From positions 67,590 through 131,589 of the forward strand of contig JACPDA010000005.1 of NCBI GenBank assembly GCA_016184225.1: a stretch of 64,000 nucleotides of DNA, given 5' to 3'. Below the pieces are notes generated by a model. That model did no database searches. It worked only from the letters and a program-made list of their open reading frames with translations, and was not told the origin of the DNA. Below, one piece after another: positions 1 to 64,000 of the stretch (the first letter of the stretch is position 1; each line of letters starts with the position of its first letter). Made by a program: the position numbers and the translations under genes. The DNA comes from Candidatus Daviesbacteria bacterium (GTDB lineage Bacteria > Patescibacteriota > Microgenomatia > Daviesbacterales > UBA10151).

Positions 1-1
1 T

Positions 2-877
2 AAAGATTGGAAAATAGATTTTGAGGAGTTGGAAACTTTGGCCAAAAAACACAAACCAAAACTAATCTGGGTAGGGACCACGGCTTATCCTTTTAAGCTG
101 GATTATAAAAAGTTTAGAAAAATTGCCGATATGGTGGATGCCACTTTGGTGGCAGATATTTCTCATATCACCGGTTTAATAATTGGCGGTGTTCATACCT
201 CGCCGGTGCCTGATGTAGATATCATTATGACAACAACGCATAAAACCTTAAGAGGCCCCAGGGGAGCGATTATTTTGGTAACCGAGCGGGGACTCGCGAG
301 GGATCCGGAAATAAAGGCAAAAATCGAAAGGGCAATAATCCCCGGCATTCAAGGAGGTCCGCATAATCACCAGACAGCAGCTATTGCGGTAAGTTTGGAA
401 GAAGCTTTGAGGCCTTCATTTAAAAAATATGCTATTGCAGTTGCCAAAAATGCAGCGGTTTTAGCTAAAGAGCTGGGGACTGTTTCAGAAACCCACTTGA
501 TACTTTTAAGTTTGACCAAATATGGATACGGGATGGGCTATCAGGCCCAATACGCGCTGGAGGAGGCGGGTATTACAGTCAATAAAAATACAATTCCCGG
601 AGAACCTGCTTCGCCTTTTTACCCTTCAGGTATTCGCCTTGGGACACCGGCATTAACTTCCAGGGGAATGAAAGAAGAAGATATGGTAAGAATTGCTGGA
701 TGGATTAAAAGAGTTTTAGAAGAAATCAAGGGGCTTGATTTGCCAAAAAAGCAAGAGGAAAGAAAAGATTTCTTAAAAGAAGTTAAAGAAAAGATCCACG
801 AAAACAAAAATTTAAAGCAAATTAGAAAAGAAGTGGAAAAATTTGCTGGAAAATTCCCCGTTCCCGGTATACAATGA
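2..877 (+). CDS. glyA: Serine hydroxymethyltransferase, C-terminal part (5' end cut by window edge)
   Basis: Translation continues from the window start in-frame. The PLP-enzyme C-terminal region (…TTTHKTLRGPRGAIIL…, HNHQTAAIAV) is typical of SHMT. Confidence 0.85.
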   Translation, partial: KDWKIDFEELETLAKKHKPKLIWVGTTAYPFKLDYKKFRKIADMVDATLVADISHITGLIIGGVHTSPVPDVDIIMTTTHKTLRGPRGAIILVTERGLARDPEIKAKIERAIIPGIQGGPHNHQTAAIAVSLEEALRPSFKKYAIAVAKNAAVLAKELGTVSETHLILLSLTKYGYGMGYQAQYALEEAGITVNKNTIPGEPASPFYPSGIRLGTPALTSRGMKEEDMVRIAGWIKRVLEEIKGLDLPKKQEERKDFLKEVKEKIHENKNLKQIRKEVEKFAGKFPVPGIQ

Positions 878-883
878 TCCTTC

Positions 884-1726
884 ATGAAAGTATCCGGTAA
901 GGTAGTTGCAGATGCTATTGCAAAAAAACTTCACGAAAAAGTAAAGAAATTAACAGTTCAACCCACCTTTGCCATAATTTTGGCTGGTAGTGATCCGGCT
1001 TCCCGAATTTATGTAAACTTTAAAATAAAGCGAGCTAATGAAATTGGAGTTAAGGTTAAATCCTTTGAATTTGCCGAAAACCAATTTGATAAGTGTGTAA
1101 AGACTATTGAGGAGCTAAATTCAGACAAAAATGTCCATGGAATGATTGTACAATACCCGATATATAAAAGTTGGAATTTTGATGAGTTAATCGGGAAAGT
1201 TGATCCTAAAAAAGATGTAGATGGGTTTAGCAAGGAGTCTCCTTACGGCAAGGCAACTGCTTTGGCTGTTTGGGAAATGCTGACGGCTTTTGCCTATTTG
1301 GAAGGTTTTTCAAAGACAGAAGATTTTCTAAGGGATAAAAAAATGGTTGTCCTTGGAAGAGGTAAAACAGCGGGAGGACCCATTAGAGAGCTTTTAGAAA
1401 AACATGGATTTGAAGTGACGGTGGTTGCCCGGGATACGGAAAATCCAAATGAAAAGATTAGAAGTTCTGATGTAGTAATTTCTGCAACCGGGGTGAAAAA
1501 TATTGTTAACGGATCAAATGTTAAAAAAGGAGCGTATATTGTAGGAGTTGGTGTAGGTAGGGAGACAGTTGAGGGAAGACATAAAATATATGGGGATATT
1601 AATGAAGAGGAAATCAGTAAAATAGCCAAGCTGTATTGTCCAACTATTGGAGGAATAGGACCTTTAACAATTGTCAGCTTGTTGGAGAATGTGATAGAAT
1701 CAGCGTATCGCTCTCTGTCATCCTGA
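884..1726 (+). CDS. folD: Bifunctional methylene-THF dehydrogenase/methenyl-THF cyclohydrolase
   Basis: 280 aa with FolD-like N-terminal and NAD(P)-binding regions (ILAGSDPASRIYV, VVLGRGKTAGGP). The last codons and the stop are supplied by a dispersed repeat copy. Confidence 0.85.
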   Translation: MKVSGKVVADAIAKKLHEKVKKLTVQPTFAIILAGSDPASRIYVNFKIKRANEIGVKVKSFEFAENQFDKCVKTIEELNSDKNVHGMIVQYPIYKSWNFDELIGKVDPKKDVDGFSKESPYGKATALAVWEMLTAFAYLEGFSKTEDFLRDKKMVVLGRGKTAGGPIRELLEKHGFEVTVVARDTENPNEKIRSSDVVISATGVKNIVNGSNVKKGAYIVGVGVGRETVEGRHKIYGDINEEEISKIAKLYCPTIGGIGPLTIVSLLENVIESAYRSLSS

Positions 1727-1741
1727 GCGAAGCGAAGGATC
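1717..1741. repeat. Dispersed repeat family 1 (core TCCTGAGCGAAG[T]CGAAGGA), copy at the folD 3' end
   Basis: gtcatcctgagcgaagcgaaggatc; supplies the last folD codons (SS*). Confidence 0.7.
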
Positions 1742-1746
1742 TAATT

Positions 1747-2025
1747 ATGGGTTTAATGGACAATCTAAAACAACTGGGGGATCTTAAGAAAATGAGGGAT
1801 CAGGCCATGGAAGTGCAAAAAAGATTGGCCGGGATTAAGATTACTGTGGAACACAAAGGTGTGGTGGTGGTAATGACTGCCGATCAGAAGATAGTTTCTA
1901 TCTCAGGTGACAATGACCTAAATAAAGTTGCAGAAGCCGTTAATGAGGCTTTAAAACAATCCCAAAAAGTGGCAGCAGACGAGATGAAAGGTTTAATGGG
2001 CGGTATGGGAATCCCAGGGATGTGA
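1747..2025 (+). CDS. ybaB: YbaB/EbfC family nucleoid-associated protein
   Basis: About 93 aa (MGLMDNLKQL…GMGIPGM) with the conserved ybaB-recR pairing. The upstream extension of the tracked ORF overlaps folD in another frame and is discounted. Confidence 0.75.
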   Translation: MGLMDNLKQLGDLKKMRDQAMEVQKRLAGIKITVEHKGVVVVMTADQKIVSISGDNDLNKVAEAVNEALKQSQKVAADEMKGLMGGMGIPGM

Positions 2026-2040
2026 CCCGCCTTTGGCGAG

Positions 2041-2066
2041 GTCATCCTGAGCGAAGTCGAAGGATC
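2041..2066. repeat. Family 1 copy, intergenic ybaB-recR
   Basis: gtcatcctgagcgaagtcgaaggatc. Confidence 0.7.
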
Positions 2067-2086
2067 TATGTTAAAATCCTCTCATC

Positions 2087-2683
2087 ATGGCGCAAGTCCC
2101 AAAATCCGTCCAAAATTTAATTGAAGCTTTTGAGAGACTTCCCGGTATTGGGCCGAAAACTGCCCAGAGGTTAACTTATTATCTTTTACACGCTCCTATT
2201 GAAGAAGCTAAGGCGTTAGCTGAGGCAGCCATTGGGATGAAAGAGAAAACCAAAATCTGTTCAATTTGTTTTAACATCGGAGAAGTTGACCCTTGCCAGA
2301 TTTGTTCTGATCAGAGCCGCGATAAAGAAATTGTTGCAGTGGTGGAAAATCCACTAGATGTGCTGGCTTTGGAGAAAGCCAATTTTAAAGGTCTTTATCA
2401 TGTTTTACATGGGGTAATTTCACCCTTAGAAAATATCGGACCATCAGAAATTCATATAAAAGAACTGTTGCCGAGATTAAAAGACGGCATTGTTAAAGAA
2501 ATTATTTTGGCTACCAATCCGACTATGGAGGGAGAAGCCACTGCCATGTATATACAAAGATTGATTGCTCCACTGGGAGTTAAGGTTACCAGAATAGCCA
2601 GGGGGTTGCCGGTTGGGTCGGACTTGGAATATGCAGATGAAACCACACTGTCCCGGGCACTGGAAGGTAGGAAGGAATATTAG
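2087..2683 (+). CDS. recR: Recombination protein RecR
   Basis: HhH motif (LPGIGPKTAQRL), a C4 zinc finger (CSICFNIGEVDPCQIC) and a Toprim domain. Confidence 0.9.
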   Translation: MAQVPKSVQNLIEAFERLPGIGPKTAQRLTYYLLHAPIEEAKALAEAAIGMKEKTKICSICFNIGEVDPCQICSDQSRDKEIVAVVENPLDVLALEKANFKGLYHVLHGVISPLENIGPSEIHIKELLPRLKDGIVKEIILATNPTMEGEATAMYIQRLIAPLGVKVTRIARGLPVGSDLEYADETTLSRALEGRKEY

Positions 2684-2701
2684 TTATGCTAGAATGTATC
2701 A

Positions 2702-3118
2702 ATGGCAAATCGTGGAAATGTTATTGGAAAATTCAGTGAGGAAGTTCAAGAAGCGGCGAGTGAAGTTGCAGAGGATGTTAAAGACTCGGTAGGCGAGGCA
2801 ATTGAACAAGGTGTTCAATTCGCAGCAGCATCCCAGCTTACTCCTCAACAACTGCAACAAAAGCAGCAAACAGACCAAAAAAAAGAAGTAGACAGACAAA
2901 AACAGCTGAGTTATACCAGAAACTGGTTGAGTAATTTAGAGGCGGCACAAGCAAAAGTAAGGGCAGAGAATAAACAAAAAGAACAGCAAAGACTGCAAGC
3001 AGAGCAACAGGAAAAACAAGTTGTGGAAATGAAAAAAGAAGAAAAGAAGAAGAGGCCTGTTAATCCGGCCGTAGCTTATGCCGGCAAAGTAGAATTTAAA
3101 AGAGGAGTAGGAGGTTAA
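2702..3118 (+). CDS. Hypothetical Q/E/K-rich coiled-coil protein
   Basis: 138-aa ORF in an operon position between recR and cysS. Its stop overlaps the cysS ATG. Low-complexity sequence, no recognisable domain. Confidence 0.45.
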   Translation: MANRGNVIGKFSEEVQEAASEVAEDVKDSVGEAIEQGVQFAAASQLTPQQLQQKQQTDQKKEVDRQKQLSYTRNWLSNLEAAQAKVRAENKQKEQQRLQAEQQEKQVVEMKKEEKKKRPVNPAVAYAGKVEFKRGVGG

Positions 3119-4458
3119 TGTTAAAACTTTACAATTTTTTATCCCGTAAATTAGAAGATTTTAACCCGATTAATCCTCCTAATGTCGGACTCTACACATG
3201 CGGGCCAACAACCTATGATTTTGTTCACATCGGTAATTTACGGACTTTTATTTTTGAGGATGTTTTGCAGCGGGTATTGGAAGCGAATGGTTATAAAGTT
3301 AAAAGAGGGATGAATATAACAGATATTGACGATAAAATTATTAAAGGCGCAAAAGAAAAAAATTTACCGATTGATGAATTCTCGGCACCTTTCGAGCGGG
3401 CATTTTTTCAGGATCTGGAAAAGTTAAATATAAAATCTGCCGATGTTTACCCCAAAGCAACAGAACATATTGGTCACATGATTAGGTTTATTGAGGAGCT
3501 AATCAAAAAAGATTTGGCTTACGCGGAAAAAGATGGTTCGGTTTATTTTGATATTTCAAAATTTCCCAACTATGGAAAATTATCCGGATTAGATAACCGT
3601 ATTTTAAAACATGGAACCAGAGTTTTGGCAGATGAATATTCCAAAGATGATGTACAGGATTTTGCCCTTTGGAAAGCTACTGAGGCAGATGAGGTCGGCT
3701 ATGATAGCCCTTGGGGGTTTGGCAGGCCAGGTTGGCATATTGAGTGTTCAGTCATGAGCCAGGAAAATTTAGGTGAAACTTTTGATATTCACGGCGGGGG
3801 AGTAGATTTGATCTTCCCTCATCATGAAAACGAGATTGCACAATCTGAGGGAAAAACCGGCAAGAAATTTGTTAACTATTTTGTGGAAGCAGAACACCTG
3901 CTGGTCAATAACCAAAAAATGGCCAAGTCTGCAGGCAATTTTTTTACTTTGCGGGATATTGAAGAAAAAGGCTTTGATCCGCTGGCTTTCCGTTATCTGG
4001 TTTTAACTGCTCATTATCGGGATAAGTTAAATTTTACCTGGGAATCATTAACTGGTGCCCAAAACGCTTTGAATAATTTAAGGGAAATTATCAGAGACTT
4101 CGATGAGCCGAAAATTGGCTGTGCCCAATATGAGCAGGATTTTATGGAAGCTGTAAATAATGATTTAAATATGCCACAAGCTTTGGCAGTAATGTGGGAT
4201 ATGTTCAAATCTGATTACCCCAGCTCTGCTAAAGCCAAAACACTTTTGGAAATGGATAAAGTCTTAGGATTAAAATTAGATGAGTATCTAGGAAAAAAGG
4301 TGGAGGTTCCGGCAGAAGTACAAAGATTGGTTGACCAAAGAGAGCAAACCAGAAGATCCGGAGACTTCAAAAAATCAGACGGATTGCGTAAGAAAATCAA
4401 AAAACTAGGTTTTGAAATTGAAGATACCCCGGTTGGACCCAGATTCAAAAGAGGCTAA
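3118..4458 (+). CDS. cysS: Cysteinyl-tRNA synthetase
   Basis: Class I aaRS HIGN-type motif (HIGNLRT), a KMAKS (KMSKS) motif and a GGAGG RBS upstream. Confidence 0.9.
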   Translation: MLKLYNFLSRKLEDFNPINPPNVGLYTCGPTTYDFVHIGNLRTFIFEDVLQRVLEANGYKVKRGMNITDIDDKIIKGAKEKNLPIDEFSAPFERAFFQDLEKLNIKSADVYPKATEHIGHMIRFIEELIKKDLAYAEKDGSVYFDISKFPNYGKLSGLDNRILKHGTRVLADEYSKDDVQDFALWKATEADEVGYDSPWGFGRPGWHIECSVMSQENLGETFDIHGGGVDLIFPHHENEIAQSEGKTGKKFVNYFVEAEHLLVNNQKMAKSAGNFFTLRDIEEKGFDPLAFRYLVLTAHYRDKLNFTWESLTGAQNALNNLREIIRDFDEPKIGCAQYEQDFMEAVNNDLNMPQALAVMWDMFKSDYPSSAKAKTLLEMDKVLGLKLDEYLGKKVEVPAEVQRLVDQREQTRRSGDFKKSDGLRKKIKKLGFEIEDTPVGPRFKRG

Positions 4459-4509
4459 TTGACTTTTTGCATCCTAAAAATATAGAATACTAAAACTGTC
4501 TCTAATAAT

Positions 4510-4845
4510 ATGGAAGTGATACCAGTAGAAACACCTCAAACAACAGATTTAGAGTGGAGATATTGGGCAGAGGGTAGTAATCTTGCTTCGGCAGTTGCAT
4601 GGCAAACTATTATGAATTTAAATAAAGGGTATGCAACACCTGGTTTCCTCTCAGCAGCTTTAAACGGTTCGGATGGGGAGAAAATTGCACAAGCCGTAAT
4701 GCAAGAATACATCTTAAATCAATTTATACTTCCGTCTTCAGGGTCAGTAGATCTAGATAATCCACGAGTTGCCTTGGCACTAAAAGTACGGGATTTTGCA
4801 GCTGCGCAATTTAGAGCAGGAATGCTTGAACTATTACAAAACTAA
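4510..4845 (+). CDS. Hypothetical protein (111 aa)
   Basis: ORF only. A TTGACT…TAGAAT promoter-like sequence lies upstream. No recognisable motif. Confidence 0.4.
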   Translation: MEVIPVETPQTTDLEWRYWAEGSNLASAVAWQTIMNLNKGYATPGFLSAALNGSDGEKIAQAVMQEYILNQFILPSSGSVDLDNPRVALALKVRDFAAAQFRAGMLELLQN

Positions 4846-4901
4846 TAAGGGTTTATTCCACAGAGTGTTTTGGGCTGCCAAATTGTGGTAAACTTGGGGA
4901 T

Positions 4902-5567
4902 GTGGAAAATGTAGTCACGATAGATGGGCCAACTTCCTCCGGCAAAAACAGCGTCGGATTTTTATTGGCCCAAAAGTTGGGCTACCAATATATTGACTCC
5001 GGTTCTATTTATCGGGCCGGATGCATTTTTATTCTAAGAAACGATATCTCTATAAATGATTTGGAAAAAGTGGTAGAAGTTTATAAAAACCTGCAGATAG
5101 AAATTAAATTGAGTGATCATGAGCCGAGGTTTTTTGCCAACGGGGAAGATGTCACAGATCATTTGCATAATCCGGAAGTGACCAAAATAGTGCCGGCAGT
5201 CTCTGCTATTAAAGAAGTTAGGGAAGCGACTAAAGTTATTCAATACAGATTAGTTAACTCCCGAAACACTGTTATGACAGGCCGTGATATTGGTTCGGAA
5301 ATTTTTCCGGAGGCAAAACACAGATTTTTTCTGACAGCTTCTGTAGAAACTAGAGCCAAGAGACGATTTAAACAGCTTGCGGAAAAAGACTCTACCGTAA
5401 GATATGAAGATGTACTGTCGTCCATGGAAGAGCGGGACAAACAAGACGAAACGCGTGAGGTTTCACCCCTGCGGATCCCGGAAGGCGCAACTGTGATTGA
5501 TAATTCTAGTCTTACAGTCGAACAGACAGTAGAGGAAATGTTAAAACACATCAATGCATCAAATTAA
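4902..5567 (+). CDS. cmk: Cytidylate kinase
   Basis: GTG start and a P-loop (GPTSSGKNS). The length and NMP-kinase layout fit Cmk. Confidence 0.8.
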   Translation: MENVVTIDGPTSSGKNSVGFLLAQKLGYQYIDSGSIYRAGCIFILRNDISINDLEKVVEVYKNLQIEIKLSDHEPRFFANGEDVTDHLHNPEVTKIVPAVSAIKEVREATKVIQYRLVNSRNTVMTGRDIGSEIFPEAKHRFFLTASVETRAKRRFKQLAEKDSTVRYEDVLSSMEERDKQDETREVSPLRIPEGATVIDNSSLTVEQTVEEMLKHINASN

Positions 5568-6819
5568 AACTTTATCAAACGGATTGACTTTAATTACTGT
5601 AAACCGCCCACATCTTGATTCGGTAACGACTCTGGTTGCCGTCGGCGCCGGCTCCAGGTATGAAACGAAAAAAATCAACGGCATTTCCCACTTTCTCGAG
5701 CATATGTTTTTTAAAGGGTCAACAAAATTTCCATCTGCTGAAAAAATCTCCACTTTAGTTGACGGTATTGGAGCAGTTAATAACGCTATCACAGATAAAG
5801 AAGTGACATATTATTGGATCAAGTCTTCTGCCAAACATATTAAATTATCCTCAGATATTTTATCTTCCATGATTAAAGAATCCTTGTTTAGCCAGGAGGA
5901 AATTGACAGGGAAAAGGGAGTAATTGTAGAGGAACTGCGGATGTACCGGGATAATCCGGCCAGATATGTTTGGGAATTATATGAAAGGTTGCAATACGGC
6001 AACCAGCCTTTGGGTTGGGATACTGGTGGGGAAGAAAAAATTGTTAATTCACTAAACCGCGAAGATTTTATTTCTTACATGGACTCTCTCTATGCACCGG
6101 AAAATATGGCATTAGTTTATGTGGGAAAAATACCGGCCAGTATTGAAGAAGTTGCCAAAGAGTTTTTTTTGAGCTTACCAAAAAGGAAACAATATCCCTT
6201 TAAACCTTTCAAAAAGATAGAACAAAAAAAAGCTAAAGTGGATGTTTTTTATAAAGATACCGACCAGGTTAATTTAGTTTTGGGTATGGAAGGTTTTGAT
6301 AGATATGATGATAGAAAATATGTTGGTAGGGTACTCTCTTGTCTTTTAGGTGAAGGAATGTCTTCCAGGCTATTTATTCAAGTTCGGGAACGAAGGGGTT
6401 TGGCTTACAGCATAGGTGCCCATAGCGGCAGTTACAAAGATACCGGTGCTTTTACTGTTTATGGCGGGTTGAAGTTGGAGAAAATTTATGAGGGAATGGA
6501 AGTAATTTTAGCGGAACTTCAAATGATGGCCAGCGAAAAAGTGACAGATAAGGAGCTTAAGAAAGCCAAAGAAATGATCAGGGGTAGAATTGCCCTGCAA
6601 TCCGAATCAACAAATTTTCTGGCAGAATATTTTGGTACCAGTTTTGTGTTAGATAGAAAAATAGAAACCTTTGAAGAGATTTTACAAAAGATAGACAAAG
6701 TCAGCAAGGAAGATTTACAAAATTTGGCAAAGGAGTTATTCGTCAGACAAAAATATAACCTGCAAATCATTGGTCCTTTTAAAAATGCATCTAAATTTGA
6801 GGATATTTTAAATCTTTAA
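5554..6819 (+). CDS. M16 family zinc peptidase (pitrilysin/insulinase-like)
   Basis: Inverted zinc motif HFLEH with a downstream E, 421 aa and the two-domain M16 layout. Confidence 0.75.
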   Translation: MHQIKTLSNGLTLITVNRPHLDSVTTLVAVGAGSRYETKKINGISHFLEHMFFKGSTKFPSAEKISTLVDGIGAVNNAITDKEVTYYWIKSSAKHIKLSSDILSSMIKESLFSQEEIDREKGVIVEELRMYRDNPARYVWELYERLQYGNQPLGWDTGGEEKIVNSLNREDFISYMDSLYAPENMALVYVGKIPASIEEVAKEFFLSLPKRKQYPFKPFKKIEQKKAKVDVFYKDTDQVNLVLGMEGFDRYDDRKYVGRVLSCLLGEGMSSRLFIQVRERRGLAYSIGAHSGSYKDTGAFTVYGGLKLEKIYEGMEVILAELQMMASEKVTDKELKKAKEMIRGRIALQSESTNFLAEYFGTSFVLDRKIETFEEILQKIDKVSKEDLQNLAKELFVRQKYNLQIIGPFKNASKFEDILNL

Positions 6820-7335
6820 GAAAAGCTTCTCCAAAATTTTTCCGATCGCTAGAGCAATTACTAAGGAAGCCACTGCCGTAATAAATCCTCCTAAAATATC
6901 CAACGGATAATGTACACCTACATAGATCCTTGATATACCTATCCAAAGCATAAGGAATAACAGAAGAGCTGACCATTTAGACTTGAAATAAGTATAGGCA
7001 AAAGCTAAAACTGCGGCAATAGTTGCATGCCTTGATGGGAAAGAGGCGCTATCCGCCGCCTCAGCGACAATTGGAATAAAATGAAAAGTTACAAAAGGTC
7101 GGTTTTCAAATAAAAAAAGATGAATTACCTTGATAAGTAAGAATGAAATGGGTAGCCCTAAGATAATAAGCAGCAAAGCTTTTTTTTCTTTTGTTCCACC
7201 TTTTACAGCTAACACAAAAACGAGTAAAAATGTTAGATAAATTAAGGAGATGGTCCCAAAAACCATTAATTTGTCTAGAGCCCAAAAGCGACCGTTTAAG
7301 TTAAGTACAGAAAAGAATAAACCTACATTATCCAT
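6808..7335 (-). CDS. PAP2 family phosphatase (undecaprenyl-diphosphatase/phosphatidate phosphatase-like)
   Basis: PAP2 signature motifs (SFPSRH and SRIYVGVHYPLD) in a multi-TM protein. Confidence 0.8.
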   Translation of the reverse strand: MDNVGLFFSVLNLNGRFWALDKLMVFGTISLIYLTFLLVFVLAVKGGTKEKKALLLIILGLPISFLLIKVIHLFLFENRPFVTFHFIPIVAEAADSASFPSRHATIAAVLAFAYTYFKSKWSALLLFLMLWIGISRIYVGVHYPLDILGGFITAVASLVIALAIGKILEKLFLKI

Positions 7336-7697
7336 TGTTTAATATACGGAAGAAAAATGATGATCCCGACGACTAATGAGGTTAAGGCGGCCACTAAAAC
7401 CGCCCCTGCTGAAATATCTTTAGCCAGCTTTGCACCAGGATGCTCTTTATCTGTAAATGCATCAACTACAGCTTCTATAGCGGTATTGGTTAATTCAACT
7501 GAAATGACAAATCCGATGAGAAAGATTACTATCATCCAATCAGTCCGGGAAAGACTTAAAATAAAGGAAAGAAGAATTACCAGTAATGCTGCCACAAAGT
7601 GGAATTTTAAATTTGGCTCTTCTTTTAAAGCACTAACAACTCCCACCAAGGCATATTTAAAAGAAAGCACCCGGTGATTATTAGCTAAATTTTCCAT
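7323..7697 (-). CDS. dgkA: Diacylglycerol kinase / undecaprenol kinase family
   Basis: About 124 aa with three TM segments, prokaryotic DAGK-like and adjacent to the PAP2 gene. Confidence 0.7.
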   Translation of the reverse strand: MENLANNHRVLSFKYALVGVVSALKEEPNLKFHFVAALLVILLSFILSLSRTDWMIVIFLIGFVISVELTNTAIEAVVDAFTDKEHPGAKLAKDISAGAVLVAALTSLVVGIIIFLPYIKQWIM

Positions 7698-7719
7698 TAG
7701 TTTAAGTATACCATGTTAC

Positions 7720-7748
7720 TTGACTTTCGAGCTTCGAATAGTTATATT
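7720..7748 (+). promoter_or_regulatory. Sigma70-like promoter TTGACT-17-TATATT for purF; the ATG lies about 6 nt after the -10, so the mRNA is probably leaderless
   Basis: Hexamers with 17-nt spacing were read directly from the sequence. Confidence 0.5.
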
Positions 7749-7753
7749 AAGCT

Positions 7754-9172
7754 ATGGGAAGCAAGATAGGCGAAAAATGTGGGATATTTGGAAGTTTCGG
7801 CAAGGGATTTGAGGCAGCTAGGTTGGTTCACCCAGGGCTTTGGGCCCTGCAACATCGGGGTCAGGAATCTTCAGGAATTTCTTCATCTGACGGAAAAAAG
7901 ATTTATCTTCACAAGGGAATGGGTTTAGTTTCACATGTTTTCGGGGAAGAAGATTTAAGAAAATTAAAAGGTCACTTGGCAGTCGGCCATAACCGTTATT
8001 CTACTTCAGGTGATTCAGTCATTTCTCATGCTCAACCAATTTTAGAAAAGGTTAGTGGCGGTAAGTTTATTGCCTTAGTTCATAATGGCAATCTCCCGTC
8101 AATGAAAAAGTTAGAAGAATTCTTAAAAAGCAAGGTAATTTCTATCAAAGATCTTAATGATTCCGAAATGATTGCCAAAGCAATTGCAGTTTTAATGAAT
8201 GAGGATTTAAGTTTGGAAGAAGCCATCAAAAAAGTCTACCCTTTGCTTACCGGAGTATTTTGTTTGCTTGTTATGGATGAGAAAAAACTTATTGCTGTTA
8301 GGGATAGTTTCGGCATCAGGCCACTTTGCCTGGGAAAGTTAAACGGCGGGTTTATTGTAGCATCGGAAACTTGTGCGCTAGATATTGTCGGGGCAAAGTT
8401 TTTACGGGAAGTTAAGCCTGGGGAAATGGTGGTAATTGATGATGTGGGTTTGCAGAGTATTCAGATAGAAAAAGGCAAACAAAAGTTGGATGTGTTTGAA
8501 TATGTCTATTTTGCCAGACCGGACAGTATAATCTTGGGAAAAAGTGTTGATCTGGTCCGGCAAAATTTAGGGAAAGAACTGGCGAAAGAAAACCTGATTA
8601 AAGCCGATATCGTCATCCCCATCCCTGACTCCGCGATCCCGGCAGCGATTGGATTTTCCAGGCAGTCCAACATTCCTTTTGAAATGGGTCTGATTAAAAA
8701 CCGTTACATCCACCGGACTTTTATTTCTCCGGAGCAGCATACCCGCCACAGAATTGTCCAGCTAAAACTTAATCCAATGAAACACATTATTGCCGGGAAA
8801 AGGGTCATTGTGATTGATGATTCAATTGTGAGAGGTACCACTTCAAAACAAATTATGAAAATGTTAAAAGATGCCGGTGCAAAAGAAATCCACCTTTTGG
8901 TTTCATCGCCACCGATTAAGTTTCCGGATTTTTACGGCATTGATACTCCAGACCAAAATGAATTGATTGCCGCTGTAAAAAACATTAAAGAGATAGAAAA
9001 AGAATTAGGAGTTGATTCACTGCATTATTTATCTTACGGTGGTTTGATAAGAGCGATTGGTTTACCGGAAAGCTTACTTTGTACGGCTTTATTTAATGGA
9101 AATTATCCGGTGGACATTGGCGAGCGGAGTAAAGAAATCACCTATGAAAAAAATAGCGGTATTAATATCTAA
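7754..9172 (+). CDS. purF: Amidophosphoribosyltransferase
   Basis: N-terminal nucleophile Cys (M..CGIFG), a Ntn glutaminase domain and a PRTase domain. Confidence 0.9.
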   Translation: MGSKIGEKCGIFGSFGKGFEAARLVHPGLWALQHRGQESSGISSSDGKKIYLHKGMGLVSHVFGEEDLRKLKGHLAVGHNRYSTSGDSVISHAQPILEKVSGGKFIALVHNGNLPSMKKLEEFLKSKVISIKDLNDSEMIAKAIAVLMNEDLSLEEAIKKVYPLLTGVFCLLVMDEKKLIAVRDSFGIRPLCLGKLNGGFIVASETCALDIVGAKFLREVKPGEMVVIDDVGLQSIQIEKGKQKLDVFEYVYFARPDSIILGKSVDLVRQNLGKELAKENLIKADIVIPIPDSAIPAAIGFSRQSNIPFEMGLIKNRYIHRTFISPEQHTRHRIVQLKLNPMKHIIAGKRVIVIDDSIVRGTTSKQIMKMLKDAGAKEIHLLVSSPPIKFPDFYGIDTPDQNELIAAVKNIKEIEKELGVDSLHYLSYGGLIRAIGLPESLLCTALFNGNYPVDIGERSKEITYEKNSGINI

Positions 9173-11039
9173 TATTGGCACCGGCACAAATTTACAAGCC
9201 ATTATTGATGGGGTTAAGTCCGGGCAAATTACTGCCAGTATTGTAGCTGTTATAAGCGATACCCCGGATGCCAAAGGCTTAGAGCGGGCAAAAAAATACA
9301 AGTTACCGATTGAAGTAGTTTCCAAAAAAGAAAACCTGTTGCCTCTTTTGAAAAAATTAGATCCGGATTATGTCTGCCTGGCCGGATGGAAGCAGATTAT
9401 TCTAGACAGCGTGATTGATGCATTTCCCAACCGGATTTTAAATACCCATCCGGGGTTAATACCAGACAGTATGGATGGGGTTGTAAAAAACCCGGATGAA
9501 ACCGAGGCATTGTGGAATAAAGGAAAAATGACCGATAAAGCGGTACGAAATTTTCTGGAAACTAAAGCCACTTACGCCGGATGCACGAATCACTTTTTAT
9601 CGCTTGAATTTGATTTTGGCCCGGTGTTGGGCAGGTGTTTTGAAAAAATCAAAAAAGGAGACACAATTGAATCTTTATATAAAAGATTAAAGGTAAAGGA
9701 AAATAAATTATATGTGGATGTTTTAGCTAAGTTAGTGCTTTCCAAAACAGTTATGGTCATTGACGGTGGAGGCAGAGGGGCGGCGTTAGTTGATAAATAT
9801 GCTCAGTCTAAAAAGGTATCTAGAATACTGGTTGTACCAGGTAATGATTTGATGCAAGTAAATACTAAAAAGCCGGTTATCACATACCAAAATCTTAAAA
9901 CCACCAGTATTCCTGAAATTCTAAAAATTTGTCAAAAAGAGAAAGTAGATTTGGTAGATGTAGCTCAAGATAATGCAGTAGAAGCTGGGTTGGTAGATCG
10001 ATTGGCGGAAATTGGTATTAATGTATTCGGTCCTACAAGAAAAGCAGGACAGATTGAATGGGATAAGGCCTGGGCCAGGAAATTCATGGTTAAATATCAA
10101 ATTCCAACTCCGAAGTTTCACGCTTTTAATTCAACAAAAGAAGGAATAGATTTTGTCAAAAAATATCCTGATTCAAAATGGTTTGTCAAAGCATCTGGGT
10201 TAGCAGAAGGAAAAGGGGCGATACCGGCATCAACTATTAATGAAGCCATTACAGCTATTGAACAAATGCAAAAGTTTGGAAAGTCCGGAGAAACTTATCT
10301 TTTAGAAGAGTGGTTGATCGGGGAGGAATTTTCCGCATTTGCCCTAAGTGATGGAAAAGAATTTAAAATGGTCGGTTTTGCACAGGACCATAAAAGAGTA
10401 AATGATGGGGACCAGGGAGAAAATACAGGAGGGATGGGTTGTGTTTCCAATCCTTTAATAATTGACAAAAATATCAGAAAACAAACAGAAAACATTTTCA
10501 TAAAAGTAATAGATGGGTTAAAAGAAGAGGGACGGCCATATAAAGGAGTTTTGTATTTGGGAGGGATTGTGGTTGAAGGAAAGGTGTTTATTATAGAATT
10601 CAATGCCAGATGGGGAGATCCTGAGGCAGAGGCGGTACTACCTTCAATACAAAATAATCTTTTTGATTTAGCAAACACAATTAATCTGGGCGGATTAAAG
10701 AAATTAAAAATAAGAATTGATAAAAAAGTAAGAGTGGTGATTGCAGCAACAGCAAAAGGTTATCCGGTAGATTATAAATCAGTGAGGGGTAAAAAAGTTT
10801 TAGGGATTGATAAGGTAAAGGAGACCGGAGTAAAAATTTATGGATCAGGTATTAAAAAAGTGGATTCAGGTTATACAGTTAATGGCGGAAGAGTTTTGTA
10901 TATAGTTGGCGAAGGGAAAAATGTTATAGAGGCAAGAGAAAGAGCTTACAAGGCAATGAGGCTGATTAGCATTGAAGGAAATAACTTGCATTACAGAACA
11001 GACATTGGCTGGCGTGACCTAGAAAGGATAAAAAGATGA
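9144..11039 (+). CDS. purN-purD: Fused GAR transformylase (PurN) and GAR synthetase (PurD)
   Basis: N-terminal PurN (KIAVLISNIGTGTNLQAI, NTHPGLIP, EFDFGPVLG) runs straight into PurD ATP-grasp (VMVIDGGGRGAALVDKY). Start moved to the MKKIAVL methionine at 9144. Confidence 0.8.
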   Translation: MKKIAVLISNIGTGTNLQAIIDGVKSGQITASIVAVISDTPDAKGLERAKKYKLPIEVVSKKENLLPLLKKLDPDYVCLAGWKQIILDSVIDAFPNRILNTHPGLIPDSMDGVVKNPDETEALWNKGKMTDKAVRNFLETKATYAGCTNHFLSLEFDFGPVLGRCFEKIKKGDTIESLYKRLKVKENKLYVDVLAKLVLSKTVMVIDGGGRGAALVDKYAQSKKVSRILVVPGNDLMQVNTKKPVITYQNLKTTSIPEILKICQKEKVDLVDVAQDNAVEAGLVDRLAEIGINVFGPTRKAGQIEWDKAWARKFMVKYQIPTPKFHAFNSTKEGIDFVKKYPDSKWFVKASGLAEGKGAIPASTINEAITAIEQMQKFGKSGETYLLEEWLIGEEFSAFALSDGKEFKMVGFAQDHKRVNDGDQGENTGGMGCVSNPLIIDKNIRKQTENIFIKVIDGLKEEGRPYKGVLYLGGIVVEGKVFIIEFNARWGDPEAEAVLPSIQNNLFDLANTINLGGLKKLKIRIDKKVRVVIAATAKGYPVDYKSVRGKKVLGIDKVKETGVKIYGSGIKKVDSGYTVNGGRVLYIVGEGKNVIEARERAYKAMRLISIEGNNLHYRTDIGWRDLERIKR

Positions 11040-13858
11040 TACAGAAGATAAGAGTGCAAACAATTGGACAACCCAATATTAAAGTTTACCGGTTGGAAGG
11101 GATATCAGTAAAAGATGCTAAAATTCTGGCTGAAAAATTATTGTCAGAGCGAATTAATCAAAAATACACAATAAATCAGCCTATTGCCCGCGGCAAAGTT
11201 ATTGAAATCGCCTATAAACCTGGTGTGATGAATCCGGAGGTGGTATCGATAACCAAAGCTGCATCTGATTTGGGGATTAAACTTATTTCCTGCGACAGTT
11301 CCATTGAATACCTCAGTCAAAAAGTTTCCTTTAATCCTTTAACAGAACACATAATTACAGAAGAACCAAAAACTCTGATTTTAAAAGCTAAACCCGGAAA
11401 GACACAAATTATTTCTATAAGAAATTTGACTGACCAGCAGTTGTTGGATTTATCCAAAGATACGCTTTTCCTTAATTTGGAAGAGATGAAAAAAGTCCAG
11501 AAGTATTTCCAAAAAATAAAAAGAGATCCGTCAGATTTGGAGCTTGAGACTTTAGCCCAAACTTGGAGTGAGCATTCCGGCCATAAAACTTTTAAAGCGG
11601 ATTTAATAATAGACGGTAAGGAAAAAGAACCCCTGATGACTCGGCTGAAAAAGGAAGCCTTAAAACATGATAAAAATATTGTTTCTGCCTTTGTTGATAA
11701 TTCCGGTGTGATGGATTTTTACGACGGTTTTGGGATTTGCGGTAAAGTAGAAACTCATAATGCCCCTTCAGCAATCGAACCTTACGGCGGGGCCATGACT
11801 GGTTCAGGCGGAGTATTCCGGGATATTGCTGCTACTGGTAAAGGCGCAAAAAACATTGCCTCAACAGATGTCTTTTGTTTTGCTCCATTGGATTTATCAG
11901 CTAATGAATTGCCCATGGGGTGTTTGCCGCCTGAATATTTACTAAAAAGGGTTGTGGCCGGTGTCAGGGATTATGGTAATAGGATGGGAATTCCCACTAA
12001 TAATGGCTCAGTTCATTTTCACAAAGATTTCCGGGCCAAGCCTTCGGTGATTGTAGGGGCCTTTGGAATTGTTCCCAAAAAATATGCCAAAAAGGAAAAG
12101 CCAAAAGTGGAAGATCTGATAATTACAATCGGCGGCAGAACAGGTAGGGATGGAATTCATGGGGCTACATTTTCTTCCGGAGAAATGACTGAGAAAACAA
12201 TTGAAGTGCATTCTTCCGCAGTCCAAATTGGCAATGCTATTGAAGAAAAAAGGATGTTTGATGCGCTATTGGAGGCGCGTGATCAGGATTTAATAAGGTT
12301 GGTGCAGGATTGCGGCGGAGGAGGATTTTCCTCAGCAATTGGGGAAATAGGTGAGGAGTTGGGGGTCTTGATTGACCTTAAAAATGCTCCTTTAAAATAT
12401 CAGGGTTTAGCTCCTTGGGAAATTTGGATGTCAGAGTCACAAGAGCGGATGATTGTGGTTTTAGAAAAAATAAACCTGAAGAAATTTGAGGATATTTGTA
12501 AAAAGTACAATGTGGAATTTGCAGTTTTGGGAAAGTTTGATGGAAGTAAGAAATTGAATGTGACTTTTGAAGGTAAAGTAGCTGGTGATTTAGACATGCA
12601 ATTTCTTCATCATGGGTTACCAAAAAGGATTCTAATAGCAAAAAAATCAAATCGTCATTCTGGGGAGCAAAGCGACTCCAGAATCAAAAAAGGATCCTGG
12701 ACAAGCCAGGATGACAGAGTGGAACAGCCTAAGACTGAAAGAGAATGGATAAAGGTTTTAGAAAAAGTGCTAGCTCATGGAAATGTTAATTCCAAAGAAC
12801 CAATTGTTAGATTGTATGATCATTCAGTTCAAGGGACAAATGATCTGCAGTCTTATTCGGGAACTAATTTAGATGGGCCAAATGATTCACCGGTTCTCCG
12901 CCCTTTTCTTGATAAGAAGTATGGCATGGTAATTTCCCATGGATTAAATCCTGTCTTAAATAATATAGATCCGTATTGGGGGAGCATCTGGGCGGCAACA
13001 GAAGCACTCTCCAATTTTGTAGCAGTCGGAGGGAATTACAAAGAAGCTTGCTTAATTAATAATTATATTTGGCCATTTCCGGATGAGCAGTCTCTTTGGT
13101 CTTTAGATAGGTCGGTTGATGCGGTTGTAGATTTTATGAAAACTTTCAAGATTCCTGTAATTTCTGGGAAAGACAGTTTGTCCTCGTCTTACAGAAGCAA
13201 AGATGGAAAAGTAATTAAAATCCCACCTGTACTTTGTATCTCCGTTTTGGGAAAAATTCCTGATGCCGGAAAAACTGTTACTGCAGATTTTAAACGCAGT
13301 GGTTCAACAATTGTTTTAGTAGGTAAAATGGATAAGAATCTTGGAGGCTCTGTTTATTATCAAGTACTTTACCCTGAGCGAGCGGAGCAAGTCGAAGGGC
13401 CAAAAGTTGATTTGAAGATTTTGCCAAAGACTTTTGATGCAATTTGCAAAGGGATACAGACTGGTAAGATTCTATCTTCCCATGATGTTTCGGAAGGTGG
13501 CGTAATTGGGGCTATTTTTGAAATGTGTGTAGGCGGAGGAATGGGAGCGACCATTCACCTCGGAGGAGTAACTTCGTCACACCTCCGAGGTGACCGAATG
13601 GGCTCCTCGGAGGTGGAATTCTTGTTTAATGAAACAGCAGGGTGTTTTATTGTGGAGGTGGAAAATGAAAGTATGGCAAAACAACTTTTTAAGAATGTGC
13701 CATTTAGGATTTTAGGTAAAACAAAAGAAGGAAATAAAATGGAAATATATGGAAATAAGACAAGCTTGCCGCTTCGCGATAAAAAGAAATTATTTGTTGT
13801 GGATGTAAATGATTTGAAGAAAGTTTGGCAGGAACCAATGAGGAGGTTATTCCCATGA
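11036..13858 (+). CDS. purL: FGAM synthase synthetase subunit PurL with a PurS-like N-terminal domain
   Basis: The AIRS-like PurL core (HSGHKTFKA…NAPSAIEPYGGAMTG) is preceded by about 170 aa resembling the PurS / large-PurL N-terminus (YKPGVMNPEVVSITKAASDLGI). It contains an in-frame repeat-element insert (RHSGEQSDSRIKKGSWTSQDD). Confidence 0.85.
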   Translation: MIQKIRVQTIGQPNIKVYRLEGISVKDAKILAEKLLSERINQKYTINQPIARGKVIEIAYKPGVMNPEVVSITKAASDLGIKLISCDSSIEYLSQKVSFNPLTEHIITEEPKTLILKAKPGKTQIISIRNLTDQQLLDLSKDTLFLNLEEMKKVQKYFQKIKRDPSDLELETLAQTWSEHSGHKTFKADLIIDGKEKEPLMTRLKKEALKHDKNIVSAFVDNSGVMDFYDGFGICGKVETHNAPSAIEPYGGAMTGSGGVFRDIAATGKGAKNIASTDVFCFAPLDLSANELPMGCLPPEYLLKRVVAGVRDYGNRMGIPTNNGSVHFHKDFRAKPSVIVGAFGIVPKKYAKKEKPKVEDLIITIGGRTGRDGIHGATFSSGEMTEKTIEVHSSAVQIGNAIEEKRMFDALLEARDQDLIRLVQDCGGGGFSSAIGEIGEELGVLIDLKNAPLKYQGLAPWEIWMSESQERMIVVLEKINLKKFEDICKKYNVEFAVLGKFDGSKKLNVTFEGKVAGDLDMQFLHHGLPKRILIAKKSNRHSGEQSDSRIKKGSWTSQDDRVEQPKTEREWIKVLEKVLAHGNVNSKEPIVRLYDHSVQGTNDLQSYSGTNLDGPNDSPVLRPFLDKKYGMVISHGLNPVLNNIDPYWGSIWAATEALSNFVAVGGNYKEACLINNYIWPFPDEQSLWSLDRSVDAVVDFMKTFKIPVISGKDSLSSSYRSKDGKVIKIPPVLCISVLGKIPDAGKTVTADFKRSGSTIVLVGKMDKNLGGSVYYQVLYPERAEQVEGPKVDLKILPKTFDAICKGIQTGKILSSHDVSEGGVIGAIFEMCVGGGMGATIHLGGVTSSHLRGDRMGSSEVEFLFNETAGCFIVEVENESMAKQLFKNVPFRILGKTKEGNKMEIYGNKTSLPLRDKKKLFVVDVNDLKKVWQEPMRRLFP
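12654..12715. repeat. Dispersed palindromic repeat family 2 (GTCATTCTGG…GACTCCAGAATC…GATYCTGGACAAGCCAGRATGAC), in-frame in purL
   Basis: gtcattctggggagcaaagcgactccagaatcaaaaaaggatcctggacaagccaggatgac. Confidence 0.75.
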
Positions 13859-14637
13859 AGCCCAAAGTATTAGTTTTAAAAGCAGATGGGACAAATCGGG
13901 ATTACGAGATGTCATATGCTTTCAATGTTGCCGGGGGGAATCCCAAAATAGTGCATGTAAATGAACTTAGAAACGGATCTGAAAAAATGAGTGATTATCA
14001 AATCCTTGCTTTGCCCGGTGGATTTGCCTATGGGGATGATATTGTTTCCGGAAAAATCCTGGCAATAGAACTTACCTCTTTTTTAGGTCAGGAAATGAGA
14101 AAGTTTATTGACAGAAAAGATACGGCAATAATTGGAGTGTGCAACGGGTTTCAGGTTTTAGTCAGAACCGGACTTTTGCCGTTTAGAAAAATCGGGGAAA
14201 TGGATGTGACTTTAACTAACAATGATTCAGGACATTTTGAATGCCGGTGGATTAAGTTAAAAGTTAACGGTAAAAACAACAGCAAATTCCTTCAGGGAAT
14301 AGATGGAATAATGTGGCTTCCCATAGCGCATGGAGAAGGAAAATTCCTTACCGATCAGAAAACTTTAAAAGAAATAGAAAATAAAAATCTGGTAGCCTTT
14401 AGGTATGTAGATGATAATGGCAGCCCGACACAAAAGTATCCGGATAATCCGAACGGTTCCTTAAATGCCATAGTCGGGATAACAGATGAGACGGGAAGAA
14501 TTTTAGGGATGATGCCGCATCCGGAGTGTTTTATTAGAGCAGAGCAACACCCAAACTGGAGACGTGGTACAGTGAAAGTTGACGGCTTACCAATTTTTGA
14601 AAATATAGTGAAATTTGCGAAGGAGAATAAAAAATGA
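13855..14637 (+). CDS. purQ: FGAM synthase glutaminase subunit
   Basis: Class I GATase with the catalytic Cys in GVCNGFQ and an ATGA overlap with purL. Confidence 0.85.
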   Translation: MKPKVLVLKADGTNRDYEMSYAFNVAGGNPKIVHVNELRNGSEKMSDYQILALPGGFAYGDDIVSGKILAIELTSFLGQEMRKFIDRKDTAIIGVCNGFQVLVRTGLLPFRKIGEMDVTLTNNDSGHFECRWIKLKVNGKNNSKFLQGIDGIMWLPIAHGEGKFLTDQKTLKEIENKNLVAFRYVDDNGSPTQKYPDNPNGSLNAIVGITDETGRILGMMPHPECFIRAEQHPNWRRGTVKVDGLPIFENIVKFAKENKK

Positions 14638-16193
14638 TTTTATTAATTGATTTCGGATCACAGACAACACATTTAATAGCAAGAAGGGTTAGAGAACTGG
14701 GGTCAGAGGTTGAGATTGCAACTCCCGAAGTTGCCGTACAAAAAATTAGAGCAGAGGAAATACAGGGAATAATTTTATCCGGAGGGCCGGCAGCGGTTTT
14801 TGAAAAACAGTCCCCGACAGTTAACCCGGAGATTTTTGAGTTAGGTATTCCGGTTTTAGGGATTTGTTACGGACAACAATTAATGTGTCATTTATTAGGA
14901 GGAGAAGTAGTGGCTGGTAGAAAAAGAGAGTATGGACCGGCGGTAGTTAGGCAACAGGCAACAGGCGATAAGCGGAGCTTGCGACCTAGCGGTCTTAGGC
15001 CACAGTTTTTGGAAGGGATACCGGATGAGTTTACCGCTTGGATGAGTCACGGGGATCAGGTAATTAAGATACCGGAAGGGTTTGTGACATATGGCACAAC
15101 GGAGACAATACCACACGCTATTATTGCTAATGAAAAAAGAAAATTTTATGGAATTCAGTTTCATCCTGAAGTGGTCCATACCGAATTTGGGGAACAAATC
15201 CTTAAAAACTTTTTAGAAATTTGTGGAATAAAAATAAAGAAACAAGAAATTGACGGCGAGTTTGTAGAAAATCTTATTAAAAATATCAGGGATTCGCTGG
15301 GAGAGGAAAAAGCGATTTGCGCTTTGTCCGGAGGAGTTGATTCTTCTGTGGTAGCGCTTTTGGTGCACAAAGCCATCGGTAAAAATTTAACATCTGTTTA
15401 TGTTGACTCCGGATTAATGAGGGAAGGCGAGACGGAAACTCTGAGGAGTGTTTTCCAACAGCATTACAAAATGAATGTTGATATAGTTGATGCAAAAAAA
15501 GAATTTCTCAAAGCATTAAAGAAAGTTGTGGATCCGGAGCAAAAAAGAAAAGCTATTGGCAAAACTTTTATAGAAGTTTTTGATAATGTGGCAAAAAAAA
15601 TTTATGCCAAGTTTTTGGTCCAGGGAACTATTTATCCGGATGTGATAGAGTCCGCCGGCAGCAAGCACTCGCAAAAAATAAAATCACACCACAATGTTGG
15701 AGGTTTGCCGGAAGAGATGAATTTAATTTTAATTGAACCTTTAAGAAATTTTTATAAAGATGAAGTAAGAAAAATTGGTAGGATTTTAGGACTCCCTGAT
15801 GAGATTATAGAAAGGCAACCTTTTCCCGGTCCGGCCCTTGCAGTAAGAATTATTGGTGAGGTGACAGAAGAAAAGTTAGAGATTTTAAGGAAAGCAGATA
15901 AAATTGTACTAGAGGAAATAGAAAAAGCCGGGTTAGGTAAAAAACTTTGGCAATATTTTGCAGTTTTTACCGGCATTAAAACTACCGGCGTCCGGGGAGA
16001 CCAGAGGTTTTACGGTGAAACAATTGCCATCCGGGCAATTGAAGCAACCGATGCCATGAGTGCCAGCTTTGCCAAACTGCCTTATGATTTACTTGATAAA
16101 ATTTCCACCAGGATTGTCAATGAGGTTCCCGAAGTGAACCGCGTAGTTTATGACATTACCAATAAACCCCCAGCCACTATGGAATGGGAGTAG
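14634..16193 (+). CDS. guaA: GMP synthase (glutamine-hydrolysing)
   Basis: GATase domain, ATP-PPase SGGVDSSV motif and a C-terminal dimerisation domain. Confidence 0.9.
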   Translation: MILLIDFGSQTTHLIARRVRELGSEVEIATPEVAVQKIRAEEIQGIILSGGPAAVFEKQSPTVNPEIFELGIPVLGICYGQQLMCHLLGGEVVAGRKREYGPAVVRQQATGDKRSLRPSGLRPQFLEGIPDEFTAWMSHGDQVIKIPEGFVTYGTTETIPHAIIANEKRKFYGIQFHPEVVHTEFGEQILKNFLEICGIKIKKQEIDGEFVENLIKNIRDSLGEEKAICALSGGVDSSVVALLVHKAIGKNLTSVYVDSGLMREGETETLRSVFQQHYKMNVDIVDAKKEFLKALKKVVDPEQKRKAIGKTFIEVFDNVAKKIYAKFLVQGTIYPDVIESAGSKHSQKIKSHHNVGGLPEEMNLILIEPLRNFYKDEVRKIGRILGLPDEIIERQPFPGPALAVRIIGEVTEEKLEILRKADKIVLEEIEKAGLGKKLWQYFAVFTGIKTTGVRGDQRFYGETIAIRAIEATDAMSASFAKLPYDLLDKISTRIVNEVPEVNRVVYDITNKPPATMEWE

Positions 16194-16346
16194 AGAATTT
16201 TCAATATTAATTAATTTTTATCTTGACATTTCATTGCGATTTTTCGAATAATCACTACAAAGTCGTTACAATTAAATTCTTCAGTAAAAGCAAATTTGCA
16301 ATAGAAGCCTTTATATTGTATACTATCGGATTATTTTAATAAAATT

Positions 16347-16778
16347 ATGGGAAGATCTGAAAATAAAGGGGAACGTACACATGAAGGTAAACCTTATCAA
16401 GGTACTATGATAAGAGAATTACGTCATGGTGTAGATAAATCACTTAAAGAATTTGCAGAAGAAGTCGGAATAGTCTCTGCTTCTCTCTCTAAGATAGAAA
16501 CAAATAGAGCTAGAGCAGGAAAAGAGCTTTTATCCAAAATTGCAGACAAGGTAGGTATTCTTGGGGGTGAATTATCAAAAACACCAATACACCCCAGATT
16601 GATAGAAATACAAAGGAAACCACGACAGACTTGTAGTTTACTGAGTGTAGGAGATCAAGTTAATGAAATGGTTATGAAGGCTAATTTATTGCCAGTTCAA
16701 CTCCAGTTAGCAGAACAGTTAATTTTAGATACTAGCAGAGCCATAATTCTGAGATTAGGTGTTTCTAACAAGCCTTAA
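16347..16778 (+). CDS. XRE-family helix-turn-helix transcriptional regulator
   Basis: HTH segment (IRELRHGVDKSLKEFAEEVGIVSASLSKIETN) with a TTGCAA-17-TATACT promoter upstream. Confidence 0.55.
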   Translation: MGRSENKGERTHEGKPYQGTMIRELRHGVDKSLKEFAEEVGIVSASLSKIETNRARAGKELLSKIADKVGILGGELSKTPIHPRLIEIQRKPRQTCSLLSVGDQVNEMVMKANLLPVQLQLAEQLILDTSRAIILRLGVSNKP

Positions 16779-16781
16779 ATT

Positions 16782-18164
<1,383 letters not shown>

Positions 18165-18166
18165 TT

Positions 18167-19183
18167 ATGGGAATTATAAAATACACAATTGTTACTTTAG
18201 GTTCTCACTCCGCCCTGCAAATCCTCAAAGGGGCAAAAGATGAAGGCTTTAAAACTGGCGTAGTAGCTACTCCGGATAGATTAACACTTTATAACTCCTA
18301 CAATAATTTTATTGATGAGATTTTAGAAATAGACTCCTGGAAAAATTTCCCCAGATTAGAAAAAGAGTTACTTAAAAGAAATGCCATTATAATTCCACAC
18401 GGCTCGTTTGTGGCATACCTTGGGATGGAACAAAATAAAAATATGAAAGTGGCATATTTTGGCAATAAGAAGGTTTTGGATTGGGAAGAAAACCGCAAAA
18501 TGCAAAGAAACTGGATGGAAGAGGCTAGAGTAAAAGTTCCACACCGGTTTAAAAGGGGAGACAAAATAGACCGACCGGTAATTGTTAAATCATATGGGGC
18601 TTCCGGTGGCAAAGGTTATTTTACTGCCAGAAACCAAAAAGAATTCGACGAAAAGTTAAAAGGTTACAATGAAGAACGATTTATGGTTCAAGAATATGTT
18701 ATTGGGGTGCCGCTCTATTTCCACTTTTTCTATTCGCCTTTGACCAAAAAAGTAGAATTAATGAGTGTTGATAAACGTTATGAAACAAATGTTGACTCAT
18801 TAGGCCGAATTCCGGCTAAAAATCAAAAAGGATTAAATATTGAACCGTCATTTGAGGTGGTGGCAAACATTCCATTGGCTGTTAGGGAGTCTATGATGGC
18901 GGAAGCAGTAGCAATGGCAGAGAGGGTGGTAAAAGCTTCTCAAAAACTTATACCAAGCAAAGGGCTTTTTGGTCCGTTTTGTTTGGAGACAATTATTACC
19001 TCATCTGAGGAAATTTATGTGATAGAAATCTCGGCCAGAATTGTAGCCGGGACAAATTGTTTTATAAATGGATCTCCTTATACTTACTTAAATTATGATG
19101 AACCAATGTCAACAGGAAGACGTATTGCCAGGGAGATAAAGAATGCAATAAACGCAAAGAAGCTTAAGGAGGTGCTGGATTGA
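18167..19183 (+). CDS. purP: FAICAR synthetase, archaeal type (PurP, ATP-grasp, formate-dependent)
   Basis: Strong resemblance to archaeal PurP (…TLGSHSALQILKGAK, IIPHGSFVAYLG, SGGKGYF, FFYSP…VELMSVDKRYETN). Confidence 0.8.
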   Translation: MGIIKYTIVTLGSHSALQILKGAKDEGFKTGVVATPDRLTLYNSYNNFIDEILEIDSWKNFPRLEKELLKRNAIIIPHGSFVAYLGMEQNKNMKVAYFGNKKVLDWEENRKMQRNWMEEARVKVPHRFKRGDKIDRPVIVKSYGASGGKGYFTARNQKEFDEKLKGYNEERFMVQEYVIGVPLYFHFFYSPLTKKVELMSVDKRYETNVDSLGRIPAKNQKGLNIEPSFEVVANIPLAVRESMMAEAVAMAERVVKASQKLIPSKGLFGPFCLETIITSSEEIYVIEISARIVAGTNCFINGSPYTYLNYDEPMSTGRRIAREIKNAINAKKLKEVLD

Positions 19184-20271
19184 AAAATAAACAATATACC
19201 ATTGCTGTTTTAGGTTCTCATTCTGCTTTAGATGTATGCCGTGGGGCTAAGGATTTAGGATTTAAGACACTAGTTATTTGTAAGAAGGGTAGAGAAAAAA
19301 CATACAAAGATTATTTTGCATCTGAAGGGGAACTGGGTTGTGTAGATGAAGTGATTGTGTTGGATGAATTCAAGGATATATTAAGCGAGAAAGTCCAGCA
19401 AGAACTTCTTAAGAGAAATTGTATTTTTATTCCACACAGATCTTTTGAAGTTTACATAAATGACTATAATGCGATTGAGAAAAAGTTTAAGGTGCCGATG
19501 TTCGGCAACAGGTTTTTGCTTAAAGCGGAAGAGCGGGGAGTGAAACCAAACCAGTATGATCTGCTCGACGCTGCCAAGATTCGTTACCCAAAGCAGTATA
19601 AGGATCCCAAGGAAATAGATAGACTTTGTATCGTTAAAGTGTTGGAAAAAGAACGCGGTTTTGAAAGGGCATTTTTCTTGGCCGAAAATTATGAGGACTT
19701 TGTTATGCATGCATCAAATGCAATTTCAGCTAATAGAATTACAAAACAACAATTAGAAAAAGCTGTCATTGAGGAGTTTATTTTTGGGGTGCAAGTTAAT
19801 TTTAATTTCTTTTATGACCCTATTAATAATAGGTTAGAATTAATTGGAACAGATACTAGAAGGCAAACAAATATTGAAGGGCTTATTAAAACTCCCGCTC
19901 CTTACCAGCAATCTATTATGGCAAGAACGCAGATCAAATATGAGGAAGCAGGTCATATTGCCGTTACAGTTTTGGAGTCTATGCTTGAGGATGCATTTGC
20001 CATAGGGGAAAGATTTGTTGAAGCTACTCAGAAGTTGTTTAAACCAGGAGTCATTGGGCCGTTTGGTTTACAAACAGTTATAACCGCCGGCCCGCCCAAA
20101 AAAGAGATTATTGTTTTTGATGTTTCCCCGAGAATGCCGGGATCTCCCGGGATATTGGCCACACCTTACAGTGGATATTTATATGGACAAAATATTTCTA
20201 TGGGAAAAAGAGTAGCCATGGAGATTAAGGAAGCGATTGAAAGAGGTCAGCTGGAAAGGATATTAACTTAA
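19180..20271 (+). CDS. purP: Second PurP-like paralog (FAICAR synthetase family)
   Basis: Same family as the upstream gene (LGSHSALDVCRGAK, FIPHRSF, NFFYDP…ELIGTDTRRQTN), in tandem with a 4-nt overlap. Confidence 0.75.
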   Translation: MKNKQYTIAVLGSHSALDVCRGAKDLGFKTLVICKKGREKTYKDYFASEGELGCVDEVIVLDEFKDILSEKVQQELLKRNCIFIPHRSFEVYINDYNAIEKKFKVPMFGNRFLLKAEERGVKPNQYDLLDAAKIRYPKQYKDPKEIDRLCIVKVLEKERGFERAFFLAENYEDFVMHASNAISANRITKQQLEKAVIEEFIFGVQVNFNFFYDPINNRLELIGTDTRRQTNIEGLIKTPAPYQQSIMARTQIKYEEAGHIAVTVLESMLEDAFAIGERFVEATQKLFKPGVIGPFGLQTVITAGPPKKEIIVFDVSPRMPGSPGILATPYSGYLYGQNISMGKRVAMEIKEAIERGQLERILT

Positions 20272-20272
20272 T

Positions 20273-21802
20273 ATGGAAAAATATGCCTTACTCTCGGTAT
20301 ATAATAAGGAAGGTATATCTGACTTTGCAAAGGTATTAGAGAAGTTGGGATACAAAATTATCTCCACTGGCGGTACTTATGAACAGTTAAAAAAGAACGG
20401 TATTGATGTTACCCCAATTGATGAGATAACCGGTAACCCCAGAGACTCCTTTGACGGCCGGATGAAAACTATTAGTTTTCAAATTGAGTCGGGAATTTTG
20501 TTTGACCGGAGAAATCCTAAGCATGTAGAAGAGGCCCAAAAATTGGGGGTACCGCAAATAAACATTGTGATATGCAACCTTTATCCGTTTGAAGAAAAGC
20601 CTGGCATTGAAACAATCGATGTCGGAGGGCCAACCATGATTAGGGCTGCAGCTAAAAATCATGTAAATGTTTTGGTGGTGGTTAGTCCTGCTGATTATGG
20701 TATGGTGGCAGATGCTTTAGAAAAGGGGAAAGTTACAGAAAAATTAAGGAAAGAATTGGCTGCTAAAGCTTTTTATCATCTATCTTTTTACGATTCTCAA
20801 ATCGGTAACTTTTTCAGTAGCGAGAGGTTTCCCAAAGAACTCACTATACCTCTTAGAAAAACTAATGTTCTCCGCTATGGGGAAAATCCCCATCAAGAAG
20901 GAGCCCTCTATCTTATGCCAAAAACCAATTCTCCTTTTGCAAAATTAAAACACCTTTGGGGAAGGGAACTTTCCGGCACCAACATTGGTGATATTCAAGC
21001 AGGACTGGAAACTGTCAGACAATTTAAGGAACCGGCAGCCGCAGTTATAAAACATTTAAGCCCTTGCGGAATAGCTACCGGCAAAGATGCTTTCGAGGCT
21101 CTGTACCGGGCAACCGAAGCAGACCCTGTTTCCGCATTTGGAGGGGTAGTGGTATTAAATAAGCCCATGGATTTAGAGGCTGCAAAGAATATTGCCACGT
21201 TTAAAAATGAAAGAGAAGGAAATACTGATATTGTGGCAGTTCCATCAATTTCGCCTGATGCTTTGGAATTACTGAAAAAAGTCAGAAAGAGTATGGGAGT
21301 TTATACATTTGGTGAAATTCCAAGGGAAAGAACTGAAAGATGGGACTTAAAATATTTTGCCGGAGCAGTATTACTTCAGGATTTTGATGATGATGTTGAC
21401 AAAAGTTTTAAGGCCTGGAAAGTTGTAACTAGAAATAAACCGACAGAGAAACAACTTGAGCAAATGAAATTTGGTTTTAAAGCAGTGAAAGCTGTCAGGT
21501 CTAATGCCGTGATAGTAATTGATAAAGATATTCCGATGACCCGCGGGATTGGTTCCGGACAAACTTCACGCGTAGGTGCTACCAAGATTGCCCTGGAGCA
21601 AGCAGGAAAATTAGCAAAAGGTGGTATCCTAATAAGTGACAGCTTTTTTCCGTTTGAAGATTCAGTGGAAATGGCAGCAAAATACGGAATCGGAGCCATT
21701 CTGGAGCAAGGGGGTTCTGTTAATGATCAGGCATCTGTGACGGCCGCAGATAAGGCAGGTATCCCGATGGTATTTACCGGAAGGAGGGCATTCAGACACT
21801 AA
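20273..21802 (+). CDS. purH: Bifunctional AICAR transformylase / IMP cyclohydrolase
   Basis: MGS-like N-domain (ALLSVYNKEGI) plus an AICARFT C-domain, about 509 aa. Confidence 0.85.
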   Translation: MEKYALLSVYNKEGISDFAKVLEKLGYKIISTGGTYEQLKKNGIDVTPIDEITGNPRDSFDGRMKTISFQIESGILFDRRNPKHVEEAQKLGVPQINIVICNLYPFEEKPGIETIDVGGPTMIRAAAKNHVNVLVVVSPADYGMVADALEKGKVTEKLRKELAAKAFYHLSFYDSQIGNFFSSERFPKELTIPLRKTNVLRYGENPHQEGALYLMPKTNSPFAKLKHLWGRELSGTNIGDIQAGLETVRQFKEPAAAVIKHLSPCGIATGKDAFEALYRATEADPVSAFGGVVVLNKPMDLEAAKNIATFKNEREGNTDIVAVPSISPDALELLKKVRKSMGVYTFGEIPRERTERWDLKYFAGAVLLQDFDDDVDKSFKAWKVVTRNKPTEKQLEQMKFGFKAVKAVRSNAVIVIDKDIPMTRGIGSGQTSRVGATKIALEQAGKLAKGGILISDSFFPFEDSVEMAAKYGIGAILEQGGSVNDQASVTAADKAGIPMVFTGRRAFRH

Positions 21803-23214
21803 TGAAAGTGCAAAGTGCAAAGTGCAAAGTGCAAAGTTATGATAGTTACCAATCACCATTTTCTTGGAGATATGGATCAGAAAAAATGAGAGAGATATTC
21901 TCAGAAGAGAAGAAATATAAACTTTGGAGAAAGATTTGGGTAGCTCTTGCAAAAGCACAAGCAAAAGAAGGTTTGGTATCAAAAGAAGAACTGGCAGACC
22001 TGGAAAAAAATCAAGACAACATAGATATCGAACGGATTTGGGAAATTGAAAAAGATACCTGGCATGACACCGTAGCGGCAATAAAAGAATTTGCTGAGAA
22101 AGCCAAAATCGGCGGCGGCAAAATACACCTCGGTGCCACTTCCATGGATATTTCCGATAATGCTGAAACTATTAGGATTAGGGAAGCCTTGGATATAGTT
22201 GAAAAAAGACTCGTAGCTTTGCTACTCGCGCTTTCTTCGAAAGTAAAAAAATATGCTAACTTTCCCTGTATGGGGTATACCCATCTGCAGCCGGCAGAAC
22301 CAACAACCTTAGGATATAGATTTGCTTTCTACGCCCAGGATCTTTTAATGGATCTGGAACTTTTAAGATTTGTTAAGAAGAATTTAAAGAGTAAAGGTTT
22401 AAAGGGCGCAGTCGGAACATCAGCCAGTTATGTTAAATTGTTGGATAGGAAAAAAGCAGAAGAGATGGAAGTTAGGATTTTAAGGGAGTTAGGGGTAGAA
22501 GCATTTGAAATTACCAATCAAACTGCGTCCAGAAAGATAGAATTTTGGGTAGCCAGCTTACTCGCGGGAGTTGCACAGTCCTTGAATAAATTTGCCTTTG
22601 ATTTAAGGATTATGCAGTCACCCGGGTTTGGTGAATGGCAGGAGCCGTTTGGAGTTTTGCAGGTTGGTTCATCCGCAATGCCTTTTAAGAAAAATCCTAT
22701 TAAAGCAGAACAAATTTGTTCTTTGTCCAGGCTGGTGGTGAATTTATCAAAGACTGCCTGGGATAATGCTTCCATGATGTTACTTGAGCGGACTCTGGAT
22801 GATTCGGCTAACAGAAGAGTAGTAATTCCGGAAATGTTTTTGGCAATTGATGAAATGCTAAATTCTACCGCAAATATTGTTGAAGGATTAATTGTAAATG
22901 ACAAACAAATAATGAGAAATTTGGAAAAATATTGGCCTTTTTCTGCAACAGAAGGAATTATTCTGGAAGCAGTAAAACAGGGGGCAGACAGACAAAAAAT
23001 GCATGAGGCGCTCAGAGAAATTGCCATGAGAGCGTGGAAGTCTATCCAAGAAGGGAATCCAAATCCAATACAGGATTTATTAGAAGAAAATTCCACTATT
23101 AAACAGTACTTAAAACCAATAGAAATAATAGAAGTTCTGGATGCAAAAAATCATGTTGGTAATGCAAAAGAAAAAGCTTTGACTTTGGCGGATCAAATTG
23201 ATAGATTGACATAA
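21802..23214 (+). CDS. purB: Adenylosuccinate lyase
   Basis: Fumarate-lyase family with a PurB N-terminus (SWRYGSEKMREIF). The first codons are a heptanucleotide tandem repeat (MKVQSAKCKVQS). Confidence 0.85.
   Translation: MKVQSAKCKVQSYDSYQSPFSWRYGSEKMREIFSEEKKYKLWRKIWVALAKAQAKEGLVSKEELADLEKNQDNIDIERIWEIEKDTWHDTVAAIKEFAEKAKIGGGKIHLGATSMDISDNAETIRIREALDIVEKRLVALLLALSSKVKKYANFPCMGYTHLQPAEPTTLGYRFAFYAQDLLMDLELLRFVKKNLKSKGLKGAVGTSASYVKLLDRKKAEEMEVRILRELGVEAFEITNQTASRKIEFWVASLLAGVAQSLNKFAFDLRIMQSPGFGEWQEPFGVLQVGSSAMPFKKNPIKAEQICSLSRLVVNLSKTAWDNASMMLLERTLDDSANRRVVIPEMFLAIDEMLNSTANIVEGLIVNDKQIMRNLEKYWPFSATEGIILEAVKQGADRQKMHEALREIAMRAWKSIQEGNPNPIQDLLEENSTIKQYLKPIEIIEVLDAKNHVGNAKEKALTLADQIDRLT
21804..21838 (+). 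repeat. Heptanucleotide tandem repeat (CAAAGTG x about 5) within the first codons of purB
   Basis: gaaagtgcaaagtgcaaagtgcaaagtgcaaagtt. Confidence 0.8.
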
Positions 23215-23389
23215 ATATGGAAAAAACGGCTTATCACCACAGTACAAAAAATCGCTCGTACGGTAGAGACTTACTCACTTGTGAGTATTTTGTGGATACC
23301 AATAATCACGTATCGTTGAGACATTCAACACAAAATCCTCAACATTTTTTGTTACTTTGTGACTTCGCCGTTTTTATGGAGGAATTTTC

Positions 23390-23881
23390 ATGAAAGTCCT
23401 GATTATTACAGGTTCTGATTCTGATTTATCTGTTATGAAAGAGGCTGCAGAGGTGCTGGAAGAATTTGGTGTAGAGTATGAAATGACTATTTCTTCGGCA
23501 CACAGATCTCCCGAGAGAACTAAAGAATTAGTGGAAAAGGCCAAGAGGGATGGGGTAAAGGTGATAATTGCCGGAGCGGGGATGGCTGCTCATCTAGCAG
23601 GGGCGGTAGCAGCAGATTTTCCGTTACCGGTGATTGGAGTACCACTACAAAGCGGGATATTAAAGGGGATGGATGCATTTCTGTCAACCATACAAATGCC
23701 ACCGGGAGTGCCGGTAGCAACAGTGGCCATCAACGGGGCAAAAAATGCCGGACTGCTAGCAGTGCAAATTTTGGCAATCTCTGATAAACAGTTAGAGCAG
23801 AGATTGATGGACTATAAAAAAAAATTGGCAAATGATATTTGGAAGAAGTCAGAAAAGTTAAGAAGAATAACGAGAGCATGA
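23390..23881 (+). CDS. purE: AIR carboxylase / N5-CAIR mutase
   Basis: PurE fold (ITGSDSDLSVM…SAHRSPE…AGAGMAAHL). Confidence 0.9.
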   Translation: MKVLIITGSDSDLSVMKEAAEVLEEFGVEYEMTISSAHRSPERTKELVEKAKRDGVKVIIAGAGMAAHLAGAVAADFPLPVIGVPLQSGILKGMDAFLSTIQMPPGVPVATVAINGAKNAGLLAVQILAISDKQLEQRLMDYKKKLANDIWKKSEKLRRITRA

Positions 23882-24834
23882 TTGACAGGAAAACTATTAT
23901 TGGGAATATTCCCTTTTCTCTTAAATCCGTAAACCTCCCTAAGTTGGGTAAAAAATATCAAGGCAAAGTCCGTGATAGTTATGTACTTAACGACAAAAGA
24001 ATTATTGTCACAACTGACCGGCAATCTGCATTTGACCGTGTCCTGGGTTTCATTCCATTCAAAGGACAAGTCCTTACTAAACTTTCTGAATTTTGGTTTC
24101 AAAAAACTGCTGATATTATTCAGAATCACTTGCTTTCTGTTCCGGATCCTAATGTGATGGTGGTAAAAAACTGTCAGGTTATTCCGATTGAAATGGTGGT
24201 CCGGGGTTATATCACCGGAGTGACTGATACTTCCATTTGGGGTTCATATGAAAAAGGGGACAGGGTAATTTATGGTGTTAAATTTCCAGAAGGTTTGCAA
24301 AAAAACCAGAAACTTTCTGAGCCGGTGATTACTCCTACTACCAAAGCAGAAGCCGGCCACGATGAAAGGTTAACTGAAAAAGAAATTATCCAGAGAAAGA
24401 TTGTATCCCCGGCGATATGGAAACAGATGAAAAAAACTGCTCTGGATCTTTTTGAGCGAGGACAGGAAATTTGTGATAAGGCAGGGATAATTTTGGTGGA
24501 TACAAAATATGAATTTGGATTGGATAAACAGGGGAAGCTTATATTGGTTGATGAGATCCATACCCCTGACTCTTCAAGATACTGGATAAAAAAAACTTAT
24601 CCAGAAAGATTTAAAAAAGGCGTAGAGCCGGAAAGCTATGATAAAGAACCACTCCGGATTTGGTTTAAGGAGAGAGGTTTTACCGGTAAGGGTAAAATTC
24701 CCAAAATGCCCCCAAGTTTTATTGCCAAATTGAGCAGGCTGTATATGGGAATTTATGAAAAAATCACTGGCAAAAAATTTGTCCCTGAACTTTCAAAAAA
24801 CGTTAATCAAAGAATTATAAAGAACCTCTCCTGA
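23878..24834 (+). CDS. purC: SAICAR synthetase (long form)
   Basis: Conserved SAICAR-synthase blocks (GKVRDSY, TDRQSAFDRV); start moved to the ATG at 23878, which forms an ATGA overlap with purE. Confidence 0.85.
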   Translation: MIDRKTIIGNIPFSLKSVNLPKLGKKYQGKVRDSYVLNDKRIIVTTDRQSAFDRVLGFIPFKGQVLTKLSEFWFQKTADIIQNHLLSVPDPNVMVVKNCQVIPIEMVVRGYITGVTDTSIWGSYEKGDRVIYGVKFPEGLQKNQKLSEPVITPTTKAEAGHDERLTEKEIIQRKIVSPAIWKQMKKTALDLFERGQEICDKAGIILVDTKYEFGLDKQGKLILVDEIHTPDSSRYWIKKTYPERFKKGVEPESYDKEPLRIWFKERGFTGKGKIPKMPPSFIAKLSRLYMGIYEKITGKKFVPELSKNVNQRIIKNLS

Positions 24835-24912
24835 TTTAGGTTTATCCTGATAAACGATTGTTCCCGGCATCATGCTTATATTTTAGCATATTTGGAATTC
24901 AACTCTAGTCAA

Positions 24913-24941
24913 ACTTGACGATCGGCCCCAATAAGTATAGT
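24913..24941 (+). promoter_or_regulatory. Promoter-like TTGACG…TATAGT with an embedded GACGATCGGCCCC half-palindrome upstream of PaaX-like gene 1
   Basis: The CGATCGG motif sits inside the promoter spacer. Confidence 0.4.
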
Positions 24942-24955
24942 CTGAAAATATACCG

Positions 24956-25456
24956 ATGATAAAGAAAAATTCATTAAGTTATTTTTTGCTTCTTGGTTTG
25001 GAGAAATCGATTCAGAGTGGCGTTTTGCTAATTGATTTTGCCTACAATTCCCACTGGTATGTTTATCCCGGGCGAGACCCAAGAGATATAAATTACGGCG
25101 CTCTTTATCAGGCAGTTAGGGATTTGCGTGAGAAAGGCTTTATTGAAACCGAAAAAGACGGCAGAAAAATTATGTTGAAATTAACAGATAAAGGTAGGGA
25201 AGAGGCAATAGTAAAAAAGCTCTTAGCAGAAGAGAAATGGGATAGGAAGTGGAGAATTGTTATTTTCGATGTTCCGGAAAAGCACCGGAAATTAAGAAAA
25301 ATCTTGCGGAGTAAACTTAGGGAGTGGGAATTTGAGCCTTGGCAGAAAAGTGTTTGGGCAGGTAAAAAGGATGTAACAAGTCCATTGCGAAATTTTATTA
25401 AAGAGGTTGGTTTATCTGATTGGGTAAGGGTGGTAGTCGGTGCTGATGTAGCTTAG
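24956..25456 (+). CDS. Short PaaX-family-like transcriptional regulator (wHTH plus WDGKW-motif domain)
   Basis: Matches the PaaX N-terminus/middle region (…KWDRKWRIVIFDVPEKHRKLRKILRSKL…QKSVWAG). Paralog of 59013..59507. Confidence 0.6.
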   Translation: MIKKNSLSYFLLLGLEKSIQSGVLLIDFAYNSHWYVYPGRDPRDINYGALYQAVRDLREKGFIETEKDGRKIMLKLTDKGREEAIVKKLLAEEKWDRKWRIVIFDVPEKHRKLRKILRSKLREWEFEPWQKSVWAGKKDVTSPLRNFIKEVGLSDWVRVVVGADVA

Positions 25457-25477
25457 GATCTCTCACTTTAGACAAAT

Positions 25478-25491
25478 AGGCCGATCGGCCT
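25478..25491. promoter_or_regulatory. Perfect palindrome AGGCCGATCGGCCT just downstream of PaaX-like gene 1
   Basis: 14-bp perfect inverted repeat. Confidence 0.5.
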
Positions 25492-25576
25492 AAACGAGTA
25501 AAGTTGTGTTACCAGAATAATCAAACCGAATGATTGATATTTGACGATAACTATAAGGTATAGTATTATTTGCTGT

Positions 25577-26356
25577 ATGGTTGAGAGAATCAATTTTTCA
25601 ACAAAGGATTTGACCTTTCAATCCGTTACTAATCAACATAGTTTTGATAATTTTTCTGGTGAGCGAGTGTGGTTCAGTAAAAACAATTGGGGCGATGTCA
25701 GATTAGCGAGAGAAGGAAATTCTTCTGTTTTAAGGTGGGTTGATAACCGCATTATATGTTTAGATCCAGGATTTTCTTTCTACTATGATCATAACTACTG
25801 GGTTCAACCTTTTGGTATGGGTTTCCAACCTAAAGAATTAGCTGGTTCATATCCAGCAGTGATCAGTGCTGAGTCTGCAACCGAAGCGGAAGATGGAAGG
25901 ATAGTTGGCGCCATACAATACGGAACATTTTGGTATAACCCGGAAGGCGCTTTAACTGCCATAAGATGTGGAGGATTAACACGCGGAGGGTTTGAGATGA
26001 ATAATCCCTTTTTAGATCTGGTCAGGTTAGACCAGAGTGTGTGGCAAATCTATCGACTGGAAGACGTAACTCAATACACCTATGAGTATTTTCTTAAACA
26101 TAAAGAGAAGCTGCCAGAAGAAGTATTGTTAAAAGATGGGAAGGATATAATTTTTGATGAATTGATTACAAATATCACAGATGACGGTAAGGTTGTAACT
26201 CTTACGCAGAGTACAATTACCGGCCACAAACAAAAAGTTATCCAAGTTCCTTCGCATATAGATATTCTTAAATGGCGGGAAACTTTAGGTAAGCTTGAAG
26301 GTGCATGGGTGCAGGTCTTGAAGGATTTTCCCACGCAAATCGAACTCGTGGTATAA
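25577..26356 (+). CDS. Hypothetical cytoplasmic protein (about 260 aa)
   Basis: ORF with no recognisable motif; the track start at 25541 is also possible. Confidence 0.4.
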   Translation: MVERINFSTKDLTFQSVTNQHSFDNFSGERVWFSKNNWGDVRLAREGNSSVLRWVDNRIICLDPGFSFYYDHNYWVQPFGMGFQPKELAGSYPAVISAESATEAEDGRIVGAIQYGTFWYNPEGALTAIRCGGLTRGGFEMNNPFLDLVRLDQSVWQIYRLEDVTQYTYEYFLKHKEKLPEEVLLKDGKDIIFDELITNITDDGKVVTLTQSTITGHKQKVIQVPSHIDILKWRETLGKLEGAWVQVLKDFPTQIELVV

Positions 26357-26374
26357 TAATTTAACTTAACCTTT

Positions 26375-27352
26375 ATGGCAACGACTAATGGTTTTGTACT
26401 TTTAACAGGGACTGCTAATTTAAAACTTGCCAAAGATATTGCTAAAGTTTTGGGAAAAGATGCTGATGAAACCGTGAGCGTTTTTGCTGACGGCGAAAAG
26501 AGAATTGTTATCCCCGAGAATTTAAGGAAAAGAGATGTTTTTATAATCCAACCCACTTGTCCGCCGGTTGATGCAAACATTATGGAACTGCTTTTGATAA
26601 TAGACGCTGCAAAAAGATCATCCGCCTCAGAAGTAACAGCCATAATTCCTTATTTTGGATACTCCAGGCAGGACCGCAAAGATCGACCGCGAGTTCCCAT
26701 ATCAGCGTCTTTGGTTGCCAGGTTAATTGAATTTTCCGGGGCAGACAGAATTTTGACGGTTGATATCCACTCGGAGCAAGAGCCCGGATTTGTGGAAATC
26801 CCTTGGGATAATTTATACAGCAGTTACTCTTTTCTTCCCCAGCTAAAAAAATATTTCGGATCAAACTTAATTGTTGCCTCGCCTGATAAAGGCGGAGTTT
26901 TAAAAGCTGCATTTTATGCGGATCTGCTTGACGCTGATGGAGTGGCGATTGTTTTTAAGGAAAGGGATGTGATGAAAAAGAATGAAAGCAAGGCTTTGGA
27001 TATGATTGGTGACGTTAAGGGCAAAGACGTATTAATTGTGGATGATATGATTGATACGGCCGGAACGATTTGTGAAGCTGCTAAATTGATTAAGGGAAAA
27101 GGGGCAAAAAGCGTATCTGCTGCTGCTGCTCATGGGCTTTTTTCCGACCCTGCCATAGAACGGATTAACGACTCACCCCTAGATAAGATTTTTATCACAG
27201 ATACAGTGCCGCTTAGGAAGGAAGTTTTGGAGAGCCAAAAGTTTATTGTAATATCAGTGGCTAACCTTTTGGCAGAAGCTATAAACTGTATTCACAATGG
27301 TGATTCAATTTCTGAAAAATTAATCCCCAAAACTCACGAAGAAAGAAACTAG
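26375..27352 (+). CDS. prs: Ribose-phosphate pyrophosphokinase
   Basis: PRPP-binding motif (VLIVDDMIDTAGT) and the Prs N-domain. Confidence 0.9.
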   Translation: MATTNGFVLLTGTANLKLAKDIAKVLGKDADETVSVFADGEKRIVIPENLRKRDVFIIQPTCPPVDANIMELLLIIDAAKRSSASEVTAIIPYFGYSRQDRKDRPRVPISASLVARLIEFSGADRILTVDIHSEQEPGFVEIPWDNLYSSYSFLPQLKKYFGSNLIVASPDKGGVLKAAFYADLLDADGVAIVFKERDVMKKNESKALDMIGDVKGKDVLIVDDMIDTAGTICEAAKLIKGKGAKSVSAAAAHGLFSDPAIERINDSPLDKIFITDTVPLRKEVLESQKFIVISVANLLAEAINCIHNGDSISEKLIPKTHEERN

Positions 27353-27372
27353 CCCTTCGACTACGCTCAGGG
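27353..27372. repeat. Family 1 variant core between convergent prs and purM
   Basis: cccttcgactacgctcaggg. Confidence 0.55.
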
Positions 27373-27374
27373 TT

Positions 27375-28478
27375 TTAACGGACCTCTAAAGTTTCTGCCC
27401 CAAAACTGATTTTGATCGGTTCAATAATAACCTCTTTTGGTCCTTCCTGAACTACTCCGGCATTCCAGGATTTTAAGTTATGTTTTTCTGCTATGGCTTG
27501 GGCTTTTTCTACTTGGGTTACTGGCAAATATATCGCAAACCCGGCACCCATATTAAAGTTGCCGTACATATCTTTGTCACTGCTGCCCGATTGATTTTGG
27601 ATAAACTTAAAAGTTTGGGGAATTGGGGGGATTTGGGTAAGGAGGTAAGTAAAAGCTCTGTTTGCCCGCATTAGTTTTCTCCAACCATGGCCGGTAATGT
27701 TGACCAGGTAGTGTATTTCCACTCCGGCCTCAAATAAGTCTTTGATTAAATTTACATATATATAGGTAGGTGTAAGTAAGAAATCTCCGTATATTGTTCC
27801 GTCAGGTAATTTAGTGGTATAGCCTTCCGGTAGTTTTTCCGCAATAGCCCTGGCCAATGATAATCCATTAGCATGAACACCGCTGCTCTCTATTAGTAAA
27901 ATTGCATCGCCTGCCGTAAGTTTGTCTCCGAGAGTCAGTCTTTCTTTTGGTTTGATAATTCCGATACAAGCACCAGCCAGGTCTATTGTGTTTGGATTGA
28001 TGATTCCGGCCAGTCCCGGAGTTTCACCGCCGCCCCAGGTGGCCCCTGCCAGCTGGCAGGCTTTGGTCCAGCCTTCTACTAAAGCTTTGGAGCGATCACT
28101 GTTTGTGAACCACTCCGGACCTCCTGACCCGAAGTAAGCATTTATCACTTGTGGCATGGCTCCAACAGTAATGATATCGTTTACTATCATGGCAATGGTG
28201 TCTTGGGCAATGGCGCCATAATAACTTTGGCCGGTGGTTTTTTCCATTTCATCAGCCACTAAATTCTTCGTCCCCAAACCTTCAATAACAAATGCCCGGT
28301 ATGAATCTTCTTCTTCCCAGACAAAAGCTGATTCGCCCCGGCTTTCTGCTACTTCTTTTGCTCCAAAATTAAGCAGGTTTTGTGAAGTTTGTTTACCCAT
28401 TTGTTGGGCTAGTTTTTTAAGGGGATCCATGACATTGTAATTAACACCGGTGGAAGAGTAAGTGATTGTCTTGCTCAT
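27375..28478 (-). CDS. purM: AIR synthetase (phosphoribosylformylglycinamidine cyclo-ligase)
   Basis: AIRS N/C domains (GLGTK, ITGHG, FNMGAGF), 367 aa. Confidence 0.8.
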   Translation of the reverse strand: MSKTITYSSTGVNYNVMDPLKKLAQQMGKQTSQNLLNFGAKEVAESRGESAFVWEEEDSYRAFVIEGLGTKNLVADEMEKTTGQSYYGAIAQDTIAMIVNDIITVGAMPQVINAYFGSGGPEWFTNSDRSKALVEGWTKACQLAGATWGGGETPGLAGIINPNTIDLAGACIGIIKPKERLTLGDKLTAGDAILLIESSGVHANGLSLARAIAEKLPEGYTTKLPDGTIYGDFLLTPTYIYVNLIKDLFEAGVEIHYLVNITGHGWRKLMRANRAFTYLLTQIPPIPQTFKFIQNQSGSSDKDMYGNFNMGAGFAIYLPVTQVEKAQAIAEKHNLKSWNAGVVQEGPKEVIIEPIKISFGAETLEVR

Positions 28479-28532
28479 TTTATTAATATACTATAATTAT
28501 ATATCATACATAACCCTGATATAATTTTTAGT

Positions 28533-29447
28533 ATGCCTGAACGTAGGAAAAAAAGAAAAAAACGCAGTGCATCGAAGCAATCCGGCGTATCTTTATTTGT
28601 TATAGTAATTTTGTTATTTAGTGCGGCGCTCCTAATTGTTAAAGGATCAGGTTTTAATAAACCAATTCCGGATGTTGTCGAAATACCTAAAGAAGTGCAG
28701 GAATCAATTAAAAATGTAAAACCGCAAAAGTATCTACGAGTACCAATTCTTTTATATCACTATGTAGAGTATGTGAAAGACCCGAAGGATACAATCAGGA
28801 AATCGCTAAACTTAGAACCTCATGCTTTTGATTTGGAGGTGAAAACTTTGCAGGAAGCAGGATATAGCTTCATCACTTTAGCTGATTTGGCTGATGGTCT
28901 GGATGACAAAAGGACTTTGCCTGCAAAATCCGTTATTTTAACTTTTGATGACGGATACAGGGATTTTTATACGGACGTATTCCCGATCCTTAAAAAATAC
29001 CAAATAAAAGCAGTCGTTTTTGTCATTCCTAATTTTATAGACAGGCCGGATAATTTAACTACTTGGATGATTTCTGAAATTATCAAAAGCGGGTTAGTAG
29101 AAATAGGTGCACATACCATGAATCATACATATTTGCGCGGGCTATCTTTGAACCAAGTCCGGTATGAGATAGAGCAGAGCAAGAGCTACCTTGAGAAGAG
29201 TTTCGGCATCCAGGTTATCTCTTTCGCTTATCCTTATGGAGCTTTTGATAACGGGGCTATTGATGAAGTTAAAAAGGCGGGATTCAGGACTGCTGTAACT
29301 ACCATCCCCGGTACTTTCAGCATGGATGTTAATAGGTTTTTTCTTTATAGAGTTAGGCCGGGAGGAAGAGTGGGCCCGGATCTTTTGGAACTGTTAGAGA
29401 GAACAAAAGTTACCTCCATTCCTAAAAATGAAAATATCTTATCTTGA
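28533..29447 (+). CDS. Polysaccharide deacetylase (NodB homology domain) with an N-terminal TM anchor
   Basis: NodB motifs (TFDDGY, HTMNH). Confidence 0.8.
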   Translation: MPERRKKRKKRSASKQSGVSLFVIVILLFSAALLIVKGSGFNKPIPDVVEIPKEVQESIKNVKPQKYLRVPILLYHYVEYVKDPKDTIRKSLNLEPHAFDLEVKTLQEAGYSFITLADLADGLDDKRTLPAKSVILTFDDGYRDFYTDVFPILKKYQIKAVVFVIPNFIDRPDNLTTWMISEIIKSGLVEIGAHTMNHTYLRGLSLNQVRYEIEQSKSYLEKSFGIQVISFAYPYGAFDNGAIDEVKKAGFRTAVTTIPGTFSMDVNRFFLYRVRPGGRVGPDLLELLERTKVTSIPKNENILS

Positions 29448-30064
29448 ATGATAAAACCGGATTTTTTTATCAGATCCTCCAATTGGTTGTGGTGGAAAGG
29501 ATGAAGATGGGCATTTCTCCATACTCTGCCCTTTGTATTTTCCCAAATAAACCACACAATTCGAAAAAGTAGGCTTCCGGAATCCATCGTCAAAATTAAA
29601 GTGCCGTTTTCCTTAAGCACTCTACGAATTTCTTTTAAACACTTATCCGGTTTTTCAACATGTTCGATTGTTTCATAAAAAAGAATTAAGTCAAAAAAGG
29701 TTTTTTTATAAGGTATCCTCTCGGCTGATGCAATTTTAAAATCTATCCCGGGATAGGTTTTCTTTGCGGAATCGATAGCCTTATCGTAGACGTCTACACC
29801 ATAATAGGAAGCGCCGGGGAATGCTTTGGCAATTTCCGAGACCATAAAACCCGAGGCACAGCCGACATCCAGGCAGTTATTAAATTCCAGATCTTTAATA
29901 ATTTTTTTGGCAAGCTTAATTTTAGTATCGTGCCAGAGCCACTGGAAGAAATTATTTTTGACTCCATTTTGATAATAATTTACCGGGACCTTGCTCCAAG
30001 TGTTATATAGCCTGTGGTTTTGCATATTTTTGGACCGTGAAGCCGCCGATAGTTTTTTCTTCAA
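29345..30064 (-). CDS. Class I SAM-dependent methyltransferase
   Basis: Motif I (LDVGCASG) and a post-I acidic residue. An alternative start near 30025 is possible. Confidence 0.7.
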   Translation of the reverse strand: MKKKLSAASRSKNMQNHRLYNTWSKVPVNYYQNGVKNNFFQWLWHDTKIKLAKKIIKDLEFNNCLDVGCASGFMVSEIAKAFPGASYYGVDVYDKAIDSAKKTYPGIDFKIASAERIPYKKTFFDLILFYETIEHVEKPDKCLKEIRRVLKENGTLILTMDSGSLLFRIVWFIWENTKGRVWRNAHLHPFHHNQLEDLIKKSGFIIQDKIFSFLGMEVTFVLSNSSKRSGPTLPPGLTL

Positions 30065-31559
30065 TTAATTCGCCTTTTTCCTTTGCCCAGGTTCTGCCTA
30101 TATTTTTGTAAATCTCGGGGATGCGGTTGGTTTCCGAGATTAACATATAGAAATATTTTTCCTTGTTTGTTGTTTTAGGAAGCAGGTCATAAGGGTGGAG
30201 TTGATCTCCGCCCAGCCAGCCGGGTACATATCCAAAGTTTTCTTTACCGTACCAATTATAAAGATATGCCCACATGCCGTTATAGTAAAGCGGATAGGTG
30301 ACTGCGTTAATAGCAAACGGCAGCCCAGCTGCACTTTTATAAGTATAATCAACTACCTGCAATTGATAATTCATATAGGAAGTGGAGTCATATATGGAAT
30401 TAAACAGCTGATAAGCTTTAGACGGCCTGTTCAGTATTATGGTTGCATTGCTTGAAACTATTGCCAGTATGGCTAACAGGATTAAAAACCTAAATTTTAG
30501 TTTTGATATGGCATAGCCGGAGATAAGCGCTATAGCAGGAGGCAGTCCTATTAAAAACCAGGGTTTTTGATGATACCCCAAAATCAGCGTGACAACAGGA
30601 GAGAAAAGATATAGCAGCAGGAAGTAGATTGCAGATTTTTCCTGTTTTGCCAGTTTAGGTCTAAACAGGAAATACAGGGTAATTAGGATTATGATTGCTG
30701 CTATAAAAATGCCAAGGTCCGGCCTGGTAGGAAATAAATTATTTGAAAAATTTATCCCAAAATCTTGTAAAAACAATTGCAATCTTTGGCCATAAGGCAA
30801 TTTTGTTTCACCAAAGTTTGAAGAAAAATTAAGCAGGGTTTTAACTCCGGCAAAGTTTAGTTTTATTTCGGTCAAAATCATAGTTGCGGTAGCGGCTGCA
30901 AAGGCGGCAAGAGAAAGCAAAGATAACTTTAAGGTTAAAATCTGGGGCTTAAAAATGAGCAAATAAATTATAAATACCGGAATAAGGTATAGAAAAGTAA
31001 GATCTGCCTGTATGGACAGACCCAAACTTACGGCGGAAAGTATTAGTCCCCATCCTCTCTTTATAACAATAAGCCAAAGCCCCAGGTAAAAAAGGGGGAC
31101 TGTAAAAATTGTCACCGTATCAATGGTTAACCAGTTTGAGAATTTAATAAATTCAAAAGAAGCGGCTATGATAATTGCCGAAAGAATCCCCGGTAATACC
31201 TTTTTGAACATTAACCAGGAAAGGACAAAGATTACAAATAAGGTGGCAGCATTGAAGAAGCTATTCCAGTAGGCGCTTGCCAGCGGGCTGCCGTTGCCGG
31301 CAAGAAAGGGAATCAGATTGTAGTAATAATAGAATACTCCGTGATGGATTCGGGGGTCGCCATAAATTGCCCGTCCAATAATCGGGAGCTCGTGATCAAC
31401 GGCAATTTTGTATGTATAGAATAAGTCTTCATACTGGTCGAAATCTAAAACAATGTTACCCCCTTTAATATTTTCATGCCTTAACCAAAAACCAAAAATA
31501 AAAGTGCAAAGTAAAATTAAAAACACAAGTAATTTGCTTTTTGGGATAAACTTAAACAC
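30003..31559 (-). CDS. Polytopic membrane protein, putative GT-C fold glycosyltransferase (ArnT/PMT-like)
   Basis: More than 10 predicted TM segments and an aromatic-rich N-terminal loop; assignment by architecture only. Confidence 0.45.
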   Translation of the reverse strand: MFKFIPKSKLLVFLILLCTFIFGFWLRHENIKGGNIVLDFDQYEDLFYTYKIAVDHELPIIGRAIYGDPRIHHGVFYYYYNLIPFLAGNGSPLASAYWNSFFNAATLFVIFVLSWLMFKKVLPGILSAIIIAASFEFIKFSNWLTIDTVTIFTVPLFYLGLWLIVIKRGWGLILSAVSLGLSIQADLTFLYLIPVFIIYLLIFKPQILTLKLSLLSLAAFAAATATMILTEIKLNFAGVKTLLNFSSNFGETKLPYGQRLQLFLQDFGINFSNNLFPTRPDLGIFIAAIIILITLYFLFRPKLAKQEKSAIYFLLLYLFSPVVTLILGYHQKPWFLIGLPPAIALISGYAISKLKFRFLILLAILAIVSSNATIILNRPSKAYQLFNSIYDSTSYMNYQLQVVDYTYKSAAGLPFAINAVTYPLYYNGMWAYLYNWYGKENFGYVPGWLGGDQLHPYDLLPKTTNKEKYFYMLISETNRIPEIYKNIGRTWAKEKGELIEEKTIGGFTVQKYAKPQAI

Positions 31560-31640
31560 ACCCTTGATTATATATACTTATTTGTCATTTGACTACTTGA
31601 CTTTAAGGAGTTATAGAAATATCCTGAATACAGGATTATT

Positions 31641-32102
31641 ATGAATAATCAAGATGGTAGTTACGGAAAAAGACCGCTTTGGCAGTGGGTATTAATTTAC
31701 GTAGTTATTGGTTTGGTAGTTTATGGCTTGATTTATTATTTTATATTGGCTAGAAAAGGTGGATCCACCTACGGCCCTCCTTCAACTGCCCCTGCTAACA
31801 GTACACCTGCTACTTCTTCTGCATCAGAAAATCAGCAAGATACAATTGTTCTAACAGCAGATGGTTTTTCACCGGCAACGTTAACTGTGAAAACAGGTAC
31901 AAAGGTTATTTTGTCTAATCAAAGCGGAATTGATGCTACCGTAAATTCCAGCCCGCATCCTACTCATACGGATTATCCGCCGCTCAACTTAGGAAGTTTG
32001 CCTGTTGGGGGAACAGTATCTATGACATTTGATAAACCCGGTACATACAAATACCATAACCACCTTAAACCGAGCCAATTCGGGACAATTGTTGTAGAGT
32101 AG
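31641..32102 (+). CDS. Membrane-anchored cupredoxin-like protein lacking the Cys ligand
   Basis: N-terminal TM, a PT-rich linker and a C-terminal beta-sandwich-like region (HPTHTDYPP…YKYHNH…GTIVV). Confidence 0.35.
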   Translation: MNNQDGSYGKRPLWQWVLIYVVIGLVVYGLIYYFILARKGGSTYGPPSTAPANSTPATSSASENQQDTIVLTADGFSPATLTVKTGTKVILSNQSGIDATVNSSPHPTHTDYPPLNLGSLPVGGTVSMTFDKPGTYKYHNHLKPSQFGTIVVE

Positions 32103-32116
32103 TTTTCTTCATAGTC

Positions 32117-33637
32117 ATGATCGGATTCGTGGATGATTTTTTAAACGGTATTACCATGTACCGTTTGATTTTTTATTTTTTGACCTTTCTTTCACTGGTG
32201 GCAGTGGCCTTCAGCGCTTTGGGGATTTTGCCCTTTAACCCGATAGCCTTAATTTTTTCAGTTGCTTTCTTAACTTTAGCCTGCTGGATATCAAATACCT
32301 TTTTTGCCAGAGTTTTTAGGGTGCAGACTAACTTAGAATCGGTCTATATTACAGCCCTGATTTTGGCACTGATCGTGACTCCGGTACGTAACCTTCAAGA
32401 TGCATTGCTGCTGGGCCTGGTGGCGGTTTTATCACAGGGGAGCAAATATATTTTGGCTGTAAACAAAAAACATATTTTTAATCCGGCGGCTTTTGCAGTA
32501 GCCATGGGAGCCTTAGCTTTTAAGGAAGGGGCCAGTTGGTGGGTGGGGACATCCTGGATGGCACCCTTTGTTTTAGTAGGCGGCCTTTTAATAGTTAGAA
32601 AGATAAGACGGTTTAGTTTGGTATTGAGCTACCTCATTGTCAGCATAATTGCTATTTTAGGATCCAGTGCATTTTCAAGCAATAATCCGTTAATAATTAT
32701 TAAAAATCTTATTCTTGATTCTCCGATAATATTCTTTTCTTTGGTGATGTTGACAGAGCCGCAAACAACTCCGCCCGGAAAGTTTTTACAGATAACTTAT
32801 GGGGGTTTAGTGGGATTTTTATTTGCTCCGTTTGTTCGTCTTGGTACATTTTCCTTCTCCCCGGAAATGGCGCTTTTGGCCGGAAATATTTTTTCTTACC
32901 TCCTCAGCCCCAAAGAAAAATTATTGTTAAAAATAAAAGAGAAAATACAAATTGCCCCGGATATTTATGATTTTGTATTTGATCAGGATAGAAAATTGGT
33001 ATATCTTCCCGGACAATATATGGAGTGGACCCTGGGCCACAAAAACCCTGACAGGAGAGGGACGAGGAGGTATTTTACTATCGCTGCATCACCAACTGAA
33101 GAAAACCTTCGTATCGGTGTTAGGTTTTCCCAGAATGGAAGTTCTTTTAAAAAAGCATTAATTTCCATGAGTTCTGGAGATTCAATCATTGCATCCCAGC
33201 TCTCCGGGGAGTTTACTTTGCCAAGAGATCCAAGCAGAAAACTGGTTTTTATTGCCGGAGGGATCGGGGTAACACCTTACCGAAGTATGATTAAATATTT
33301 GTTAGATACTGAGCAAAAGAGAGATATGGTTTTATTTTATGCTAGTAAGAAAGAGGCGGACTTTGTTTACAGTGATATATTTGATAAAGCTGAAAAAAGT
33401 TTGGGGATGAAAACAGTTTATGTCTTAACGGAAAGTGAAAATGTCCCTAAGAGTTGGCAGGGAAAAGTTGGTCAGATTGATAAGAAGATGATTGCGGAAG
33501 AAGTCCCAGATTATCATGATAGGATTTTCTATATTTCCGGCCCGCATTCAATGGTAGATGTTTTTGAGAAGGTACTTAAAGGGCTGGGCATTGCTGGTAA
33601 CCAGATCAAAATAGACTTCTTTCCCGGCTATGCATAA
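32117..33637 (+). CDS. Membrane oxidoreductase with a C-terminal FNR-like FAD/NAD(P)-binding domain
   Basis: N-terminal multi-TM domain plus an RxYT-type FAD motif (RRYFTIAS) and an NAD-binding GGIGVTP. Confidence 0.55.
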   Translation: MIGFVDDFLNGITMYRLIFYFLTFLSLVAVAFSALGILPFNPIALIFSVAFLTLACWISNTFFARVFRVQTNLESVYITALILALIVTPVRNLQDALLLGLVAVLSQGSKYILAVNKKHIFNPAAFAVAMGALAFKEGASWWVGTSWMAPFVLVGGLLIVRKIRRFSLVLSYLIVSIIAILGSSAFSSNNPLIIIKNLILDSPIIFFSLVMLTEPQTTPPGKFLQITYGGLVGFLFAPFVRLGTFSFSPEMALLAGNIFSYLLSPKEKLLLKIKEKIQIAPDIYDFVFDQDRKLVYLPGQYMEWTLGHKNPDRRGTRRYFTIAASPTEENLRIGVRFSQNGSSFKKALISMSSGDSIIASQLSGEFTLPRDPSRKLVFIAGGIGVTPYRSMIKYLLDTEQKRDMVLFYASKKEADFVYSDIFDKAEKSLGMKTVYVLTESENVPKSWQGKVGQIDKKMIAEEVPDYHDRIFYISGPHSMVDVFEKVLKGLGIAGNQIKIDFFPGYA

Positions 33638-33755
33638 GGCCATACCAAAATGGCAAGGGAGCTGCAAGTCCAATTCCATCTGCCCAAAGGCAACCCCAAA
33701 AGACCCAAAAGACAGGGGTTGACACCGAAAGGATAATTTGTAACAATGTATAAGA

Positions 33756-34526
33756 ATGCATAAGATCTGTTCAAAGCTTATTCCGGCTTTATTTTTATTT
33801 GTTGCGGCAATTTTTTTAAGTGTCTTTTATCCTTCCGAAGCCTTAGCTAGTCATTCCTGGGGCGGATACCATTGGGCCAGGACCAGCAATCCTTTTAATT
33901 TGAAATTAGGTGATAATGTTTCAGGTGTCTGGGATTCAATTCTCGGTACTACTTCTTTTGATTGGACTGCTTCCTCTATTTTGGATACGTCAATTGTGGC
34001 CGGCGGTACAAAAGCGCGCAATTGCCGGCCAACCTCGGGCCGGGTGGAAGTCTGCAACTCCAAGTATGGAAATAACGGCTGGTTGGGTTTAGCCCAAATT
34101 TGGGCTAGCGGCCTGCATATTGTGCAAGGAGTGACCAAAGTGAATGACACTTATTTCAACACTTCAACTTACAATACTACTGCCTGGCGGAACCTAGTCA
34201 TGTGCCAGGAGGTAGGTCATACTTTGGGACTGACCCATCAGGATGAGAATTTTAACAATAGCAATTTAGGCAGCTGTATGGATTATACCAGTAATCCGGA
34301 GACCAATCAGCATCCTAATCAACATGATTACGATGAACTGGAGCTAATCTATTCTCATCTTGATGCCATCACTACTATCAGCCAAACACTGCAATCGGGT
34401 CAAGGCAACTTCGAGAACCCGTCAGAGTGGGGCAGATTAGTTAAAAAACAGGGTCGTGTAGCAGTTTTTGAAAGGGATTTTGGTTTGGGGAATAAATTAT
34501 TTACCTTCGTCATTTACGCCGACTAA
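33756..34526 (+). CDS. Secreted metzincin-like metalloprotease homolog with a variant motif QEVGHTLGLTH
   Basis: Signal peptide and an xExxHxxGxxH block whose first His is replaced by Gln. Confidence 0.45.
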   Translation: MHKICSKLIPALFLFVAAIFLSVFYPSEALASHSWGGYHWARTSNPFNLKLGDNVSGVWDSILGTTSFDWTASSILDTSIVAGGTKARNCRPTSGRVEVCNSKYGNNGWLGLAQIWASGLHIVQGVTKVNDTYFNTSTYNTTAWRNLVMCQEVGHTLGLTHQDENFNNSNLGSCMDYTSNPETNQHPNQHDYDELELIYSHLDAITTISQTLQSGQGNFENPSEWGRLVKKQGRVAVFERDFGLGNKLFTFVIYAD

Positions 34527-35554
34527 TTCTGCATCTGAACGGATAAAACTGTTAACGAGAGGGCAGTGCCTACAGGAACTAATAAGTTATCATCTATCAA
34601 AAAAGAAAACTGATCTAAAACAGCGGTTAGTAAAGAAGCGGAAAGAATCAGGGAGAGAGAAAGGTCTAGTGGAGTTAAGGATTTAAGGAATAGTCCTGCG
34701 GTTACAGAAGTAAAAATATAGATTCCTGCTCCGCCGAGCGTTTTTTCCTTTATTAAAGGAATGGATAGAAAGTGCTGGCCTATGGGAACAAGAGAATCCC
34801 CCAAAAGGAAGGCAGTTAAAGAGAGCACGGCGATTTCTTTGGGAAACAACCCAATGGTTAGGAGCATACTCAAAAAGAGTAGGGTAGCACCGGAAGGTTG
34901 AAATCTTTCTTTTTGTTTGGCAAAGATTGACAGGAGCAAATAACGCTGATTGATCTTTGGCGCAAGGAAACGTACAGCGTCAAAGACGGCAAAAACTAAA
35001 AAGAGCGCAGCGATAATCGGAATGACAAATTCTCTGGGCAGCCAGATTGCTCCCAAGGGTAGAGCGATCACACCCAGCTTTAAAATTTGGCGCAAAGGGT
35101 GCGCAAAAGCCAATTTTTTGGAAACAGCGATGGCATAGGTGGTGGTTAATATTAAAAGTGCCAAAGCATAAATTGATCTGGTATAGAAAATTGTCACTGC
35201 AGTGAGGCCCCAAAGGGAAGCTACACCTTTCCCTCCTTTAAACTGAAGATAAAAAGGTTTGATCTGACCAACCACGACTGCCAATCCTGCAAGGATAGCC
35301 AGATCAGGGGTTACTGGTTTAAAAGGAAAGAGGCCGGAAACTGCCAAAAAATAAACAAAAGGAGCTTTTAGAAAATCAAAAATGCCTGTCAGGATACCAA
35401 AAACAGGCCCTACAATTTGATAAGTATTAGTGGCTCCGGTGTTTTTATTGCCAAACTCTCGGATATCAATATGTTTGACAAGTTGTCCGAAAAAATAACC
35501 GGGGGAAAGAGAGCCTATCAGGTAGCCTAAAAATAGTATTAGACCCAAACTCAT
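34523..35554 (-). CDS. plsY: PlsY (acyl-phosphate:glycerol-3-phosphate acyltransferase) fused to a C-terminal CTP-transferase-like membrane domain
   Basis: N-terminal PlsY motifs (FGNKNTGATN, GGKGVAS) over about 200 aa, then about 140 extra aa carrying GDSLVPIG…PLIKEKTLGGAG, which resembles the CdsA/dolichol-kinase superfamily signature. Confidence 0.65.
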   Translation of the reverse strand: MSLGLILFLGYLIGSLSPGYFFGQLVKHIDIREFGNKNTGATNTYQIVGPVFGILTGIFDFLKAPFVYFLAVSGLFPFKPVTPDLAILAGLAVVVGQIKPFYLQFKGGKGVASLWGLTAVTIFYTRSIYALALLILTTTYAIAVSKKLAFAHPLRQILKLGVIALPLGAIWLPREFVIPIIAALFLVFAVFDAVRFLAPKINQRYLLLSIFAKQKERFQPSGATLLFLSMLLTIGLFPKEIAVLSLTAFLLGDSLVPIGQHFLSIPLIKEKTLGGAGIYIFTSVTAGLFLKSLTPLDLSLSLILSASLLTAVLDQFSFLIDDNLLVPVGTALSLTVLSVQMQN

Positions 35555-35581
35555 ATAGATAATTTGAGTATACCAGCTTTC

Positions 35582-37513
35582 TTAGATGCGGGTGACGGTG
35601 CGGAACGTTTGACTGCCGGAGGTGGAGGAAACGATTACATAACTTGGAGCTCGAGATACCCCATCTTTAACTAGTTCATAAGATGAAGAACTTGGTATAT
35701 AAGTCATAGTACCGTAATTTTTGACGGCTAAAGTAGCTTTGCCTAAAGAAGTACTGGTAGCTTTTACTATTAATTGCCTTTTGGAAGTAGAATAGGTAGC
35801 TGAGGTGATTTTGACTATATCCTTAATCACTTTTACTATTGTGGTATCTTGAGCGCTGGCGCCTGCTGCGTCTTTAACTGTTAAAATCACTGTGAAAGTA
35901 CCTGTTTTGCTATAGGTTTTATTGACTGTTTGTCCGGCTCCGGTAGTACCATCACCAAAGCTCCAGCTGTAGGTGTAAGGACCTTGCCCGCCGGTAGCTC
36001 CGCCAGAGAAAGTAACGGAAGTTTTTAAGAACTCTATTTTATCCGCTCCGGCGTCAGCTTTTAAGGGAGCCGGAACAGGGGTTGGTGTAGGAGTCGGTGA
36101 TGGAATAGGTGTCGGAGTGGGAGTAGGGCTTGGGGTAGGTGCCGGCATGGTATTGCCTAGATTTAACCTTTTTCCGCTAAGTGTTTTTCCTGTCAGTGCT
36201 GCTGTCGGATCAGAAGAGGTAAGAAGTTTGTCTTTAATCTGGAGGTGAGACAAAGAGTTTGATATCCCCCAAAGATAAGCTGCTGCGCCGGATACATGGG
36301 GGGTGGCCATAGAAGTACCGCTCATTAAACGATAGCCACTAGGGTCGCAACTACCACAGGCGCCTTTTGGTACGGTGGAAAAAATACTGACTCCCGGAGC
36401 GCCTATATCCACTGTGGCGGCACCGTAGTTGGAGAATGAGGCTAAATTATCATATTTATCAGTGGCTGCTACCGAGATAATATTTGGCAGGTCATATGAA
36501 GCAGGATAGAAGTAAGTTGCATCATTATTATTGGCAGCATTTCCTGCCGCAGCTATAAACAAGGAACCGGCATTATTGGCAGCAGAAATGGCATCATAAA
36601 GGGCTTGGGAATACCCGCCTCCGCCCCAGCTATTGTTAGTGATTTTAAAGTTCATCACAGTGGCATATTGGATGGCTCTAATTGCGCCGTCTATAGTGCC
36701 TGCGCCTGAAGCATTTAAAAATTTCAAAGCAGCAACTTTACCCGGGTAATTTACCCCGGCGACTCCTACCCCGTTATTACCTACAGCTGCAATTGTGCCT
36801 GCAACATGGGTTCCGTGACCATGGTCATCTATCGGGTCAGGGTCGTTATTGACAAAATCATAGCCGTAAATATCATCTACAAAACCGTTTCCGTCATCAT
36901 CCACTCCTGCCTGACCAACTGCTTCGGCGCTATTTTTCCACATATTGGCGCTTAAGTCTTCATGGTTATAATCGATCCCGGTATCAATTACACCTGTAGT
37001 AACGCTACTGCCGTAAGGGGTATCCCAGGCCTCGGGAGCATCAATATCTGCATCTGTGGTTCCACCGGATTGACCGGTATTATTAAGGCCCCATAAATTA
37101 ACGAACAAGGGATCGTTTGGAAGTTGGCTGGTGTGAAGAATGAAATTAGGTTCGGCATATTCTATTTCAGGATCGCTTTTTAGTTTTTGCAAAAGCTCGG
37201 GCAGCTTTTGTTCGTCGGTGGAGGCCACATAGAGCTTATCCAAGCCTTTGTCTTTAAAGGCTTGGATTTTCTCCTGGCGTTTTTGAGCACGGTCTAACTC
37301 CCGCAAGATCTTTCTGGCTGAGCGGAGTTGGAATTTGTTTACTACTTCTTCTTCCGCCGGACTGACAGTTTTGAACTTAATAATTAATTCACCCGGGACA
37401 TATTCAAAAGATGATGGTAAGTTTTGTGGAGACTGCGCAAAAGCAGTCCCAAAACTAAGTGCGGAAAGAGAAAAAATAAGGAGGAATGATAAAAATTTGA
37501 GGCAGTTTTTCAT
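35582..37513 (-). CDS. Secreted subtilisin-like serine protease (S8) with I9 propeptide, PT-rich linker and PKD-like domain
   Basis: D/H/S catalytic blocks (VIDTGID, HGTHVAG, GTSMATPHVSG), a PAPTPSPTPTP linker and YTYSWSFGDG. Confidence 0.85.
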   Translation of the reverse strand: MKNCLKFLSFLLIFSLSALSFGTAFAQSPQNLPSSFEYVPGELIIKFKTVSPAEEEVVNKFQLRSARKILRELDRAQKRQEKIQAFKDKGLDKLYVASTDEQKLPELLQKLKSDPEIEYAEPNFILHTSQLPNDPLFVNLWGLNNTGQSGGTTDADIDAPEAWDTPYGSSVTTGVIDTGIDYNHEDLSANMWKNSAEAVGQAGVDDDGNGFVDDIYGYDFVNNDPDPIDDHGHGTHVAGTIAAVGNNGVGVAGVNYPGKVAALKFLNASGAGTIDGAIRAIQYATVMNFKITNNSWGGGGYSQALYDAISAANNAGSLFIAAAGNAANNNDATYFYPASYDLPNIISVAATDKYDNLASFSNYGAATVDIGAPGVSIFSTVPKGACGSCDPSGYRLMSGTSMATPHVSGAAAYLWGISNSLSHLQIKDKLLTSSDPTAALTGKTLSGKRLNLGNTMPAPTPSPTPTPTPIPSPTPTPTPVPAPLKADAGADKIEFLKTSVTFSGGATGGQGPYTYSWSFGDGTTGAGQTVNKTYSKTGTFTVILTVKDAAGASAQDTTIVKVIKDIVKITSATYSTSKRQLIVKATSTSLGKATLAVKNYGTMTYIPSSSSYELVKDGVSRAPSYVIVSSTSGSQTFRTVTRI

Positions 37514-37590
37514 TCAGGGGCACAAGAGTGGATATAATAACTAATAAGAATCAATTTGTCAAGGTCCCGCTTAATTAGTGAAAAGAAGGA

Positions 37591-37878
37591 CTATTTAGTA
37601 AAACCGCCGTGGGACTGAATGTTTTTATAAGTTTGGGTTAATTTTTCCTTCACTTTTTCCAGGCTTTGGGAAGTAGATATATTCATAGTGTATTTTCTGT
37701 AATTTAACCATTCCGCTTCTGTAATTTTATTTAAGGATTTAACAACAACACTATCCAGCGAGCCTGATTCCCAGCTAATTATTTTAACTACTAGTTTAAA
37801 CAGTTTATCTTTTGCTGCTTGGGCTTTTAAGAGGGCCAGTTTTCTTTCATCTTGTGTTTTTGAGGGGCTTATTATCAT
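37591..37878 (-). CDS. Hypothetical protein (95 aa)
   Basis: ORF only. Confidence 0.3.
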   Translation of the reverse strand: MIISPSKTQDERKLALLKAQAAKDKLFKLVVKIISWESGSLDSVVVKSLNKITEAEWLNYRKYTMNISTSQSLEKVKEKLTQTYKNIQSHGGFTK

Positions 37879-37977
37879 AAAAAGACATGTGCTACTTAAA
37901 AAGTTTTAAATAGACCACTATTATAGCAGGATATAGAAGAAATAACAACTTCCCGTATTGTTTGGAGGTGGTGGGAT

Positions 37978-38676
37978 TTAGGGTTTGCAGAGGGTGGATT
38001 GGGAGCCGCTTATTGAATCTGCAGGTGGGAGGCTTTTGACCTTGGATGAGTCCTCGGGTGGTAATAGATCAAACCAGCAGATGGCATTTTCCCGAGGACT
38101 TGAGAAAATTTTCCCCCTCATATCATATACCCCAAAATCTACAAAAACGTTGTTGTTTTGTCTGAACCCAACCGCTGTAGCAATAATTTCCCCCTTGGTA
38201 ACACTTATCTTTTGGCTAAGTCTGGAAGTTCTTGAATCATGTTCTTTGGCCGCCGACAGCTCTTCTATTACTTTGGCAAATTTAGGGGTAAGTGTTAATA
38301 GGTGATCAAAACGGTACATTATTCCGCAAGAGGTTCTAAAATCAAGCAGATATTGTACTTCTCCTTGTTCGATATATCTGCTGGCACTATCAAATTCTGC
38401 ATCTATTGGAGCTTTAACCTCGATTTCATCAGTTCTAGAGTTATCAAAACGGAATCCTCCGTGTGGTTTAAAATCCCCGCCCCTGACTTGGCCAGGATAA
38501 AGGATGGAAGTGACTTTGTTCATATCAACTGGAGTCTGTAGAACGAGAGGGCTTGGACAATCCGGTGTACTCTTCGATTCCCAAGGCGCAGGTCCAGCCG
38601 GCTTACGAAAGAAGAATCCAAAGCCCAAAATAGCAACTACAATAAGCACTGCAATTACTAAAATCTTGGGCAGCAT
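37978..38676 (-). CDS. Hypothetical membrane-anchored protein (232 aa)
   Basis: N-terminal TM helix and a soluble domain with no recognisable motifs. Confidence 0.4.
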   Translation of the reverse strand: MLPKILVIAVLIVVAILGFGFFFRKPAGPAPWESKSTPDCPSPLVLQTPVDMNKVTSILYPGQVRGGDFKPHGGFRFDNSRTDEIEVKAPIDAEFDSASRYIEQGEVQYLLDFRTSCGIMYRFDHLLTLTPKFAKVIEELSAAKEHDSRTSRLSQKISVTKGEIIATAVGFRQNNNVFVDFGVYDMRGKIFSSPRENAICWFDLLPPEDSSKVKSLPPADSISGSQSTLCKP

Positions 38677-38746
38677 ACTTTAAGTTTAGCATATATTACA
38701 CCAACCAGAACTTGACTCAAAGTTTAAATTTAAATATAGTATAAAT

Positions 38747-38974
38747 ATGGGGAAAATAGCAATTATTGTTGCCTTAATCCTTATTCTTGGCGGTGGGGCA
38801 TATGTCTTTTTAAACAGTGGCAAGATTCCAGGTATTGGCAAAAAATCACAAGCACCATCCTTAGGTGAACAAATTTATAATCAGCAAAATCCTCTTGGGG
38901 ATAAATTGCCCGAAACCAACCCGTTTGCTAAGGTGAATCCATTTAAAGGGGTATATAAAAATCCATTTCAATAA
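38747..38974 (+). CDS. Small TM protein (75 aa)
   Basis: ORF with an N-terminal TM segment, immediately upstream of the Cys-rich protein. Confidence 0.3.
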   Translation: MGKIAIIVALILILGGGAYVFLNSGKIPGIGKKSQAPSLGEQIYNQQNPLGDKLPETNPFAKVNPFKGVYKNPFQ

Positions 38975-38977
38975 ATT

Positions 38978-40378
38978 ATGAAACTTAAGAATTTCATTTT
39001 TCTTATTGCAACATTCATATCATTTTTGATAGGGGCCCAGGTATCTCCGGCAGTTTTTGGTGCAACGCCCACACAGTATGGCTTTACATTTCCAGTTGGC
39101 GAGCTGAATAACTGTGCAACTGTGGCAGAATGCGGAAATTACTGTGAGAAAGACGGTAATCTTCCGGCGTGCATGGCATTTGTGAAAAAGTACAAAATTA
39201 CCAAAGATGATGTATTAACATTCACTATTGATGAACTGGGTAATTGTCAGATGGGTTCTGATTGCCGCAATTTTTGCAACCGTGACGAAAATATTACCAA
39301 ATGCATTGATTTTGCCGATAAATATGACCTGCTTTCTACCAGCAATCTTGAACTGGCGCAGAAATTTGCCAAAGCAGTTGGTTCCGGAGGTGGGCCGGGG
39401 GGCTGCAGGAGCCTTGAGCAGTGTGACCGCTATTGTGACATAAGTGAACATACCAACGAATGTCTTGACTATGTGGGCAAGAAGGATTTATTACCACGTA
39501 ATGAATTGGCACAAGTTCGCAAAGTGGCAGAGGGTTTTAGACAGGGAATAGAAACCCCGGGTAAGTGTCGTGATTACACGGAGTGCAATGTTTATTGTAC
39601 TGATTCTAGCCACTCTAACGAGTGCGGAGTTTATGCTGTAAAGGTTGGTTTTATCACAACCGAGGAGGCAGAACAGGCCAAAAAATATGGCGGAACCGGT
39701 CCTGGAGGTTGTAAATCAGAGCAAGAATGTAGCGCTTTTTGTCAACAGCCATATAATCAGAGAGTCTGCTTAAGTTATGCAAACGAACATAATATAAAAG
39801 TAGATTTTAAAGGACCCGGCGGTTGTAGTGATATTTCATCCTGCACATCTTACTGTACTAAAAGTAAGTCTGATCCAGAGTGTCAAAAGTACGCTAGTCA
39901 ATACCAAGGATTTAAAGGGCCTGGCGGGTGTGAGGATGAAGCCTCCTGCAAAACTTATTGTCAGGCTAATCCTGCTGATGCGGAATGTAAACAATATGCC
40001 GGTCAATATGGCGGATTTTCCGGACCTGGAGGGTGTAGTGATGTAGGATCTTGTACTGCCTATTGTAAAGATCACTATCAAGATCAAGAATGTCAAAAAT
40101 ACTCAAGCCAGTATGGTGGAGGATTTTCCGGGCCTGGCGGGTGTAATTCAGAAAGCTCATGTAAAGCTTACTGCACTGCCAACTCTGGGGATGCAGCCTG
40201 TAAACAATATGCCGGTCAATATGGCGGATTTTCCGGACCTGGTGGGTGTACGGATGAGGCTTCTTGTACCTCTTACTGTAAGTCAAACCCCAAAGATTCA
40301 GCTTGTGCCCCATATGTTGGCCAGTATAAAGATCAATACCAACAGCAAAATCAGCAACAACAACCTCAACCACAATAG
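38978..40378 (+). CDS. Secreted cysteine-rich tandem-module protein (about 10 modules of GPGGC-x5-C-x3-C-x8-C…QYGGF, Q-rich tail)
   Basis: Signal peptide; about 30-aa modules with 4 Cys each repeated head-to-tail, ending QQQNQQQQPQPQ. Confidence 0.6.
   Translation: MKLKNFIFLIATFISFLIGAQVSPAVFGATPTQYGFTFPVGELNNCATVAECGNYCEKDGNLPACMAFVKKYKITKDDVLTFTIDELGNCQMGSDCRNFCNRDENITKCIDFADKYDLLSTSNLELAQKFAKAVGSGGGPGGCRSLEQCDRYCDISEHTNECLDYVGKKDLLPRNELAQVRKVAEGFRQGIETPGKCRDYTECNVYCTDSSHSNECGVYAVKVGFITTEEAEQAKKYGGTGPGGCKSEQECSAFCQQPYNQRVCLSYANEHNIKVDFKGPGGCSDISSCTSYCTKSKSDPECQKYASQYQGFKGPGGCEDEASCKTYCQANPADAECKQYAGQYGGFSGPGGCSDVGSCTAYCKDHYQDQECQKYSSQYGGGFSGPGGCNSESSCKAYCTANSGDAACKQYAGQYGGFSGPGGCTDEASCTSYCKSNPKDSACAPYVGQYKDQYQQQNQQQQPQPQ
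39380..40335 (+). repeat. Tandem roughly 90-bp coding repeats inside the Cys-rich protein gene
   Basis: Recurrent ggacctggnggntg…caatatggcggattttccgg blocks seen directly. Confidence 0.6.
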
Positions 40379-40404
40379 TTAATTTCCTGCTATAATTTCC
40401 AAAT

Positions 40405-41529
40405 ATGAGCTTGAAAGTAGGAATAGTTGGACTTCCAAACGTTGGGAAATCAACTCTGTTCAATGCGTTATTAAAAAAGAGAGTTGCATTATCTGCAAAT
40501 TATCCATTTGCTACTGTTGAACCAAATGTCGGGGTGGTGGCTGTTCCGGACGGCAGATTACAAGTGCTAAGTGAGTTAGTGCAAAGGGAAGAGTCAAAGG
40601 AAAACCCGCCGCCGATTGTGCCGGCGGTTGTTGAATTCGTGGATATTGCCGGGTTGGTTAAGGGGGCTTCTACCGGAGCAGGGTTGGGAAACCAGTTCCT
40701 GTCCCATATCCGTGAAGTTGATGCCATTGTCCATGTGCTGCGGGATTTTGAGGATGCCAGTATTATTAGGGAGGGATCTGAAAATCCTGATTCGGATAAA
40801 TTGACTGTTGAAACAGAGTTAGGGTTGGCAGATCTACAAGTAATAGACAAACTGATTGATAATTTGAAGAAGGAAGCAAAACCGGTACCAAATTTACGCA
40901 ATAGCGAAAAAATGGTACCGATTTTGGAAGAGATTAAACGAAATCTTGAGCAAGGAGAGGTAACCAGTAAACTTGAATTGGAAGACCGAGACCTCAAAAA
41001 ATGGTTCGAGACGCTACCGCTGCTGACCATCAAGCCGGTTTTGTATGTCTACAATGTGGATGAGGCAAGGTTACAGGCCTTCGGCTCTGAGGCTCAGGCT
41101 CGAAGAGTTACAGGGGACAGTGGACAGGAAAATTCACTCACAATCTGTGCCAAATTGGAGGAAGAATTAGCAGATCTGGATGAGGCAGAGCGGCTGGAAT
41201 ATCTTAAATCTGTGGGTGTTGAGCAAACAGGACTGGAGCGGCTGATTAAAAAAGCTTACAGTCTTTTGGGTCTAATTTCCTTTTTAACTGCCGGGGTAAA
41301 GGAGGTCAGGGCCTGGACTATTAAGAAAGGAACTCTGGCTCCCCAAGCTGCCGGAGTAATCCACACTGATTTTGAGAGAAAGTTTATCCGGGCTCAGGTG
41401 ATTGAATATGAAAAGTTAATTGAGGCCGGATCTTATGGTCTGGCCAAGCAAAAAGGCTGGATTAGGACTGAAGGGAAGGATTATGAGGTTGAGGATGGTG
41501 ATGTAGTAGAATTTTTAGTAGGCAGTTAG
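40405..41529 (+). CDS. ychF: Ribosome-binding ATPase YchF (Obg family) with TGS domain
   Basis: G1 motif (GLPNVGKST) and a C-terminal TGS domain. Confidence 0.85.
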   Translation: MSLKVGIVGLPNVGKSTLFNALLKKRVALSANYPFATVEPNVGVVAVPDGRLQVLSELVQREESKENPPPIVPAVVEFVDIAGLVKGASTGAGLGNQFLSHIREVDAIVHVLRDFEDASIIREGSENPDSDKLTVETELGLADLQVIDKLIDNLKKEAKPVPNLRNSEKMVPILEEIKRNLEQGEVTSKLELEDRDLKKWFETLPLLTIKPVLYVYNVDEARLQAFGSEAQARRVTGDSGQENSLTICAKLEEELADLDEAERLEYLKSVGVEQTGLERLIKKAYSLLGLISFLTAGVKEVRAWTIKKGTLAPQAAGVIHTDFERKFIRAQVIEYEKLIEAGSYGLAKQKGWIRTEGKDYEVEDGDVVEFLVGS

Positions 41530-41568
41530 TTTGAAAATACTATAGGTATATAGTAGAATACTACAAAT

Positions 41569-42693
41569 ATGGCAATTGAAATAGATCCATTAGCTTATTT
41601 TAAAGCACTTGGAGAGAGATTTAGCGGGGAGAATTTACTTTCTAGAAGAACTAGGGCAGAACCGGATACAGAATCTAAGGAGATTGTTGATCCGTTGCAG
41701 ACTATTGCCGGCCTTCAAAAAAAAGCAGGTATTATGGTTAAGATGATTGAATCCGGTGAAGTTGAGCAACCTTATATTGAGGAAACGCGTAAGTGGTTTA
41801 GGTTATATGTTAGCAATCTTGTATGGGATGGAGGAGTAGAAGGATTGGATAACTTACAACGTGCCATAACTCAAGCTAGAAGTGAAAAGAAGAGGTTAGT
41901 TTTTACCCCTTCCCATTTGGCTGATGCTGACCATCCAATAGCAACCTACCTGATGGAGTATGAAGGCCGAGGTCTGGGGGTGCAGGATGAATTAGTTTGG
42001 ATGGCAGGAGTTAATATGTTGAGACGCCCGAAAATTGAGAGATATATGCGGGCAGAGAATCTTCTTTATAATGTGACACCCCGCGATACGGATCACCTCC
42101 AAGAGTTGAAAGATCATAAATACAATCTTGATGAGTCACAAATAGATACATTAGAAGAGATTAAAAAGATATTTAATAGAATGAATTTTGCGGCAATGAG
42201 AAGACTTGTAGAAACTTGTATTAAAGGGAAGAATCCTTTAGTAGTTTATATTGAAGGGGGGAGGTCTTATGATCCTGATGGTTTTCTTTATCCTCCTTTA
42301 CTACACTTCTCTGGATTTTTCCCTAAAGATGACAGTGTTATTGTTGTTCCTTACAGAGTTTATGGATCAAGGGAATTAAATCCACCTGGCAAAGAACCTC
42401 CATTCCTAAGAAAAGAACTAATACCAGGGTTTAGACAAAGGGTTAGTATGATAGTCGGCGAATCTTATCCGTCTTCTGAAATTTGGGAGGTTCAGAAACA
42501 AAGAGAAGCAGAAGCTACAGTGGTGGATGGAAAGAAAGTTGAAATAAATCCAATGGATTGGGTAATGGCAAATATTGCCAACCTTGATCCATCGTATGTA
42601 AGACCGGAAGAGCAACGTTATTATGGGGATCTTATGAAGAGGTTTGCTCCTTTGCGCAATAGAATAGTGATCCCGGATGAAGTAGCCACATAA
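41569..42693 (+). CDS. PlsC/GPAT-family acyltransferase-like protein
   Basis: HX4D motif (HLADAD) and a second block YIEGGRS (cf. FPEGTRS). Confidence 0.5.
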   Translation: MAIEIDPLAYFKALGERFSGENLLSRRTRAEPDTESKEIVDPLQTIAGLQKKAGIMVKMIESGEVEQPYIEETRKWFRLYVSNLVWDGGVEGLDNLQRAITQARSEKKRLVFTPSHLADADHPIATYLMEYEGRGLGVQDELVWMAGVNMLRRPKIERYMRAENLLYNVTPRDTDHLQELKDHKYNLDESQIDTLEEIKKIFNRMNFAAMRRLVETCIKGKNPLVVYIEGGRSYDPDGFLYPPLLHFSGFFPKDDSVIVVPYRVYGSRELNPPGKEPPFLRKELIPGFRQRVSMIVGESYPSSEIWEVQKQREAEATVVDGKKVEINPMDWVMANIANLDPSYVRPEEQRYYGDLMKRFAPLRNRIVIPDEVAT

Positions 42694-42734
42694 GCTATTG
42701 AATTATCCGAACCTTCCTAGTACAATTACCCGAG

Positions 42735-43016
42735 ATGAATTCATATTATTTAACTTTAGTTTTAAGACCTGATTTGGAAGAAAAAGAGAGAAAGGTACTC
42801 CTAGATTCCATTAGCAAAAAGGTCAGTGGAACTGAAGGCAAGATTGAAAAGGAAGACCTTTGGGGGGTACGTACTTTAACCTATCCAATTAAGAGAAATA
42901 CCTCGGGTTACTTTGCCCACTTTGAAATCTCCGGCGATCCAAAGAATGTAAAAGGTCTTGACAAAAGTTTGAAAGTAGAAGAAGATATCTTACGTTATCT
43001 TCTAATTCGAAAATAG
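42735..43016 (+). CDS. rpsF: 30S ribosomal protein S6
   Basis: 93 aa with S6-like sequence and the S6-ssb-S18 gene order. Confidence 0.85.
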   Translation: MNSYYLTLVLRPDLEEKERKVLLDSISKKVSGTEGKIEKEDLWGVRTLTYPIKRNTSGYFAHFEISGDPKNVKGLDKSLKVEEDILRYLLIRK

Positions 43017-43020
43017 AAAA

Positions 43021-43581
43021 ATGGCCTCAAGATCTTGGAATAGAGTAGAACTAATAGGTAATTTAACCAGGGACCCGGAACTTCGATATACCCCTAATGG
43101 TGCTGCTGTTTGTACTTTTGGCATGGCCACCAACCGCACTTATGTGACTGAGGGCGAGAGAAAAGAAGAAGCAGATTTTCACAGATTAGTGGCCTGGAAT
43201 AAACTGGCTGAACTTTGTAATCAACTTTTGAAAAAGGGCAACCGGGTTTTTGTTTCCGGAAGGCTGCAGACCCGGTCCTGGGAAGGCCAAGATGGTCAAA
43301 CCAGAAACGTTACGGAGATTGTGATAGAGGATATGATTTTGCTGACTCCTAAAAGTAACGGAGATTATACACCGGTACCGGAAGATGTGGGGGTAGAGCC
43401 GGTTAAAGTAAAAGAGTCGAAGGAGTCAGAGGAGCCGGAAGAATCAAAGGCAGAGAAAAAGACAGAAATTCAAAAAGAAGAGCCTAAAGAAAAAGAAGAA
43501 CCAAAGACAGAATCCTTCGACTCCGCTCAGGACAAGAAAGCCGCCCCCAAAGAAGAAGTAGAGGATGATCTTCCATTCTAA
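43021..43581 (+). CDS. ssb: Single-stranded DNA-binding protein
   Basis: OB fold (VELIGNLTRDPELRYTPNGAAV) and an acidic tail ending DDLPF. The tail includes a dispersed-repeat core (ESFDSAQDK). Confidence 0.9.
   Translation: MASRSWNRVELIGNLTRDPELRYTPNGAAVCTFGMATNRTYVTEGERKEEADFHRLVAWNKLAELCNQLLKKGNRVFVSGRLQTRSWEGQDGQTRNVTEIVIEDMILLTPKSNGDYTPVPEDVGVEPVKVKESKESEEPEESKAEKKTEIQKEEPKEKEEPKTESFDSAQDKKAAPKEEVEDDLPF
43514..43533. repeat. Family 1 core in-frame in the ssb C-terminal tail
   Basis: tccttcgactccgctcagga, translated SFDSAQD. Confidence 0.6.
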
Positions 43582-43705
43582 TTTTTTGGACTAATTCGGT
43601 ATGTGCCTTGGACTGTTATAGAGAACATCTGCCGAATTGTCCACTACGACCTTAATCCCGCAATCTATTGATGTAAAAGAGAATTTAATATATAATCTTA
43701 CGATT

Positions 43706-44014
43706 ATGGCCGAGAAAAAAATCACCAGAAAAGTAATATCCAAAGCTCCTTCGGAAGAAGTAGCAAAGGAAGAGGCAATAAATGTATCAAAGACAGAGGA
43801 GGCAGGCAGGCCTAAAAGGGTTTGCTTTTTTTGTAATGGCAAAACAAGTCCTTCTTATACAGACATCAATACTCTGCGCCGTTTTACAACAGATAGAGCT
43901 AAGATTGTAGCCCGGGCAAAAAGTAATCTTTGTAGCAGTCACCAGCGGGCGGTTACAAGACAGATCAAATATGCCCGCCATCTGGCCCTGCTTCCTTTTG
44001 TACCCAAGGTTTAG
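43706..44014 (+). CDS. rpsR: 30S ribosomal protein S18
   Basis: S18 core (FCNGKTSPSYTDINTLRRFTTDRAKI); start moved to MAEKK. Confidence 0.85.
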   Translation: MAEKKITRKVISKAPSEEVAKEEAINVSKTEEAGRPKRVCFFCNGKTSPSYTDINTLRRFTTDRAKIVARAKSNLCSSHQRAVTRQIKYARHLALLPFVPKV

Positions 44015-44017
44015 TAC

Positions 44018-44097
44018 TATAGAATAGTGACTAGTCGCTAGAGTCTAGAGTCAAGTAATTATTTTCTAGACTCTAGATTCTAGACACTTGACTCTAA
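44018..44097. repeat. Intergenic repeat family 4 (ATAGTGACTAG…GAGTCAAG…TCTAGACTCTAGA…ACTCTA), copy A after rpsR
   Basis: About 80 bp, partly palindromic and rich in tctaga/gagtc. Confidence 0.6.
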
Positions 44098-44099
44098 CT

Positions 44100-44768
44100 A
44101 TGCCCAAACTGCCCGGACTTTTTGACAGCTTTGATAACCTGGATCAAATTTCACCGGAGGATATAGCTCTAGGTTTAAAACCCATACCCCAAGCTAACCT
44201 CTTAGAAAATTACCTGGGAAATAGGATTTTATACCCGGGGACTCTTCCTTTAACCGAGCAGGATATGAAAATAGACTTAAGTATTCTGCGGGAGGCCTTA
44301 AAACAAACCAATCCAAAACCTCCACACCAGAAGCTGAATGCTTTACTTGGGGATAACCCTTTTCTCAATACGACACTTAGGAAAGTACTTATACCTGTAA
44401 GATTCCTTGATTTCGTTCCGGATCTTAAGAGTTTAGTGCTTACTTTCATTGATGCGCTGCTTTTGGGACGCGAAAGACAAGACTTTTTTGAGGATTTATG
44501 GACCATTGTTTTAACCGATGATATTGATGAGGTAGCCGGTTCACTGCTTCTGCCGCAATTTGATGGTAGCAGCGGAGTAATGAATCTAAGGTTACAGGGA
44601 GAGAGATACGAGATTAATCAGGGAAGCTTCAAGATTATATCTTGTCCGAAAGAGCGGTGCGAGATAGCGTATAAGCTTCAAAAAGGCCGGATGCTGGGAA
44701 AACAAGAGAGTGCAGTTGAAATTTATGGAGGAAAGCTAGGGTTGGTGGTTGACGGGAGATCAGTATGA
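44100..44768 (+). CDS. Hypothetical protein (about 222 aa)
   Basis: ORF translationally coupled to the next gene. Confidence 0.4.
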   Translation: MPKLPGLFDSFDNLDQISPEDIALGLKPIPQANLLENYLGNRILYPGTLPLTEQDMKIDLSILREALKQTNPKPPHQKLNALLGDNPFLNTTLRKVLIPVRFLDFVPDLKSLVLTFIDALLLGRERQDFFEDLWTIVLTDDIDEVAGSLLLPQFDGSSGVMNLRLQGERYEINQGSFKIISCPKERCEIAYKLQKGRMLGKQESAVEIYGGKLGLVVDGRSV

Positions 44769-45907
44769 AGCATTTTGCTCCTGCAAGAATGCGGGTAGAA
44801 AGGGATGTAGTCACCAGGGTGACAAGGGTTTTGAAGGGGAAAGGCAAACTTAATATAAACGTAGGCCAGCAAGTTACACCACCGGAAATTATAGGCGAGG
44901 CCAGGATTTCTTCCGGATTTAGGACCTTAAATCTTTCCGAGTTGCTTTCTGTTTCCCCCCGTGATGTTGACAAGTTCCTTGTCGGAAAGCTGCATCAGCG
45001 AATATATAAAGGCGAGCTTTTGGCTTTTAAAAAAGAATGGCTCGGCGGTAAAAAGGTGGTAACGGCACCTACGGATGGCGTGTTAGATTTTTTAAATACA
45101 GAAACCGGGGAGCTTAAGATTGCCTTCCTGCCGAAAAATGCCAAACTGCCCGCAGGGGTTTACGGAATCGTGGAGGAGGTTGACGAAGAGCGGGGGCAAG
45201 CGGTAATCCGGACCGAAGTTACCAGGATATACGGCATGTTTGGTTCAGGGCATAGTCGTGACGGCACCTTGCATATTTTAAGGAAAAACGATGACTTAAT
45301 TGGAAAAAGCGAAATACAAACAGGCTACGAGGGGTATGTGCTGGTTGGGGGCAGTTTATTTTTTAAAGATACAATTTCAGCCGCTATCTCAGACGGGGTC
45401 AGCGGCATTATTATAGGGGGAATAGATGCCGGAGATTACAGAGGAATGGCCGGCGGGCGTTTAGTCTTTCCCAGAAAACTGGATAATGATATAGGCATCT
45501 CGGTTGTAGTTTGTGAGGGATTTGGTTCAATACCTATAGGTGATGATATTTTTAAAGTTTTATCTGAATATGATGGGAAATTTGTTTTTATTGATGGGAA
45601 TAAAGCAGTTGTTAGCCTTCCTTCACCGCACTCATCCAGTCTGGTAAGGATCAAAAATACTAAGTTGCCAAGTTTGCAATCTTTCGGCTTAAAAATAGGG
45701 AGGGAGCGTGAAGAAGCCTTAGAGCTAAAAATTGGCTTAAGGGTGAGGGTAGTGGGCAACTCTTATCAAGGGGAACAGGGGAAACTGGTAGCAATTGATG
45801 ACTCTTTGACACTTTTGCCATCCGGCCTCCGTACCTACCTTGCTACAATAGAGACAGCAAGGAGAAAACTTCAGATCCCAGTTGCTAATCTGGAAATAAT
45901 AGGGTAA
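44765..45907 (+). CDS. Hypothetical protein with a C-terminal KOW-like segment (380 aa)
   Basis: 4-nt overlap with the upstream ORF; C-terminal RVRVVGNSYQGEQGKLVAID. Confidence 0.4.
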   Translation: MKHFAPARMRVERDVVTRVTRVLKGKGKLNINVGQQVTPPEIIGEARISSGFRTLNLSELLSVSPRDVDKFLVGKLHQRIYKGELLAFKKEWLGGKKVVTAPTDGVLDFLNTETGELKIAFLPKNAKLPAGVYGIVEEVDEERGQAVIRTEVTRIYGMFGSGHSRDGTLHILRKNDDLIGKSEIQTGYEGYVLVGGSLFFKDTISAAISDGVSGIIIGGIDAGDYRGMAGGRLVFPRKLDNDIGISVVVCEGFGSIPIGDDIFKVLSEYDGKFVFIDGNKAVVSLPSPHSSSLVRIKNTKLPSLQSFGLKIGREREEALELKIGLRVRVVGNSYQGEQGKLVAIDDSLTLLPSGLRTYLATIETARRKLQIPVANLEIIG

Positions 45908-45919
45908 AGTTTACTTTTT

Positions 45920-47140
45920 ATGAGAGTTTTCTTTCAAAATATCAACGCAAAGTTAGTTCTAATCGTAATACTTTCTTTCCTGTTGGGCTGGCAGGTAGCC
46001 CATCGGGAAGTGCAAATCAGATGGGCTACTTACAAGCCTACTGTTTCGGTAAAAAATAAAATTCCCCCTGAGAATATTAAGGTGGATTTCAAATTATTTT
46101 GGGATACATGGGACCTGCTATCCCGTTCTTACTTCGATAAGAAGACCATTGATCCTAATAAGTTATTTTACGGGGCTATTTCAGGCATGGTCGCTGCTTT
46201 GGGAGACCCTTATACGGTATTTTTGCCACCGGAACAACAAAAGTTCTCCCAGGATGAGTTAAACGGCAGTTTTGAGGGTGTAGGTATTCAACTTGGATTC
46301 AATAAGGATAAAAGACTGGTAGTGATAGCTCCGCTTTCAGGAACTCCTGCAGAAAAAGCCGGAATTAAACCGGAGGATGAGATTGTCAAAATTGAAGATA
46401 AAGATACTACCAATATGACGCTTCCGGAGGCAGTGGGATTAATAAGAGGTGCTAAAGGGACACAAGTTACGTTGACCATTTTTAGGGAAGGAGATTCGGA
46501 TACAAGAGAGATTAGTCTGATGCGGGATACCATTATTGTCAAAAGCGTGGAAGTTTCTTTCAAAAATACCCAGTCGGATAAAAAGGTGGCAGTGGTGAAG
46601 CTGTCGAGGTTTGGGGAAAGAACCCAGGATGAGTGGAATAAAGCAGTTAACAGCCTGATTTTAGCTAATTCAAAGGCTTTGGTTTTGGACTTAAGGAATA
46701 ATCCCGGCGGGTTTTTGGAGGGGGCCGTATTTATTGCATCGGAATTTTTAGAAGGAGAAGAGGTAGTTTTACAAGAAAATAGTGACGGGGAAAGAGCTTC
46801 TTTTAAAGTTACGAGAGCAGGAAAGTTGACGGAAATTCCGCTTGTGGTATTGATTAATAAAGGTTCTGCCTCTGCCTCAGAGATTGTGGCAGGTGCGCTG
46901 CAGGATAGAAGAAGAGGTCAACTGGTGGGAGAAAAATCATTTGGCAAAGGCACCATTCAGGAAGCACAAAATCTCTCGGGCGGAACAGGGATCCATATTA
47001 CTGTGGCAAAGTGGTTGACCCCCAGCGGCAGATGGGTTAATGATACTCAAGGTTTTGAACCTGATGTTAAAATAGAAGGCGACAAAGATGATGTAACTAA
47101 AGATCCACAGTTGGATAAGGCAATGGAACTGCTGGAGTGA
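45920..47140 (+). CDS. ctpA: Carboxyl-terminal processing protease (S41) with PDZ
   Basis: PDZ domain plus S41 catalytic blocks (NNPGG; GSASASEIVAGALQD). Confidence 0.85.
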   Translation: MRVFFQNINAKLVLIVILSFLLGWQVAHREVQIRWATYKPTVSVKNKIPPENIKVDFKLFWDTWDLLSRSYFDKKTIDPNKLFYGAISGMVAALGDPYTVFLPPEQQKFSQDELNGSFEGVGIQLGFNKDKRLVVIAPLSGTPAEKAGIKPEDEIVKIEDKDTTNMTLPEAVGLIRGAKGTQVTLTIFREGDSDTREISLMRDTIIVKSVEVSFKNTQSDKKVAVVKLSRFGERTQDEWNKAVNSLILANSKALVLDLRNNPGGFLEGAVFIASEFLEGEEVVLQENSDGERASFKVTRAGKLTEIPLVVLINKGSASASEIVAGALQDRRRGQLVGEKSFGKGTIQEAQNLSGGTGIHITVAKWLTPSGRWVNDTQGFEPDVKIEGDKDDVTKDPQLDKAMELLE

Positions 47141-47146
47141 AACGCT

Positions 47147-48271
47147 ATGGATAATTCGAAATTACCAAAACTTAATACTGCCGGCATAGTTGTAGCGATA
47201 CTGCTGGGAGTAGTGGTGGCTGTAGGGGTGTATCAAGCTCAAGCGAGGGGTTTGATACCAGCATTTCCTGGGAACTTCCCTAAACTGGAAACCAGGGAAA
47301 CTAGGACAGTTATCCAAGAAGAGAATGCAGTTGTTTCCACAGTTGAAAAAGTCTCCCCTTCTGTGGTGGCAATTGGCGCCACTATCAGAACTTTTAATCC
47401 TTTTGATCCTTTTTCGCTGCCACGGAGCCAAAATAGTACTATCGGTACAGGTTTTGTTGTATCAGAGAAAGGGATTATTGTAACCAATAAGCATGTGGTG
47501 GATGATCCTGATATTAAATACAATGTAGTTACAAAAGACGGTCAAAAGTATGAAATCAGGAAAATTTACCGGGATCCGGTTTTGGACTTGGCGATTGTCC
47601 AAGTGGATGCAGGCGACTTAAAGGCTTTGGAGCTTGGCGATTCTTCCAAGCTTAAGGTTGGTCAAACAGTCATAGCTATTGGGAATGCTTTGGGCAGGCT
47701 TACCAACACTGTTACAACAGGTGTTGTATCAGGAGTGGGCAGAAGGGTAGTGACCGGGGATCCTTTCTCGGGAACAGCCGAGAGTTTAGATGATTTGATC
47801 CAAACAGATGCGGCTATTAATCCGGGTAATTCGGGAGGGCCGCTTTTAAATTCCGCCGGTCAGGTGATTGGAGTGAATGTTGCTGTGACAGAGGGGGCGC
47901 AAAATATCGGCTTTGCCATCCCGATCAATTCGGTGAAGAAAATTACCGATGAATTTATCCAAACAGGCTCAGTTTCCCGGCCATTTTTGGGTATTTCTTA
48001 CAGGTTTATTTCTAAAGATGTAGCCATTATGAATGAAGTTCCTCAAGGAGCTTATATCCAGGAGGTAGTGGTAAACTCATCTGCCGATAAAGCCGGAATA
48101 AGAGTTGGGGATATTATTACTAAAGTGGACGGCCAATCGGTTGATTCTGAAACCAAAATCTCTCAAGTGATTGGGAGTAAAAAAATGGGGGGTAATTTAA
48201 ATTTGACTGTTTGGAATGACGGAAAAGAAAGAAGTGTAACTGCCACTTTACAAGAGCTGCCAAATCAGTAA
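47147..48271 (+). CDS. htrA: HtrA/DegP-family serine protease with PDZ
   Basis: Trypsin-like H/D/S blocks (TNKHVV; DLAIV; GNSGGPL) and a PDZ domain. Confidence 0.85.
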   Translation: MDNSKLPKLNTAGIVVAILLGVVVAVGVYQAQARGLIPAFPGNFPKLETRETRTVIQEENAVVSTVEKVSPSVVAIGATIRTFNPFDPFSLPRSQNSTIGTGFVVSEKGIIVTNKHVVDDPDIKYNVVTKDGQKYEIRKIYRDPVLDLAIVQVDAGDLKALELGDSSKLKVGQTVIAIGNALGRLTNTVTTGVVSGVGRRVVTGDPFSGTAESLDDLIQTDAAINPGNSGGPLLNSAGQVIGVNVAVTEGAQNIGFAIPINSVKKITDEFIQTGSVSRPFLGISYRFISKDVAIMNEVPQGAYIQEVVVNSSADKAGIRVGDIITKVDGQSVDSETKISQVIGSKKMGGNLNLTVWNDGKERSVTATLQELPNQ

Positions 48272-48300
48272 TAATTCATTTAAAGAAAGGAGGGAAAATA

Positions 48301-48552
48301 ATGGTAACTAAAGAAAATGGGGAAAAATTGGAAAGGGTTATTTCTTTAAAGGAGACATTAGGGGCAGAATTAAATAGAATTAAAAGGGAGAAGGAAATGG
48401 GCGTACCATTGGAAGATTCCTTTGAAAGCTTACTGAGAGTAGTTGAAGTATTAGTTGGGCAGATCAAAGACGAAAATCCATTTGGTCAAATATCGAAGGT
48501 AGACCCACTGAAGCCGCGGGTTGGTGGGTTCATACCGCCGGAACATCATTGA
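48301..48552 (+). CDS. Hypothetical small protein (83 aa)
   Basis: ORF only; its end overlaps prmC on the opposite strand. Confidence 0.25.
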   Translation: MVTKENGEKLERVISLKETLGAELNRIKREKEMGVPLEDSFESLLRVVEVLVGQIKDENPFGQISKVDPLKPRVGGFIPPEHH

Positions 48553-49279
48553 TAATAAGTACCCTTTGTTTTTTGGCAAGGTCGGTTTTGACCTCTACTT
48601 TTGCTTGGGGAAAATATTTTTGGGCTTCATTTGCTGCCAGTTCTCCGTGGGTATAGTCAATTTCTCCGATAATCAATTTAGGTTTCCAACCTACACTCCA
48701 GGAGTGTAAGTTCGAATTCACTCCTGGAGTGGAAAGCTGTTTGATCTGTTGGAAAAGTTTCCGGTAAAGTTCAAAGCCATCTTCTCCGCCGTCCAAGGCA
48801 ACATGTGGTTCAAAGTCTTTGACTGAAGAGTCTAAATAAGGAATCCTGGCAGAAGGGATGTAAGGTAAGTTAGTGACAATGACTAGGTTACAGGTTTCAG
48901 GGTACAGGTTACAGTTTAACCCGGAAAGCAAATTACTTTTTAAAAAAGTGATTTTATCTTCAACTCCATGGAGTTTGGCATTTTGTCTGGCTACTTTTAA
49001 AGCTTTCTGGGAAATATCTGAAGCAATAATAGTTACGTTTACACCCTTGGGGTGGAGGCTTAGGTTTTTGGCAATGGAAATGGCAATGTTGCCGGAGCCG
49101 GTGCCAAGGTCTAAAATGAGGTTACAGGTTTCAGGGTACAGGTTACAATAATTTAAAACTTCATCTACTAAAAGTTCTGTTTCCGGGCGGGGGATTAGAA
49201 CATCAGGAGTGACTTTGAAACGTAATTTGTAAAATTCAACCCAACCTTTAATGTACCCAGAGGGCTTTGATGATGTCAT
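48530..49279 (-). CDS. prmC: Release-factor glutamine N5-methyltransferase
   Basis: SAM motif (LDLGTGSG) and an NPPY-type motif (TNLPY). Carries two in-frame copies of a 29-bp repeat ([10 protein letters not shown]). Confidence 0.8.
48886..48914. repeat. Repeat family 3 (GGTTACAGGTTTCAGGGTACAGGTTACAG), in-frame in prmC
   Basis: Translated on the minus strand as [10 protein letters not shown]. Confidence 0.7.
49120..49147. repeat. Family 3 second copy, in-frame in prmC
   Basis: ggttacaggtttcagggtacaggttaca, translated [10 protein letters not shown]. Confidence 0.7.
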
Positions 49280-50198
49280 CCATATCTCCTTCTAAGATCC
49301 TATCCAGATTATGCCAGGATTTACCAATCCGGTGGTCAGTCACCCTGTTTTGGGGGAAGTTATAAGTTCTGATTTTTTCACTTCGCTCACCGCTTCCCAC
49401 TTGGGCAGACCTTTGAGCCTCAATATTTCCCACCTTTTTCTGTTGCTCCATTTCCCAAAGTTTAGCCCGCAAAAGCGATAGGGCGTTTTCCCTGTTTTGC
49501 AGTTGGGATCTTTCAGTTTGGGCTGTGACTACAGTTCCTGTTGGGATATGCTTAAGCCTGACGGCAGTGGAGACTTTATTAACATTCTGGCCTCCGGCAC
49601 CGCCGGAGCGGAAAGCTTCAAATTCTATATCAGATGGGTTAACAATAACTTGAGTTTTATTAACTTCCGGAAGCACTGCTACTGTTGCAGTTGAAGTATG
49701 GATTCTCCCCGAAGATTCTGTAACAGGTACTCTTTGTACCCGGTGTACACCGGACTCAAACTTTAGGCTGTTGTATGAATCTTTGCCGGAGATTTTGAGT
49801 ACAAGTTCTTTAATTTGTCCAAGGTTGCCCTCTGACCTGTTTAACTCCTCAACTTTCCACTTGCGGTTTTGAGCAAATCTGGTATACATCCTGCTTAAAT
49901 CCCCGGCAAACAGCCCGGCCTCATCTCCGCCGGCAGCGCTCCTTATTTCCAAAATACAGCTATCAGCATTCAGTATCGCTTCGCTGTCAGCTGTCAGACT
50001 TTCTGAATTCTCTGACGACTGACGACCGGTACCAACCGAAGGTTGGTGGACTGACGACTCTAGTTCACTTTTTTGTTTCTCAAGTTCAACAATTTCCTCC
50101 CTGGCCAATTCAGCCATGTCAGGATCCTCGGTTAAAGACTTAAGGTCTTGAATTTTTTTGTTTATTTGATCAATTTGGTCTTTTAGGTAATCGTTCAT
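49248..50198 (-). CDS. prfA: Peptide chain release factor 1
   Basis: PVT tripeptide motif and GGQ. It has an extra N-terminal segment ([12 protein letters not shown]) encoded by a palindrome flanked by direct repeats. Confidence 0.85.
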
Positions 50199-50203
50199 AA
50201 AAG

Positions 50204-50272
50204 TTTACAGGGTACAGGTTTTAGGTTACAGATAGGTGAAGCTACTGTCAACTGTTCACTGTAACCTGTCAC
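50204..50272. repeat. Family 3 variant copy plus an inverted partial copy in the rpmE-prfA spacer, ending 6 nt upstream of the prfA start codon
   Basis: tttacagggtacaggttttaggttacag … ctgtaacctgtcacc. Confidence 0.55.
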
Positions 50273-50599
50273 CTAACTAGAGGCTTGTTTGCGGGCTTGC
50301 ATCAACAAATCCTTTAGTGATGGCCGTTCTTTCTTTTTCTCTTCAACTTTAGATTTTCTAGCTTCCAGAATTCTCATTCTTTCTTCCTGTTTAACTTTAG
50401 AGCTTTCGGTTTTCTTCACAAACCTGTCAACTTGTCCTAAAGTGTCAACAAACTTCTGCTGACCGCTGAAAAAGGGATGGCAGGCACTGCAAATTTCCAC
50501 GCGAATTGCCGGCACTGTTGAGCCGGTGGTAAAAGTATTTCCGCAAGCACAAGTAACCTTAGCCTCCGGATACCAAGTTGGATGAATATCTGCTTTCAT
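50273..50599 (-). CDS. rpmE: 50S ribosomal protein L31 with a basic C-terminal extension
   Basis: L31 core with a CxxC…C zinc ribbon (CACGNT…CSACHPF). Confidence 0.85.
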
Positions 50600-50605
50600 A
50601 ATGGA

Positions 50606-50697
50606 GCATAGTATAGCAAAAATAGTGACTAGAGTCGAGAGTCAAGAGTCTAGACTTAAAAATTCCTAAACTCTAGAACCTAGCAACTAGACTCTAT
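50606..50697. repeat. Family 4 copy B between eamA and rpmE
   Basis: Shares the atagtgactag / gagtcaag / tctagac / actctaga / actcta blocks with copy A. Confidence 0.6.
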
Positions 50698-51625
50698 GAG
50701 CCTTATGAATCTTATGGTGGGCTTCTTTGGCCAGTGTTCCCAAATAGGCTCCCACGGCAATCAGGACTGCGCCAATTAGAAACTGGTTAGACATTTGCTC
50801 ACCCAGGATTAAAACAGCCAGTCCTATTGCCGCAAAAGGTTCAATATAGTGGAAAAGGTCAGCTATGGTAACCGATGTTTTAGACAAACCCCACTCAAAA
50901 AGAAAATAAGCGGAGATGGAGGAAAGCAGGACCATAAAGGTCAGCCCCAGGACTCCTAAAATAGTGATTTGGCTGGCCCAGCCCGGGTTGTGGATATATT
51001 CAAGGGCAGCCGGAATAAAAAAGGCAACAGTCCCTACTAAAAAAGCCACTGCCGTGATAATTAAAGAAGAGTATTTACTTAAGATCTTTTTGGAAATGGT
51101 GGCCCCGAAAACCCAGGAAACGGAAGCTAAAATTATTAATAAATTGCCGGTTAACATCTGAGAAGAAACTGTGCCGGTGATGACTTGGGGTAAGCCAACA
51201 ATAACTAAGGCTCCTGCAAACCCTAAGGCCACACCTAAAAGATTAACCAAGTAAACTTTTTCCTTCAAAAACCACCAGCCGAAAAGTACCGATAATATGG
51301 GTACTGTTAAGGAGAGGATAGAAGCATCAATTGCGCTGGTGCGTTTAATCCCTTCAAAGAAGAAGGTGATATTTAAAACAATAATAAAAACTCCAATCGC
51401 TACCAATTTTGGAAGGTCAGCTTTCTCAATTTTAACTTTTGTTGTTTCTGCCAAAAAAAATGGGGCCAAAAGCAGGGAAGCTATGGCAAACCTCAGAAGG
51501 GCTAAGCTCATCGGGGGAAATTCCTGCAAAGTAATCTTGGCCACTACAAAATTAGCCCCCCAAATTAAGTGGGCAATAATGAGGGCAATGTAGGGAATAG
51601 GCTTTTTAAGTATTTGAGATGACAT
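50687..51625 (-). CDS. EamA/DMT-family transporter
   Basis: Ten TM segments with a two EamA-repeat architecture. Confidence 0.7.
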   Translation of the reverse strand: MSSQILKKPIPYIALIIAHLIWGANFVVAKITLQEFPPMSLALLRFAIASLLLAPFFLAETTKVKIEKADLPKLVAIGVFIIVLNITFFFEGIKRTSAIDASILSLTVPILSVLFGWWFLKEKVYLVNLLGVALGFAGALVIVGLPQVITGTVSSQMLTGNLLIILASVSWVFGATISKKILSKYSSLIITAVAFLVGTVAFFIPAALEYIHNPGWASQITILGVLGLTFMVLLSSISAYFLFEWGLSKTSVTIADLFHYIEPFAAIGLAVLILGEQMSNQFLIGAVLIAVGAYLGTLAKEAHHKIHKAHRV

Positions 51626-51631
51626 ATTGAG

Positions 51632-52045
51632 TTAAGAGTTACGAGTTAAGAGTGCAGAATTATTTCTGGATTTCTTCAGAATCGTAACCAGTATTCTTAT
51701 TATTTCATCATTTTCCTTTAAAAGTAAACCTAACTTCTTAGAGGGAATTAGTTGTGATCGGGAAAGAATCGTTAACCAATAATAGGTTTCCCTTGCTTCT
51801 TTTAAGGAGATGTTGACTAAGTGTATAAAATCTTTTCTGGAGGCAGCACTTTGAGCTTCTTGTAAGTTTGCTCCAATAGATGTTCCGGACCTTACTACTT
51901 GTGATGCTAAAGCATAACCAGCAGGAGTTTTCGGTAAGGAGTTAACCATGTAAACAATTCTTACTGCAAATTCTATGGATCTTTCTGCGATTCCAATTCT
52001 TAACTCTTCACTCTGCACTCTGAATTCTCCTGATGGCTTCGTCAA
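51632..52045 (-). CDS. Four-helix-bundle protein (23S rRNA intervening-sequence protein family)
   Basis: Family-typical sequence (…SIGANLQEAQSAASRKDFIHLVNISLKEARETYYWL…). The N-terminal region overlaps the hisS 3' end by about 37 nt. Confidence 0.65.
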   Translation of the reverse strand: MTKPSGEFRVQSEELRIGIAERSIEFAVRIVYMVNSLPKTPAGYALASQVVRSGTSIGANLQEAQSAASRKDFIHLVNISLKEARETYYWLTILSRSQLIPSKKLGLLLKENDEIIRILVTILKKSRNNSALLTRNS

Positions 52046-53300
52046 GTGTAATCAGTTTGTCTTGGGTTTGGCTCGCTAGATTTTTCAGTGTTACTTTATT
52101 TGATTCAGCTTCCTCAGGGCCAATGATCACAACATAAGGGATGCCTTTTTGGTCAGCATATTTGAGTTGCTTTTCCAATTTAGTCTCCGGATCCAGCCAA
52201 AGCTCAGTATTTATATTGTTCGAGCGAAGCTGAGAACATACCTCGATCGATTTTTGTTCAAACTCTTTAGACCCGCCTGCATCGCTATGCGAAGCATTGC
52301 GGGCAGGAAATACTGTCACCAAAACTTTGACAGTAGCTAAATCAGCCGGAAATAAATTCAGCTCCGTCATAGCCTCTACAATCCTGTCAAAGCCAAAGGC
52401 AAATCCGACGGCTGGGATTTGTTTATCTGCAAAAATACCAATTAGATTATCAAACCTGCCTCCGCCTCCGACCGACCCAACAGTATATCCTTCCACTTCC
52501 ACTTCAAAAATCATTCCTGTGTAATAATCCAAACCCCGGGCTAAAGTCGGTGAGAACTTATACACTGAAGAAGGAATACCAAACTTTTCCAGGTAAGTAA
52601 ATATTTGCTGAAGGTTTTCAGTAGGACTGAAGTATTCAATCTGCTGGACAATATAAGTGGCTTTTTCCGAACCGTAACCTTTTTCTATTAGTTCATTTAA
52701 TACTCCCTCTCTGCCAATTTTTTTAAGCTTATCAATAGAACGTATGATGGACGTAAGATCTTTTTCCGGTACAACACCTCTTTTAACCATCATGGAAAAA
52801 ATATTGCGGTCGTTAATAATAATCTTAAAGTTTTTAAATCCTAATTGTTTTAAGGATTCGACCACTGTGGCAATTATTTCCACATCAGCTAGGGGAGAGT
52901 TGGTACCCACGGTGTCAATGTCACACTGCAAAAATTCCCTGAACCGGCCTTTTTGTGGATTTTCCGCCCGCCAGACCGGTTGGATTTGATAGCGCTTGAA
53001 TGGAATGGGTAACTGGTTCTGATACTGTGCTACAACGCGGGCCAAAGGTACAGTCTGGTCGTAGCGGAGAGCCACTTTACGGCCACCGTTGTCGGTAAAA
53101 CGATACATCAGCTTATCGCCTTCCTCGCCGTATTTGCCCAAAAGTACTTCTTCATACTCCAAAGCCGGTGTTTCCAATGGTTCAAAACCAAAAGACTCAA
53201 AGACACTTTTAAGCTTATTTATGACAAACTGCCGCTTCCTCGATTCTCGAGGCAAAAAATCCCGAAATCCCTTTAATGTCTGTGCTTTAATTTTGTTCAT
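52008..53300 (-). CDS. hisS: Histidyl-tRNA synthetase
   Basis: Class II aaRS motifs and a HisRS anticodon-binding C-domain, 430 aa. Confidence 0.9.
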   Translation of the reverse strand: MNKIKAQTLKGFRDFLPRESRKRQFVINKLKSVFESFGFEPLETPALEYEEVLLGKYGEEGDKLMYRFTDNGGRKVALRYDQTVPLARVVAQYQNQLPIPFKRYQIQPVWRAENPQKGRFREFLQCDIDTVGTNSPLADVEIIATVVESLKQLGFKNFKIIINDRNIFSMMVKRGVVPEKDLTSIIRSIDKLKKIGREGVLNELIEKGYGSEKATYIVQQIEYFSPTENLQQIFTYLEKFGIPSSVYKFSPTLARGLDYYTGMIFEVEVEGYTVGSVGGGGRFDNLIGIFADKQIPAVGFAFGFDRIVEAMTELNLFPADLATVKVLVTVFPARNASHSDAGGSKEFEQKSIEVCSQLRSNNINTELWLDPETKLEKQLKYADQKGIPYVVIIGPEEAESNKVTLKNLASQTQDKLITLDEAIRRIQSAE

Positions 53301-53329
53301 AGATTAATATTAACAGGGGAATACGTATT

Positions 53330-53350
53330 AAAAAAGACCCTGGTGGGTCT
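53330..53350 (-). terminator. Rho-independent terminator (GACCC-ACCA-GGGTC followed by a U-run) about 40 nt upstream of hisS
   Basis: GC stem with a T-tract on the minus strand. Confidence 0.55.
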
Positions 53351-53490
53351 CTGGACTAAACGTACCATTTTAGTTCAGCTCCGTATTCCGACACTGACTG
53401 TTTCATTTTACGGTTAAACTTCCGTAGAGTATTTGGCTCTCGACTCCCGAATCGTGACTTCGGTACAAACGTCTTTGGTTATTAAGTTGT
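53336..53490 (-). ncRNA. Candidate small RNA or cis-acting leader of hisS (about 155 nt), bounded by a promoter and an intrinsic terminator
   Basis: A TTGACA-16-TATACT promoter (53497..53524, minus strand) and a gaccc-acca-gggtc hairpin plus U-run (about 53330..53350) bracket a non-coding stretch ending about 40 nt upstream of the hisS ATG. The RNA class was not determined. Confidence 0.4.
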
Positions 53491-53496
53491 AAATAC

Positions 53497-53524
53497 AGTA
53501 TACCACAAAAATTTCTGTTGTCAA
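53497..53524 (-). promoter_or_regulatory. Sigma70-like promoter TTGACA-16-TATACT (minus strand)
   Basis: Hexamers read on the reverse complement. Confidence 0.5.
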
Positions 53525-53611
53525 ATTTACTATCGGTTAATAAATTACCTGGGGTGGCAACCTACACCCACCCCTAGGGTGTCCTGGGTGTCCAAGGCAT
53601 GTCCAACATAA

Positions 53612-54199
53612 TTAAGCTGCTTTTTTAAGATCAATTGGCTGTAGGTAGGGATTATTTTCTAATTGTGAATCCGGAGTGGAATTTGGAAATATTGCGGGGG
53701 TTTCTTGTTGGGAAACATTGATTCCTTCTACAACTTCTATCATTTGTTCTTGAGGTTTCTCAATGGTGGCTAAATCATTAAATACGATTACCATCTCCTG
53801 GCCGGTAATTGAAACCGGAGCAGGTAATTCAGCTGTGACGGGAACTTTTTCGCCTCTGGTTTGCCAGGCCAGTATTTTGCCTGAATCTTCATTCATTCCG
53901 GAACCCGGATCCTGCCAGCCTGTCTGAAGAGGTGCATCTACTTCATTAACAATGACTGCGTCTCCTAAATGATCTCCAGCGTTGGCGATGTGTTTAAAAG
54001 GCATTTTTGCCAATGCATATGCCTTAACTGTTTTGACATACTGAGTAAAGTCATGTGTTCGGGTTCTAATTTTAAATGCCAGGGCCCTGATTATTGAGTA
54101 TTCAGTTGAGGTTTTGGTTGCTGCCTTCTGACCTGGAAAAATAATAACGTTTTCTTTCATATAAGAGCGGAGTGTAATATGAATAAGTCCAAATTGCAA
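53612..54199 (-). CDS. Hypothetical protein (195 aa)
   Basis: ORF only; a loose resemblance to GreA/Rnk C-domains was not convincing. Confidence 0.35.
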   Translation of the reverse strand: MQFGLIHITLRSYMKENVIIFPGQKAATKTSTEYSIIRALAFKIRTRTHDFTQYVKTVKAYALAKMPFKHIANAGDHLGDAVIVNEVDAPLQTGWQDPGSGMNEDSGKILAWQTRGEKVPVTAELPAPVSITGQEMVIVFNDLATIEKPQEQMIEVVEGINVSQQETPAIFPNSTPDSQLENNPYLQPIDLKKAA

Positions 54200-54250
54200 A
54201 TTTAATTCAGGACTTTCTTAAGTGTAGTGTGGTATGTTATATATTTACTT

Positions 54251-54958
54251 ATGGTAAAGGTAGCAATAATTTTGGCAGGGGGAAAAGGGGAGAGGCTTAG
54301 GCCTTATACCAATGACCGGCCCAAGGTCATGGTAGAGATTTCCGGCAAGCCTATTTTAGCCTGGCAAATAGAATGGCTTAAATCCCACGGAATTACGAAA
54401 TTTGTTTTAACAGTCAGTTACATGTATCACGTAGTCCAGGAGTATTTTGGGGACGGTTCAAAATTCGGCATTGAAGTTGATTATTCGATTGAAGAAACTC
54501 CGCTGGGCAGAGGCGGAGGTATCAAAAAAGCTTTCAAAAGCCCCTTACTTTCCGGTGAAACAGATGTGGTAGTTTGCAATGGTGACATCATTACCAAACT
54601 TAATTTAACCAATATGATCAAAAATCACCTGGACCAACAAGCCCTGGTCAGCCTGCTCTTGGTGCCTTATATTTCCAGATGGGGAGTGGTGAAAGTTGAC
54701 GAAGACGACCATATTACCGGCTTTGAAGAAAAACCCAAACTGCCTTATTGGATAAACGGCGGCATATATTTATTTAATAAGGATATAGAACCGCTTTTGC
54801 CTGAAGTAGGCGACCATGAAAAGGAAACCTTTCCCAAAATCCCCAAGGAAAAATTTGTGGGGTTTAAGGATGAGGGTTTTTGGCGGGCGGTTGATGTGGT
54901 GAAAGACAAATCCGAAGCAGAAGAGTTTTTAAGCAATGGCAAGCAAGATTTTAGTTAG
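54251..54958 (+). CDS. Sugar-phosphate nucleotidyltransferase (NTP_transferase family)
   Basis: N-terminal AIILAGGKGERLRP motif; start moved to MVKVAII. Confidence 0.75.
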   Translation: MVKVAIILAGGKGERLRPYTNDRPKVMVEISGKPILAWQIEWLKSHGITKFVLTVSYMYHVVQEYFGDGSKFGIEVDYSIEETPLGRGGGIKKAFKSPLLSGETDVVVCNGDIITKLNLTNMIKNHLDQQALVSLLLVPYISRWGVVKVDEDDHITGFEEKPKLPYWINGGIYLFNKDIEPLLPEVGDHEKETFPKIPKEKFVGFKDEGFWRAVDVVKDKSEAEEFLSNGKQDFS

Positions 54959-55006
54959 TATTCGATTTTTGACAAAAGGCTTATAAAGATATATGATCGC
55001 ACTATT

Positions 55007-55441
55007 ATGAGCGCAGAAGCAATAACTAATATGCAGGATTTGATTGAACAAACCGTTACTGGTACGGCTGGATATTTACCAAATCCTAATTTTGAATGCG
55101 TAGAAAGGCATGCTGTTAAGTGTGGACCTGAAGAAAGAGATGCATTAGATTTGCAAACTCACTTAGGTTTTATGGAAGTGATACGAAAGGCGGTACAATT
55201 TAATCTTCATCCTCAGTATGTGTGGTGGTTTGTAGCAGATGCGGCTGTAGTCAGGCAGGCTAGTTCAGGCTATCTAAGTAGTCCTAAGTCGGGAATACAG
55301 GCATGGAAAAGGTTAGAGCGAGATCCGGAGTGGAAAGGTGTAGTCTATAGGCGGGAGTGTGATTTTGCGGGTGATATGGCAACGATCAGGGTACTAAAAC
55401 GTTCTATTGCCCGGATGGAGAAGTCAGAAGTAGCAGTTTAA
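55007..55441 (+). CDS. Hypothetical protein (144 aa)
   Basis: ORF only. Confidence 0.35.
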   Translation: MSAEAITNMQDLIEQTVTGTAGYLPNPNFECVERHAVKCGPEERDALDLQTHLGFMEVIRKAVQFNLHPQYVWWFVADAAVVRQASSGYLSSPKSGIQAWKRLERDPEWKGVVYRRECDFAGDMATIRVLKRSIARMEKSEVAV

Positions 55442-55443
55442 CC

Positions 55444-56169
55444 TTATTTTTTCTTTCCAGTGGGAGTGGCAGACTGGGTGGCTACCTTTTTGGGTTTTAT
55501 TATTCCGCCTTGAGGTATCACATAAACAAATCCAGCTTCGAAAATTTCATTCTTATTTTTGCTTCCCGTGAGTATCACAAAATCTTTTAACTTTACCGTC
55601 GCTGAGGTGGGCAAACTGACGGCTACATTTTGGAAGTTTTTATCCTTGAGGGTAATTAGCTCGTCAGAGATAGAGATTACCTGGCCCCAAAAGTAAGTTT
55701 TTGGTTCTAAGTTAGGAGTTGGCAGTAAGATAATTTTTTTAGCTGTCAGTACGCCTGTTTCGTCAATATCGCCCAAAGCCGCAATATAGTCATCTTCCGC
55801 AATTGCCTTCAGAGAGAATTTAGTTTTTCCTTTAATTTTGCTTTCAAAAACAGTATCCTGATTGATGCTGATTATTTTGGGTCCGGATGCGGCTGCTAAA
55901 GTTAGGGAAGTTTCCGAACTTGCTTTAACCATGCCTGTGTAAGCTTTATCTTTCAGTTTGTGGTTAACCTCTTGTTTTAATTTAGCGGCCTTTGAAGCAA
56001 TTTCCTTTTTTAGTTCCTCCAGTTTGGCCTTAATGTCGGCAGAAGGGGTGGAATCAGCAGCATAGGTAGGGTATAGGGTATAGGGTATAGGGTATAGGAA
56101 AACAAAAAATACAAAAAATAAGGCAATTATTTTACTAGTGGCTAACCCCCAAACCCTAAACCCTCTCAT
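55444..56169 (-). CDS. Hypothetical secreted/anchored protein (241 aa)
   Basis: N-terminal hydrophobic segment. The N-terminal codons include a heptanucleotide tandem repeat (YPIPYTLYPTY). Confidence 0.4.
   Translation of the reverse strand: MRGFRVWGLATSKIIALFFVFFVFLYPIPYTLYPTYAADSTPSADIKAKLEELKKEIASKAAKLKQEVNHKLKDKAYTGMVKASSETSLTLAAASGPKIISINQDTVFESKIKGKTKFSLKAIAEDDYIAALGDIDETGVLTAKKIILLPTPNLEPKTYFWGQVISISDELITLKDKNFQNVAVSLPTSATVKLKDFVILTGSKNKNEIFEAGFVYVIPQGGIIKPKKVATQSATPTGKKK
56063..56098. repeat. Heptanucleotide tandem repeat (GGGTATA x about 4.5) inside the N-terminal coding region of ORF 55444..56169
   Basis: taggtagggtatagggtatagggtatagggtatagg. Confidence 0.8.
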
Positions 56170-56618
56170 AGTTTTTCCTTCGAATAATACACTGTCCGCT
56201 CCGCTGACCTGGAATCTCCTGTTGAATCAAAGGTTGCAGCAGTGATCTTATTTACCCCTTCGTCTAAACTTAAAACAGTGGAAAAGGAGCCATCAGGTTT
56301 TGATTTAATGACCGAATCAAAATTTTCTGTGGAGATTAAAACCAAACTCCCCGGCCCGGTTTTGCCGGAAACCAATACTTCCGGCGAATAAAATAAACTA
56401 TCCTGCTCAGGCTGGTCAAGATCCAGCCGCAGAGTCTTAGGGGCAGTGGTAATCGGCCCGGCCAAAAAGGGGCCTTTGGGTTTTTGATACTGGATATTTA
56501 AAATGTAATAAAGTCCTGCAAGAAATATTAAACCAAAACTTAAAAGTAAAATCTGGGAAATGAAAAACTGTTTGGTGGAGAGTTTTTTGGTTAATTTCAT
56601 TTGACAGCATTTTAACAT
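56166..56618 (-). CDS. Hypothetical membrane-anchored protein (150 aa)
   Basis: TM segment; 4-nt overlap with the downstream gene. Confidence 0.35.
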   Translation of the reverse strand: MLKCCQMKLTKKLSTKQFFISQILLLSFGLIFLAGLYYILNIQYQKPKGPFLAGPITTAPKTLRLDLDQPEQDSLFYSPEVLVSGKTGPGSLVLISTENFDSVIKSKPDGSFSTVLSLDEGVNKITAATFDSTGDSRSAERTVYYSKEKL

Positions 56619-56676
56619 ATATCTTAAGTTTTGGTGGATTGTCTCGTTAACTTATTTTTGATAGTATTTCGAAACG

Positions 56677-57333
56677 ATGGATATATATTGGTACGGACAA
56701 GCATGTTTTAAATTAAAAGGCAAAAATGCGACTGTCGTCATCGATCCATTTGACCCTGATTTTACCGGTCTTAAACTTCCCAAGGATTTGCAATCTGATG
56801 CAGTTTTAACAACCCATGGCCACCGCGACCACAACTTTGTATCGGGTACCACTACATCCTCAGGTGCTAAACCCCCGGTTTTTGATAAACCAGGGGAATA
56901 TGAAGTTTCCGGGGTAGTCATGACCGGGATAAATTCTTTCCATGACAACTCCCAGGGTACAGAGCGGGGGACGAACACTATTTTCCATTTACTTTTTGAT
57001 AATTTGGATATTATTCATTTGGGGGATTTAGGACAAAGCAAATTAACTGAAGAGCAGGTTGCCCAAATTGGCCAGACGGATATTCTGCTGGTTCCTGTAG
57101 GGTCTATCTATACAATAGACTCTAAGGCTGCCTCGGAAATAGTTTCACAGCTTGAACCGAAAATTATCATCCCGATGCATTACAGGATAGATGGGTTAAA
57201 GTTTGAACTTGAAGGGGTTGAGAGCTTCTTAAAAGAAATGGGAGCAGAAGGGGTGGTTCCGGTGCCAAAGCTGTCAATTACTAAGGAAAAACTGCCGGAG
57301 GAACTGCAGGTAGTGGTATTAGGTAAGAGTTAG
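56677..57333 (+). CDS. Metallo-beta-lactamase-fold hydrolase
   Basis: HxHxDH motif (THGHRDH). Confidence 0.7.
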   Translation: MDIYWYGQACFKLKGKNATVVIDPFDPDFTGLKLPKDLQSDAVLTTHGHRDHNFVSGTTTSSGAKPPVFDKPGEYEVSGVVMTGINSFHDNSQGTERGTNTIFHLLFDNLDIIHLGDLGQSKLTEEQVAQIGQTDILLVPVGSIYTIDSKAASEIVSQLEPKIIIPMHYRIDGLKFELEGVESFLKEMGAEGVVPVPKLSITKEKLPEELQVVVLGKS

Positions 57334-57376
57334 TTTTCGGTTTTCTGTTTTCGGTTTTCAGATTCTGGTTTTTCAG
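57334..57376. repeat. Heptanucleotide tandem repeats (GTTTTCN x about 6) that form the left arm of a long imperfect inverted repeat upstream of dnaB
   Basis: ttttcggttttctgttttcggttttcagattctggtttttcag; right arm ccgaaaactggcaaac…ccgaaaactgacc. Confidence 0.7.
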
Positions 57377-57452
57377 TTGTCTGTTGACCGGTTAACCGAA
57401 AACTGGCAAACTAATATCCGAAAACTGACCACTGAGAACTGATAACCGAACT

Positions 57453-58811
57453 ATGGCGCAGCTAACGACTAAGCTTCCCCCACAAAATATAGATGCTGAA
57501 CAATCCCTTTTGGGCGCGCTCCTCATTGACAAAGATGCAATTGTGCGGATTTCGGAAATCCTGCACCCTTCAAACTTTTATAGATCCGAACAACATGGAG
57601 CTATCTTTGAAGCGATACAAAGCTTATTTGAAAGGCGTGAACCGATAGATTTGGTCACTGTTACGGAAGAGCTTAAAAGAAAAAGCGTTTACGACAAAAT
57701 TGGAGGGTCGGCATATTTAACTTCCCTGATAAATGTTGTTCCTACATCTGCTCATATTGAACATTATGCCAAAATAATTAGAGACCATGCTGTCAGGAGA
57801 AACTTAATTACACAAGCTACTTCTTTGATACAGCAGGCCTATAATGAAGGCGAGTCGGTGGAGGAGCTTTTGGAGACGGCCGAGGCGGGTATATTTGCCC
57901 TGTCGCAAGAACATGTCAGCCGGGATTTTTTGCCGATTAAAGATGCGTTAACAGAGTCTTTTGACAGACTTGATGAGCTGCAAAAATCTTCCGGAAAACT
58001 GCGGGGTATACCAACCGGTTTCCGGGATCTTGATGCCAAGTTGGCCGGCATGCAAAACTCCAACCTGTTAATTCTAGCTTCCCGTCCGGGGCAGGGTAAA
58101 ACTTCCATGGCTTTAAACATTGCCCAATATGTGGCAGTTACGGCAGGACTCCCGGTGGGAATTTTTTCTTTGGAAATGAGCCAGGAAGAGTTGGTAGATA
58201 GGTTGTTGGTGGGACAAGCAGACATAGACGCTTGGAAGCTAAAAACAGGCAGGTTAGATGAGAAGGACTTTGATAAGTTGTCTTTGGCCATGGGAGAGTT
58301 GGCAGAGGCGCCGATATTTATTGATGATACCCCGGGAATCACAATTTCCGAGATGAGGACAAAGGCGCGAAGATTGCAGATTGAGCATGGTTTAAAGTTT
58401 TTAATTGTAGATTATCTGCAGCTTATAAAGGGGCGGAATTTGGAAAATAGGGTCCAGGAAGTTTCAGAAATTTCCCAGAATTTAAAGAATTTGGCCAGAG
58501 AGCTGAAAATTCCGGTTTTAGCTATCTCACAGCTTTCCCGGGCAGTAGAGCAGCGGGGGACAAAAAAGCCGCAGCTGGCCGACCTTCGGGAGTCGGGGGC
58601 GATTGAACAGGATGCCGATGTGGTGATGTTTATCTGGCGGGAAGATAGTGAACATCCGGAACAGGTCACATTAGATATTCAAAAACACCGCAACGGTCCA
58701 ACCGGAGAAATAAACATGATCTTTAGGGCTGATCGGACTAAGTTTTATGGCATGGAAAAAACCAGAGGCAGACCAAAAGAAGAAACTAAAGAATTAGCCT
58801 CCGCTGCATAG
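57453..58811 (+). CDS. dnaB: Replicative DNA helicase
   Basis: DnaB N-domain, Walker A (SRPGQGKTS) and a RecA-like C-domain. Confidence 0.9.
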   Translation: MAQLTTKLPPQNIDAEQSLLGALLIDKDAIVRISEILHPSNFYRSEQHGAIFEAIQSLFERREPIDLVTVTEELKRKSVYDKIGGSAYLTSLINVVPTSAHIEHYAKIIRDHAVRRNLITQATSLIQQAYNEGESVEELLETAEAGIFALSQEHVSRDFLPIKDALTESFDRLDELQKSSGKLRGIPTGFRDLDAKLAGMQNSNLLILASRPGQGKTSMALNIAQYVAVTAGLPVGIFSLEMSQEELVDRLLVGQADIDAWKLKTGRLDEKDFDKLSLAMGELAEAPIFIDDTPGITISEMRTKARRLQIEHGLKFLIVDYLQLIKGRNLENRVQEVSEISQNLKNLARELKIPVLAISQLSRAVEQRGTKKPQLADLRESGAIEQDADVVMFIWREDSEHPEQVTLDIQKHRNGPTGEINMIFRADRTKFYGMEKTRGRPKEETKELASAA

Positions 58812-58818
58812 GTCAAAG

Positions 58819-58902
58819 TGCCGAGGGAGGGAGTCGAACCCTCATGATCTTTAGGACCAAAGGTTTTTGAGACCTTCGCGTCTGCCATTCCGCCACCTCG
58901 GC
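58819..58902 (-). tRNA. tRNA-Leu (anticodon CAA), type II with a long variable arm; CCA not encoded
   Basis: The reverse complement folds into a cloverleaf: acceptor GCCGAGG/CCUCGGC, anticodon loop CUCAAAA, T-arm GAGGG-UUCGACU-CCCUC, discriminator A. Confidence 0.8.
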
Positions 58903-58974
58903 AATAAAAGTACTTGAGGTATTATATCAAGTTTAACTTGATGAAAAAAGGATAAAGAGGAAATTAAAGTCTGT

Positions 58975-59004
58975 ACAAATGTCCTCCGATCGTGGTACAT
59001 TTGT
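58975..59004. promoter_or_regulatory. Palindrome ACAAATGT-CCTCCGATCGTGGT-ACATTTGT overlapping the promoter (TGtGATAAT) of PaaX-like gene 2
   Basis: 8-bp arms around a CGATCG core; the ATG follows within about 9 nt. Confidence 0.5.
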
Positions 59005-59012
59005 GATAATAT

Positions 59013-59507
59013 ATGGCACGACCACCAAGCAAGCGAAAGGTTCTAACAGATTTAGTTCTTTTAGCTTTAGAGAAATCAATTGACGGGTATGTAGCGTTTG
59101 AAGATTTCATTTACAATCCACTGCTAGAAAGACCTGTTAAAAAATCAGTCCTTTCTCAGGTTATAAAAAGACTTCGGGATCAAGGTTTAGTGGAGTTTAT
59201 TAGTGATAATGAGTTAATTTTAAGATTGACTGATTCTGGTAGAGATAAAGCGCTATGGAAGAAGATGGCTCTCGGAGATGAGAAATGGGATGGGAAATGG
59301 CGGCTGGTAATATGGGATGTGCCGGAAAAAAGGAGATTGGCTAGGGATTTACTAAGGTTTAAACTTAAACAGTTAGGTTTTAAACAGTGGCAAAAAAGTG
59401 TTTGGGCTTCAAAGATAAACTGTACTAAGTTATTACGAGATTTTATCAAGCAAGTAGGAATAGAGGATTGGGTGATGGTGATTGAATCCGATAACGTAGG
59501 AGTTTAA
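59013..59507 (+). CDS. Short PaaX-family-like transcriptional regulator (paralog of 24956..25456)
   Basis: KWDGKWRLVIWDVPEKRRLARDLL…QKSVWASK; N-terminal wHTH. Confidence 0.6.
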   Translation: MARPPSKRKVLTDLVLLALEKSIDGYVAFEDFIYNPLLERPVKKSVLSQVIKRLRDQGLVEFISDNELILRLTDSGRDKALWKKMALGDEKWDGKWRLVIWDVPEKRRLARDLLRFKLKQLGFKQWQKSVWASKINCTKLLRDFIKQVGIEDWVMVIESDNVGV

Positions 59508-59508
59508 A

Positions 59509-59538
59509 CATTTGTCCTCCGATCGTGGTACAAATGTG
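59509..59538. promoter_or_regulatory. Near-identical palindrome ACATTTGT-CCTCCGATCGTGGT-ACAAATGT immediately downstream of PaaX-like gene 2
   Basis: Same 14-nt core in direct orientation with the arms swapped. Confidence 0.5.
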
Positions 59539-59590
59539 ACAAACAATGCAATCTAGACTTTTTTAACCGATTTATGTATAAGTTACTTCT

Positions 59591-62263
59591 ATGAATAAAT
59601 CTACAAAAAATGAAGTCAGGCTTCCGGTGCATGTTAAGCCTGAGCGGTACAGGATTATGCTCCGGCCGGATCTGGAGGGGTTTACATTTTACGGCGAAGA
59701 AACAATTTTTTTGGTTTTAGAAAAGCCCACCAAACAAATTACCCTGCATGCTGCTGAGCTGGAGATAGAATCGGCAGAATTTATACATGGTAACAAAGAG
59801 GTATGGGCTGGGAGGATTAATTATGATAAAAAAGCGGAAACTGCTACATTTACTTTTGCTAAAAATATTCAAAAAGGCAAAGGACAATTAAAGCTTGCTT
59901 TTAAGGGAATCTTGAATGATAAAATGCGGGGCTTTTACCGTTCCCGCTATGAAGTGAGTGGAGTATCAAAGCATCTGGCTACTACCCAGTTTGAATCAAC
60001 TGATGCCAGGAGGGCTTTTCCCAGCTTTGATGAACCCGCTCAAAAGGCTGTTTTCGATGTGACTTTAGTGGTTCCTGCCAAGACTGTGGCTATCTCCAAC
60101 ACCATTGAATCTAACATCCGAGAACATGAAAGCGGTTACAAGGTAATAGAGTTTGCCCCAACCCCGAAAATGTCTACTTATCTTTTAGCCTTTATTGTGG
60201 GGGAGTTTGAGAGTGTAGAAGTGCAAAGTGCAAAGGGCAAAGTGATAAGGGTTTTTACCACACCGGGTAAAAAAGAACAAGCCAGATTTGCCCTTGATGT
60301 AGCCGGAAAATGCTTGGATTTCTATGAACAATACTTTGGTATCTCTTACCCTTTGCCGGTGTTGGATCTTATTGCAATACCTGATTTTGCTGCCGGGGCC
60401 ATGGAAAACTGGGGAGCAGTGACATATCGCGAATCTTTGCTGTTAATTGATGAGGAGGCTTCCTCCACTGCCAATAAACAATGGGTGGCTTTAGTGATTG
60501 CCCATGAGCTGGCTCACCAGTGGTTTGGCAATTTAGTCACTATGGAGTGGTGGACCCACCTTTGGTTAAATGAAGGTTTTGCCTCATTTATTGAATTCTT
60601 GGCTATTGACCATATTTTCCCGGAGTGGGATATCTGGACCCAATTTGTAGGGAGCGAAATGGGTGAAGCTTTCTCGCTGGACGGCTTAAAAAACACCCAC
60701 CCGATTGAGGTGGAGGTGGGCCATCCGGCCGAGATTTCCGAGATTTTTGATAAGGTCAGCTATTCCAAAGGAGCCTCAATTCTGCGTATGCTTATGTCTT
60801 ATCTGGGGGAAAAAGATTTTCAAAAAGGGTTGCAATTTTATCTTAAAAAACATGCTTATGGAAATGCGGAGACCCAGGATTTGTGGAAAGCATTGGAAGA
60901 AGTTTCCGGGAAACCTGTTGGCAAGCTGATGAAAAACTGGACCTCAAAGCCCGGACATCCGGTGATAAGGTTACAGTCAACAGGCAGCAGGCTACAGTTA
61001 ACACAAAGCAGGTTTTTCTCCTCTCCAATTTCTAAAAGAAAGACGAAAGATGGTGCTGTCTGGAGTATTCCTATCACTGTCATTCTGGGGAGTTCTGCAA
61101 GGCAGAACGACTCCAGAATCGATTCTGGACAAGCCAGAATGACTAATCTATTAATGAATAAAAAATCCATGACTATTTCAGGAATTAAAGATAACGAGTG
61201 GATTAAATTAAATGCCGGGGAGGCGTCATTAGTTAGAGTTGATTATCCGCAGGAATATCTCAAGAAGCTGGAAGAGGCGGTTAAGAATGGAAAACTGCCT
61301 GCAGTGGACAGGTTGGGCCTAATCAGAGATTCTTTCTCTTTGGCAGAGTCAGGTCAAAGCCCAACCACTTTATCTTTGGAGCTGACTCAAAGTTACATGG
61401 GTGAAGAAGATTATACTGTTTGGGCTGAGCTGACGGGAAAACTGCTGCAGCTTGATTCTCTTTTAGCTCTGGAACCATTTTATCCGGATTTCAAAAAATA
61501 CGGCATAAAGATTTATCAAGATATAGGGGGTAAGCTAGGCTGGAAAGCAAGAAAAGGAGAAAAGCATACAGATTCCCTGCTGCGGGGTATGGTTTTAAAT
61601 ATGCTGGGAGGGTTTGGAGATGGGGAGACTATAAAGGTGGCTCAGGAATTATTTAGAGCTTATGTAGTACGTCATTCTGGGGAGCGCAGCGACTCCAGAA
61701 TCAAAGGGGGGGATTCTGGACAAGCCAGAATGACAAGTAGTCACGGCATTCATCCTGATTTAAAGGGAGTTGTTTACAATTTGGTGGCGGAAAACGGTGG
61801 AAAAAAAGAATTCGATACTTTGATGAAGATGTACAAGCAAGAGGAAAATCAACAGGAAAAAGATCGGATTGGCCGGGCTTTGGGGAAGTTTAAAATTAAA
61901 GCCCTTCTTTCTAAAACCCTGGATTTTTCTATTTCCAAGCATGTGAGATTCCAAAACAGTCTGCAAATTATTGCAGCTGTTTGGGCTAATCCGGTCGGCC
62001 GTTATCTGGCCTGGGAGTTTGTAAAAAAGAATTGGAAATTGTTAAAAGATAGGTATGCAGGGGGCCATTATTTTACCAAAGTTTTTGGACCGGCCGGAAG
62101 CTTTACCAAAAAAGTTGATGCCAAAGATATTGAATCCTTTGTCAAGAAAAATCCTGTCCCGGAAGCCAAAAGAACCATTGCCCAAGCCTTGGAACAGATT
62201 TATTCCAATGCAGAGTGGCTAAAAAGGGATAGACAGAAAATCAAAGATTTTCTGTTAAGATAA
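59591..62263 (+). CDS. pepN: Aminopeptidase N (M1 family)
   Basis: GAMEN and HELAHQW…E zinc motifs. Carries two in-frame palindromic repeat inserts (SSARQNDSRIDSGQARMT; RHSGERSDSRIKGGDSGQARMTS). Confidence 0.9.
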   Translation: MNKSTKNEVRLPVHVKPERYRIMLRPDLEGFTFYGEETIFLVLEKPTKQITLHAAELEIESAEFIHGNKEVWAGRINYDKKAETATFTFAKNIQKGKGQLKLAFKGILNDKMRGFYRSRYEVSGVSKHLATTQFESTDARRAFPSFDEPAQKAVFDVTLVVPAKTVAISNTIESNIREHESGYKVIEFAPTPKMSTYLLAFIVGEFESVEVQSAKGKVIRVFTTPGKKEQARFALDVAGKCLDFYEQYFGISYPLPVLDLIAIPDFAAGAMENWGAVTYRESLLLIDEEASSTANKQWVALVIAHELAHQWFGNLVTMEWWTHLWLNEGFASFIEFLAIDHIFPEWDIWTQFVGSEMGEAFSLDGLKNTHPIEVEVGHPAEISEIFDKVSYSKGASILRMLMSYLGEKDFQKGLQFYLKKHAYGNAETQDLWKALEEVSGKPVGKLMKNWTSKPGHPVIRLQSTGSRLQLTQSRFFSSPISKRKTKDGAVWSIPITVILGSSARQNDSRIDSGQARMTNLLMNKKSMTISGIKDNEWIKLNAGEASLVRVDYPQEYLKKLEEAVKNGKLPAVDRLGLIRDSFSLAESGQSPTTLSLELTQSYMGEEDYTVWAELTGKLLQLDSLLALEPFYPDFKKYGIKIYQDIGGKLGWKARKGEKHTDSLLRGMVLNMLGGFGDGETIKVAQELFRAYVVRHSGERSDSRIKGGDSGQARMTSSHGIHPDLKGVVYNLVAENGGKKEFDTLMKMYKQEENQQEKDRIGRALGKFKIKALLSKTLDFSISKHVRFQNSLQIIAAVWANPVGRYLAWEFVKKNWKLLKDRYAGGHYFTKVFGPAGSFTKKVDAKDIESFVKKNPVPEAKRTIAQALEQIYSNAEWLKRDRQKIKDFLLR
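61079..61143. repeat. Family 2 copy, in-frame in pepN (variant left arm)
   Basis: gtcattctggggagttctgcaaggcagaacgactccagaatcgattctggacaagccagaatgac. Confidence 0.75.
61671..61734. repeat. Family 2 copy, in-frame in pepN (near-perfect palindrome)
   Basis: gtcattctggggagcgcagcgactccagaatcaaagggggggattctggacaagccagaatgac. Confidence 0.8.
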
Positions 62264-62306
62264 TTAGTGGATTAGTGAATCGGTGAGTTAGATCTAATTT
62301 ACTTTT

Positions 62307-62554
62307 ATGGCGAAAAGCTTTGAGGAGCTTGAAATTTGGAAAAAAGCACATGAGTTATCTATGAAACAATTCATTTCCTATACGACTCTCGTGCTTCAGC
62401 ACAGGAAGTCAGGAACTGTTTAATGTTAGCCAAGGATTTAAAAGAGATCGCTATGAGGATTGAAGAATTTGCTGTTTTTGATGTAGAATACATAGGATTA
62501 ATTAAAGGAATTAATGGGTTTGTGAGTTATCTGAGAAATAAAAACTCTAGTTAA
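62307..62554 (+). pseudogene. Internally deleted/frameshifted four-helix-bundle (23S IVS protein family) gene remnant
   Basis: N-terminal MAKSFEELEIWKKAHEL, then a stop; a second frame continues with LAKDLKEI…IGLIKGINGFVSYLRNK, which matches the family C-terminus. The middle of the protein is missing. Confidence 0.5.
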
Positions 62555-62581
62555 CTAATCAACCAATTAACTAATTTACTT

Positions 62582-63154
62582 ATGTTGAATGTAACTGACC
62601 TTAGAAATGGCACTTTTTATAAAGAGGGGAAAGATATTCTTTTGGTTTTAACTTATGAGCATGTCAAAACCGGCCGGGGTTCCGGCAACATCAAGCTTAA
62701 GACCAGGAATATCAGGACGGGAGCTGTAACGGAAAAATCTTTTATTACCGGAGCCAGGGTTGATGAGGCTAATGTAGAAAAGGAAAAGGCTCAGTTTCTC
62801 TACAGAGATGGAGATTCGCCGGTTGGCGAATTTTATTTCATGGATCCAGTGAGTTTCGAACAGTTTGCAATCCCCGCGCAAGTGATAGGCGATCAGGCAA
62901 AATATTTAAAAGAGGGATTAGAAGTAATTTTGATTGTCTCGGATGGTGAAGCATTAGGACTAGAGCTTCCCATGAGCCTGGTTTATACCATATCTGAAAC
63001 CGGCCCGGGGGAAAAAGGCAATACTGTTTCCAATGTTTTTAAGGAAGCAACCTTGGACAATGGCCTAGTGGTTAAAGTTCCCATGTTCATGAATGTGGGG
63101 GAAAAGGTGAAAGTGGATACTAGGAGTGGGGAATATATAGAGAGAGTTAAATAA
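62582..63154 (+). CDS. efp: Elongation factor P
   Basis: EF-P KOW/OB domains (KTGRGSGNIKLK). Confidence 0.9.
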   Translation: MLNVTDLRNGTFYKEGKDILLVLTYEHVKTGRGSGNIKLKTRNIRTGAVTEKSFITGARVDEANVEKEKAQFLYRDGDSPVGEFYFMDPVSFEQFAIPAQVIGDQAKYLKEGLEVILIVSDGEALGLELPMSLVYTISETGPGEKGNTVSNVFKEATLDNGLVVKVPMFMNVGEKVKVDTRSGEYIERVK

Positions 63155-63243
63155 ATTAACCTAATTACTAATTGACCTAATTTCTAAATAATGTCTAATG
63201 ACTTAATAACCAAATTTTAGACATTAGATCATTGGTGCTTGTT

Positions 63244-63271
63244 TAGAAATTAGAAATTAAAAATTAGAAAT
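63244..63271. repeat. Heptanucleotide tandem repeat (TAGAAAT x 4) in the galU promoter region
   Basis: tagaaattagaaattaaaaattagaaat, followed by an extended -10 TGtTATACT and then the ATG. Confidence 0.7.
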
Positions 63272-63294
63272 TCTGCTCATGTTATACTTACACT

Positions 63295-64000
63295 ATGTCC
63301 AAAAAGATTACTAAAGCATTAATACCTGCGGCCGGGTTTGGCACCAGATTCCTTCCCCAAACCAAGGCCATGCCCAAGGAGATGCTGCCTATTGTGGATA
63401 AACCGGTTATCCAGTATGTGGTAGAAGAAATAGTGGGTTCCGGGATAGACAATATTATTATTGTGACCGGTGCCACCAAAAGAGCGATTGAAGACCACTT
63501 TGATGTGCCGAACGAAGATTTGGTTCAGAATTTAATGAATGGGAAAAAAGCCGAGATCCTGGAGCAGATCAAGCATATTTCCGATATGGCAAACTTCATT
63601 TATATCAGGCAGAAAGGTCCATATGGTAACGGTACGCCGGTGCTGTCCGGGGAATCGGTGATTGAAGATGAGCCGTTTGCTGCTATCTGGGGAGATGAGT
63701 TTATTTTAGCCGAGCCGCCAAGATTAAAACAGATGATTGATGTTTTTGAAAAATACGGCGGCATGGTGATTTCCGGAGTGAGAATCGAAAAAAAGGAGGA
63801 CTTAAGCCGCTACGGTATAGCAGATCTCGAGCCGGTGGAAGGCAATGTTTACAAAATCAAATCAATTGTAGAAAAACCGGATCCGGATAAAGCTCCCTCT
63901 AACCTGGCTACTCACGGCGCGTATATTTTGCCACCGGAAATCTTTAGCGCCCTAAAGCGGCTGACACCGGGTCAAAACGGGGAGATTTGGCTGGTTGATG
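63295..64000 (+). CDS. galU: UTP-glucose-1-phosphate uridylyltransferase (3' end beyond window)
   Basis: ALIPAAGFGTRFLPQTKAMPKEMLPIVDKP; no stop before the window end. Absent from the ORF track because it is open-ended. Confidence 0.85.
   Translation, partial: MSKKITKALIPAAGFGTRFLPQTKAMPKEMLPIVDKPVIQYVVEEIVGSGIDNIIIVTGATKRAIEDHFDVPNEDLVQNLMNGKKAEILEQIKHISDMANFIYIRQKGPYGNGTPVLSGESVIEDEPFAAIWGDEFILAEPPRLKQMIDVFEKYGGMVISGVRIEKKEDLSRYGIADLEPVEGNVYKIKSIVEKPDPDKAPSNLATHGAYILPPEIFSALKRLTPGQNGEIWLVD

Follow-up and report, generated by a model that had tools for sequence, protein, structure and literature searches.

Why should a gene for purine biosynthesis open with a perfect seven-nucleotide tandem repeat, and what becomes of the gene when units are gained or lost? 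The question arises at purB in a 64,000-nt stretch of a Candidatus Daviesbacteria genome (contig JACPDA010000005.1; hereafter the window), where a first-pass annotation had offered two readings of the repeat: a slipped-strand on/off switch for an essential step, or a variable N-terminus. We find that the array is probably a slippage-prone coding microsatellite that is translated, kept in frame by selection and responsible for an N-terminus of variable length, rather than a dedicated switch. Read in this manner, the purB locus is a natural experiment in microsatellite evolution under reading-frame constraint, with slippage and selection both visible.

TRF reports a single array at 21805-21837 with period 7, 100% matches, the unit AAAGTGC and 4.7 copies, the exact unit number resting on a single assembly. 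The array encodes PurB residues 2-12 (KVQSAKCKVQS), and the N-terminus of ORF 21802-23214 reads MKVQSAKCKVQSYDSYQSPFSWRYGS. The first-pass annotation had thus correctly placed the repeat in the first purB codons, right after the ATG, and had correctly described the TAATG overlap of purH stop and purB start; its CAAAGTG is a rotation of the same unit, but its five units are in fact four full ones followed by AAAGT. Chance is a poor explanation for a tract of this kind: across 200 Markov-1 simulations the longest perfect period-7 tract averaged 15 nt and reached at most 20 nt, compared with the 33 nt observed, and the analytic expectation for a 33-nt array is about 3e-11 per window.

Features of the purH-purB junction and related repeats in the window (positions are those of the window)
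Feature	Position	Strand	Remarks and basis
purH, upstream gene	20273..21802	+	stop overlaps purB start; NF002049, 528 bits
AGGAGGG, Shine-Dalgarno-like	21782..21788	+	purH 3' end, codons GRR
TAATG, overlapping stop and start	21800..21804	+	purH stop TAA (21800-21802), purB ATG (21802-21804)
purB, adenylosuccinate lyase	21802..23214	+	470 aa; TIGR00928, PDB matches, AF2
Perfect heptanucleotide array, (AAAGTGC)x4 + AAAGT	21805..21837	+	33 nt; TRF, sequence
Second in-frame GTG	21808..21810	+	
In-frame GTG, candidate backup start	21829..21831	+	last full repeat unit; allele simulation
Conserved PurB core start, YDSYQSPFSWRYGS	21838..21879	+	
Next in-frame ATG (M29)	21886..21888	+	3' of conserved RY motif
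Third occurrence of the repeat, AAAGTGCAAAGT	31501..31512	+	1.7 units; near 5' end of minus-strand ORF 30003-31559
Imperfect related array in pepN, AAGTGCA x3.7	60219..60244	+	89% matches; TRF

The setting of the array is that of two closely linked genes. The ATG at 21802 is the orthologous start, used also by relatives that carry no array, and the AGGAGGG situated 13-14 nt upstream of it, which is kept in relatives, probably acts as the Shine-Dalgarno sequence for purB; relatives likewise show a GGAGG-N13/14-ATG layout and no alternative start. As in other TAATG/ATGA cases of translational coupling, the TAA of purH overlaps the ATG of purB and an SD-like GGAGG sits in the 3' end of purH, so that, judged by its stop/start overlap and an SD inside the preceding gene, purH-purB would count as a translationally coupled pair. 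What sets it apart from ordinary stop/start coupling is the slippage-prone array that begins 1 nt past the coupled start codon. No internal promoter or terminator was found at the purH|purB junction, and an Rfam scan of the window returned nothing there, its sole match being a tRNA (58819-58902). We also considered whether the array serves to hold the start region free of structure, an idea rejected on accessibility prediction: bases around the ATG are unpaired with a mean probability of 0.483, compared with 0.528+/-0.06 when the array is shuffled and 0.467+/-0.08 with random CDS 33-mers, and accessibility shows no trend with unit number.

The identity of the enzyme is clear. PurB scores 403.2 bits against TIGR00928, above the curated equivalog cutoff of 326.2, with profile positions 3-430 aligned to residues 22-457, and it matches ADSL structures in the PDB with E 1e-95. 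The array-encoded tail stands apart from this homology. Alignment to human ADSL begins at residue 12, and in the AF2 model (pLDDT 82, pTM 0.84) residues 1-10 have pLDDT below 50. Downstream, SPFSWRYGS, which aligns to human SPLASRYAS and contains the S-P-x-x-x-R-Y substrate-site motif, is nearly invariant among the 120 homologues listed, most of which have 13-15 residues ahead of the RY where the window PurB has 22. Alignment and structure prediction thus put the tail upstream of all homology, disordered and outside the adenylosuccinate-lyase fold. Since most PurB orthologues do without it, this 11-residue, Lys/Gln/Ser-rich tail looks dispensable, and it is probably neutral. Exact-protein look-ups returned no record of the window PurB or of the product that would start at GTG 21808.

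Simulated alleles bear out the earlier expectation that gain or loss of one unit frameshifts the ORF from ATG 21802: at 3.7 and 5.7 units, the ATG yields only peptides of 26 and 15 aa, respectively. They also identify a candidate for the downstream rescue that the first-pass annotation had envisaged. The GTG at 21829 lies equally far from the purB core in every allele with one full unit or more (simulated n=0.7-8.7) and, for the window allele, remains in frame at every copy number of at least 1.7 units. A slip of one unit in either direction therefore need not abolish PurB. This GTG, which has no SD of its own, may be used as a backup start, in which case slippage would at most dim PurB expression. 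Initiation at the next ATG, M29, would delete SPFSWRYGS. Note that the GTG is not a general feature of such arrays: the units AAAGTCA and AAAATCA, which make up most cases in relatives, contain no start codon.

If selection keeps the frame, the copy numbers found in other species should reveal it. We compared 85 distinct purH|purB junctions, at which arrays directly follow the purB ATG in at least eight species from other studies. Eleven alleles are known as DNA and five more from protein only, and all 16 are in frame. Coding alleles carry either 4.7 units (AAAGTGC in the window; AAAATCA, perfect, in L085-87; AAAGTCA in L001, L013 and L187; AAAACTC/AAATGTC in L003; also L092 and L113) or 1.7 units (L081, L084 and L030), whereas none of the 85 junctions has 2.7, 3.7 or 5.7, so that only steps of three units (21 nt) are fixed; this two-length pattern covers at least 11 species. 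One protein, P0083, had been called from an internal Met and could have passed for a frameshifted OFF allele; its DNA rules this out, revealing a TTG start that overlaps the purH TGA and was missed by the gene caller.

These alleles also speak to how the arrays arise. Units are homogeneous within species but differ at up to three of seven positions between species, and such concerted evolution towards different but internally uniform units implies that slippage is ongoing. We therefore infer that slippage is the generating mechanism, probably also in the living population. On the PurB tree, array-bearing species are interleaved with close relatives that lack the array, which likewise points to turnover by slippage; most Daviesbacteria relatives have none at this junction, and three loci (L006, L049, L110) have an untranslated AATTTCT x4.3-4.4 spacer array between purH and purB instead. 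With 1.7 or 4.7 units, other units or no array at all, the variable N-terminus proposed by the first-pass annotation is supported by sequence comparison.

Coding microsatellites and variable N-terminal extensions are known from bacterial proteins and form no curated family. The purB tail resembles them in being of low complexity, apparently disordered, outside the catalytic fold, variable in length and selected for frame. It differs in that the unit has 7 nt rather than 3 or 6: any single slip shifts the frame and neutral change comes only in threes, which is why the frame constraint becomes visible as 1.7 versus 4.7.

The purB array is not an isolated case. The window has 17.2 period-7 arrays of at least three copies per 100 kb and Daviesbacteria-like loci have 5.0-5.6, compared with 0.5-1.3 in other phyla, and no other repeat period is enriched in the same census; 7-nt arrays are a lineage trait of Daviesbacteria. 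Arrays are similar in length, at about 31-33 nt, and 8 of the 12 in the window are no more than 75 nt away from an ORF boundary (2.7 expected, P=0.0014). The purP1|purP2 junction is straddled by similar arrays in at least seven relatives, where they start at the stop codon and contain an embedded ATG or GTG. Across three kinds of junction the array starts 0-4 nt from the upstream stop codon, and non-homologous junctions in different species carry identical units, a recurrence that, together with starts so near to stops, hints at something beyond neutral slippage. Comparable arrays also occupy spacers, the interior of other ORFs and further junctions. Among the ORF-internal arrays, units free of stop codons are the rule in the perfect ones, with an ambiguous picture in degenerate ones, and the rule was set aside. 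Exact-protein look-ups returned no record of the proteins encoded at 55444-56169(-) or 56166-56618(-), and we found no description of heptanucleotide repeats in CPR/Patescibacteria in the literature.

The related string that the first-pass annotation had noticed in pepN near 60225 is real. It is read in a frame matching that of the purB array (EVQSAKGKV) and preserves length; an origin as an in-frame insertion is ruled out by an ungapped alignment to human puromycin-sensitive aminopeptidase (PSA). A shared ARAGT core (ARAGTNNARAGT) matches the window 10 times, at 5 loci, where 0.85 matches would be expected. It was rejected as a general motif, matches in relatives being mostly conserved coding sequence (EKKFKV).

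Do alleles of other lengths segregate in the population from which the window derives? Same-population contigs were available solely through Logan look-ups of PurH and PurE, in k=31 assemblies of six groundwater runs (SRR12113419, SRR12113425, SRR12113428, SRR12113429, SRR12113433, SRR4343430); scans of genomes and metagenomes returned no same-species contig (best match 82%). These independent contigs are 100% identical to the window flanks and to 30 nt of the array, and in all six runs they break exactly at the boundaries of the pure repeat, with ends at 21834 and 21808, so that none spans it. The breaks fit reads containing a tract of at least 5.7 units (at least 38 nt), or else another locus built of the AAAGTGC unit. 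They suggest, without proving, that array length is heterogeneous in the population, which may hold longer alleles, possibly out of frame. Two comparisons serve as controls. Contigs also break inside another perfect array (TAGGGTA x4.6), at 56093, a position that no simple copy-number mixture reproduces. One Logan contig does span the orthologous L187 array, but is a partial control, as that array contains one degenerate unit.

Repeats are prone to mis-assembly and the window belongs to a metagenome-assembled genome built from short reads, so the array might be an assembly artefact or else chance low-complexity sequence. We consider this extremely improbable: 33 nt is shorter than a read, flanks and most of the array recur identically in the independent contigs, orthologous arrays exist in other species sequenced by other studies, and the chance expectation is minute. 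More serious is the idea of a contingency locus. Imagine that a one-unit slip took the purH-coupled ATG out of frame and PurB fell to the output of the SD-less GTG within the array: this 'dimmer' would create heritable, reversible states of high and low purB in a symbiont that sometimes salvages purines. Heptanucleotide-repeat phase variation is already established for pglE of Neisseria meningitidis (PMC7157529), and purB shares with pglE a perfect 7-nt tandem repeat in the 5' part of the ORF, where one unit shifts the frame of the ATG and, in simulation, leaves only short peptides. Concerted evolution means that the array does slip, and the contig breaks in all six runs would fit longer tracts. 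Moreover, growth of an array of 1.7 units into one of 4.7 through 7-nt slips crosses out-of-frame states, which implies that viable intermediates were tolerated or rescued, just as a switch predicts. However, no out-of-frame allele occurs among the 16 from other species. With 4.7 units, the array has neither the long tract nor, in a housekeeping enzyme, the adaptive target of contingency loci, which affect surface, glycosylation or restriction-modification genes, and its in-unit GTG preserves an in-frame start. Like arrays sit in spacers, other ORFs and other junctions where a switch is implausible, the 'dimmer' cannot be general when most relatives' units lack a start codon, and another AAAGTGC locus with five or more units, or an in-frame 7.7-unit allele, explains the breaks equally well. 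We therefore regard a contingency locus, including the on/off control of an essential step suggested by the first-pass annotation, as unlikely. Were out-of-frame alleles to exist, an episymbiont would, unusually, show phase variation in its central metabolism at purB, with a bearing on how CPR organisms balance de novo nucleotide synthesis against salvage.

A different possibility is that the arrays are cis-acting RNA or DNA elements of operon junctions, affecting transcript stability or translational coupling, with the coding of a tail being incidental. The analogy is with cyanobacterial STRRs, 7-bp tandem arrays of unknown function found, for example, between hupS and hupL, for which comparable roles have been proposed (PMC2670836). 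Daviesbacteria arrays resemble STRRs in their 7-nt unit, many dispersed copies, lineage-specific abundance and few recurring unit families. STRRs often lie between co-transcribed genes; most window arrays are near ORF boundaries and some relatives have one in the purH-purB spacer, whereas the purB array itself is inside an ORF. They differ in host (Patescibacteria/Daviesbacteria rather than filamentous cyanobacteria), in their A-rich units (AAAGTGC, AAAGTCA, AAAATCA, AATTTCT and others), and in that several, including that of purB, have been absorbed into ORFs, are translated and change copy number in three-unit steps. A junction element would account for arrays placed exactly at stop/start junctions such as purP1|purP2, for a coding leader at purH|purB in some species and a spacer in others, and for similar lengths, shared units and boundary enrichment. 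On the other hand, the unit is not conserved in sequence among orthologous arrays, an array is missing here from most Daviesbacteria relatives, predicted start-region accessibility is unaffected, no promoter, terminator or Rfam signal marks the junction, and purifying selection against coding disruption would equally enrich boundaries. A junction element seems improbable to us. Doubtful to a slightly greater degree is a fuller version, an STRR-like system of Daviesbacteria in which active processes create or preserve heptamer arrays of about 31-33 nt at operon junctions, where these would tune downstream expression or N-terminus length. Here, arrays would begin at the stop codon of the preceding gene and draw their units from a limited common set, units with a start codon (GTG in AAAGTGC, ATG in AAATGTC) would permit re-initiation independent of repeat number, and arrays would be free to expand and contract, tuning purB expression or the N-terminus within a population.

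Under the favoured reading, that of a translated microsatellite under frame selection, the purB array would be a slipped-strand simple-sequence repeat and one case of a Daviesbacteria-wide tendency to form heptamer arrays of about 31-33 nt, chiefly at gene boundaries. Having arisen directly 3' of the purB start codon, it would be translated as a tail outside the fold. Replication slippage would gain and lose units over evolutionary time, homogenising them within species, and selection would retain only alleles whose ATG stays in frame, with 1.7, 4.7 or, in principle, 7.7 units, each step adding 21 nt or seven residues. Should the window allele slip out of frame, the GTG in its last full unit would still offer an in-frame start and so soften the effect. 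Beyond purB, 7-nt tandem arrays, hitherto a hallmark of filamentous cyanobacteria as STRRs, turn out to be common in at least one lineage of the CPR. As a practical aside, k=31 assemblies break at such arrays, and start codons may be miscalled because of them.

The first-pass annotation had described a five-unit heptanucleotide repeat at the very start of purB, directly after a TAATG overlap with purH. Sequence and TRF bear out both the repeat and its position, the extent being four full units plus 5 nt (21805-21837) rather than five units; positions 21780-21880 read ...GGAAGGAGGGCATTCAGACAC TAATG AAAGTGC AAAGTGC AAAGTGC AAAGTGC AAAGT TATGATAGTTACCAATCACCATTTTCTTGGAGATATGGA. It is the longest of the window's perfect short-period tracts. 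When the window was simulated 200 times under a Markov-1 model, its longest perfect period-7 tract had a mean length of 15 nt (maximum 20), and the analytic expectation for the array's 26 consecutive lag-7 matches is ~3e-11. The 470-aa ORF from ATG 21802 begins MKVQSAKCKVQSYDSYQSPFSWRYGS and is PurB (TIGR00928: 403 bits, cutoff 326). Its in-frame start candidates are ATG 21802, GTG 21808 and GTG 21829, followed only by ATG 21886 (M29), which lies downstream of the nearly invariant SPFSWRYGS motif. Since the only possible start in array-less relatives is an ATG at or beside the purH stop, sequence comparison marks ATG 21802 as the orthologous purB start; in relatives this ATG lies 13-14 nt downstream of a GGAGG that is itself inside purH GRR codons. 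Upstream of purB lies a full-length bifunctional PurH, directly preceded by two paralogues of PurP, the formate-dependent, archaeal-type FAICAR synthetase, in what looks like redundancy for the AICAR formylation step.

What the array encodes is exactly residues 2-12 of PurB, a non-conserved N-terminal tail that is predicted to be disordered, as judged from where homology begins, from low pLDDT and from the short leaders of homologues. The TIGR00928 match starts at residue 22 and homology to solved structures at residue 12 (window SYDSYQSPFSWRYGS vs human ADSL SPDSYRSPLASRYAS). An AlphaFold2 model based on 40 homologues (pLDDT 82, pTM 0.84) gives residues 1-10 a pLDDT <50 and no secondary structure. 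The invariant RY is preceded by 13-15 residues in 84 of the 120 closest homologues and by 22, the window's own number, in 11. The window's PurB resembles eukaryotic ADSL (human, E 1e-95) far more than it does the PurB of Bacillus (1e-57) or Thermotoga (1e-43), a likeness that includes an extended N-terminal DSY.SP motif.

This PurB matches NCBI MBI2196901.1, a protein of a Candidatus Daviesbacteria MAG, at every residue; the relatives next in line do not exceed 82% identity. We compared purH|purB junction DNA from 85 distinct loci, none of which had 2.7, 3.7 or 5.7 units; five further alleles, available as protein sequence only, are consistent with 4.7 or 1.7. A strain-variable N-terminus, proposed in the first pass, is thus upheld at the level of species, relatives having 4.7 units, 1.7 units or no array. 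No OFF allele was seen among the 85 junctions. One PurB homologue (P0083), whose call starts at M29, was considered as such and rejected, the gene caller having overlooked a TTG start.

Repeat alleles at the purH|purB junction (WIN, the window; L numbers, loci of relatives)
Locus	Units	Location	Sequence
WIN	4.7	coding leader after purB ATG	(AAAGTGC)4 AAAGT
L085-87	4.7	coding leader after purB ATG	(AAAATCA)4 AAAAT; perfect, identical in three assemblies
L001	4.7	coding leader after purB ATG	AAAGTCA AAAATCA AAAGTCA AAAGTCA
L013, L187	4.7	coding leader after purB ATG	AAAGTCA-type
L003	4.7	coding leader after purB ATG	AAAACTC AAAACTT AAATGTC AAATGTC
L092, L113	4.7	coding leader after purB ATG	
L081 (closest relative)	1.7	coding leader after purB ATG	AAAGTTA AAAGT
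L084	1.7	coding leader after purB ATG	AAAGTCA AAAGT
L030	1.7	coding leader after purB ATG	AAAACTC AAAAC
L006, L049, L110	4.3-4.4	untranslated spacer, purH stop to purB ATG	AATTTCT; unit contains TAA

To judge from its units, the array is translated in relatives: AAAGTCA and AAAATCA contain no start codon, and none lies between array and conserved core. Between fixed coding alleles the difference is always three units (21 nt, 7 residues), which argues for purifying selection on the reading frame. Within a species the units are homogeneous; between species they differ at up to 3/7 positions (AAAGTGC vs AAAATCA), a pattern that point mutations striking four units independently cannot produce, so that arrays must contract and re-expand, in what would be concerted evolution by slippage. 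On a rough neighbour-joining tree of the PurB core, drawn without support values, leaders with an array, with a short array and with none intermingle even in close pairs (L003/L005, L092/L091, L006/L090), suggesting that turnover is fast relative to speciation.

The purB repeat is also one member of a wider family of 7-nt arrays, as a period-7 excess and arrays at other junctions indicate. Counting period-7 arrays of at least 3 copies per 100 kb, we find 17.2 in the window, 5.0-5.6 in Daviesbacteria-like loci, 2.0 in other Microgenomates and 0.5-1.3 in other phyla; no comparable excess is seen at periods 5, 6 or 8-12. Within the window, 8 of 12 arrays lie at most 75 nt from the edge of an ORF, where 2.7 would be expected (P=0.0014). 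In relatives, arrays at the purP1|purP2 junction, of 4.6-7.7 units, start at the purP1 stop with the ATG/GTG inside one unit, and two loci (L029, L049) use the window's own AAAGTGC there. The relatives with A-rich arrays there, the purP2 start being inside one unit, are L001, L012, L013, L016, L029, L030 and L049, with 2.3-7.7 units over the whole set; the window's junction (about 19180) has no array, its TTG start overlapping the TGA stop. Identical units reappear at non-homologous junctions of different species, and the window's intergenic TTAGAAA is a reverse-complement rotation of the AATTTCT spacer unit. The closest described analogue of the purB repeat is the STRR of cyanobacteria, 7-bp repeats to which no function has been assigned and which occur, among other places, between hupS and hupL (PMC2670836). 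The two are alike in unit length and dispersion, and may be so in junction preference, but differ in taxon and unit sequences, the purB array moreover being in a coding location; literature searches found no reports of such arrays in CPR bacteria.

Features of the window
Feature	Positions	Strand	Remarks
PurP paralogues	18167-19183 and 19180-20271		
PurH	20273-21802		
purB	21802-23214		
TAATG overlap	purH stop TAA 21800-21802, purB ATG 21802-21804	+	
AAAGTGC array	21805-21837	+	TRF: period 7, 4.7 copies, 100% matches
108-nt tandem repeat	39983-40269		2.7 copies, 64% matches; inside ORF 38978-40378
CTAGAGT/TCTAGAC (partly palindromic) and AGAGTCN arrays	44038-44096 and 50631-50654		intergenic
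Degenerate AGGTTAC heptamers	48885-48918 and 49119-49147		one 29-nt block, twice; methyltransferase ORF 48530-49279, minus
AGAGTTA/AGAGTGC-type arrays	51629-51653 and 51998-52021		mutually inverted; flank ORF 51632-52045, minus
TAGGGTA x4.6 (coding strand TACCCTA)	56067-56098		perfect; gene 55444-56169, minus; encodes LYPIPYTLYPTY
AGGGTTT-like array	56142-56164		directly after ATG of gene 55444-56169, minus
tRNA gene	58819-58902	minus	
AAGTGCA x3.7	60219-60244		imperfect, 89% matches; pepN, ORF 59591-62263
TTAGAAA x4.3	63243-63272		intergenic

The related string that the first pass had noticed inside pepN is real. It encodes EVQSAKGKV in the frame of the purB leader, and its region aligns gap-free to human puromycin-sensitive aminopeptidase, so that heptamer periodicity arose there without a change in length. 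At an internal purB site, at least 12 relatives encode LTINDKRITKN from AACGATA-type units where close relatives have LIINERKINKN, without indels. The site lies ~1050-1100 nt into the gene (window equivalent about 22860-22900), with units AACGATA AACGATA AACGAAT AACGAAA in a scattered set of relatives (L003, L004, L009, L012, L015, L019, L023, L024, L030, L101 and others); the window and close relatives read LI(I/V)N(E/D)(R/K)..., of equal length and non-periodic.

We consider it probable that the purB repeat is a coding microsatellite, translated into a dispensable tail: slippage, in a lineage with a tendency to form 7-nt arrays, would change copy number at the start of purB, and selection would let only frame-preserving copy numbers persist. 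A leaky phase-variable dimmer strikes us as unlikely. Gain or loss of one unit does shift the frame, as originally proposed: among simulated window alleles of 0.7-8.7 units the ATG is in frame only at 1.7, 4.7 and 7.7, the others giving peptides of 8-33 aa, and an array cannot grow from 1.7 to 4.7 units without passing through out-of-frame states. The alternative in-frame start asked about at the same time is present in the simulated alleles: every AAAGTGC unit contains a GTG and the last full unit keeps a constant distance from the PurB core, so the window's GTG 21829 has an in-frame counterpart at any copy number of at least one full unit. The window allele would thus be partly frameshift-proof, and slippage in it at most a dimmer, not a clean on/off switch. 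GTG 21829 lacks a Shine-Dalgarno sequence; it might serve, for instance, for re-initiation once purH translation has terminated 27 nt upstream. The array shares its anatomy with contingency loci such as the pglE heptanucleotide repeat (PMC7157529), but departs from them in gene class and tract length.

A functional element at the gene junction is distinctly unlikely; no promoter, terminator or known RNA family was found at the purH/purB junction, and the predicted accessibility of the purB start region is unchanged by the array. Indel-free periodicity, units recurring at non-homologous junctions and the out-of-frame 1.7-to-4.7 step leave a little room for an active or functional array system rather than pure neutral slippage, improbable as we think it. 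That the array is an artefact is barely conceivable; arrays occur at the same junction in other species, and independent contigs of the window's own population match the window up to and into the purB repeat.

These Logan contigs, 100% identical to the window, were found by exact look-up of PurH and PurE in six runs (SRR12113419, SRR12113425, SRR12113428, SRR12113429, SRR12113433 and SRR4343430), and none of them bridges the array. The left contigs, four in number, all have their last base at 21834, after the ATG and 30 nt of repeat; right contigs begin at 21808 or 21809 (29-30 nt of repeat, then the flanking T 21838). Logan assemblies use de Bruijn graphs with k=31 (PMC12424806). When such a graph was simulated, the 4.7-unit allele by itself came out as one unitig across the array, and mixing in alleles of 3.7 or 1.7 units gave breaks elsewhere than observed; the observed ends were reproduced by an uninterrupted AAAGTGC tract of 38 nt or more (5.7+ units), alone or mixed, and otherwise only by a second locus with at least 5 AAAGTGC units in the sample. 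This is suggestive of longer alleles, whether in or out of frame, in the same population; a second AAAGTGC locus would fit equally well. As controls, a Logan contig runs across the degenerate 4.7-unit array that another species carries at the purH|purB junction, and the window's other perfect array, TAGGGTA, broke Logan contigs (all those of four runs) at 56093, a position that no simple copy-number mixture explains.

In its gene, LYPIPYTLYPTY follows a hydrophobic N-terminal segment, and the ATG overlaps the stop of the upstream gene by 4 nt. The mutually inverted arrays surround an ORF of the 23S rRNA intervening-sequence protein family (PF05635, E 3e-23) and might mark an inserted cassette. 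A shared string, ATAGTGACTAG, precedes both the 44038-44096 and the 50631-50654 array, so the pair could be copies of one regulatory or structural element. The two AGGTTAC blocks lie 234 nt apart. The 108-nt tandem repeat is probably a protein-level repeat, and the tRNA gene is the window's only Rfam match at the gathering threshold.

Follow-up and report, generated by a model that had tools for sequence, protein, structure and literature searches.

Two genes for small PaaX-like proteins, each lying between two dyad-symmetric sites, were characterised in a 64-kb stretch of genome, called the window below, from Candidatus Daviesbacteria, a member of the Microgenomates in the Candidate Phyla Radiation. 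The most probable reading, to which a probability of roughly 0.65 is assigned, is that these mini-PaaX proteins are dimers that repress their own genes, that a second operator is placed at the 3' end of the gene, and that a Cas2-like domain of the protein helps to read the centre of the dyad.

Gene 1 (24956..25456, + strand) encodes a protein of 166 aa and gene 2 (59013..59507, + strand) one of 164 aa; both open reading frames are real, and their products share 46% identity. The PaaX_M model (PF20803) was matched with E=1.1e-17 by gene 1 and E=1.2e-21 by gene 2, and the scores of 64.4 and 77.0 bits, respectively, exceed the cut-off of 24, so that a central Cas2-like domain is present in both. 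Weak winged-helix matches of the PadR, MarR and HTH_27 type were also obtained with Pfam for both window proteins, and neither was matched by the PaaX N-terminal model (PF07848). PaaX_C (PF08223) was absent by Pfam, and both proteins stop at residue 164 or 166, right behind the Cas2-like domain. The neighbours of the window genes are purE/purC/prs and dnaB/tRNA-Leu/pepN. An NCBI Daviesbacteria entry matches the 166-aa protein at every residue, and several metagenome contigs carry this protein with the same neighbours. The family comprises 6110 clusters at 50% identity.

An AlphaFold2 model (pLDDT 83) began with a winged helix, which a linker helix joined to a beta-alpha-beta-beta-alpha-beta domain; in gene 1 these parts correspond to residues ~7-76, 78-91 and 99-162. 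The winged helix was made of three helices and a two-strand wing, as in an N-terminal DNA-binding domain. When the model was compared with solved structures using Foldseek, the top PDB match was E. coli PaaX (8a39). A first, sequence-only reading of this DNA had described the 166-aa protein as PaaX-family-like, with a winged helix-turn-helix plus a WD(R/G)KW...VWA(G/S)K domain, and this assignment is supported, the domain being the PaaX/Cas2-like one with WDxKW...QKSVW. The C-terminal half of the model matched Cas2 and VapD chains (Foldseek probability 0.9-1.0), and many Cas2 chains aligned over ~70 residues with an rmsd of 2.6-4 A, as is expected of a Cas2 fold. For the winged-helix part, the closest solved sequence relative was AspA (4rs8, 5k1y; E=1.4e-6), and MarR chains were matched as well. 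By these sequence and structure matches, both window genes encode a mini-PaaX, that is, a winged helix plus a Cas2-like domain without the C-terminal ligand-binding domain. A search for defence systems with PADLOC gave just weak matches to Cas2 and to a CARF-associated winged helix. TTHA0973 proved to be a TetR-type PaaR and has no bearing on these proteins.

In the family alignment, the motifs WDxKW, FD[IV]PE and QxSV[WF] were recognised. The Cas2-like domain had the greater share of invariant residues, and the winged helix was variable, a distribution that matches the conserved core and the variable arms of the sites described below. Asp105 is invariant in the family and occupies the position of the catalytic Asp of Cas2 after beta-1.

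In the winged helix and the Cas2-like domain behind it, mini-PaaX agrees with PaaX (8a39), a phenylacetyl-CoA-responsive repressor of phenylacetate catabolism in E. coli and Pseudomonas, which in addition has the PaaX_C ligand-binding domain. The window proteins scored 36.9 and 25.7 bits with the PaaX equivalog model TIGR02277 (cut-off 264.55), and no paa genes were found near either window gene. Since the C-terminal domain is missing, the score is far under the cut-off and a paa context is lacking, they are not PaaX equivalogs. The fold of the C-terminal half is the ferredoxin-like fold of VapD and of Cas2, the adaptation subunit of CRISPR systems; the FD[IV]PE and QxSV[WF] motifs match the YDI and QxSVF motifs of Cas2, and the Asp is likewise invariant. 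Scores with the Cas2 models were 16.5 and 23.4 bits for TIGR01573 (cut-off 24.5) and 20.6 and 14.2 bits for PF09827 (cut-off 23.8). Neither cas1 among the adjacent genes nor a CRISPR-like array in the window (Tandem Repeats Finder) was found. Because the scores remain under the cut-offs and neither cas1 nor an array is nearby, the domain is assigned to the Cas2 fold but not to Cas2, from which it also differs by its fusion to a winged helix.

At locus 1, the upstream predicted operator was placed in a 36-bp segment at 24904..24939, with the dyad at 24921/24922 and the core CGATCG at 24919-24924. A putative promoter on the + strand (24915..24941) was read from the sequence, with the -35 hexamer TTGACG (24915-24920), a 15-nt spacer and the -10 hexamer TATAGT (24936-24941). 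This promoter was left uncalled by a consensus scan with spacers of 16-18 nt because its spacer is just 15 nt long. The element GACGATCGGCCCC (24917-24929) had been assigned to the promoter spacer; its position between the -35 and -10 hexamers was upheld, but the core CGATCG takes in the final two bases of the -35 hexamer. From the -10 hexamer to the ATG there are 14 nt, so that the predicted leader is very short, and no Shine-Dalgarno sequence is present. Both the position of the site and the arrangement TTGACG-15-TATAGT/TATATT are conserved in three orthologs (L006-L008). Symmetry is weak in the upstream site of locus 1 and stronger in the orthologous sites.

The downstream predicted operator of locus 1 occupies a 36-bp segment at 25467..25502, centred at 25484/25485. 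The perfect palindrome that had been reported just after the stop of gene 1 was recovered as AGGCCGATCGGCCT at 25478-25491, and it extends to a perfect 16-bp palindrome, TAGGCCGATCGGCCTA, at 25477-25492, which begins 21 nt past the stop and is framed by the outer symmetric arms CTTTAG/TAAAG. In direct orientation the upstream and downstream copies are 63% identical.

The upstream predicted operator of locus 2 (58972..59007) contains a 30-bp palindrome at 58975-59004, ACAAATGT-CCTCCGATCGTGGT-ACATTTGT. Its dyad lies 23 nt ahead of the ATG, it overlaps a likely promoter (TGTACA ... TACATT, or TGTGATAAT), and it is kept in the orthologs L086-L088. The downstream predicted operator, a 30-bp palindrome at 59508..59537 that abuts the stop codon, reads ACATTTGT-CCTCCGATCGTGGT-ACAAATGT. 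Its core is thus oriented as in the upstream copy, while the arms (AAA/TTT) are swapped and their pairing is retained. Identity between the two copies was 77% in direct and 47% in reverse-complement comparison, and the palindromes are imperfect (12/15 positions paired). An exact 20-mer, TGTCCTCCGATCGTGGTACA, is common to both sites at a chance expectation of 0 matches. The bracketing of the paralog by two 30-bp palindromes with a common core was as first proposed.

CGATCG occurred six times in the whole window (3.6 expected) and was not enriched overall. Four of these six were located within 40 bp of the ends of the two genes; for four of six falling in the ~400 bp that flank both paralogs, a binomial estimate of ~2e-8 was obtained. 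No extended palindromes were found at other CGRYCG sites within the 64-kb window, where for each protein its own two flanking sites are the only ones.

For the family-wide analysis, one genome per species was scanned by pattern, and the best 80 of 552 relatives were kept as loci. Counts refer to the 79 full-length genes, among them both window genes. CGRYCG was found at most 100 bp upstream of the ATG in 73/79 loci (binomial p 5e-93) and at -25..+75 of the stop in 67/79 loci (p 1e-79). The background, taken from the remainder of the loci, was 0.43 CGRYCG per kb, which gives a chance of 0.042 per 100 bp. A hexamer was present at both ends in 65 of the 79 full-length loci, so that other paralogs show the same bracketing. 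At most loci the flanking hexamers were the sole CGRYCG in 5.5 kb. The bracketing was replicated in 80 further independent metagenome loci, and the site-gene-site layout was kept over the ~150 related loci examined. The possibility that the palindromes are no more frequent than base composition predicts was thereby answered: CGATCG is near expectation in overall count (6 vs 3.6), but its family-wide placement is strongly positional (73/79 and 67/79).

The sites are dyads of 30-36 bp whose family-wide conservation is limited to A-CGRYCG-T. The motif first proposed, a 'CCGATCGG-type' palindrome, therefore proved too narrow; its universal part is A-CGRYCG-T, and the remainder is specific to each paralog. 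Arm identity was 66% between the two copies of a locus and 37% between loci, from which it follows that each paralog has its own site. Averaged over the family, the two copies of a locus agreed somewhat better in the same orientation (0.66) than as reverse complements (0.60). Three loci were obtained from each of several genomes, which must therefore hold at least three paralogs; several genomes of <1 Mb hold three or more. Dyad pairing was 0.9-1.0 at positions 1-4 from the dyad, ~0.6 at positions 5-12 and 0.8-0.9 at positions 13-15, and it returned to background by about position 20. This symmetry profile fits two contact zones ~28 bp apart together with a central contact, not a uniform stem.

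The upstream sites were further characterised by embedded promoter elements. A TTGACA hexamer (at least 5/6 matches) starting 18-19 nt left of the dyad was present in 59/124 upstream sites, but at the same offset in just 21/114 downstream sites. A -10-like hexamer follows immediately right of the core in upstream sites, and the distance from the upstream dyad to the ATG peaks at 17-19 nt. The usual predicted layout is TTGACA, ~16 nt including the core, TACAAT or TATAAT, ~8 nt, and the ATG; with ~8 nt between the -10 hexamer and the ATG, the mRNA is predicted to be leaderless or nearly so. In silico, a wide dyad of 30-36 bp with TTGACA and a -10 hexamer embedded in it thus overlaps the gene's own promoter.

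The downstream sites are tied to the stop codon, mostly at -13 to +41, and some overlap the last codons of the gene. The distance from the downstream site to the next gene start ranged from ~17 to 350 bp, with gene starts crudely called. About 70% of the downstream neighbours are oriented in the same direction as the regulator gene and about a quarter are convergent, and upstream neighbours are often divergent. At locus 1, the next gene has a separate promoter of the form TTGACG-17-TATTAT at 25541-25569. A general function of the downstream site as a promoter was rejected, as -35-like hexamers are rare there (21/114), and an intrinsic terminator was rejected because no T-run stands behind the site on the + strand; the sole terminator-like call (25492-25477) falls on the minus strand, which has no gene in need of one. 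The spacing between the two sites of a locus had a median of 547 bp. Helical phasing of this spacing was not detected at periods of 9.5-12 bp (Rayleigh p ~0.3), a result that speaks neither for nor against looping.

Every column of the protein alignment was compared with the core type of the sites. A single column was conspicuous, that of the x in the QxSVW motif, flanked by Q and S (QKSVW in both window proteins); this residue is K131 in gene 1 (codon at 25346-25348, + strand) and K128 in gene 2 (codon at 59394-59396, + strand). Within the genome set, this position held Q in 0/57 loci with CGATCG and in 12/15 loci with CGGCCG (Fisher p = 3e-11). The 80 independent metagenome loci had been fetched with patterns that exclude the QxSVW motif; in this set all sites were CGATCG in 44/47 loci with K or R, compared with 0/12 loci with Q, H, N or E (p = 4e-10). 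K and R go with CGATCG, and Q, H and N with CGGCCG, CGGTCG or CGACCG, while four QDS proteins have palindromes centred on CTATAG instead. Residue and core were concordant for 125 of the 130 proteins used as tree tips, and Q-type proteins were scattered through the tree. Parsimony on a neighbour-joining tree gave ~15 changes for each trait, an upper-leaning estimate given the roughness of such a tree. Two pairs of orthologs with near-identical arms differ in both core and residue, namely L021 (R, CGATCG) and L026 (Q, CGGCCG), and L027 (K) and L032 (Q).

In the AlphaFold2 model the covarying residue lies where the beta-2/beta-3 hairpin of the Cas2-like domain turns; as the model is a monomer, residue 131 could not be placed on the dyad. 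The next-best associations linked bases 13-15 from the dyad with residues 109-120 and 143-151, mainly in helices of the Cas2-like domain; they track clades and may reflect phylogeny. The pairing of K/R with A.T and of Q/H/N with G.C is opposite to the usual preference in the major groove. This reversal would fit a basic side chain that reaches into the minor groove of A.T pairs at the dyad. In Cas1-Cas2 complexes, dimers of Cas2 are aligned with duplex DNA. The Cas2-like domain of mini-PaaX seems to share in reading a dyad centre by sequence, and we know of no such description for Cas2.

From these observations we infer the following course of regulation. A mini-PaaX dimer would bind a double-stranded, dyad-symmetric operator of 30-36 bp with the universal core A-CGRYCG-T. 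The residue in the QxSVW hairpin would contact the central base pairs, K or R with A.T, Q, H or N with G.C, and D with CTATAG, and the second zone of symmetry at 13-15 bp from the dyad, which is specific to each paralog, would prevent cross-talk among the paralogs of one genome. The upstream operator appears to be built into a sigma-70-type promoter of the gene itself, and its occupancy should therefore stop the gene's own transcription, as with E. coli PaaX at the Px promoter. The proposal that the palindromes are operator-like and serve autoregulation is thus supported by the promoter overlap, by the arm identities (66% vs 37%) and by covariation in two independent sets of loci, and such regulation is considered probable on this comparative evidence. 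The operator of E. coli PaaX is TGATTC-N27-GAATCA, and the protein blocks RNA polymerase and so represses the promoter of its own gene (PMC9493321). The wide-dyad geometry of that operator is the same as in the mini-PaaX sites, which differ in having the conserved central core CGRYCG and a second site at the regulator's own stop codon; a further difference to PaaX is that several genomes have at least three mini-PaaX paralogs with private arms.

The downstream copy, which has the same orientation and lies at -13 to about +40 bp from the stop, would act as an auxiliary operator. It may cooperate with the 5' site by looping out the gene of ~0.55 kb, or it may serve as a roadblock of bound protein that insulates housekeeping neighbours from the transcription unit of the regulator. 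A role as roadblock or insulator fits the tight packing of housekeeping genes in the same direction. Looping of the two sites is plausible by analogy with other repressors. In phage lambda, the operators OL and OR of CI flank the cI-rex region, so that a repressor gene again stands between two operator regions for its own product, and long-range looping tightens autoregulation. However, OL and OR are ~2.4 kb apart, consist of triple sites and also control lytic promoters; the CI fold is unrelated to that of mini-PaaX, and looping of the mini-PaaX sites, whose spacing is unphased, is hypothetical. A further parallel is AspA, the centromere-binding protein of the Sulfolobus plasmid pNOB8, which binds a palindrome beside its own gene. 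AspA consists of a winged helix only, acts in plasmid partition and spreads along DNA, whereas mini-PaaX adds a Cas2-like domain, and no ParA or ParB partners were found among the neighbouring genes of mini-PaaX loci.

Several observations count against the repressor reading. A regulator without a ligand domain whose only sites within 64 kb flank its own gene is odd. Asp105 is invariant. Some relatives have perfect, mutually identical palindromes of 36-42 bp (four in a row at L081), which exceeds the perfection usual in operators. Finally, the upstream site at locus 1 has hardly any symmetry.

The 3' site could instead be mainly an operator for the neighbouring genes, so that the protein governs a small local regulon and the bracketing merely reflects sites in successive intergenic regions. 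As a general account this is unlikely, but it deserves consideration. At L081 the four identical perfect palindromes punctuate three genes, and at L019 a third copy stands ahead of the preceding gene, so that some members probably control neighbours. The predominance of downstream neighbours in the same direction (~70%) would agree with such control, and the often divergent upstream neighbours would share the palindromic promoter region. Against it, the 3' site keeps its position relative to the regulator stop (-13 to +41) while the distance to the next gene is variable, a -35-like hexamer is found in just 21/114 downstream sites, about a quarter of the downstream genes are convergent, and the next gene at locus 1 has its separate promoter (25541-25569). 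The linkage to the stop codon in particular indicates that control of neighbours is not the general role of the 3' site.

It is very unlikely that the palindromes act as hairpins of RNA or single-stranded DNA, whether as terminator, as stabiliser or as a stem-loop, with CGRYCG as its loop, to which the RRM-like Cas2 fold would bind. Of the four window sites, three do fold better than shuffled sequences (z -1.8 to -2.6), the swapped arms of locus 2 (AAA/TTT) keep their pairing, some relatives have perfect palindromes of 36-42 bp, and the covarying residue sits in a ferredoxin-like domain. However, the symmetry is uneven, with a dip at positions 5-12 and a peak at positions 13-15; mismatches compatible with G.U are not in excess on the transcribed strand of downstream sites (74 G/T vs 68 A/C); and a T-run is lacking behind the downstream site. 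At locus 1 the upstream site fails to fold (z = +0.46), upstream sites lie inside the promoter, before the start of transcription, and Rfam gave no match at the sites and found just the tRNA.

A selfish or mobile cassette, or a descendant of one, in which a Cas2-like nuclease or recombination factor acts on the palindromes in a REP/RAYT- or integron-like manner, is given only a slim chance. Repeats in the same orientation do flank the gene, several genomes have at least three paralogs, and Asp105 is invariant. Members occur in opposite orientations in the same rseP-proS slot of different lineages, a GNAT gene is found with members of two different slots, and identity between the window and L006 is 88.6% over the regulator block compared with 73-80% for the neighbours. 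Yet the housekeeping neighbours of each paralog are kept across species and genera, in slots that comprise purC/prs, dnaB/tRNA-Leu/pepN, carB/Fic, comEA/comEC, trmD, ndk/sortase and rseP/proS. The two indels beside the gene relative to L006 have their breakpoints 75 and 116 bp away from the palindromes, no dispersal of palindromes was seen within the 64-kb window (only the four flanking sites were found), no transposase or integrase adjoins the genes, and no relatives were found in the phage and plasmid collections searched. The earlier suggestion of a small autonomous module, taken as a mobile unit, is not supported on account of the conserved neighbours, the breakpoints 75-116 bp off the palindromes and the lack of phage or plasmid relatives. 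REP/RAYT systems resemble the mini-PaaX loci in that a single gene is flanked by cognate palindromic repeats and repeat families differ by paralog. They differ in that RAYTs are Y1 HUH enzymes, that REPs have tens to hundreds of dispersed copies whereas mini-PaaX sites are confined to gene flanks within 64 kb, and that the upstream mini-PaaX site is a predicted promoter.

The specific version in which the loci are autonomous elements or their descendants, with a Cas2-fold domain that recognises its own palindromic repeats of ~36 bp by sequence and acts on them, for example by nicking or recombination, is a very long shot. If true, it would be a free-living counterpart of the pairing of Cas2 with palindromic CRISPR repeats, and traces of such an activity would be seen in the retained Asp, in the perfect identical repeats of some lineages and in the flips of orientation.

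Chance, or a CGATCG motif for restriction or methylation that has nothing to do with the genes, would suit the self-complementarity of CGATCG and its near-expected window count (6 vs 3.6), but is practically eliminated by the positional p of ~1e-79 to 5e-93 over 79 loci, the replication in 80 further loci and the covariation of the core with a protein residue.

In the literature searched, no account of these proteins, their operator, the double-site layout or the specificity residue was found; work on the structure of E. coli PaaX may mention them. Candidate Phyla Radiation bacteria have tiny genomes with few recognisable regulators, and to our knowledge almost nothing is known about transcription control in this group. 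For the mini-PaaX proteins, which probably repress their own genes, sequence alone yields a predicted operator, a promoter architecture with predicted leaderless transcripts and a specificity rule of one residue. The rule, K or R with A.T and Q, H or N with G.C, is testable by a single point mutation. It is unusual for a regulator gene to have a conserved predicted operator at its own stop codon. Should the dyad centre be read by the Cas2-like hairpin, PaaX-type repressors would have in their 'dimerisation domain' an element that also reads DNA, and this would bear on how the Cas2 fold handles DNA.

The core of the sites that bracket the mini-PaaX genes (winged helix plus Cas2-like domain) varied among relatives. 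At four loci (L122, L133, L140 and L158), the QxSVW motif of the Cas2-like domain was present as QDS in place of QKS, and the palindromes were centred on CTATAG. The type is exemplified by L158, in which the family gene is flanked on both sides by the perfect 36-38 bp palindrome GTACATGAAAAAACGCTATAGCGTTTTTTCATGTAC. Since these four members may represent a single clade, they were not counted as independent evidence. In family members of the Parcubacteria and Saccharibacteria type (L074, L112, L121, L125, L126 and L153), the core was often GCGATCGC. An octamer identical to this core is known as the cyanobacterial HIP1 repeat, and the match may be a coincidence.

A series of identical copies was located on Uhrbacteria contig JACPJN010000007.1 (L081), where the perfect 36-bp palindrome TGTCCCAAAATCTCACGGCCGTGAGATTTTGGGACA was present four times (positions 2001, 3109, 3914 and 4920 of the locus), punctuating the family member and two adjacent minus-strand genes. 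Two of the four copies had a further ~40 bp of flanking sequence in common.

Palindromes other than the bracketing sites were present in the window. A 34-bp near-perfect palindrome, tctagagtcaagtaATTATTttctagactctaga, at approximately 44044-44077 was not related to the CGRYCG sites. Within the pepN open reading frame (59591..62263), next to the second family gene, two in-frame copies of a palindromic element of ~50 nt each were located at 61093-61143 and 61675-61734. Both copies included the palindrome TCCAGAATCGATTCTGGA, and from each of them the aminopeptidase gains a similar peptide (…DSRI..GQARMT…). The element looks like a small palindromic repeat tolerated within a coding region.

The regulator block of the first family gene (window 24829-25608) was compared to that of the close relative L006 (2367-3153), resulting in a DNA identity of 88.6%, whereas the flanking purE/purC and prs genes were only 73-80% identical. 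The higher identity of the block could be due to stronger constraint or to recent exchange. The gene located 3' of the regulator (window 25577-26356; 259-271 aa), for which no Pfam match is on record, has no counterpart in L006; its promoter and first ~30 nt were retained there, immediately before prs.

A GNAT acetyltransferase gene adjoins the family members in L006, L007, L008 and L069, on either side of the regulator and in two different syntenic slots; it was absent from the first locus of the window. The rseP-proS intergenic slot was occupied by a family member in both Curtissbacteria and Daviesbacteria, in opposite orientation (L010, L011 and L013 versus L066-L070), and the two sets of proteins were placed on different branches of the family.

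Follow-up and report, generated by a model that had tools for sequence, protein, structure and literature searches.

Several described systems brace small helical units with cysteines. The Helicobacter proteins HcpA-E, with their Sel1-like repeats (SLR), are secreted and consist of tandem ~36-aa helix-turn-helix repeats that are braced by cysteines and build an elongated all-alpha scaffold. CHCH domains occur singly, in mitochondria, where Mia40 oxidises them. In the CS-alpha/alpha and CS-alpha/beta peptides, a helix-borne C-x3-C pair that is cross-linked to two other segments makes up the classical cysteine-stabilised helix. CPR bacteria (Patescibacteria) represent a large share of bacterial diversity, with very small genomes and a life spent in attachment to other cells; to our knowledge, the proteins of their unusual envelope have almost all yet to be identified.

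In the window (the whole 64-kb stretch of Daviesbacteria DNA that was analysed), we found a gene for an exported protein made of tandem four-Cys units, and next to it a gene for a small membrane protein, here called the partner (Table 1). The array unit is an undescribed domain family, and the partner is an undescribed partner family. Fixed spacing and about ten tandem four-Cys modules had been proposed in the initial annotation, and the count is exactly ten: 40 of the 40 Cys of the array protein (8.6% of its residues) lie inside C-x5-C-x3-C-x8-C units and none outside, with the first Cys (C1) at aa 46, 90, 143, 197, 245, 283, 318, 353, 389, and 424. Elsewhere in the window, the six-frame translation contained one spurious match to this pattern, on the minus strand near 3006. 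We ruled out the reading that this stretch is not a gene, because it has more than 1,700 homologues and the order of its units is conserved.

Table 1. Positions of the two genes and of their parts in the window.
Feature	Positions	Strand	Description	Basis
Promoter-like site	38712..38740	+	TTGACT-17-TATAGT	Consensus scan, 10/12 matches
Partner gene	38747..38974	+	75 aa, single-pass membrane protein	ORF list; homologues upstream in 29/29 loci
Conserved, predicted extracellular tail of the partner	38858..38971	+	aa 38-75; NP[LVI], then three NPF at the C-terminal extreme	Conservation
Array gene	38978..40378	+	ATG start, 466 aa	ORF list of the window
Predicted Sec signal peptide	38978..39061	+	aa 1-28; putative cleavage between VFG and A	Sequence; N-termini of relatives
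Units 1-5	39089..39808	+	Long period (44-54 aa), predicted three-helix; Cys cores at 39113-39172, 39245-39304, 39404-39463, 39566-39625, 39710-39769	Sequence, AF2 models
Units 6-10	39809..40333	+	Short period (35-36 aa), predicted two-helix; Cys cores at 39824-39883, 39929-39988, 40034-40093, 40142-40201, 40247-40306	Sequence, AF2 full-length model
Q-rich C-terminal tail	40334..40375	+	QYQQQNQQQQPQPQ	Sequence; comparison with relatives

The distances between successive units are, in order, 44, 53, 54, 48, 38, 35, 35, 36, and 35 aa, that is, 105-162 bp. The repeats of about 30 aa and 90 bp first suggested for this protein were thus too small, because in evolutionary terms the unit is an element of ~52 aa with three helices. 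Across the family the period is 48-54 aa, and the 35-aa GPGGC...QYGGF form is limited to a close Microgenomates subfamily; the ~52-aa three-helix element is the ancestral unit, and the 35-aa units are a Microgenomates shortening of it. The GPGGC...QYGGF signature that had been assigned to all modules holds in its first half, with GPGGC ahead of seven of the ten units, but not in its second, as QYGGF-like junctions occur in units 6-9 only. Units 6-10 are joined by G/P/Y/Q-rich junctions (QYGGFSGPGG), and a 108-bp period at 39983-40269 (64% match) is the only one detected by TRF. Amino-acid identity between units is 18-42% within units 1-5 and 52-73% within units 6-10, identity at third codon positions is near random (~0.2-0.6), and orthologues keep the order and the spacing of the units. 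The array is confirmed to be old, as the initial annotation had held from the divergent third positions of its DNA repeats.

The N-terminus of the array protein (MKLKNFIFLIATFISFLIGAQVSPAVFG followed by A) resembles a Sec signal peptide and has no twin-arginine; the cleavage site is inferred from this sequence. Secretion, as originally claimed, fits both this Sec-type N-terminus and the relatives, as an N-terminal hydrophobic segment is present in 243 of the 254 members examined, many of them with canonical VFA or AFA sites. At its other end the window protein closes with QQQNQQQQPQPQ and does not carry the short hydrophobic or amphipathic helix in which 135 of these 254 members end (e.g., RGLFQIIFDELFRR).

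Homologues of the array protein are numerous. A word-index search found 1,720, and an HMM search that went exhaustively through 1.84 billion representatives gave 1,775 clusters (at 50% identity) at E<=1e-3, 960 of them at <=1e-30. Every match that bears a taxon name belongs to the CPR/Patescibacteria, in agreement with the CPR link that had been suspected, and every product is labelled ‘hypothetical’. The closest relatives, at 55-80% identity, are found in Levy-, Davies-, and Roizmanbacteria, and relatives at ~30% identity in Wolfe-, Sung-, Harrison-, Yanofsky-, and Paceibacteria and other Parcubacteria. Members have 4-11 units (median 7, 254 members), and the window protein, with its ten, belongs to the family as we propose to delimit it (at least four tandem units behind a signal peptide, and directly upstream a gene for a small TM protein with a C-terminal NPF...NPF...NPF tail). 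The unit logo reads G-P-G-G-C-[KR]-[SG]-K-E-E-C-E-A-[YF]-C-D-D-P-E-[NH]-x-E-E-C-[LI]-x-[FY]-A-x-x-x-G, and the set of four Cys is complete in 1,011 of the 1,032 instances of the unit that were detected by HMM. The sole recurrent exception is one orthologous unit in five relatives, in which C1 is lost and three Cys are left.

Beyond the repeats, the relatives typically continue after the last unit with ~180 aa rich in P/G/E/Q. In six of the nine largest members, and also in two others (P0038 and P0067), LamG/Laminin_G_3 is fused to the array on its N- or C-terminal side; a Kazal domain is present in another relative (P0066). The LamG fusions, the P/G/E/Q-rich spacers, and the C-terminal hydrophobic tails suggest a surface stalk, and the array is therefore regarded as serving for display or spacing and not for catalysis.

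Searches for a known family agreed with the original view that the module is undescribed. Neither Pfam-A (hmmscan, E<=1) nor NCBIfam (E<=1) returned any family for the array protein, whether enzyme or other known domain, and no relevant family emerged when array, partner, and neighbouring genes were compared with both collections. With phmmer, the array protein had no match among all PDB sequences at E<=10, and a two-unit profile built from 93 sequences had no significant match in the PDB (best E 0.36; the CHCH protein NDUFB7 at E 0.65-0.73). A match to a known Cys-repeat family, which the initial annotation had named as the result that would speak against it, was not found in these searches. 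Precomputed Pfam labels on some relatives (AcrIC5, AtDEF-like, SPP1_GP23-1, and HepT-like) were dismissed as compositional, since none of them has a passing stretch. In the literature, searches for cysteine-rich repeat or surface proteins of Patescibacteria/CPR gave nothing on the array family, and searches with the repeat motif strings gave only SPASM Fe-S motifs and defensin signatures. Viral relatives were found neither in a scan of viral contigs nor by fold (BFVD).

The AF2 model of two consecutive units (aa 131-238, 108 aa) is all-helical by DSSP (pLDDT 90.7, pTM 0.71), with a defined geometry between the units. In this model, the second and third Cys (C2 and C3) sit on helix a1, one turn apart, C4 sits on a2, and C1 lies in the loop that caps a1; all four Cys are thus predicted within 20 residues, where a loop and two helices meet, and a3 serves as a linker helix. 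The full-length model is likewise all-helical, and its low pTM (0.36) does not allow the short units to be read as a rigid rod. Foldseek returned only noise for the two-unit model against the PDB (best match E 9.4) and BFVD, and only noise for the full-length model against the PDB, where the best matches were TPR-like (E 0.8-3, TM 0.1-0.15). The units are thus confidently predicted to adopt a fold without a known relative, and the absence of a Foldseek match to a confident two-unit model extends to structure what the sequence searches had indicated.

The partner has a short basic N-terminus, a TM helix at about aa 4-22, and a predicted extracellular tail ending ...QNPLGDKLPETNPFAKVNPFKGVYKNPFQ. 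The tail reads SLGxQIYxxQNPLxxKLPETNPFAKVNPFKGVYKNPFQ, and from Microgenomates to Parcubacteria N48, P55, N64, P65, N72, P73, and F74 are invariant, with P49, N58, K62, F66, and Y70 near-invariant. An NCBI hypothetical protein from a Candidatus Daviesbacteria MAG matches the partner at 100% identity and so places the window in that lineage. Neither Pfam nor NCBIfam gave a match to the partner, and none of the sources searched names it.

The array gene begins 3 nt past the stop codon of the partner. The initial annotation had singled out this small TM gene as a possible co-conserved neighbour, and its homologues indeed lie directly upstream of the array gene, on the same strand, in 29 of the 29 loci examined, which include Harrisonbacteria, Wolfebacteria, and other Parcubacteria with array proteins that are only ~30% identical. 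The other neighbours of the cassette vary by lineage and include ATP synthase, DnaK/DnaJ, and tRNA synthetases; in the window and in Daviesbacteria they are YchF-RpsF-SSB. As the two genes form the only pair that is constant across lineages, the selectable unit is the two-gene cassette. Such strict pairing in reduced genomes argues for an important function in the envelope, and pairing with an NPF membrane partner points to an uncharacterised cell-surface device.

The promoter-like site ends 7 nt ahead of the partner ATG and was found upstream of the partner only, although promoter-like sites in the region, located by consensus scan only, are no more numerous than expected from shuffled sequence. 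If used, it would give a leaderless or near-leaderless cassette transcript. The consensus scan found no terminator-like site before ychF. These consensus matches are consistent with co-transcription of the partner and the array.

Other genes in the window encode secreted proteases (S8+PKD, S41/CtpB-like, and HtrA-like), a polysaccharide deacetylase, and a cupredoxin-like protein, but other lineages show no link between any of these and the cassette. We discarded a link of the cassette to the S8 protease, the S41 protease, GH18, or YchF, as their presence beside it is not conserved past close relatives. An S41 protease also lies directly downstream of the cassette in one locus (L026), and in one Parcubacteria locus out of the 29, an HMA P-type ATPase, CcdA, and a thioredoxin-like gene are nearby.

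The reading that we prefer, although we put it at somewhat below an even chance, is that the array protein is a Sec-exported, Cys-stapled helical scaffold or stalk in the CPR envelope, tethered or assembled by its NPF partner. Sec would export the array protein to the Daviesbacteria envelope, where the signal peptide would be removed and the mature chain would adopt, on the outer side of the membrane, its fold of ten small alpha-helical units. The C-x3-C pair on a1 of every unit would most likely be cross-linked to C1 in the loop and to C4 on a2, giving two disulfides in the manner of a cysteine-stabilised helix staple, and stacking of the stapled units might yield a stalk or scaffold, elongated and chemically robust, between the membrane and the cell surface. 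The array and the 75-aa partner would be made from one transcript and work together. In relatives, the array could display LamG and be anchored through the P/G/E/Q spacer and the terminal hydrophobic helix; in the tail-less Daviesbacteria version, hold on the membrane, or assembly there, could instead be supplied by the triple-NPF tail of the partner. This tail would most likely dock on the array, and in this way tether or assemble an otherwise unanchored protein at the membrane, a proposal drawn from gene adjacency alone.

For the four Cys of a unit, the initial annotation had offered both disulfides and metal, as a disulfide-rich scaffold or adhesin and as a metal-binding array; the analysis narrows this choice, with disulfides the more probable. 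Among the proteins encoded at the 29 CPR loci, 34 of 61 exported-like proteins have no Cys at all vs. 58 of 186 cytoplasmic-like ones. Among those that do have Cys, even and odd numbers stand at 18:9 in exported-like vs. 57:71 in cytoplasmic-like proteins (Fisher p=0.055), a trend that favours extracytoplasmic disulfides but is underpowered and not significant. Loss of Cys pairs was uninformative on the connectivity of the disulfides, as a unit hardly ever lacks any of its four Cys. The three-Cys variant unit is awkward for a strict two-disulfide model, and a literature search on CPR disulfide machinery (DsbA/VKOR) returned no paper on it.

The main rival to the disulfide scaffold, which we consider unlikely, is an extracellular array of Cys4 sites for metal (Zn2+, rubredoxin-like Fe2+/3+, Ni, Cd, or Cu) that would scavenge, store, or buffer metals at the cell surface. 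The all-or-none retention of the four Cys would suit it, as would their predicted position where the loop meets two helices, an arrangement that a tetrahedral metal site may fit equally well, and so would the tolerance of a three-Cys unit. The residues around the Cys are strongly acidic, and His or Asn is frequent at C3+5; the same acidic residues, beside thiolates, disfavour Zn(Cys)4. Organisms of this kind typically come from anoxic groundwater, the habitat here is probably anoxic too, and the window contains no Dsb/thioredoxin-type C[PG][HYPA]C motif (DsbA/VKOR-type); habitat and missing motif would both be in keeping with metal. The units, however, have no CxxC knuckles and match no metal-binding family or fold, and Sec export of an unfolded chain excludes insertion of Fe-S clusters. 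The one locus with a P-type ATPase, CcdA, and a thioredoxin-like gene near the cassette counts in favour of metal but is the only metal-transporter neighbourhood among the 29, and the LamG fusions with spacer and tail better suit structural display. In its boldest form, the metal array would be an electron relay between Fe(Cys)4 centres; that a surface-tethered, NPF-docked chain of 4-11 close Cys4 metal sites provides CPR bacteria with metal capture or an extracellular electron relay seems to us distinctly improbable.

Three other explanations take the repeats or the Cys themselves as the active part. The array could itself be an adhesin, with conserved repeat faces that bind a host or partner cell or a polymer, and an NPF protein that merely anchors it. 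Restriction of the family to CPR lineages, where episymbiotic attachment is typical, the extracellular and repetitive nature of the protein with its variable copy number (4-11 units), and fusion to lectin-like LamG domains would all agree with this, but the surface residues, as distinct from the core ones (Cys, Y/F, F/Y, A, G), show little conservation from unit to unit, and the cassette occurs once per locus amid housekeeping genes, unlike fast-evolving adhesin repertoires. The need for a separate LamG in relatives also suggests that other domains do the binding, and we therefore rate an adhesive array as rather unlikely. Far less probable is a polyprotein precursor, from which cleavage between units would free four-Cys helical-hairpin peptides with antimicrobial or signalling roles, as happens with the multi-modular alpha-hairpinin precursors of plants: tandem four-Cys helical units do follow a signal peptide, and the window codes for secreted proteases of the S8, S41, and HtrA types, with S41 directly downstream of the cassette in L026, but the junctions have no conserved cleavage motif, the long units are predicted to pack with a defined geometry (pTM 0.71), the proteases are not co-conserved, and a peptide precursor would have no use for C-terminal spacers and anchors or for fused LamG. 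We hold it equally improbable that the 40 thiols act as a sacrificial or catalytic extracellular buffer shielding an oxygen-sensitive cell from oxidants; the very high Cys density (8.6%), amid an exoproteome that avoids Cys (34 of 61 proteins with none), would be expected of such a buffer, but the fixed spacing of the Cys and their position in the structural core speak for a structural or ligand role rather than exposed reactive thiols, and there is no co-conserved redox partner.

Overall, the stapled scaffold tethered or assembled by its partner remains our favoured, though tentative, interpretation. The array family is a newly defined, large, and unnamed CPR family (~1,800 clusters at 50% identity) that is strikingly rich in Cys amid a Cys-avoiding exoproteome, and its cassette with a triple-NPF partner spans Microgenomates to Parcubacteria. 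The array family is a candidate for Pfam/NCBIfam curation. The 108-aa two-unit fragment and a 38-aa partner peptide offer a concrete and easily expressed target with which biochemical work on a surface structure specific to CPR bacteria could begin. Should the metal reading be true, the array would represent a CPR-specific device for metal capture or electron relay, built on a fold without a known relative.

The closest functional analogues of the array protein are the Hcp/Sel1-like repeats, the CHCH hairpins, the alpha-hairpinin precursors, and the wall-spanning proteins of Gram-positive bacteria, and in each case the array protein falls outside the family concerned. As in the Hcp/SLR proteins, the array is secreted, tandem, and helical, with repeats braced by cysteines, but its unit has four Cys instead of two, a different spacing, and a ~52-aa three-helix ancestral form. 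It also differs from Sel1 (PF08238) and TPR in having no Pfam match at E<=1, and the Foldseek matches to TPR/SLR are noise (E ~1-3, TM ~0.1). With the CHCH domains (twin CX9C; NDUFB7, Cox17) it would share a small helical hairpin with two disulfides, as predicted for the array unit; by contrast, the array has C-x5-C-x3-C-x8-C spacing in all ten units, is tandem and secreted, and has no Pfam CHCH match, and the NDUFB7 match of the unit profile (E 0.65-0.73) is weak and not significant. The plant alpha-hairpinin precursors (C-x3-C-xn-C-x3-C) are similar in their tandem four-Cys helical modules, their secretion, and their helix-borne C-x3-C, but the array unit has a single C-x3-C and no cleavage motifs, and is non-homologous and bacterial.

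The C-x5-C-x3-C sub-pattern, with C-x3-C in a helix, is shared with the CS-alpha/beta defensins, and this accounts for the weak ‘AtDEF-like’ labels on some relatives. Defensins (AtDEF-like PF25052), however, need 6-8 Cys and a beta-sheet, whereas the array unit is predicted to be all-helical; neither PF25052 nor related families matched the window protein, and the matches in relatives have 0 passing stretches. With respect to metal proteins, no C-x2-C, as in the Fe-S cluster motifs of ferredoxins (CxxCxxCxxxCP) and SPASM (CX2CX5CX3C), occurs in any array unit, and no sequence match to families of the Zn-ribbon or metallothionein type was found in Pfam, NCBIfam, or the PDB profile search. The wall proteins of Gram-positive bacteria are comparable in overall layout rather than in their sorting signals: the tails of the array family carry neither LPXTG nor another known sorting motif (e.g., GLFQIIFDELFRR), and the terminal hydrophobic stretch is short, contains acidic residues, and is absent from the window protein. 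The NPF-tail membrane partner sets the array apart from these Gram-positive systems, in which it has no counterpart, but the order of parts in most members of the family, namely signal peptide, repeats, a ~180-aa P/G/E/Q-rich spacer, and a C-terminal hydrophobic segment, is the same as in Gram-positive wall proteins.

Among the 29 CPR loci compared, including the window, cysteine is strongly avoided by exported-like proteins, 56% of which are Cys-free vs. 31% of cytoplasmic-like proteins. The array protein, with its 40 cysteines, is therefore an outlier within its own exoproteome. Upstream of the cassette formed by the array gene and its NPF partner gene, we found a sole promoter-like site, and only 7 nt separate the end of this site from the ATG of the NPF gene, which implies that the cassette mRNA is leaderless or near-leaderless. 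No Shine-Dalgarno-like sequence precedes either cassette ATG (38747 and 38978).

The cupredoxin-like protein, the polysaccharide deacetylase, and the proteases encoded around the cassette make this genome stretch rich in envelope functions. The PKD region of the S8 subtilase weakly resembles the NCBIfam model "CPR pilus system RbmA-like protein PamR", at E 4e-5 and well short of the cut-off. The genes for the 232-aa and 95-aa proteins appear, judged by size and strand, to be syntenic with same-size, same-strand genes near the cassette in the Daviesbacteria locus L001.

Features of the window and of cassette neighborhoods in other loci
Sequence	Positions	Strand	Feature
Window	28533-29447	+	Exported polysaccharide deacetylase
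Window	31641-32102	+	Exported cupredoxin-like protein, 153 aa
Window	35582-37513	-	Secreted S8 subtilase; fervidolysin-like prodomain, P/T-rich linker, PKD domain
Window	37591-37878	-	95-aa protein, no family match
Window	37978-38676	-	232-aa membrane-anchored protein, four extracytoplasmic Cys, no family match
Window	38712-38747		Region from the promoter-like site to the ATG of the NPF gene
Window	38747-38974	+	NPF partner, 75 aa
Window	38978-40378	+	Array protein
Window	40334-40375		C-terminal end of array protein
Window	45920-47140		S41/CtpB-like PDZ protease, 5.5 kb downstream of array gene
Window	47147-48271		HtrA-like protease, adjoining the S41 protease
L025 (Patescibacteria contig)	13831-15030		IS605 OrfB/TnpB (Cas12f-like) gene near cassette
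L026	8652-9887		S41/CtpB-like PDZ protease directly 3' of array gene
L028 (Parcubacteria contig)	8991-15519	opposite to cassette	HMA P-type metal ATPase and CcdA/DsbD_TM + thioredoxin-like (Redoxin) pair, downstream of cassette

Linkage of an S41 protease to the array gene is not kept in loci other than L026 and the window. The CcdA/DsbD_TM and thioredoxin-like pair in L028 is an extracytoplasmic thiol-reducing pathway, and its neighborhood with the HMA ATPase occurs in this one locus only (1 of 29).

None of the database matches had exactly the sequence of the window array protein, the best BLASTP identities being 56-75%; its 75-aa neighbor has a 100% identical NCBI protein (P0121). For the source MAG, the array gene may not have been called, or may be missing from the sequence collection. 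The cassette is also carried by MAG records titled "uncultured Gammaproteobacteria bacterium ... binchicken" (L005, L006, L011, and L013-L015; 53-80% identity to the Daviesbacteria protein) and "uncultured Candidatus Saccharibacteria" (L019-L021 and L023; 31-36% identity). For the first of these groups, the label "Gammaproteobacteria" is almost certainly a taxonomic misassignment, the genomes being from Microgenomates.

About half of the family members (135 of 254), including P0002, P0003, P0012, P0020, P0045, and P0057, end in a conserved hydrophobic/amphipathic helix of ~15 aa at the C-terminus, such as RGLFQIIFDELFRR and SFLANVAAIFGF, preceded by a long spacer rich in P, G, E, and Q. The window array protein has no such C-terminal hydrophobic helix. 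The C-terminal helix of the relatives resembles none of the known sorting signals (it has no LPXTG, PEP, or GlyGly motif) and may represent a novel signal for anchoring or sorting in CPR.

Follow-up and report, generated by a model that had tools for sequence, protein, structure and literature searches.

A REP-type hairpin copy in frame in the linker of a Candidatus Daviesbacteria SSB, probably a near-neutral passenger

Introduction

Why does the C-terminal linker of an SSB protein contain a peptide encoded by the core of a dispersed repeat, and is that peptide the trace of an insertion? The question arises from the ssb gene of a metagenome-assembled genome of Candidatus Daviesbacteria, of which one stretch of 64 kb (hereafter the window) was analysed. 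A first-pass annotation of this window had proposed that the core of a repeat, termed family 1, lies in reverse orientation within the disordered tail of SSB, that such a linker is a permissive site for in-frame insertion, and that the same pattern occurs in purL, purA and pepN. Selfish DNA within essential genes has precedents in Rickettsia and other bacteria. Here we ask what the element in ssb is, whether it was inserted in this lineage, how it may have arrived, and whether it is likely to matter to its host gene.

Results and discussion

The SSB linker and the repeat core within it

The ssb gene (43021..43581, + strand; taken from the list of open reading frames) lies between rpsF and rpsR and encodes 186 aa, identified as SSB by a PF00436 match and by a 100% identical Candidatus Daviesbacteria SSB. 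The protein comprises an OB fold (approximately residues 1-112), a Glu/Lys/Pro-rich linker (approximately residues 112-181; 27% Glu, 19% Lys and 10% Pro) and an acidic tip, DDLPF (residues 182-186; nt 43564-43578), in which L184, P185 and F186 were invariant across 30 homologues and D182 and D183 were present in at least 90%. Solved SSB structures align to residues 1-115 only, and the composition of the linker suggests that it is disordered. The linker is also likely to be permissive for insertion, judging from its low complexity, the variable length of SSB homologues (153-197 aa) and what is generally known of SSB linkers. A tandem duplication of 18 nt (KEEPKE/KEEPK; 43472..43507, + strand; detected with Tandem Repeats Finder) sits just upstream of the insert, indicating that the linker changes by small indels too.

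The 20-mer TCCTTCGACTCCGCTCAGGA was found as an exact match on the + strand of ssb, as the first-pass annotation had claimed, at 43513-43532 rather than at the coordinates given there (43514-43533), which were off by one. It is read in frame as part of ESFDSAQDK (E164-S-F-D-S-A-Q-D-K172), and this peptide lies 10-22 residues before the C-terminal DDLPF, placing it within the Glu/Lys/Pro-rich linker and ahead of the tip, also as proposed. The whole REP-derived block spans 43513..43536 (24 nt, - strand; TCCTTCGACTCCGCTCAGGACAAG on the + strand), encodes SFDSAQDK (residues 165-172) and lies 42 nt before the ssb stop codon, its ends being uncertain by 1-3 nt owing to the A-rich flanks. On the - strand, the block reads cTTGTC-CT-GAGCGGAGTCGA-AGGAT: a TGTC tag (with TTGTC at 43533-43537) is followed by a shortened 5' arm, then by the conserved core, whose apex is GGA, and finally by the 3' arm. 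As the element is read tag-first on the - strand, the reverse orientation assigned to the core holds.

Several lines of evidence place the SSB site in the repeat family to which it had been assigned. The 20-mer is identical at 19 of 20 positions to copies at 2045-2064 and 17018-17037, and four matches with up to three mismatches occur in the window, versus 0.00 expected from 100 dinucleotide-preserving shuffles; a more divergent variant at 1714-1744 makes a fifth copy. Absence of the core from a family-1 HMM had been named beforehand as grounds for rejecting the assignment; an nhmmer profile trained on four other window copies, with the SSB site left out, recovered it at 43512-43533 (- strand; E=5e-6, 22.3 bits) as the best non-training match. 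A covariance model trained exclusively on genomes from other phyla aligned the site to model positions 8-27 with one mismatch and ranked it sixth in the window (17.0 bits; E ~0.065, a marginal value from a rough calibration). In addition, the exact 21-mer of the SSB copy was seen in 14 metagenome contigs.

The block is an insertion relative to orthologous genes

Comparison of SSB tails among relatives, as the first-pass annotation had suggested, set this protein apart. MAFFT alignment with 29 close homologues gave a gap unique to the window protein, and the motif FDSAQ was present in none of the 119 other homologues listed. At the DNA level, one orthologue (L003) has the sequence ...ACAGAA|AAGCCCGCCCCC..., the flanks of which enclose an additional 24 nt in the window. 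The extra block is a clean 24 nt (43513-43536) relative to this orthologue and 21 nt relative to a second (L001), with the flanks conserved on both sides. The nearest relative lacking the insert is only ~80% identical in protein. The identical SSB protein was assembled independently from four sequencing runs and is also present as an NCBI record.

A linker that is low in complexity and hard to align, in a sequence from a metagenome-assembled genome, leaves some room for the block to be something other than an insertion, namely a fortuitous match, a segment that was ancestral and has since disappeared from all relatives, or an artefact of assembling a repeat. Against these readings stand the shuffles and the profile match, the absence of the motif from every other listed homologue, the clean alignment of both flanks, and recovery of the same allele in the four run assemblies and the NCBI record. 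Taken together, the probability that there was no real insertion is close to negligible.

Other copies of the element in the window

The element occupies at least nine loci in the window, three of them extragenic units that overlap a stop codon or are 0-13 nt away from one, and six of them inside four genes. For example, a full family-1 unit (GGTCATCCTGAGCGAAGTCGAAGGATCT; 2038..2069, + strand; covariance model 45.4 bits, E=1.8e-8) lies between ybaB and recR (both named from Pfam), 13 nt after the ybaB stop codon. A variant family-1 unit with an 11-nt core (GAGCGAAGCGA; 1714..1744, + strand; covariance model 36.4 bits) provides the last codons and the TGA stop of folD (884-1726; Pfam), while a unit with a GTA apex (27353..27372, - strand; 13.1 bits) occupies the gap between two convergent genes, prs (stop at 27352) and a purM-like one (end at 27375).

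Within genes, a composite unit in purA (16782-18116, - strand) with the sequence CGTCATTGCGAGGAGTCCTGAGCGAAGTCGAAGGATGACG (17013..17052, - strand; 27.1 bits) encodes 15 residues and has the same 'GTC-CT' junction as the SSB copy. In purL, a family-2 inverted dimer of two related tagged hairpins (12651..12718, + strand; units at 12651-12688 on the + strand and 12690-12718 on the - strand) encodes RHSGEQSDSRIKKGSWTSQDD, and a probable family-1 unit with an expanded apex (CCCTGAGCGAGCGGAGCAAGTCGAAGGG; YPERAEQVEGP; 13371..13400, + strand; window HMM E=0.0047) shows no clear length gap relative to a solved homologue. Two further family-2 inverted dimers are present in pepN (SSARQNDSRIDSGQARMT at 61076..61146 and RHSGERSDSRIKGGDSGQARMT at 61668..61737, both + strand). 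Alignment to solved structures bore out the in-frame pattern that had been proposed for these three genes, with gaps at the repeat peptides of 13 aa in purA (versus PDB 3hid), 15 aa in purL (versus PDB 3viu), and 9 aa and 22 aa at the first and second pepN dimers (versus PDB 8sw0). A weak covariance-model match at 8609-8641 (translation ...DIVIPIPDSAIPAA...) was treated as chance; its translation is what we take to be a conserved motif of amidophosphoribosyltransferase (purF).

Structure and distribution of the element family

The family has the layout (T/C)GTC-AT-NNN-GAGCGNAG(T)CGA-N'N'N'-AT, that of a TGTC/CGTC-tagged REP-type mini-hairpin, with an unpaired tag, a stem that starts with A and T and continues with three freely covarying pairs, and the core GAGC-G-N-A-G-(T)-CGA. 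GTC was preceded by T in 84 of 133 units and by C in 32 (75 and 36 of 122 in a second count), the stem started with A-U in 99/128 units and U-A in 121/128, and the free triplet was perfectly complementary to its partner in 113 of 134 matches, with at least 12 different triplets in use. The five bases that follow the complementary triplet were ATCTC in 41 and ATCCC in 23 of 134 units. The stem covaries strongly: 94-95% of cells were paired, and 146-170 double changes were counted versus 43-49 in shuffles, a level reached by none of 500.

Five covarying Watson-Crick pairs precede a core of 12 nt and, if G.A, A.G, G-C and C-G pairs are counted as well, the unit has nine pairs, a 3-nt apex and one bulge. 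In this reading, a G-N-A triloop would cap a stack of two G.A and two G-C pairs in the core. The inner pair G14-C21 was replaced by C-G in three alignment rows, representing two distinct sequences, and the apex centre varied freely (A70, T23, C15, G14), this being the position at which the apices of the SSB copy (GGA) and of the unit at 27353 (GTA) both depart from the consensus. In energy-based folding, the outer stem alone appears.

The SSB copy carries AGGAT on its 3' arm but has no AT beside the tag (GTC-CT), which leaves a Watson-Crick stem of only 4 bp, and it continues with TCTG in the tail position. Folded alone, it reached -0.9 kcal/mol (z=+0.7) and was no stabler than shuffled sequence. 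Energy-based folding therefore lends no support to a stable hairpin in this copy, for which we claim no structural activity, and the weak fold and the lost A-T start on the tag side suggest that it may be an inactive fragment.

The element was found in at least 240 contigs from many phyla, and its core was seen in the Bacteroidota, Verrucomicrobiota, Acidobacteriota, Patescibacteria, Firmicutes, Planctomycetota, Chloroflexota and others, with a 21-nt core that is identical across phyla and GC contents of 0.31-0.72. Inverted dimers occur in family 2 of the window and in other phyla, and related in-frame insertions are likewise present in housekeeping genes of other phyla. Direct joining of the tag to CT (GTCCTGAGCGNAGTCGAAGGA) defines a widespread sub-form, which was found in SSB, in purA and in at least 120 metagenome contigs.

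This sub-form bears on how the SSB copy arrived. Rather than by transposition, the copy could have been written in as a short templated patch, through template switching, break repair or gene conversion, with an in-frame outcome then selected. The unit is shortened to 24 nt and has no A-T start on the tag side, a target-site duplication was not discernible in the A-rich flanks of the block, and a local duplication has also altered the linker, all of which would suit such a patch. The CGTC class to which the tag points is in addition described as having no dedicated transposase (PMC3733652), and none was found here. However, the occurrence of the 'GTC-CT' form elsewhere indicates that the shortening predates the SSB insertion and is no sign of a partial copy. 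The units also occur at many unrelated sites, in the manner of mobile DNA, and microhomology at the SSB junctions is no longer than 2-3 nt. A templated patch is therefore unlikely, and insertion of a dispersed unit remains the preferred reading.

Searches for an associated enzyme relied on crude motifs. In the window, no ORF combined HUH and Y motifs, and 1.68 Mb of related loci yielded a single Y1-type ORF (L175) that has its own unrelated terminal repeats. Genes located between inverted units were considered as transposase candidates and rejected, the ORFs concerned, at loci L075 and L068, being an M20 peptidase and a group II intron reverse transcriptase. A scan of the window against Rfam 15 at gathering thresholds returned tRNA only, and a permissive scan of eight loci with paired units returned only sub-threshold long-hairpin matches (among them AaHKsRNA41 and miRNA precursors); no described RNA family fits. 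A hammerhead-like, tRNA-like or SRP-like origin of the core was also rejected, as the core showed no fit on comparison with the consensus motifs of these RNAs.

Relationship to described repeat families

The CGTC-tagged REP superfamily (Di Nocera, De Gregorio and Rocco 2013, BMC Genomics 14:522, PMC3733652) is the closest described class to the element whose core lies in SSB. Its members have an unpaired terminal CGTC tag, often TGTC or CCTC, which the (T/C)GTC of the present element matches, and a stem that almost always opens with complementary A and T, as it does in the present family, though not on the tag side of the SSB copy. In both, the stem is followed by a short conserved tail, for which the consensus is CCA in the described class and C(T/C)C here. 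In contrast, the Watson-Crick stems of described CGTC families are 8-9 bp long and their loops 4-5 nt, whereas the present element has five Watson-Crick pairs and a conserved 12-nt core in which G.A, A.G, G-C and C-G pairs, a bulged T and a G-N-A triloop can be read. The described class spans five phyla and is mostly alpha-proteobacterial (PMC3733652), whereas the core reported here extends to many more. The text supplementary files of PMC3733652 contain neither of the core strings GAGCGAAG and CTTCGCTC, nor do they name SSB among the host genes. Literature searches for the core DNA strings and encoded peptides, and for in-frame palindromic inserts in CPR, found nothing relevant, and a further search on CGTC-tagged REPs found only the 2013 paper, which a 2018 survey of HUH endonucleases cites while adding nothing on the CGTC class. 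In their genomic behaviour, CGTC REPs and the present element are alike: the units of both are dispersed, are frequently arranged as inverted dimers and are found for the most part shortly after genes, at times providing the stop codon, while some are intragenic and translated. Neither has a transposase gene flanked by its units, a likeness that is weak on our side because it comes from a crude motif screen.

Rickettsia palindromic elements (RPEs) are short palindromic repeats that occur in frame in the protein genes of a small-genome bacterium and are translated at tolerated sites, the classic RPE-1 being ~100-150 bp long and adding 30-50 residues. They were reportedly described by Ogata et al. 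in 2000. The element described here is likewise an in-frame, translated palindromic repeat, in ssb, purA, pepN and purL. Two RPEs, RPE-4 and RPE-6, are themselves CGTC-4 and CGTC-1 elements (PMC3733652), which links them to the present element through the class of the tag. In contrast to RPE-1, the SSB insert measures 24 nt and adds 8 residues, and its host belongs to the Patescibacteria/CPR.

GTAG-tagged REPs and REPINs are mobilised by RAYT (Y1/HUH) transposases and are, to our knowledge, the only REP class with an enzyme shown to recognise the hairpin in single-stranded DNA. Like the present element, they are small hairpins with an unpaired conserved tag that form inverted doublets, giving one long hairpin, and lie near the 3' ends of genes. 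They differ in having a GTAG tag and a cognate RAYT, whereas here the tag is (T/C)GTC and no RAYT flanked by units was seen, and GTAG REP sequences are largely species- or genus-specific, whereas the 21-nt core is shared between phyla. The SSB insert also differs from a MITE, being 24 nt long rather than ~50-500 bp, with neither a discernible duplication nor a parent element found. Finally, G-N-A mini-hairpins of the d(GCGAAGC) type were reportedly characterised by Hirao and co-workers in the 1990s. The 11-nt core contains GCGAAGC exactly, and the freely varying position of the element is the apex centre, as expected of a G-N-A triloop. However, d(GCGAAGC) is a motif of physical chemistry and not a repeat family, and folding predicts no inner pairs for the 12-nt form.

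Origin and fate of the SSB copy

We consider it probable that the block at 43513-43536 is a copy of a dispersed REP-type hairpin that was inserted into the ssb gene of this lineage and that is most likely a neutral or nearly neutral passenger. The copy would have entered the 3' part of ssb after the lineage split from its nearest sequenced relatives. As to route, our best guess, by analogy with the action of RAYT on GTAG REPs, is that a trans-acting enzyme may recognise the hairpin in single-stranded DNA; we know of no hairpin-recognising enzyme for the CGTC class. Once in place, the copy was probably tolerated because its 24 nt are a multiple of three, because its reading frame is one of the four in the unit that contain no stop, and because it lies in a low-complexity linker between an OB fold and a DDLPF tip that are both intact. 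It would thus add eight residues (SFDSAQDK) where length and sequence are poorly constrained, and it is this combination of length, frame and position that suggests neutrality or near-neutrality.

Alternatively, the insert could have been kept for a function, either through the behaviour of the linker (cooperativity, partner binding or condensation) or as a DNA or RNA element that affects the expression of ssb or of the downstream rpsR. REPs are mostly found near the 3' ends of genes, and intragenic REPs are in excess in replication and repair genes (PMC3733652). In the window, the extragenic units sit at or near stop codons, and the SSB copy itself lies a short distance before one. Nevertheless, only one of 120 SSB homologues carries the insert, its local hairpin is weak, and the other host genes in the window encode purine-synthesis enzymes and a peptidase, not replication proteins. 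In addition, the ssb mRNA carries the complement of the GAGCG...CGA strand and the purA mRNA the sense strand, indicating that the orientation of the element in genes is not conserved. A retained function is therefore very improbable, and a passenger tolerated in the linker is the reading that we adopt.

Implications

For ssb itself, the insertion appears to have little effect, as the DNA-binding fold and the partner-binding tip are kept and eight residues are gained in a freely varying region. More broadly, the case documents tagged REP hairpins in a CPR bacterium and their entry into its coding sequence since it diverged from the nearest sequenced relatives, with at least six sites in four housekeeping genes within 64 kb. 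The inserts mark sites at which essential proteins tolerate an extra peptide, and they call for care in annotation, given that repeat-derived peptides such as DSGQARMT or a 16-residue peptide occur in predicted proteins.

The centre of the element, about 21 nt long (GTCCTGAGCGNAGTCGAAGGA, or GTCAT-NNN-GAGCGAAGTCGA), is kept letter for letter across phyla, while only the outer stem covaries. We suggest, tentatively, that the core in SSB may represent an uncatalogued REP family, which would imply either an unknown but widely shared way of making or moving the hairpin or frequent transfer between phyla. If so, the small genomes of CPR bacteria, with their little intergenic space, would force such elements into coding sequence, and could both reveal, as a natural screen, where essential proteins tolerate insertions and be a good place to seek the missing enzyme. 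As CGTC REPs are a REP class without a known means of moving, a lineage with insertions datable against close relatives is a practical one in which to look for the mechanism.

A repeat-derived insertion in the SSB linker

In this lineage only, ssb contains, in frame, a copy of a hairpin repeat that is dispersed and under structural constraint. The 20-mer TCCTTCGACTCCGCTCAGGA occurs once in the window, on the + strand at 43513-43532; the first-pass annotation had rightly recognised it in ssb, at 43514-43533, one base to the right of its actual start. The ssb ORF (43021-43581, 186 codons) lies between rpsF (42735-43016) and rpsR, and its product is 100% identical to the protein that NCBI names as the Candidatus Daviesbacteria single-stranded DNA-binding protein (Pfam PF00436), with the reading frame around the repeat running ...EKEEPKTESFDSAQDKKAAPKEEVEDDLPF*. 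Alignment to solved SSB structures covers residues 1-115 and no further, residues 112-181 are rich in Glu (27%), Lys (19%) and Pro (10%), and at the tip L184, P185 and F186 are invariant across 30 aligned homologues, with D182 and D183 present in at least 90%; all three agree with the earlier placement of the repeat in a Pro/Glu/Lys-rich linker upstream of the conserved tip. SSB homologues range in length from 153 to 197 aa, and the linker also grows through local duplication, an 18-nt tandem duplication (KEEPKE/KEEPK, 43472-43507) lying immediately upstream of the insert. The mechanical ORF for the neighbouring rpsR (43637-44014) begins with TTG at 43637, while the true start is probably downstream, because the S18 protein of relatives has 103 residues and the in-frame ATG at 43707 gives 102 in the window.

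When the window SSB and its 29 best homologues (69-87% identical to the window protein) were aligned with MAFFT, the segment TESFDSA was found in the window protein alone, and the sequences on either side of it, EKEEPK and K(A/T)APKEEVEDDLPF, line up across the homologues. FDSAQ or a similar repeat-derived peptide was found in none of the 119 other SSB homologues listed. At the DNA level, the window reads CCAAAGACAGAA-TCCTTCGACTCCGCTCAGGACAAG-AAAGCCGCCCCCAAAGAAGAAG, where the ssb locus of one relative (L003) reads CCAAAAACAGAA-AAGCCCGCCCCCAAAGAAGAAG with no intervening bases and that of another (L001) has three bases (GAA) in place of the block. Compared with L003, the window carries a clean 24-nt block of extra sequence, eight codons long (SFDSAQDK, residues 165-172), in keeping with the in-frame element insertion originally proposed. 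The ends of the block are ambiguous by 1-3 bases, and a target-site duplication is not readable, because the flanks are A-rich. An identical SSB protein with the insert was recovered from four sequencing runs assembled separately, as well as from the NCBI record, and the separate assemblies make assembly error a very unlikely source of the block. As the block is absent from all relatives compared and matches a dispersed repeat, its gain in this lineage is far more parsimonious than its loss on many occasions.

Membership in the repeat family

With up to three mismatches allowed, the SSB 20-mer is matched four times in the window, against 0.00 expected from shuffles; besides the SSB site itself, the matches are at 2045-2064 and 17018-17037 (one mismatch each) and 27353-27372 (three mismatches). 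At 1714-1744 there is a fifth copy, whose core is 11 nt long, and a probable sixth family-1 copy, in which the apex is expanded (CCCTGAGCGAGCGGAGCAAGTCGAAGGG), lies in purL at 13371-13400, where it encodes YPERAEQVEGP. A family profile trained on the four other window copies, with the SSB site left out, recovered 43512-43533 on the - strand (E=5e-6) as the best match outside the training set, while unrelated positions all scored E>2; the core is thus present in the family profile built from unambiguous copies, and the condition under which the first-pass annotation would have been refuted, its absence from such a profile, does not hold. The site was also recovered, at 17.0 bits (E ~0.065, sixth among the hits in the window), by a covariance model whose training genomes all belonged to other phyla; the SSB copy fits model positions 8-27 with one mismatch. 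Within the core, the window copies that deviate are those in ssb (GGA) and at 27353 (GTA), both at the apex centre.

The cross-phyla model also matched window family 2, a set of related tagged hairpins, at 12690-12718 and 61709-61737 (~18 bits), and the shared tag, stem frame and tail that it detects place families 1 and 2 in a single tagged-hairpin superfamily.

Structure and distribution of the repeat

The fullest window copy is GGTCATCCTGAGCGAAGTCGAAGGATCT (2038-2069). A scan of species-representative genomes for GTCAT-NNN-GAGCGAAGTCGA returned at least 120 loci, those listed coming from the Bacteroidota, Verrucomicrobiota, Acidobacteriota, Ignavibacteria, Patescibacteria, Firmicutes, Planctomycetota, Chloroflexota, Myxococcota, Gammaproteobacteria and Gemmatimonadota. 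In 113 of the 134 matches listed, the free triplet was fully complementary to the triplet that follows the 12-nt core; among these matches, at least 12 different triplets were used and A-T came next after the complementary triplet. In an alignment of the listed units, 94% of the alignment cells were paired and 146 were changed on both sides, versus 43 in shuffles, and none of 500 shuffles reached 146; the signal vanished when the partner column was shifted. GTC was preceded by T in 84 of the 133 units listed and by C in 32. Among extra copies found with the model in the listed loci, the apex centre varies (GGA, GCA), the core T can be missing (giving GAGCGAAGCGA), and longer hairpins can take the place of the apex between GAGC and GTCGA. 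With these copies, a compensatory G-C to C-G change (GACC...GTGG) appeared in three alignment rows, corresponding to two distinct sequences in the pair table.

We infer that the element is a hairpin of five covarying pairs, followed by G.A, A.G, G-C, C-G, a bulged T and a G-N-A triloop. The 11-nt core form includes GCGAAGC, a very stable DNA mini-hairpin. Nearest-neighbour folding recovered the outer stem only and gave no significant stability for the SSB copy.

The SSB form, taken exactly except that the apex centre was left free (GTCCTGAGCGNAGTCGAAGGA), was found in at least 120 metagenome contigs, those listed spanning a GC range of 0.31-0.72, with the centre base being A in 70, T in 23, C in 15 and G in 14 of the matches listed. 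The exact SSB 21-mer occurred in at least 14 metagenome contigs. On several high-GC metagenome contigs (L135, L141, L176 and L208), a far longer palindrome, with locus-specific outer arms (e.g. ccctctcccaa...ttgggagagg), has the conserved core at its apex.

Placement in and beside genes

Host and neighbouring genes in the window were identified with Pfam, which confirmed ybaB, recR, a purM-like gene, purL, pepN (family M1) and purA in addition to folD (884-1726) and prs (26375-27352). The extragenic units all adjoin stop codons. The unit at 1714-1744 provides the final two or three codons and the TGA stop of folD, that at 2038-2069 begins 13 nt past the ybaB stop, and that at 27353-27372 begins directly past the prs stop. 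GTAG REPs are reported to supply stop codons likewise.

Inside genes, the repeat-encoded peptides coincide with gaps against solved homologues, which bears out the pattern noted for purL, purA and pepN in the first-pass annotation. The purA unit (17013-17052) encodes a 15-residue peptide at a 13-aa gap versus PDB 3hid, the pepN units encode SSARQNDSRIDSGQARMT (61076-61146, 9-aa gap) and RHSGERSDSRIKGGDSGQARMT (61668-61737, 22-aa gap versus the same structure, PDB 8sw0), and a purL unit (12651-12718) encodes RHSGEQSDSRIKKGSWTSQDD at a 15-aa gap versus PDB 3viu; the purL copy at 13371-13400 has no clear length gap versus the solved Thermus homologue. The ssb unit (43513-43536) shows as a 24-nt difference from an orthologue, L003. 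Four of the six reading frames of the REP unit are stop-free, and the SSB copy is read in one of them. The ssb mRNA is the complement of the GAGCG...CGA strand, while the purA mRNA is that strand itself, and this opposite orientation speaks against a common function of intragenic units at the RNA level.

Across other loci, 19 of 256 units lay in frames that stay open for 100 codons or more in each direction. Judged by eye from translations, hosts with the core in frame (L038, L099, L231, L132, L018 and L191) look like housekeeping genes of other phyla: Flagellimonas purL, methionyl-tRNA synthetase, a P-type ATPase, chorismate synthase and, with the peptides SFDSAQDE and SFDSAQDR respectively, a class I aminoacyl-tRNA synthetase and an SNF2-type helicase.

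Other repeats in the window

Tandem arrays with a 7-nt period (units AAAGTGC, TCTAGAC, AGGTTAC, GAGTTAA, TAGGGTA, GTTTTCG and TTAGAAA; 3.6-4.9 copies each) lie at 21805-21837, 44065-44096, 48885-48918, 49119-49147, 51629-51653, 56067-56098, 57333-57359 and 63243-63272, by overall impression mostly intergenic or at the ends of listed ORFs. In metagenome contigs, the REP core often directly adjoins such arrays (L195, L209, L219, L248, L215, L221 and L225). A 42-nt repeat with a palindrome (GTACAAATG...CATTTGT) at 58968-59009 and 59501-59542 brackets a small ORF (59013-59507) with a PaaX central Cas2-like domain and a paralogue at 24956-25456; possible roles for the two repeats are as operator sites or as the boundaries of a small cassette. 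A 108-nt-period tandem repeat (39983-40269; 2.7 copies, 64% matches) lies inside ORF 38978-40378, so that its 466-aa product is internally repeated.

Persistence and route of insertion

Persistence of the insert is most likely neutral or near-neutral. The SSB copy would persist as a stop-free block, a multiple of three in length, within a linker whose tolerance is suggested by its variable length and local duplications; the OB fold and SSB tip are untouched. As for its arrival, a hairpin in single-stranded DNA may be recognised by an enzyme, a model of enzyme-mediated insertion borrowed by analogy from GTAG REPs and their RAYT transposases. A motif search found no RAYT-like transposase gene in the window, nor was any transposase flanked by REP units found in 1.68 Mb of related loci. 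The sole Y1-type gene found, a Y1/RAYT-like ORF at L175 2884-3921 (-) with motifs PNHCHLL and YIHLNP, is flanked by its own inverted repeats, ACAGAAGGGCGTCCCT, and was rejected as the mobiliser, these terminal repeats bearing no relation to the REP unit that the contig carries 2.5 kb away. In a gammaproteobacterial MAG (L068), inverted REP units at 2698-2729 (+) and 4698-4729 (-) surround an ORF (3173-4549) that we take, by eye from its translation, to be a group II intron reverse transcriptase; here, a group II intron may have landed in the spacer between the two units of a REP dimer.

Alternatively, the SSB copy could be a templated patch left by replication or repair, and its shortened 'GTC-CT' form, in which the tag joins CT directly without the A-T start, might suggest such a partial copy. 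However, this is a widespread sub-form common to the purA copy and many metagenome contigs, and we consider a templated patch improbable.

Relationship to known elements

No Rfam family was found at the window repeat sites, and literature searches on the core strings and encoded peptides returned no relevant paper and no earlier description of the family. Among described classes, the CGTC-tagged REP superfamily (Di Nocera, De Gregorio and Rocco; PMC3733652) comes closest. Its units have an unpaired CGTC (often TGTC) tag, a stem nearly always beginning with A and T, and a short tail; they often form inverted dimers and have no dedicated transposase. Its members lie mostly just downstream of genes, while some are intragenic, notably in replication and repair genes, and they include Rickettsia RPE-4 and RPE-6 (PMC3733652). 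The present family resembles these in tag, A-T start, dimers and genomic habit, but has a core longer than their 4-5 nt loop, a C(T/C)C rather than CCA tail and a far wider phylum range. Neither the core strings nor SSB as a host appeared in the text-form supplementary files of PMC3733652. Like the Rickettsia RPEs, the ssb feature is an intragenic tagged REP, a known kind of element for which both the host gene and the phylum are new.

The observation made in the first-pass annotation is confirmed and its interpretation supported, and the more unusual result lies outside the ssb insert itself, in the conservation and spread of the core. Among the listed matches, many phyla, covering a wide range of GC content, share an identical core of ~21 nt; we know of no means by which this core moves, and it is dense inside the housekeeping genes of a small CPR genome.
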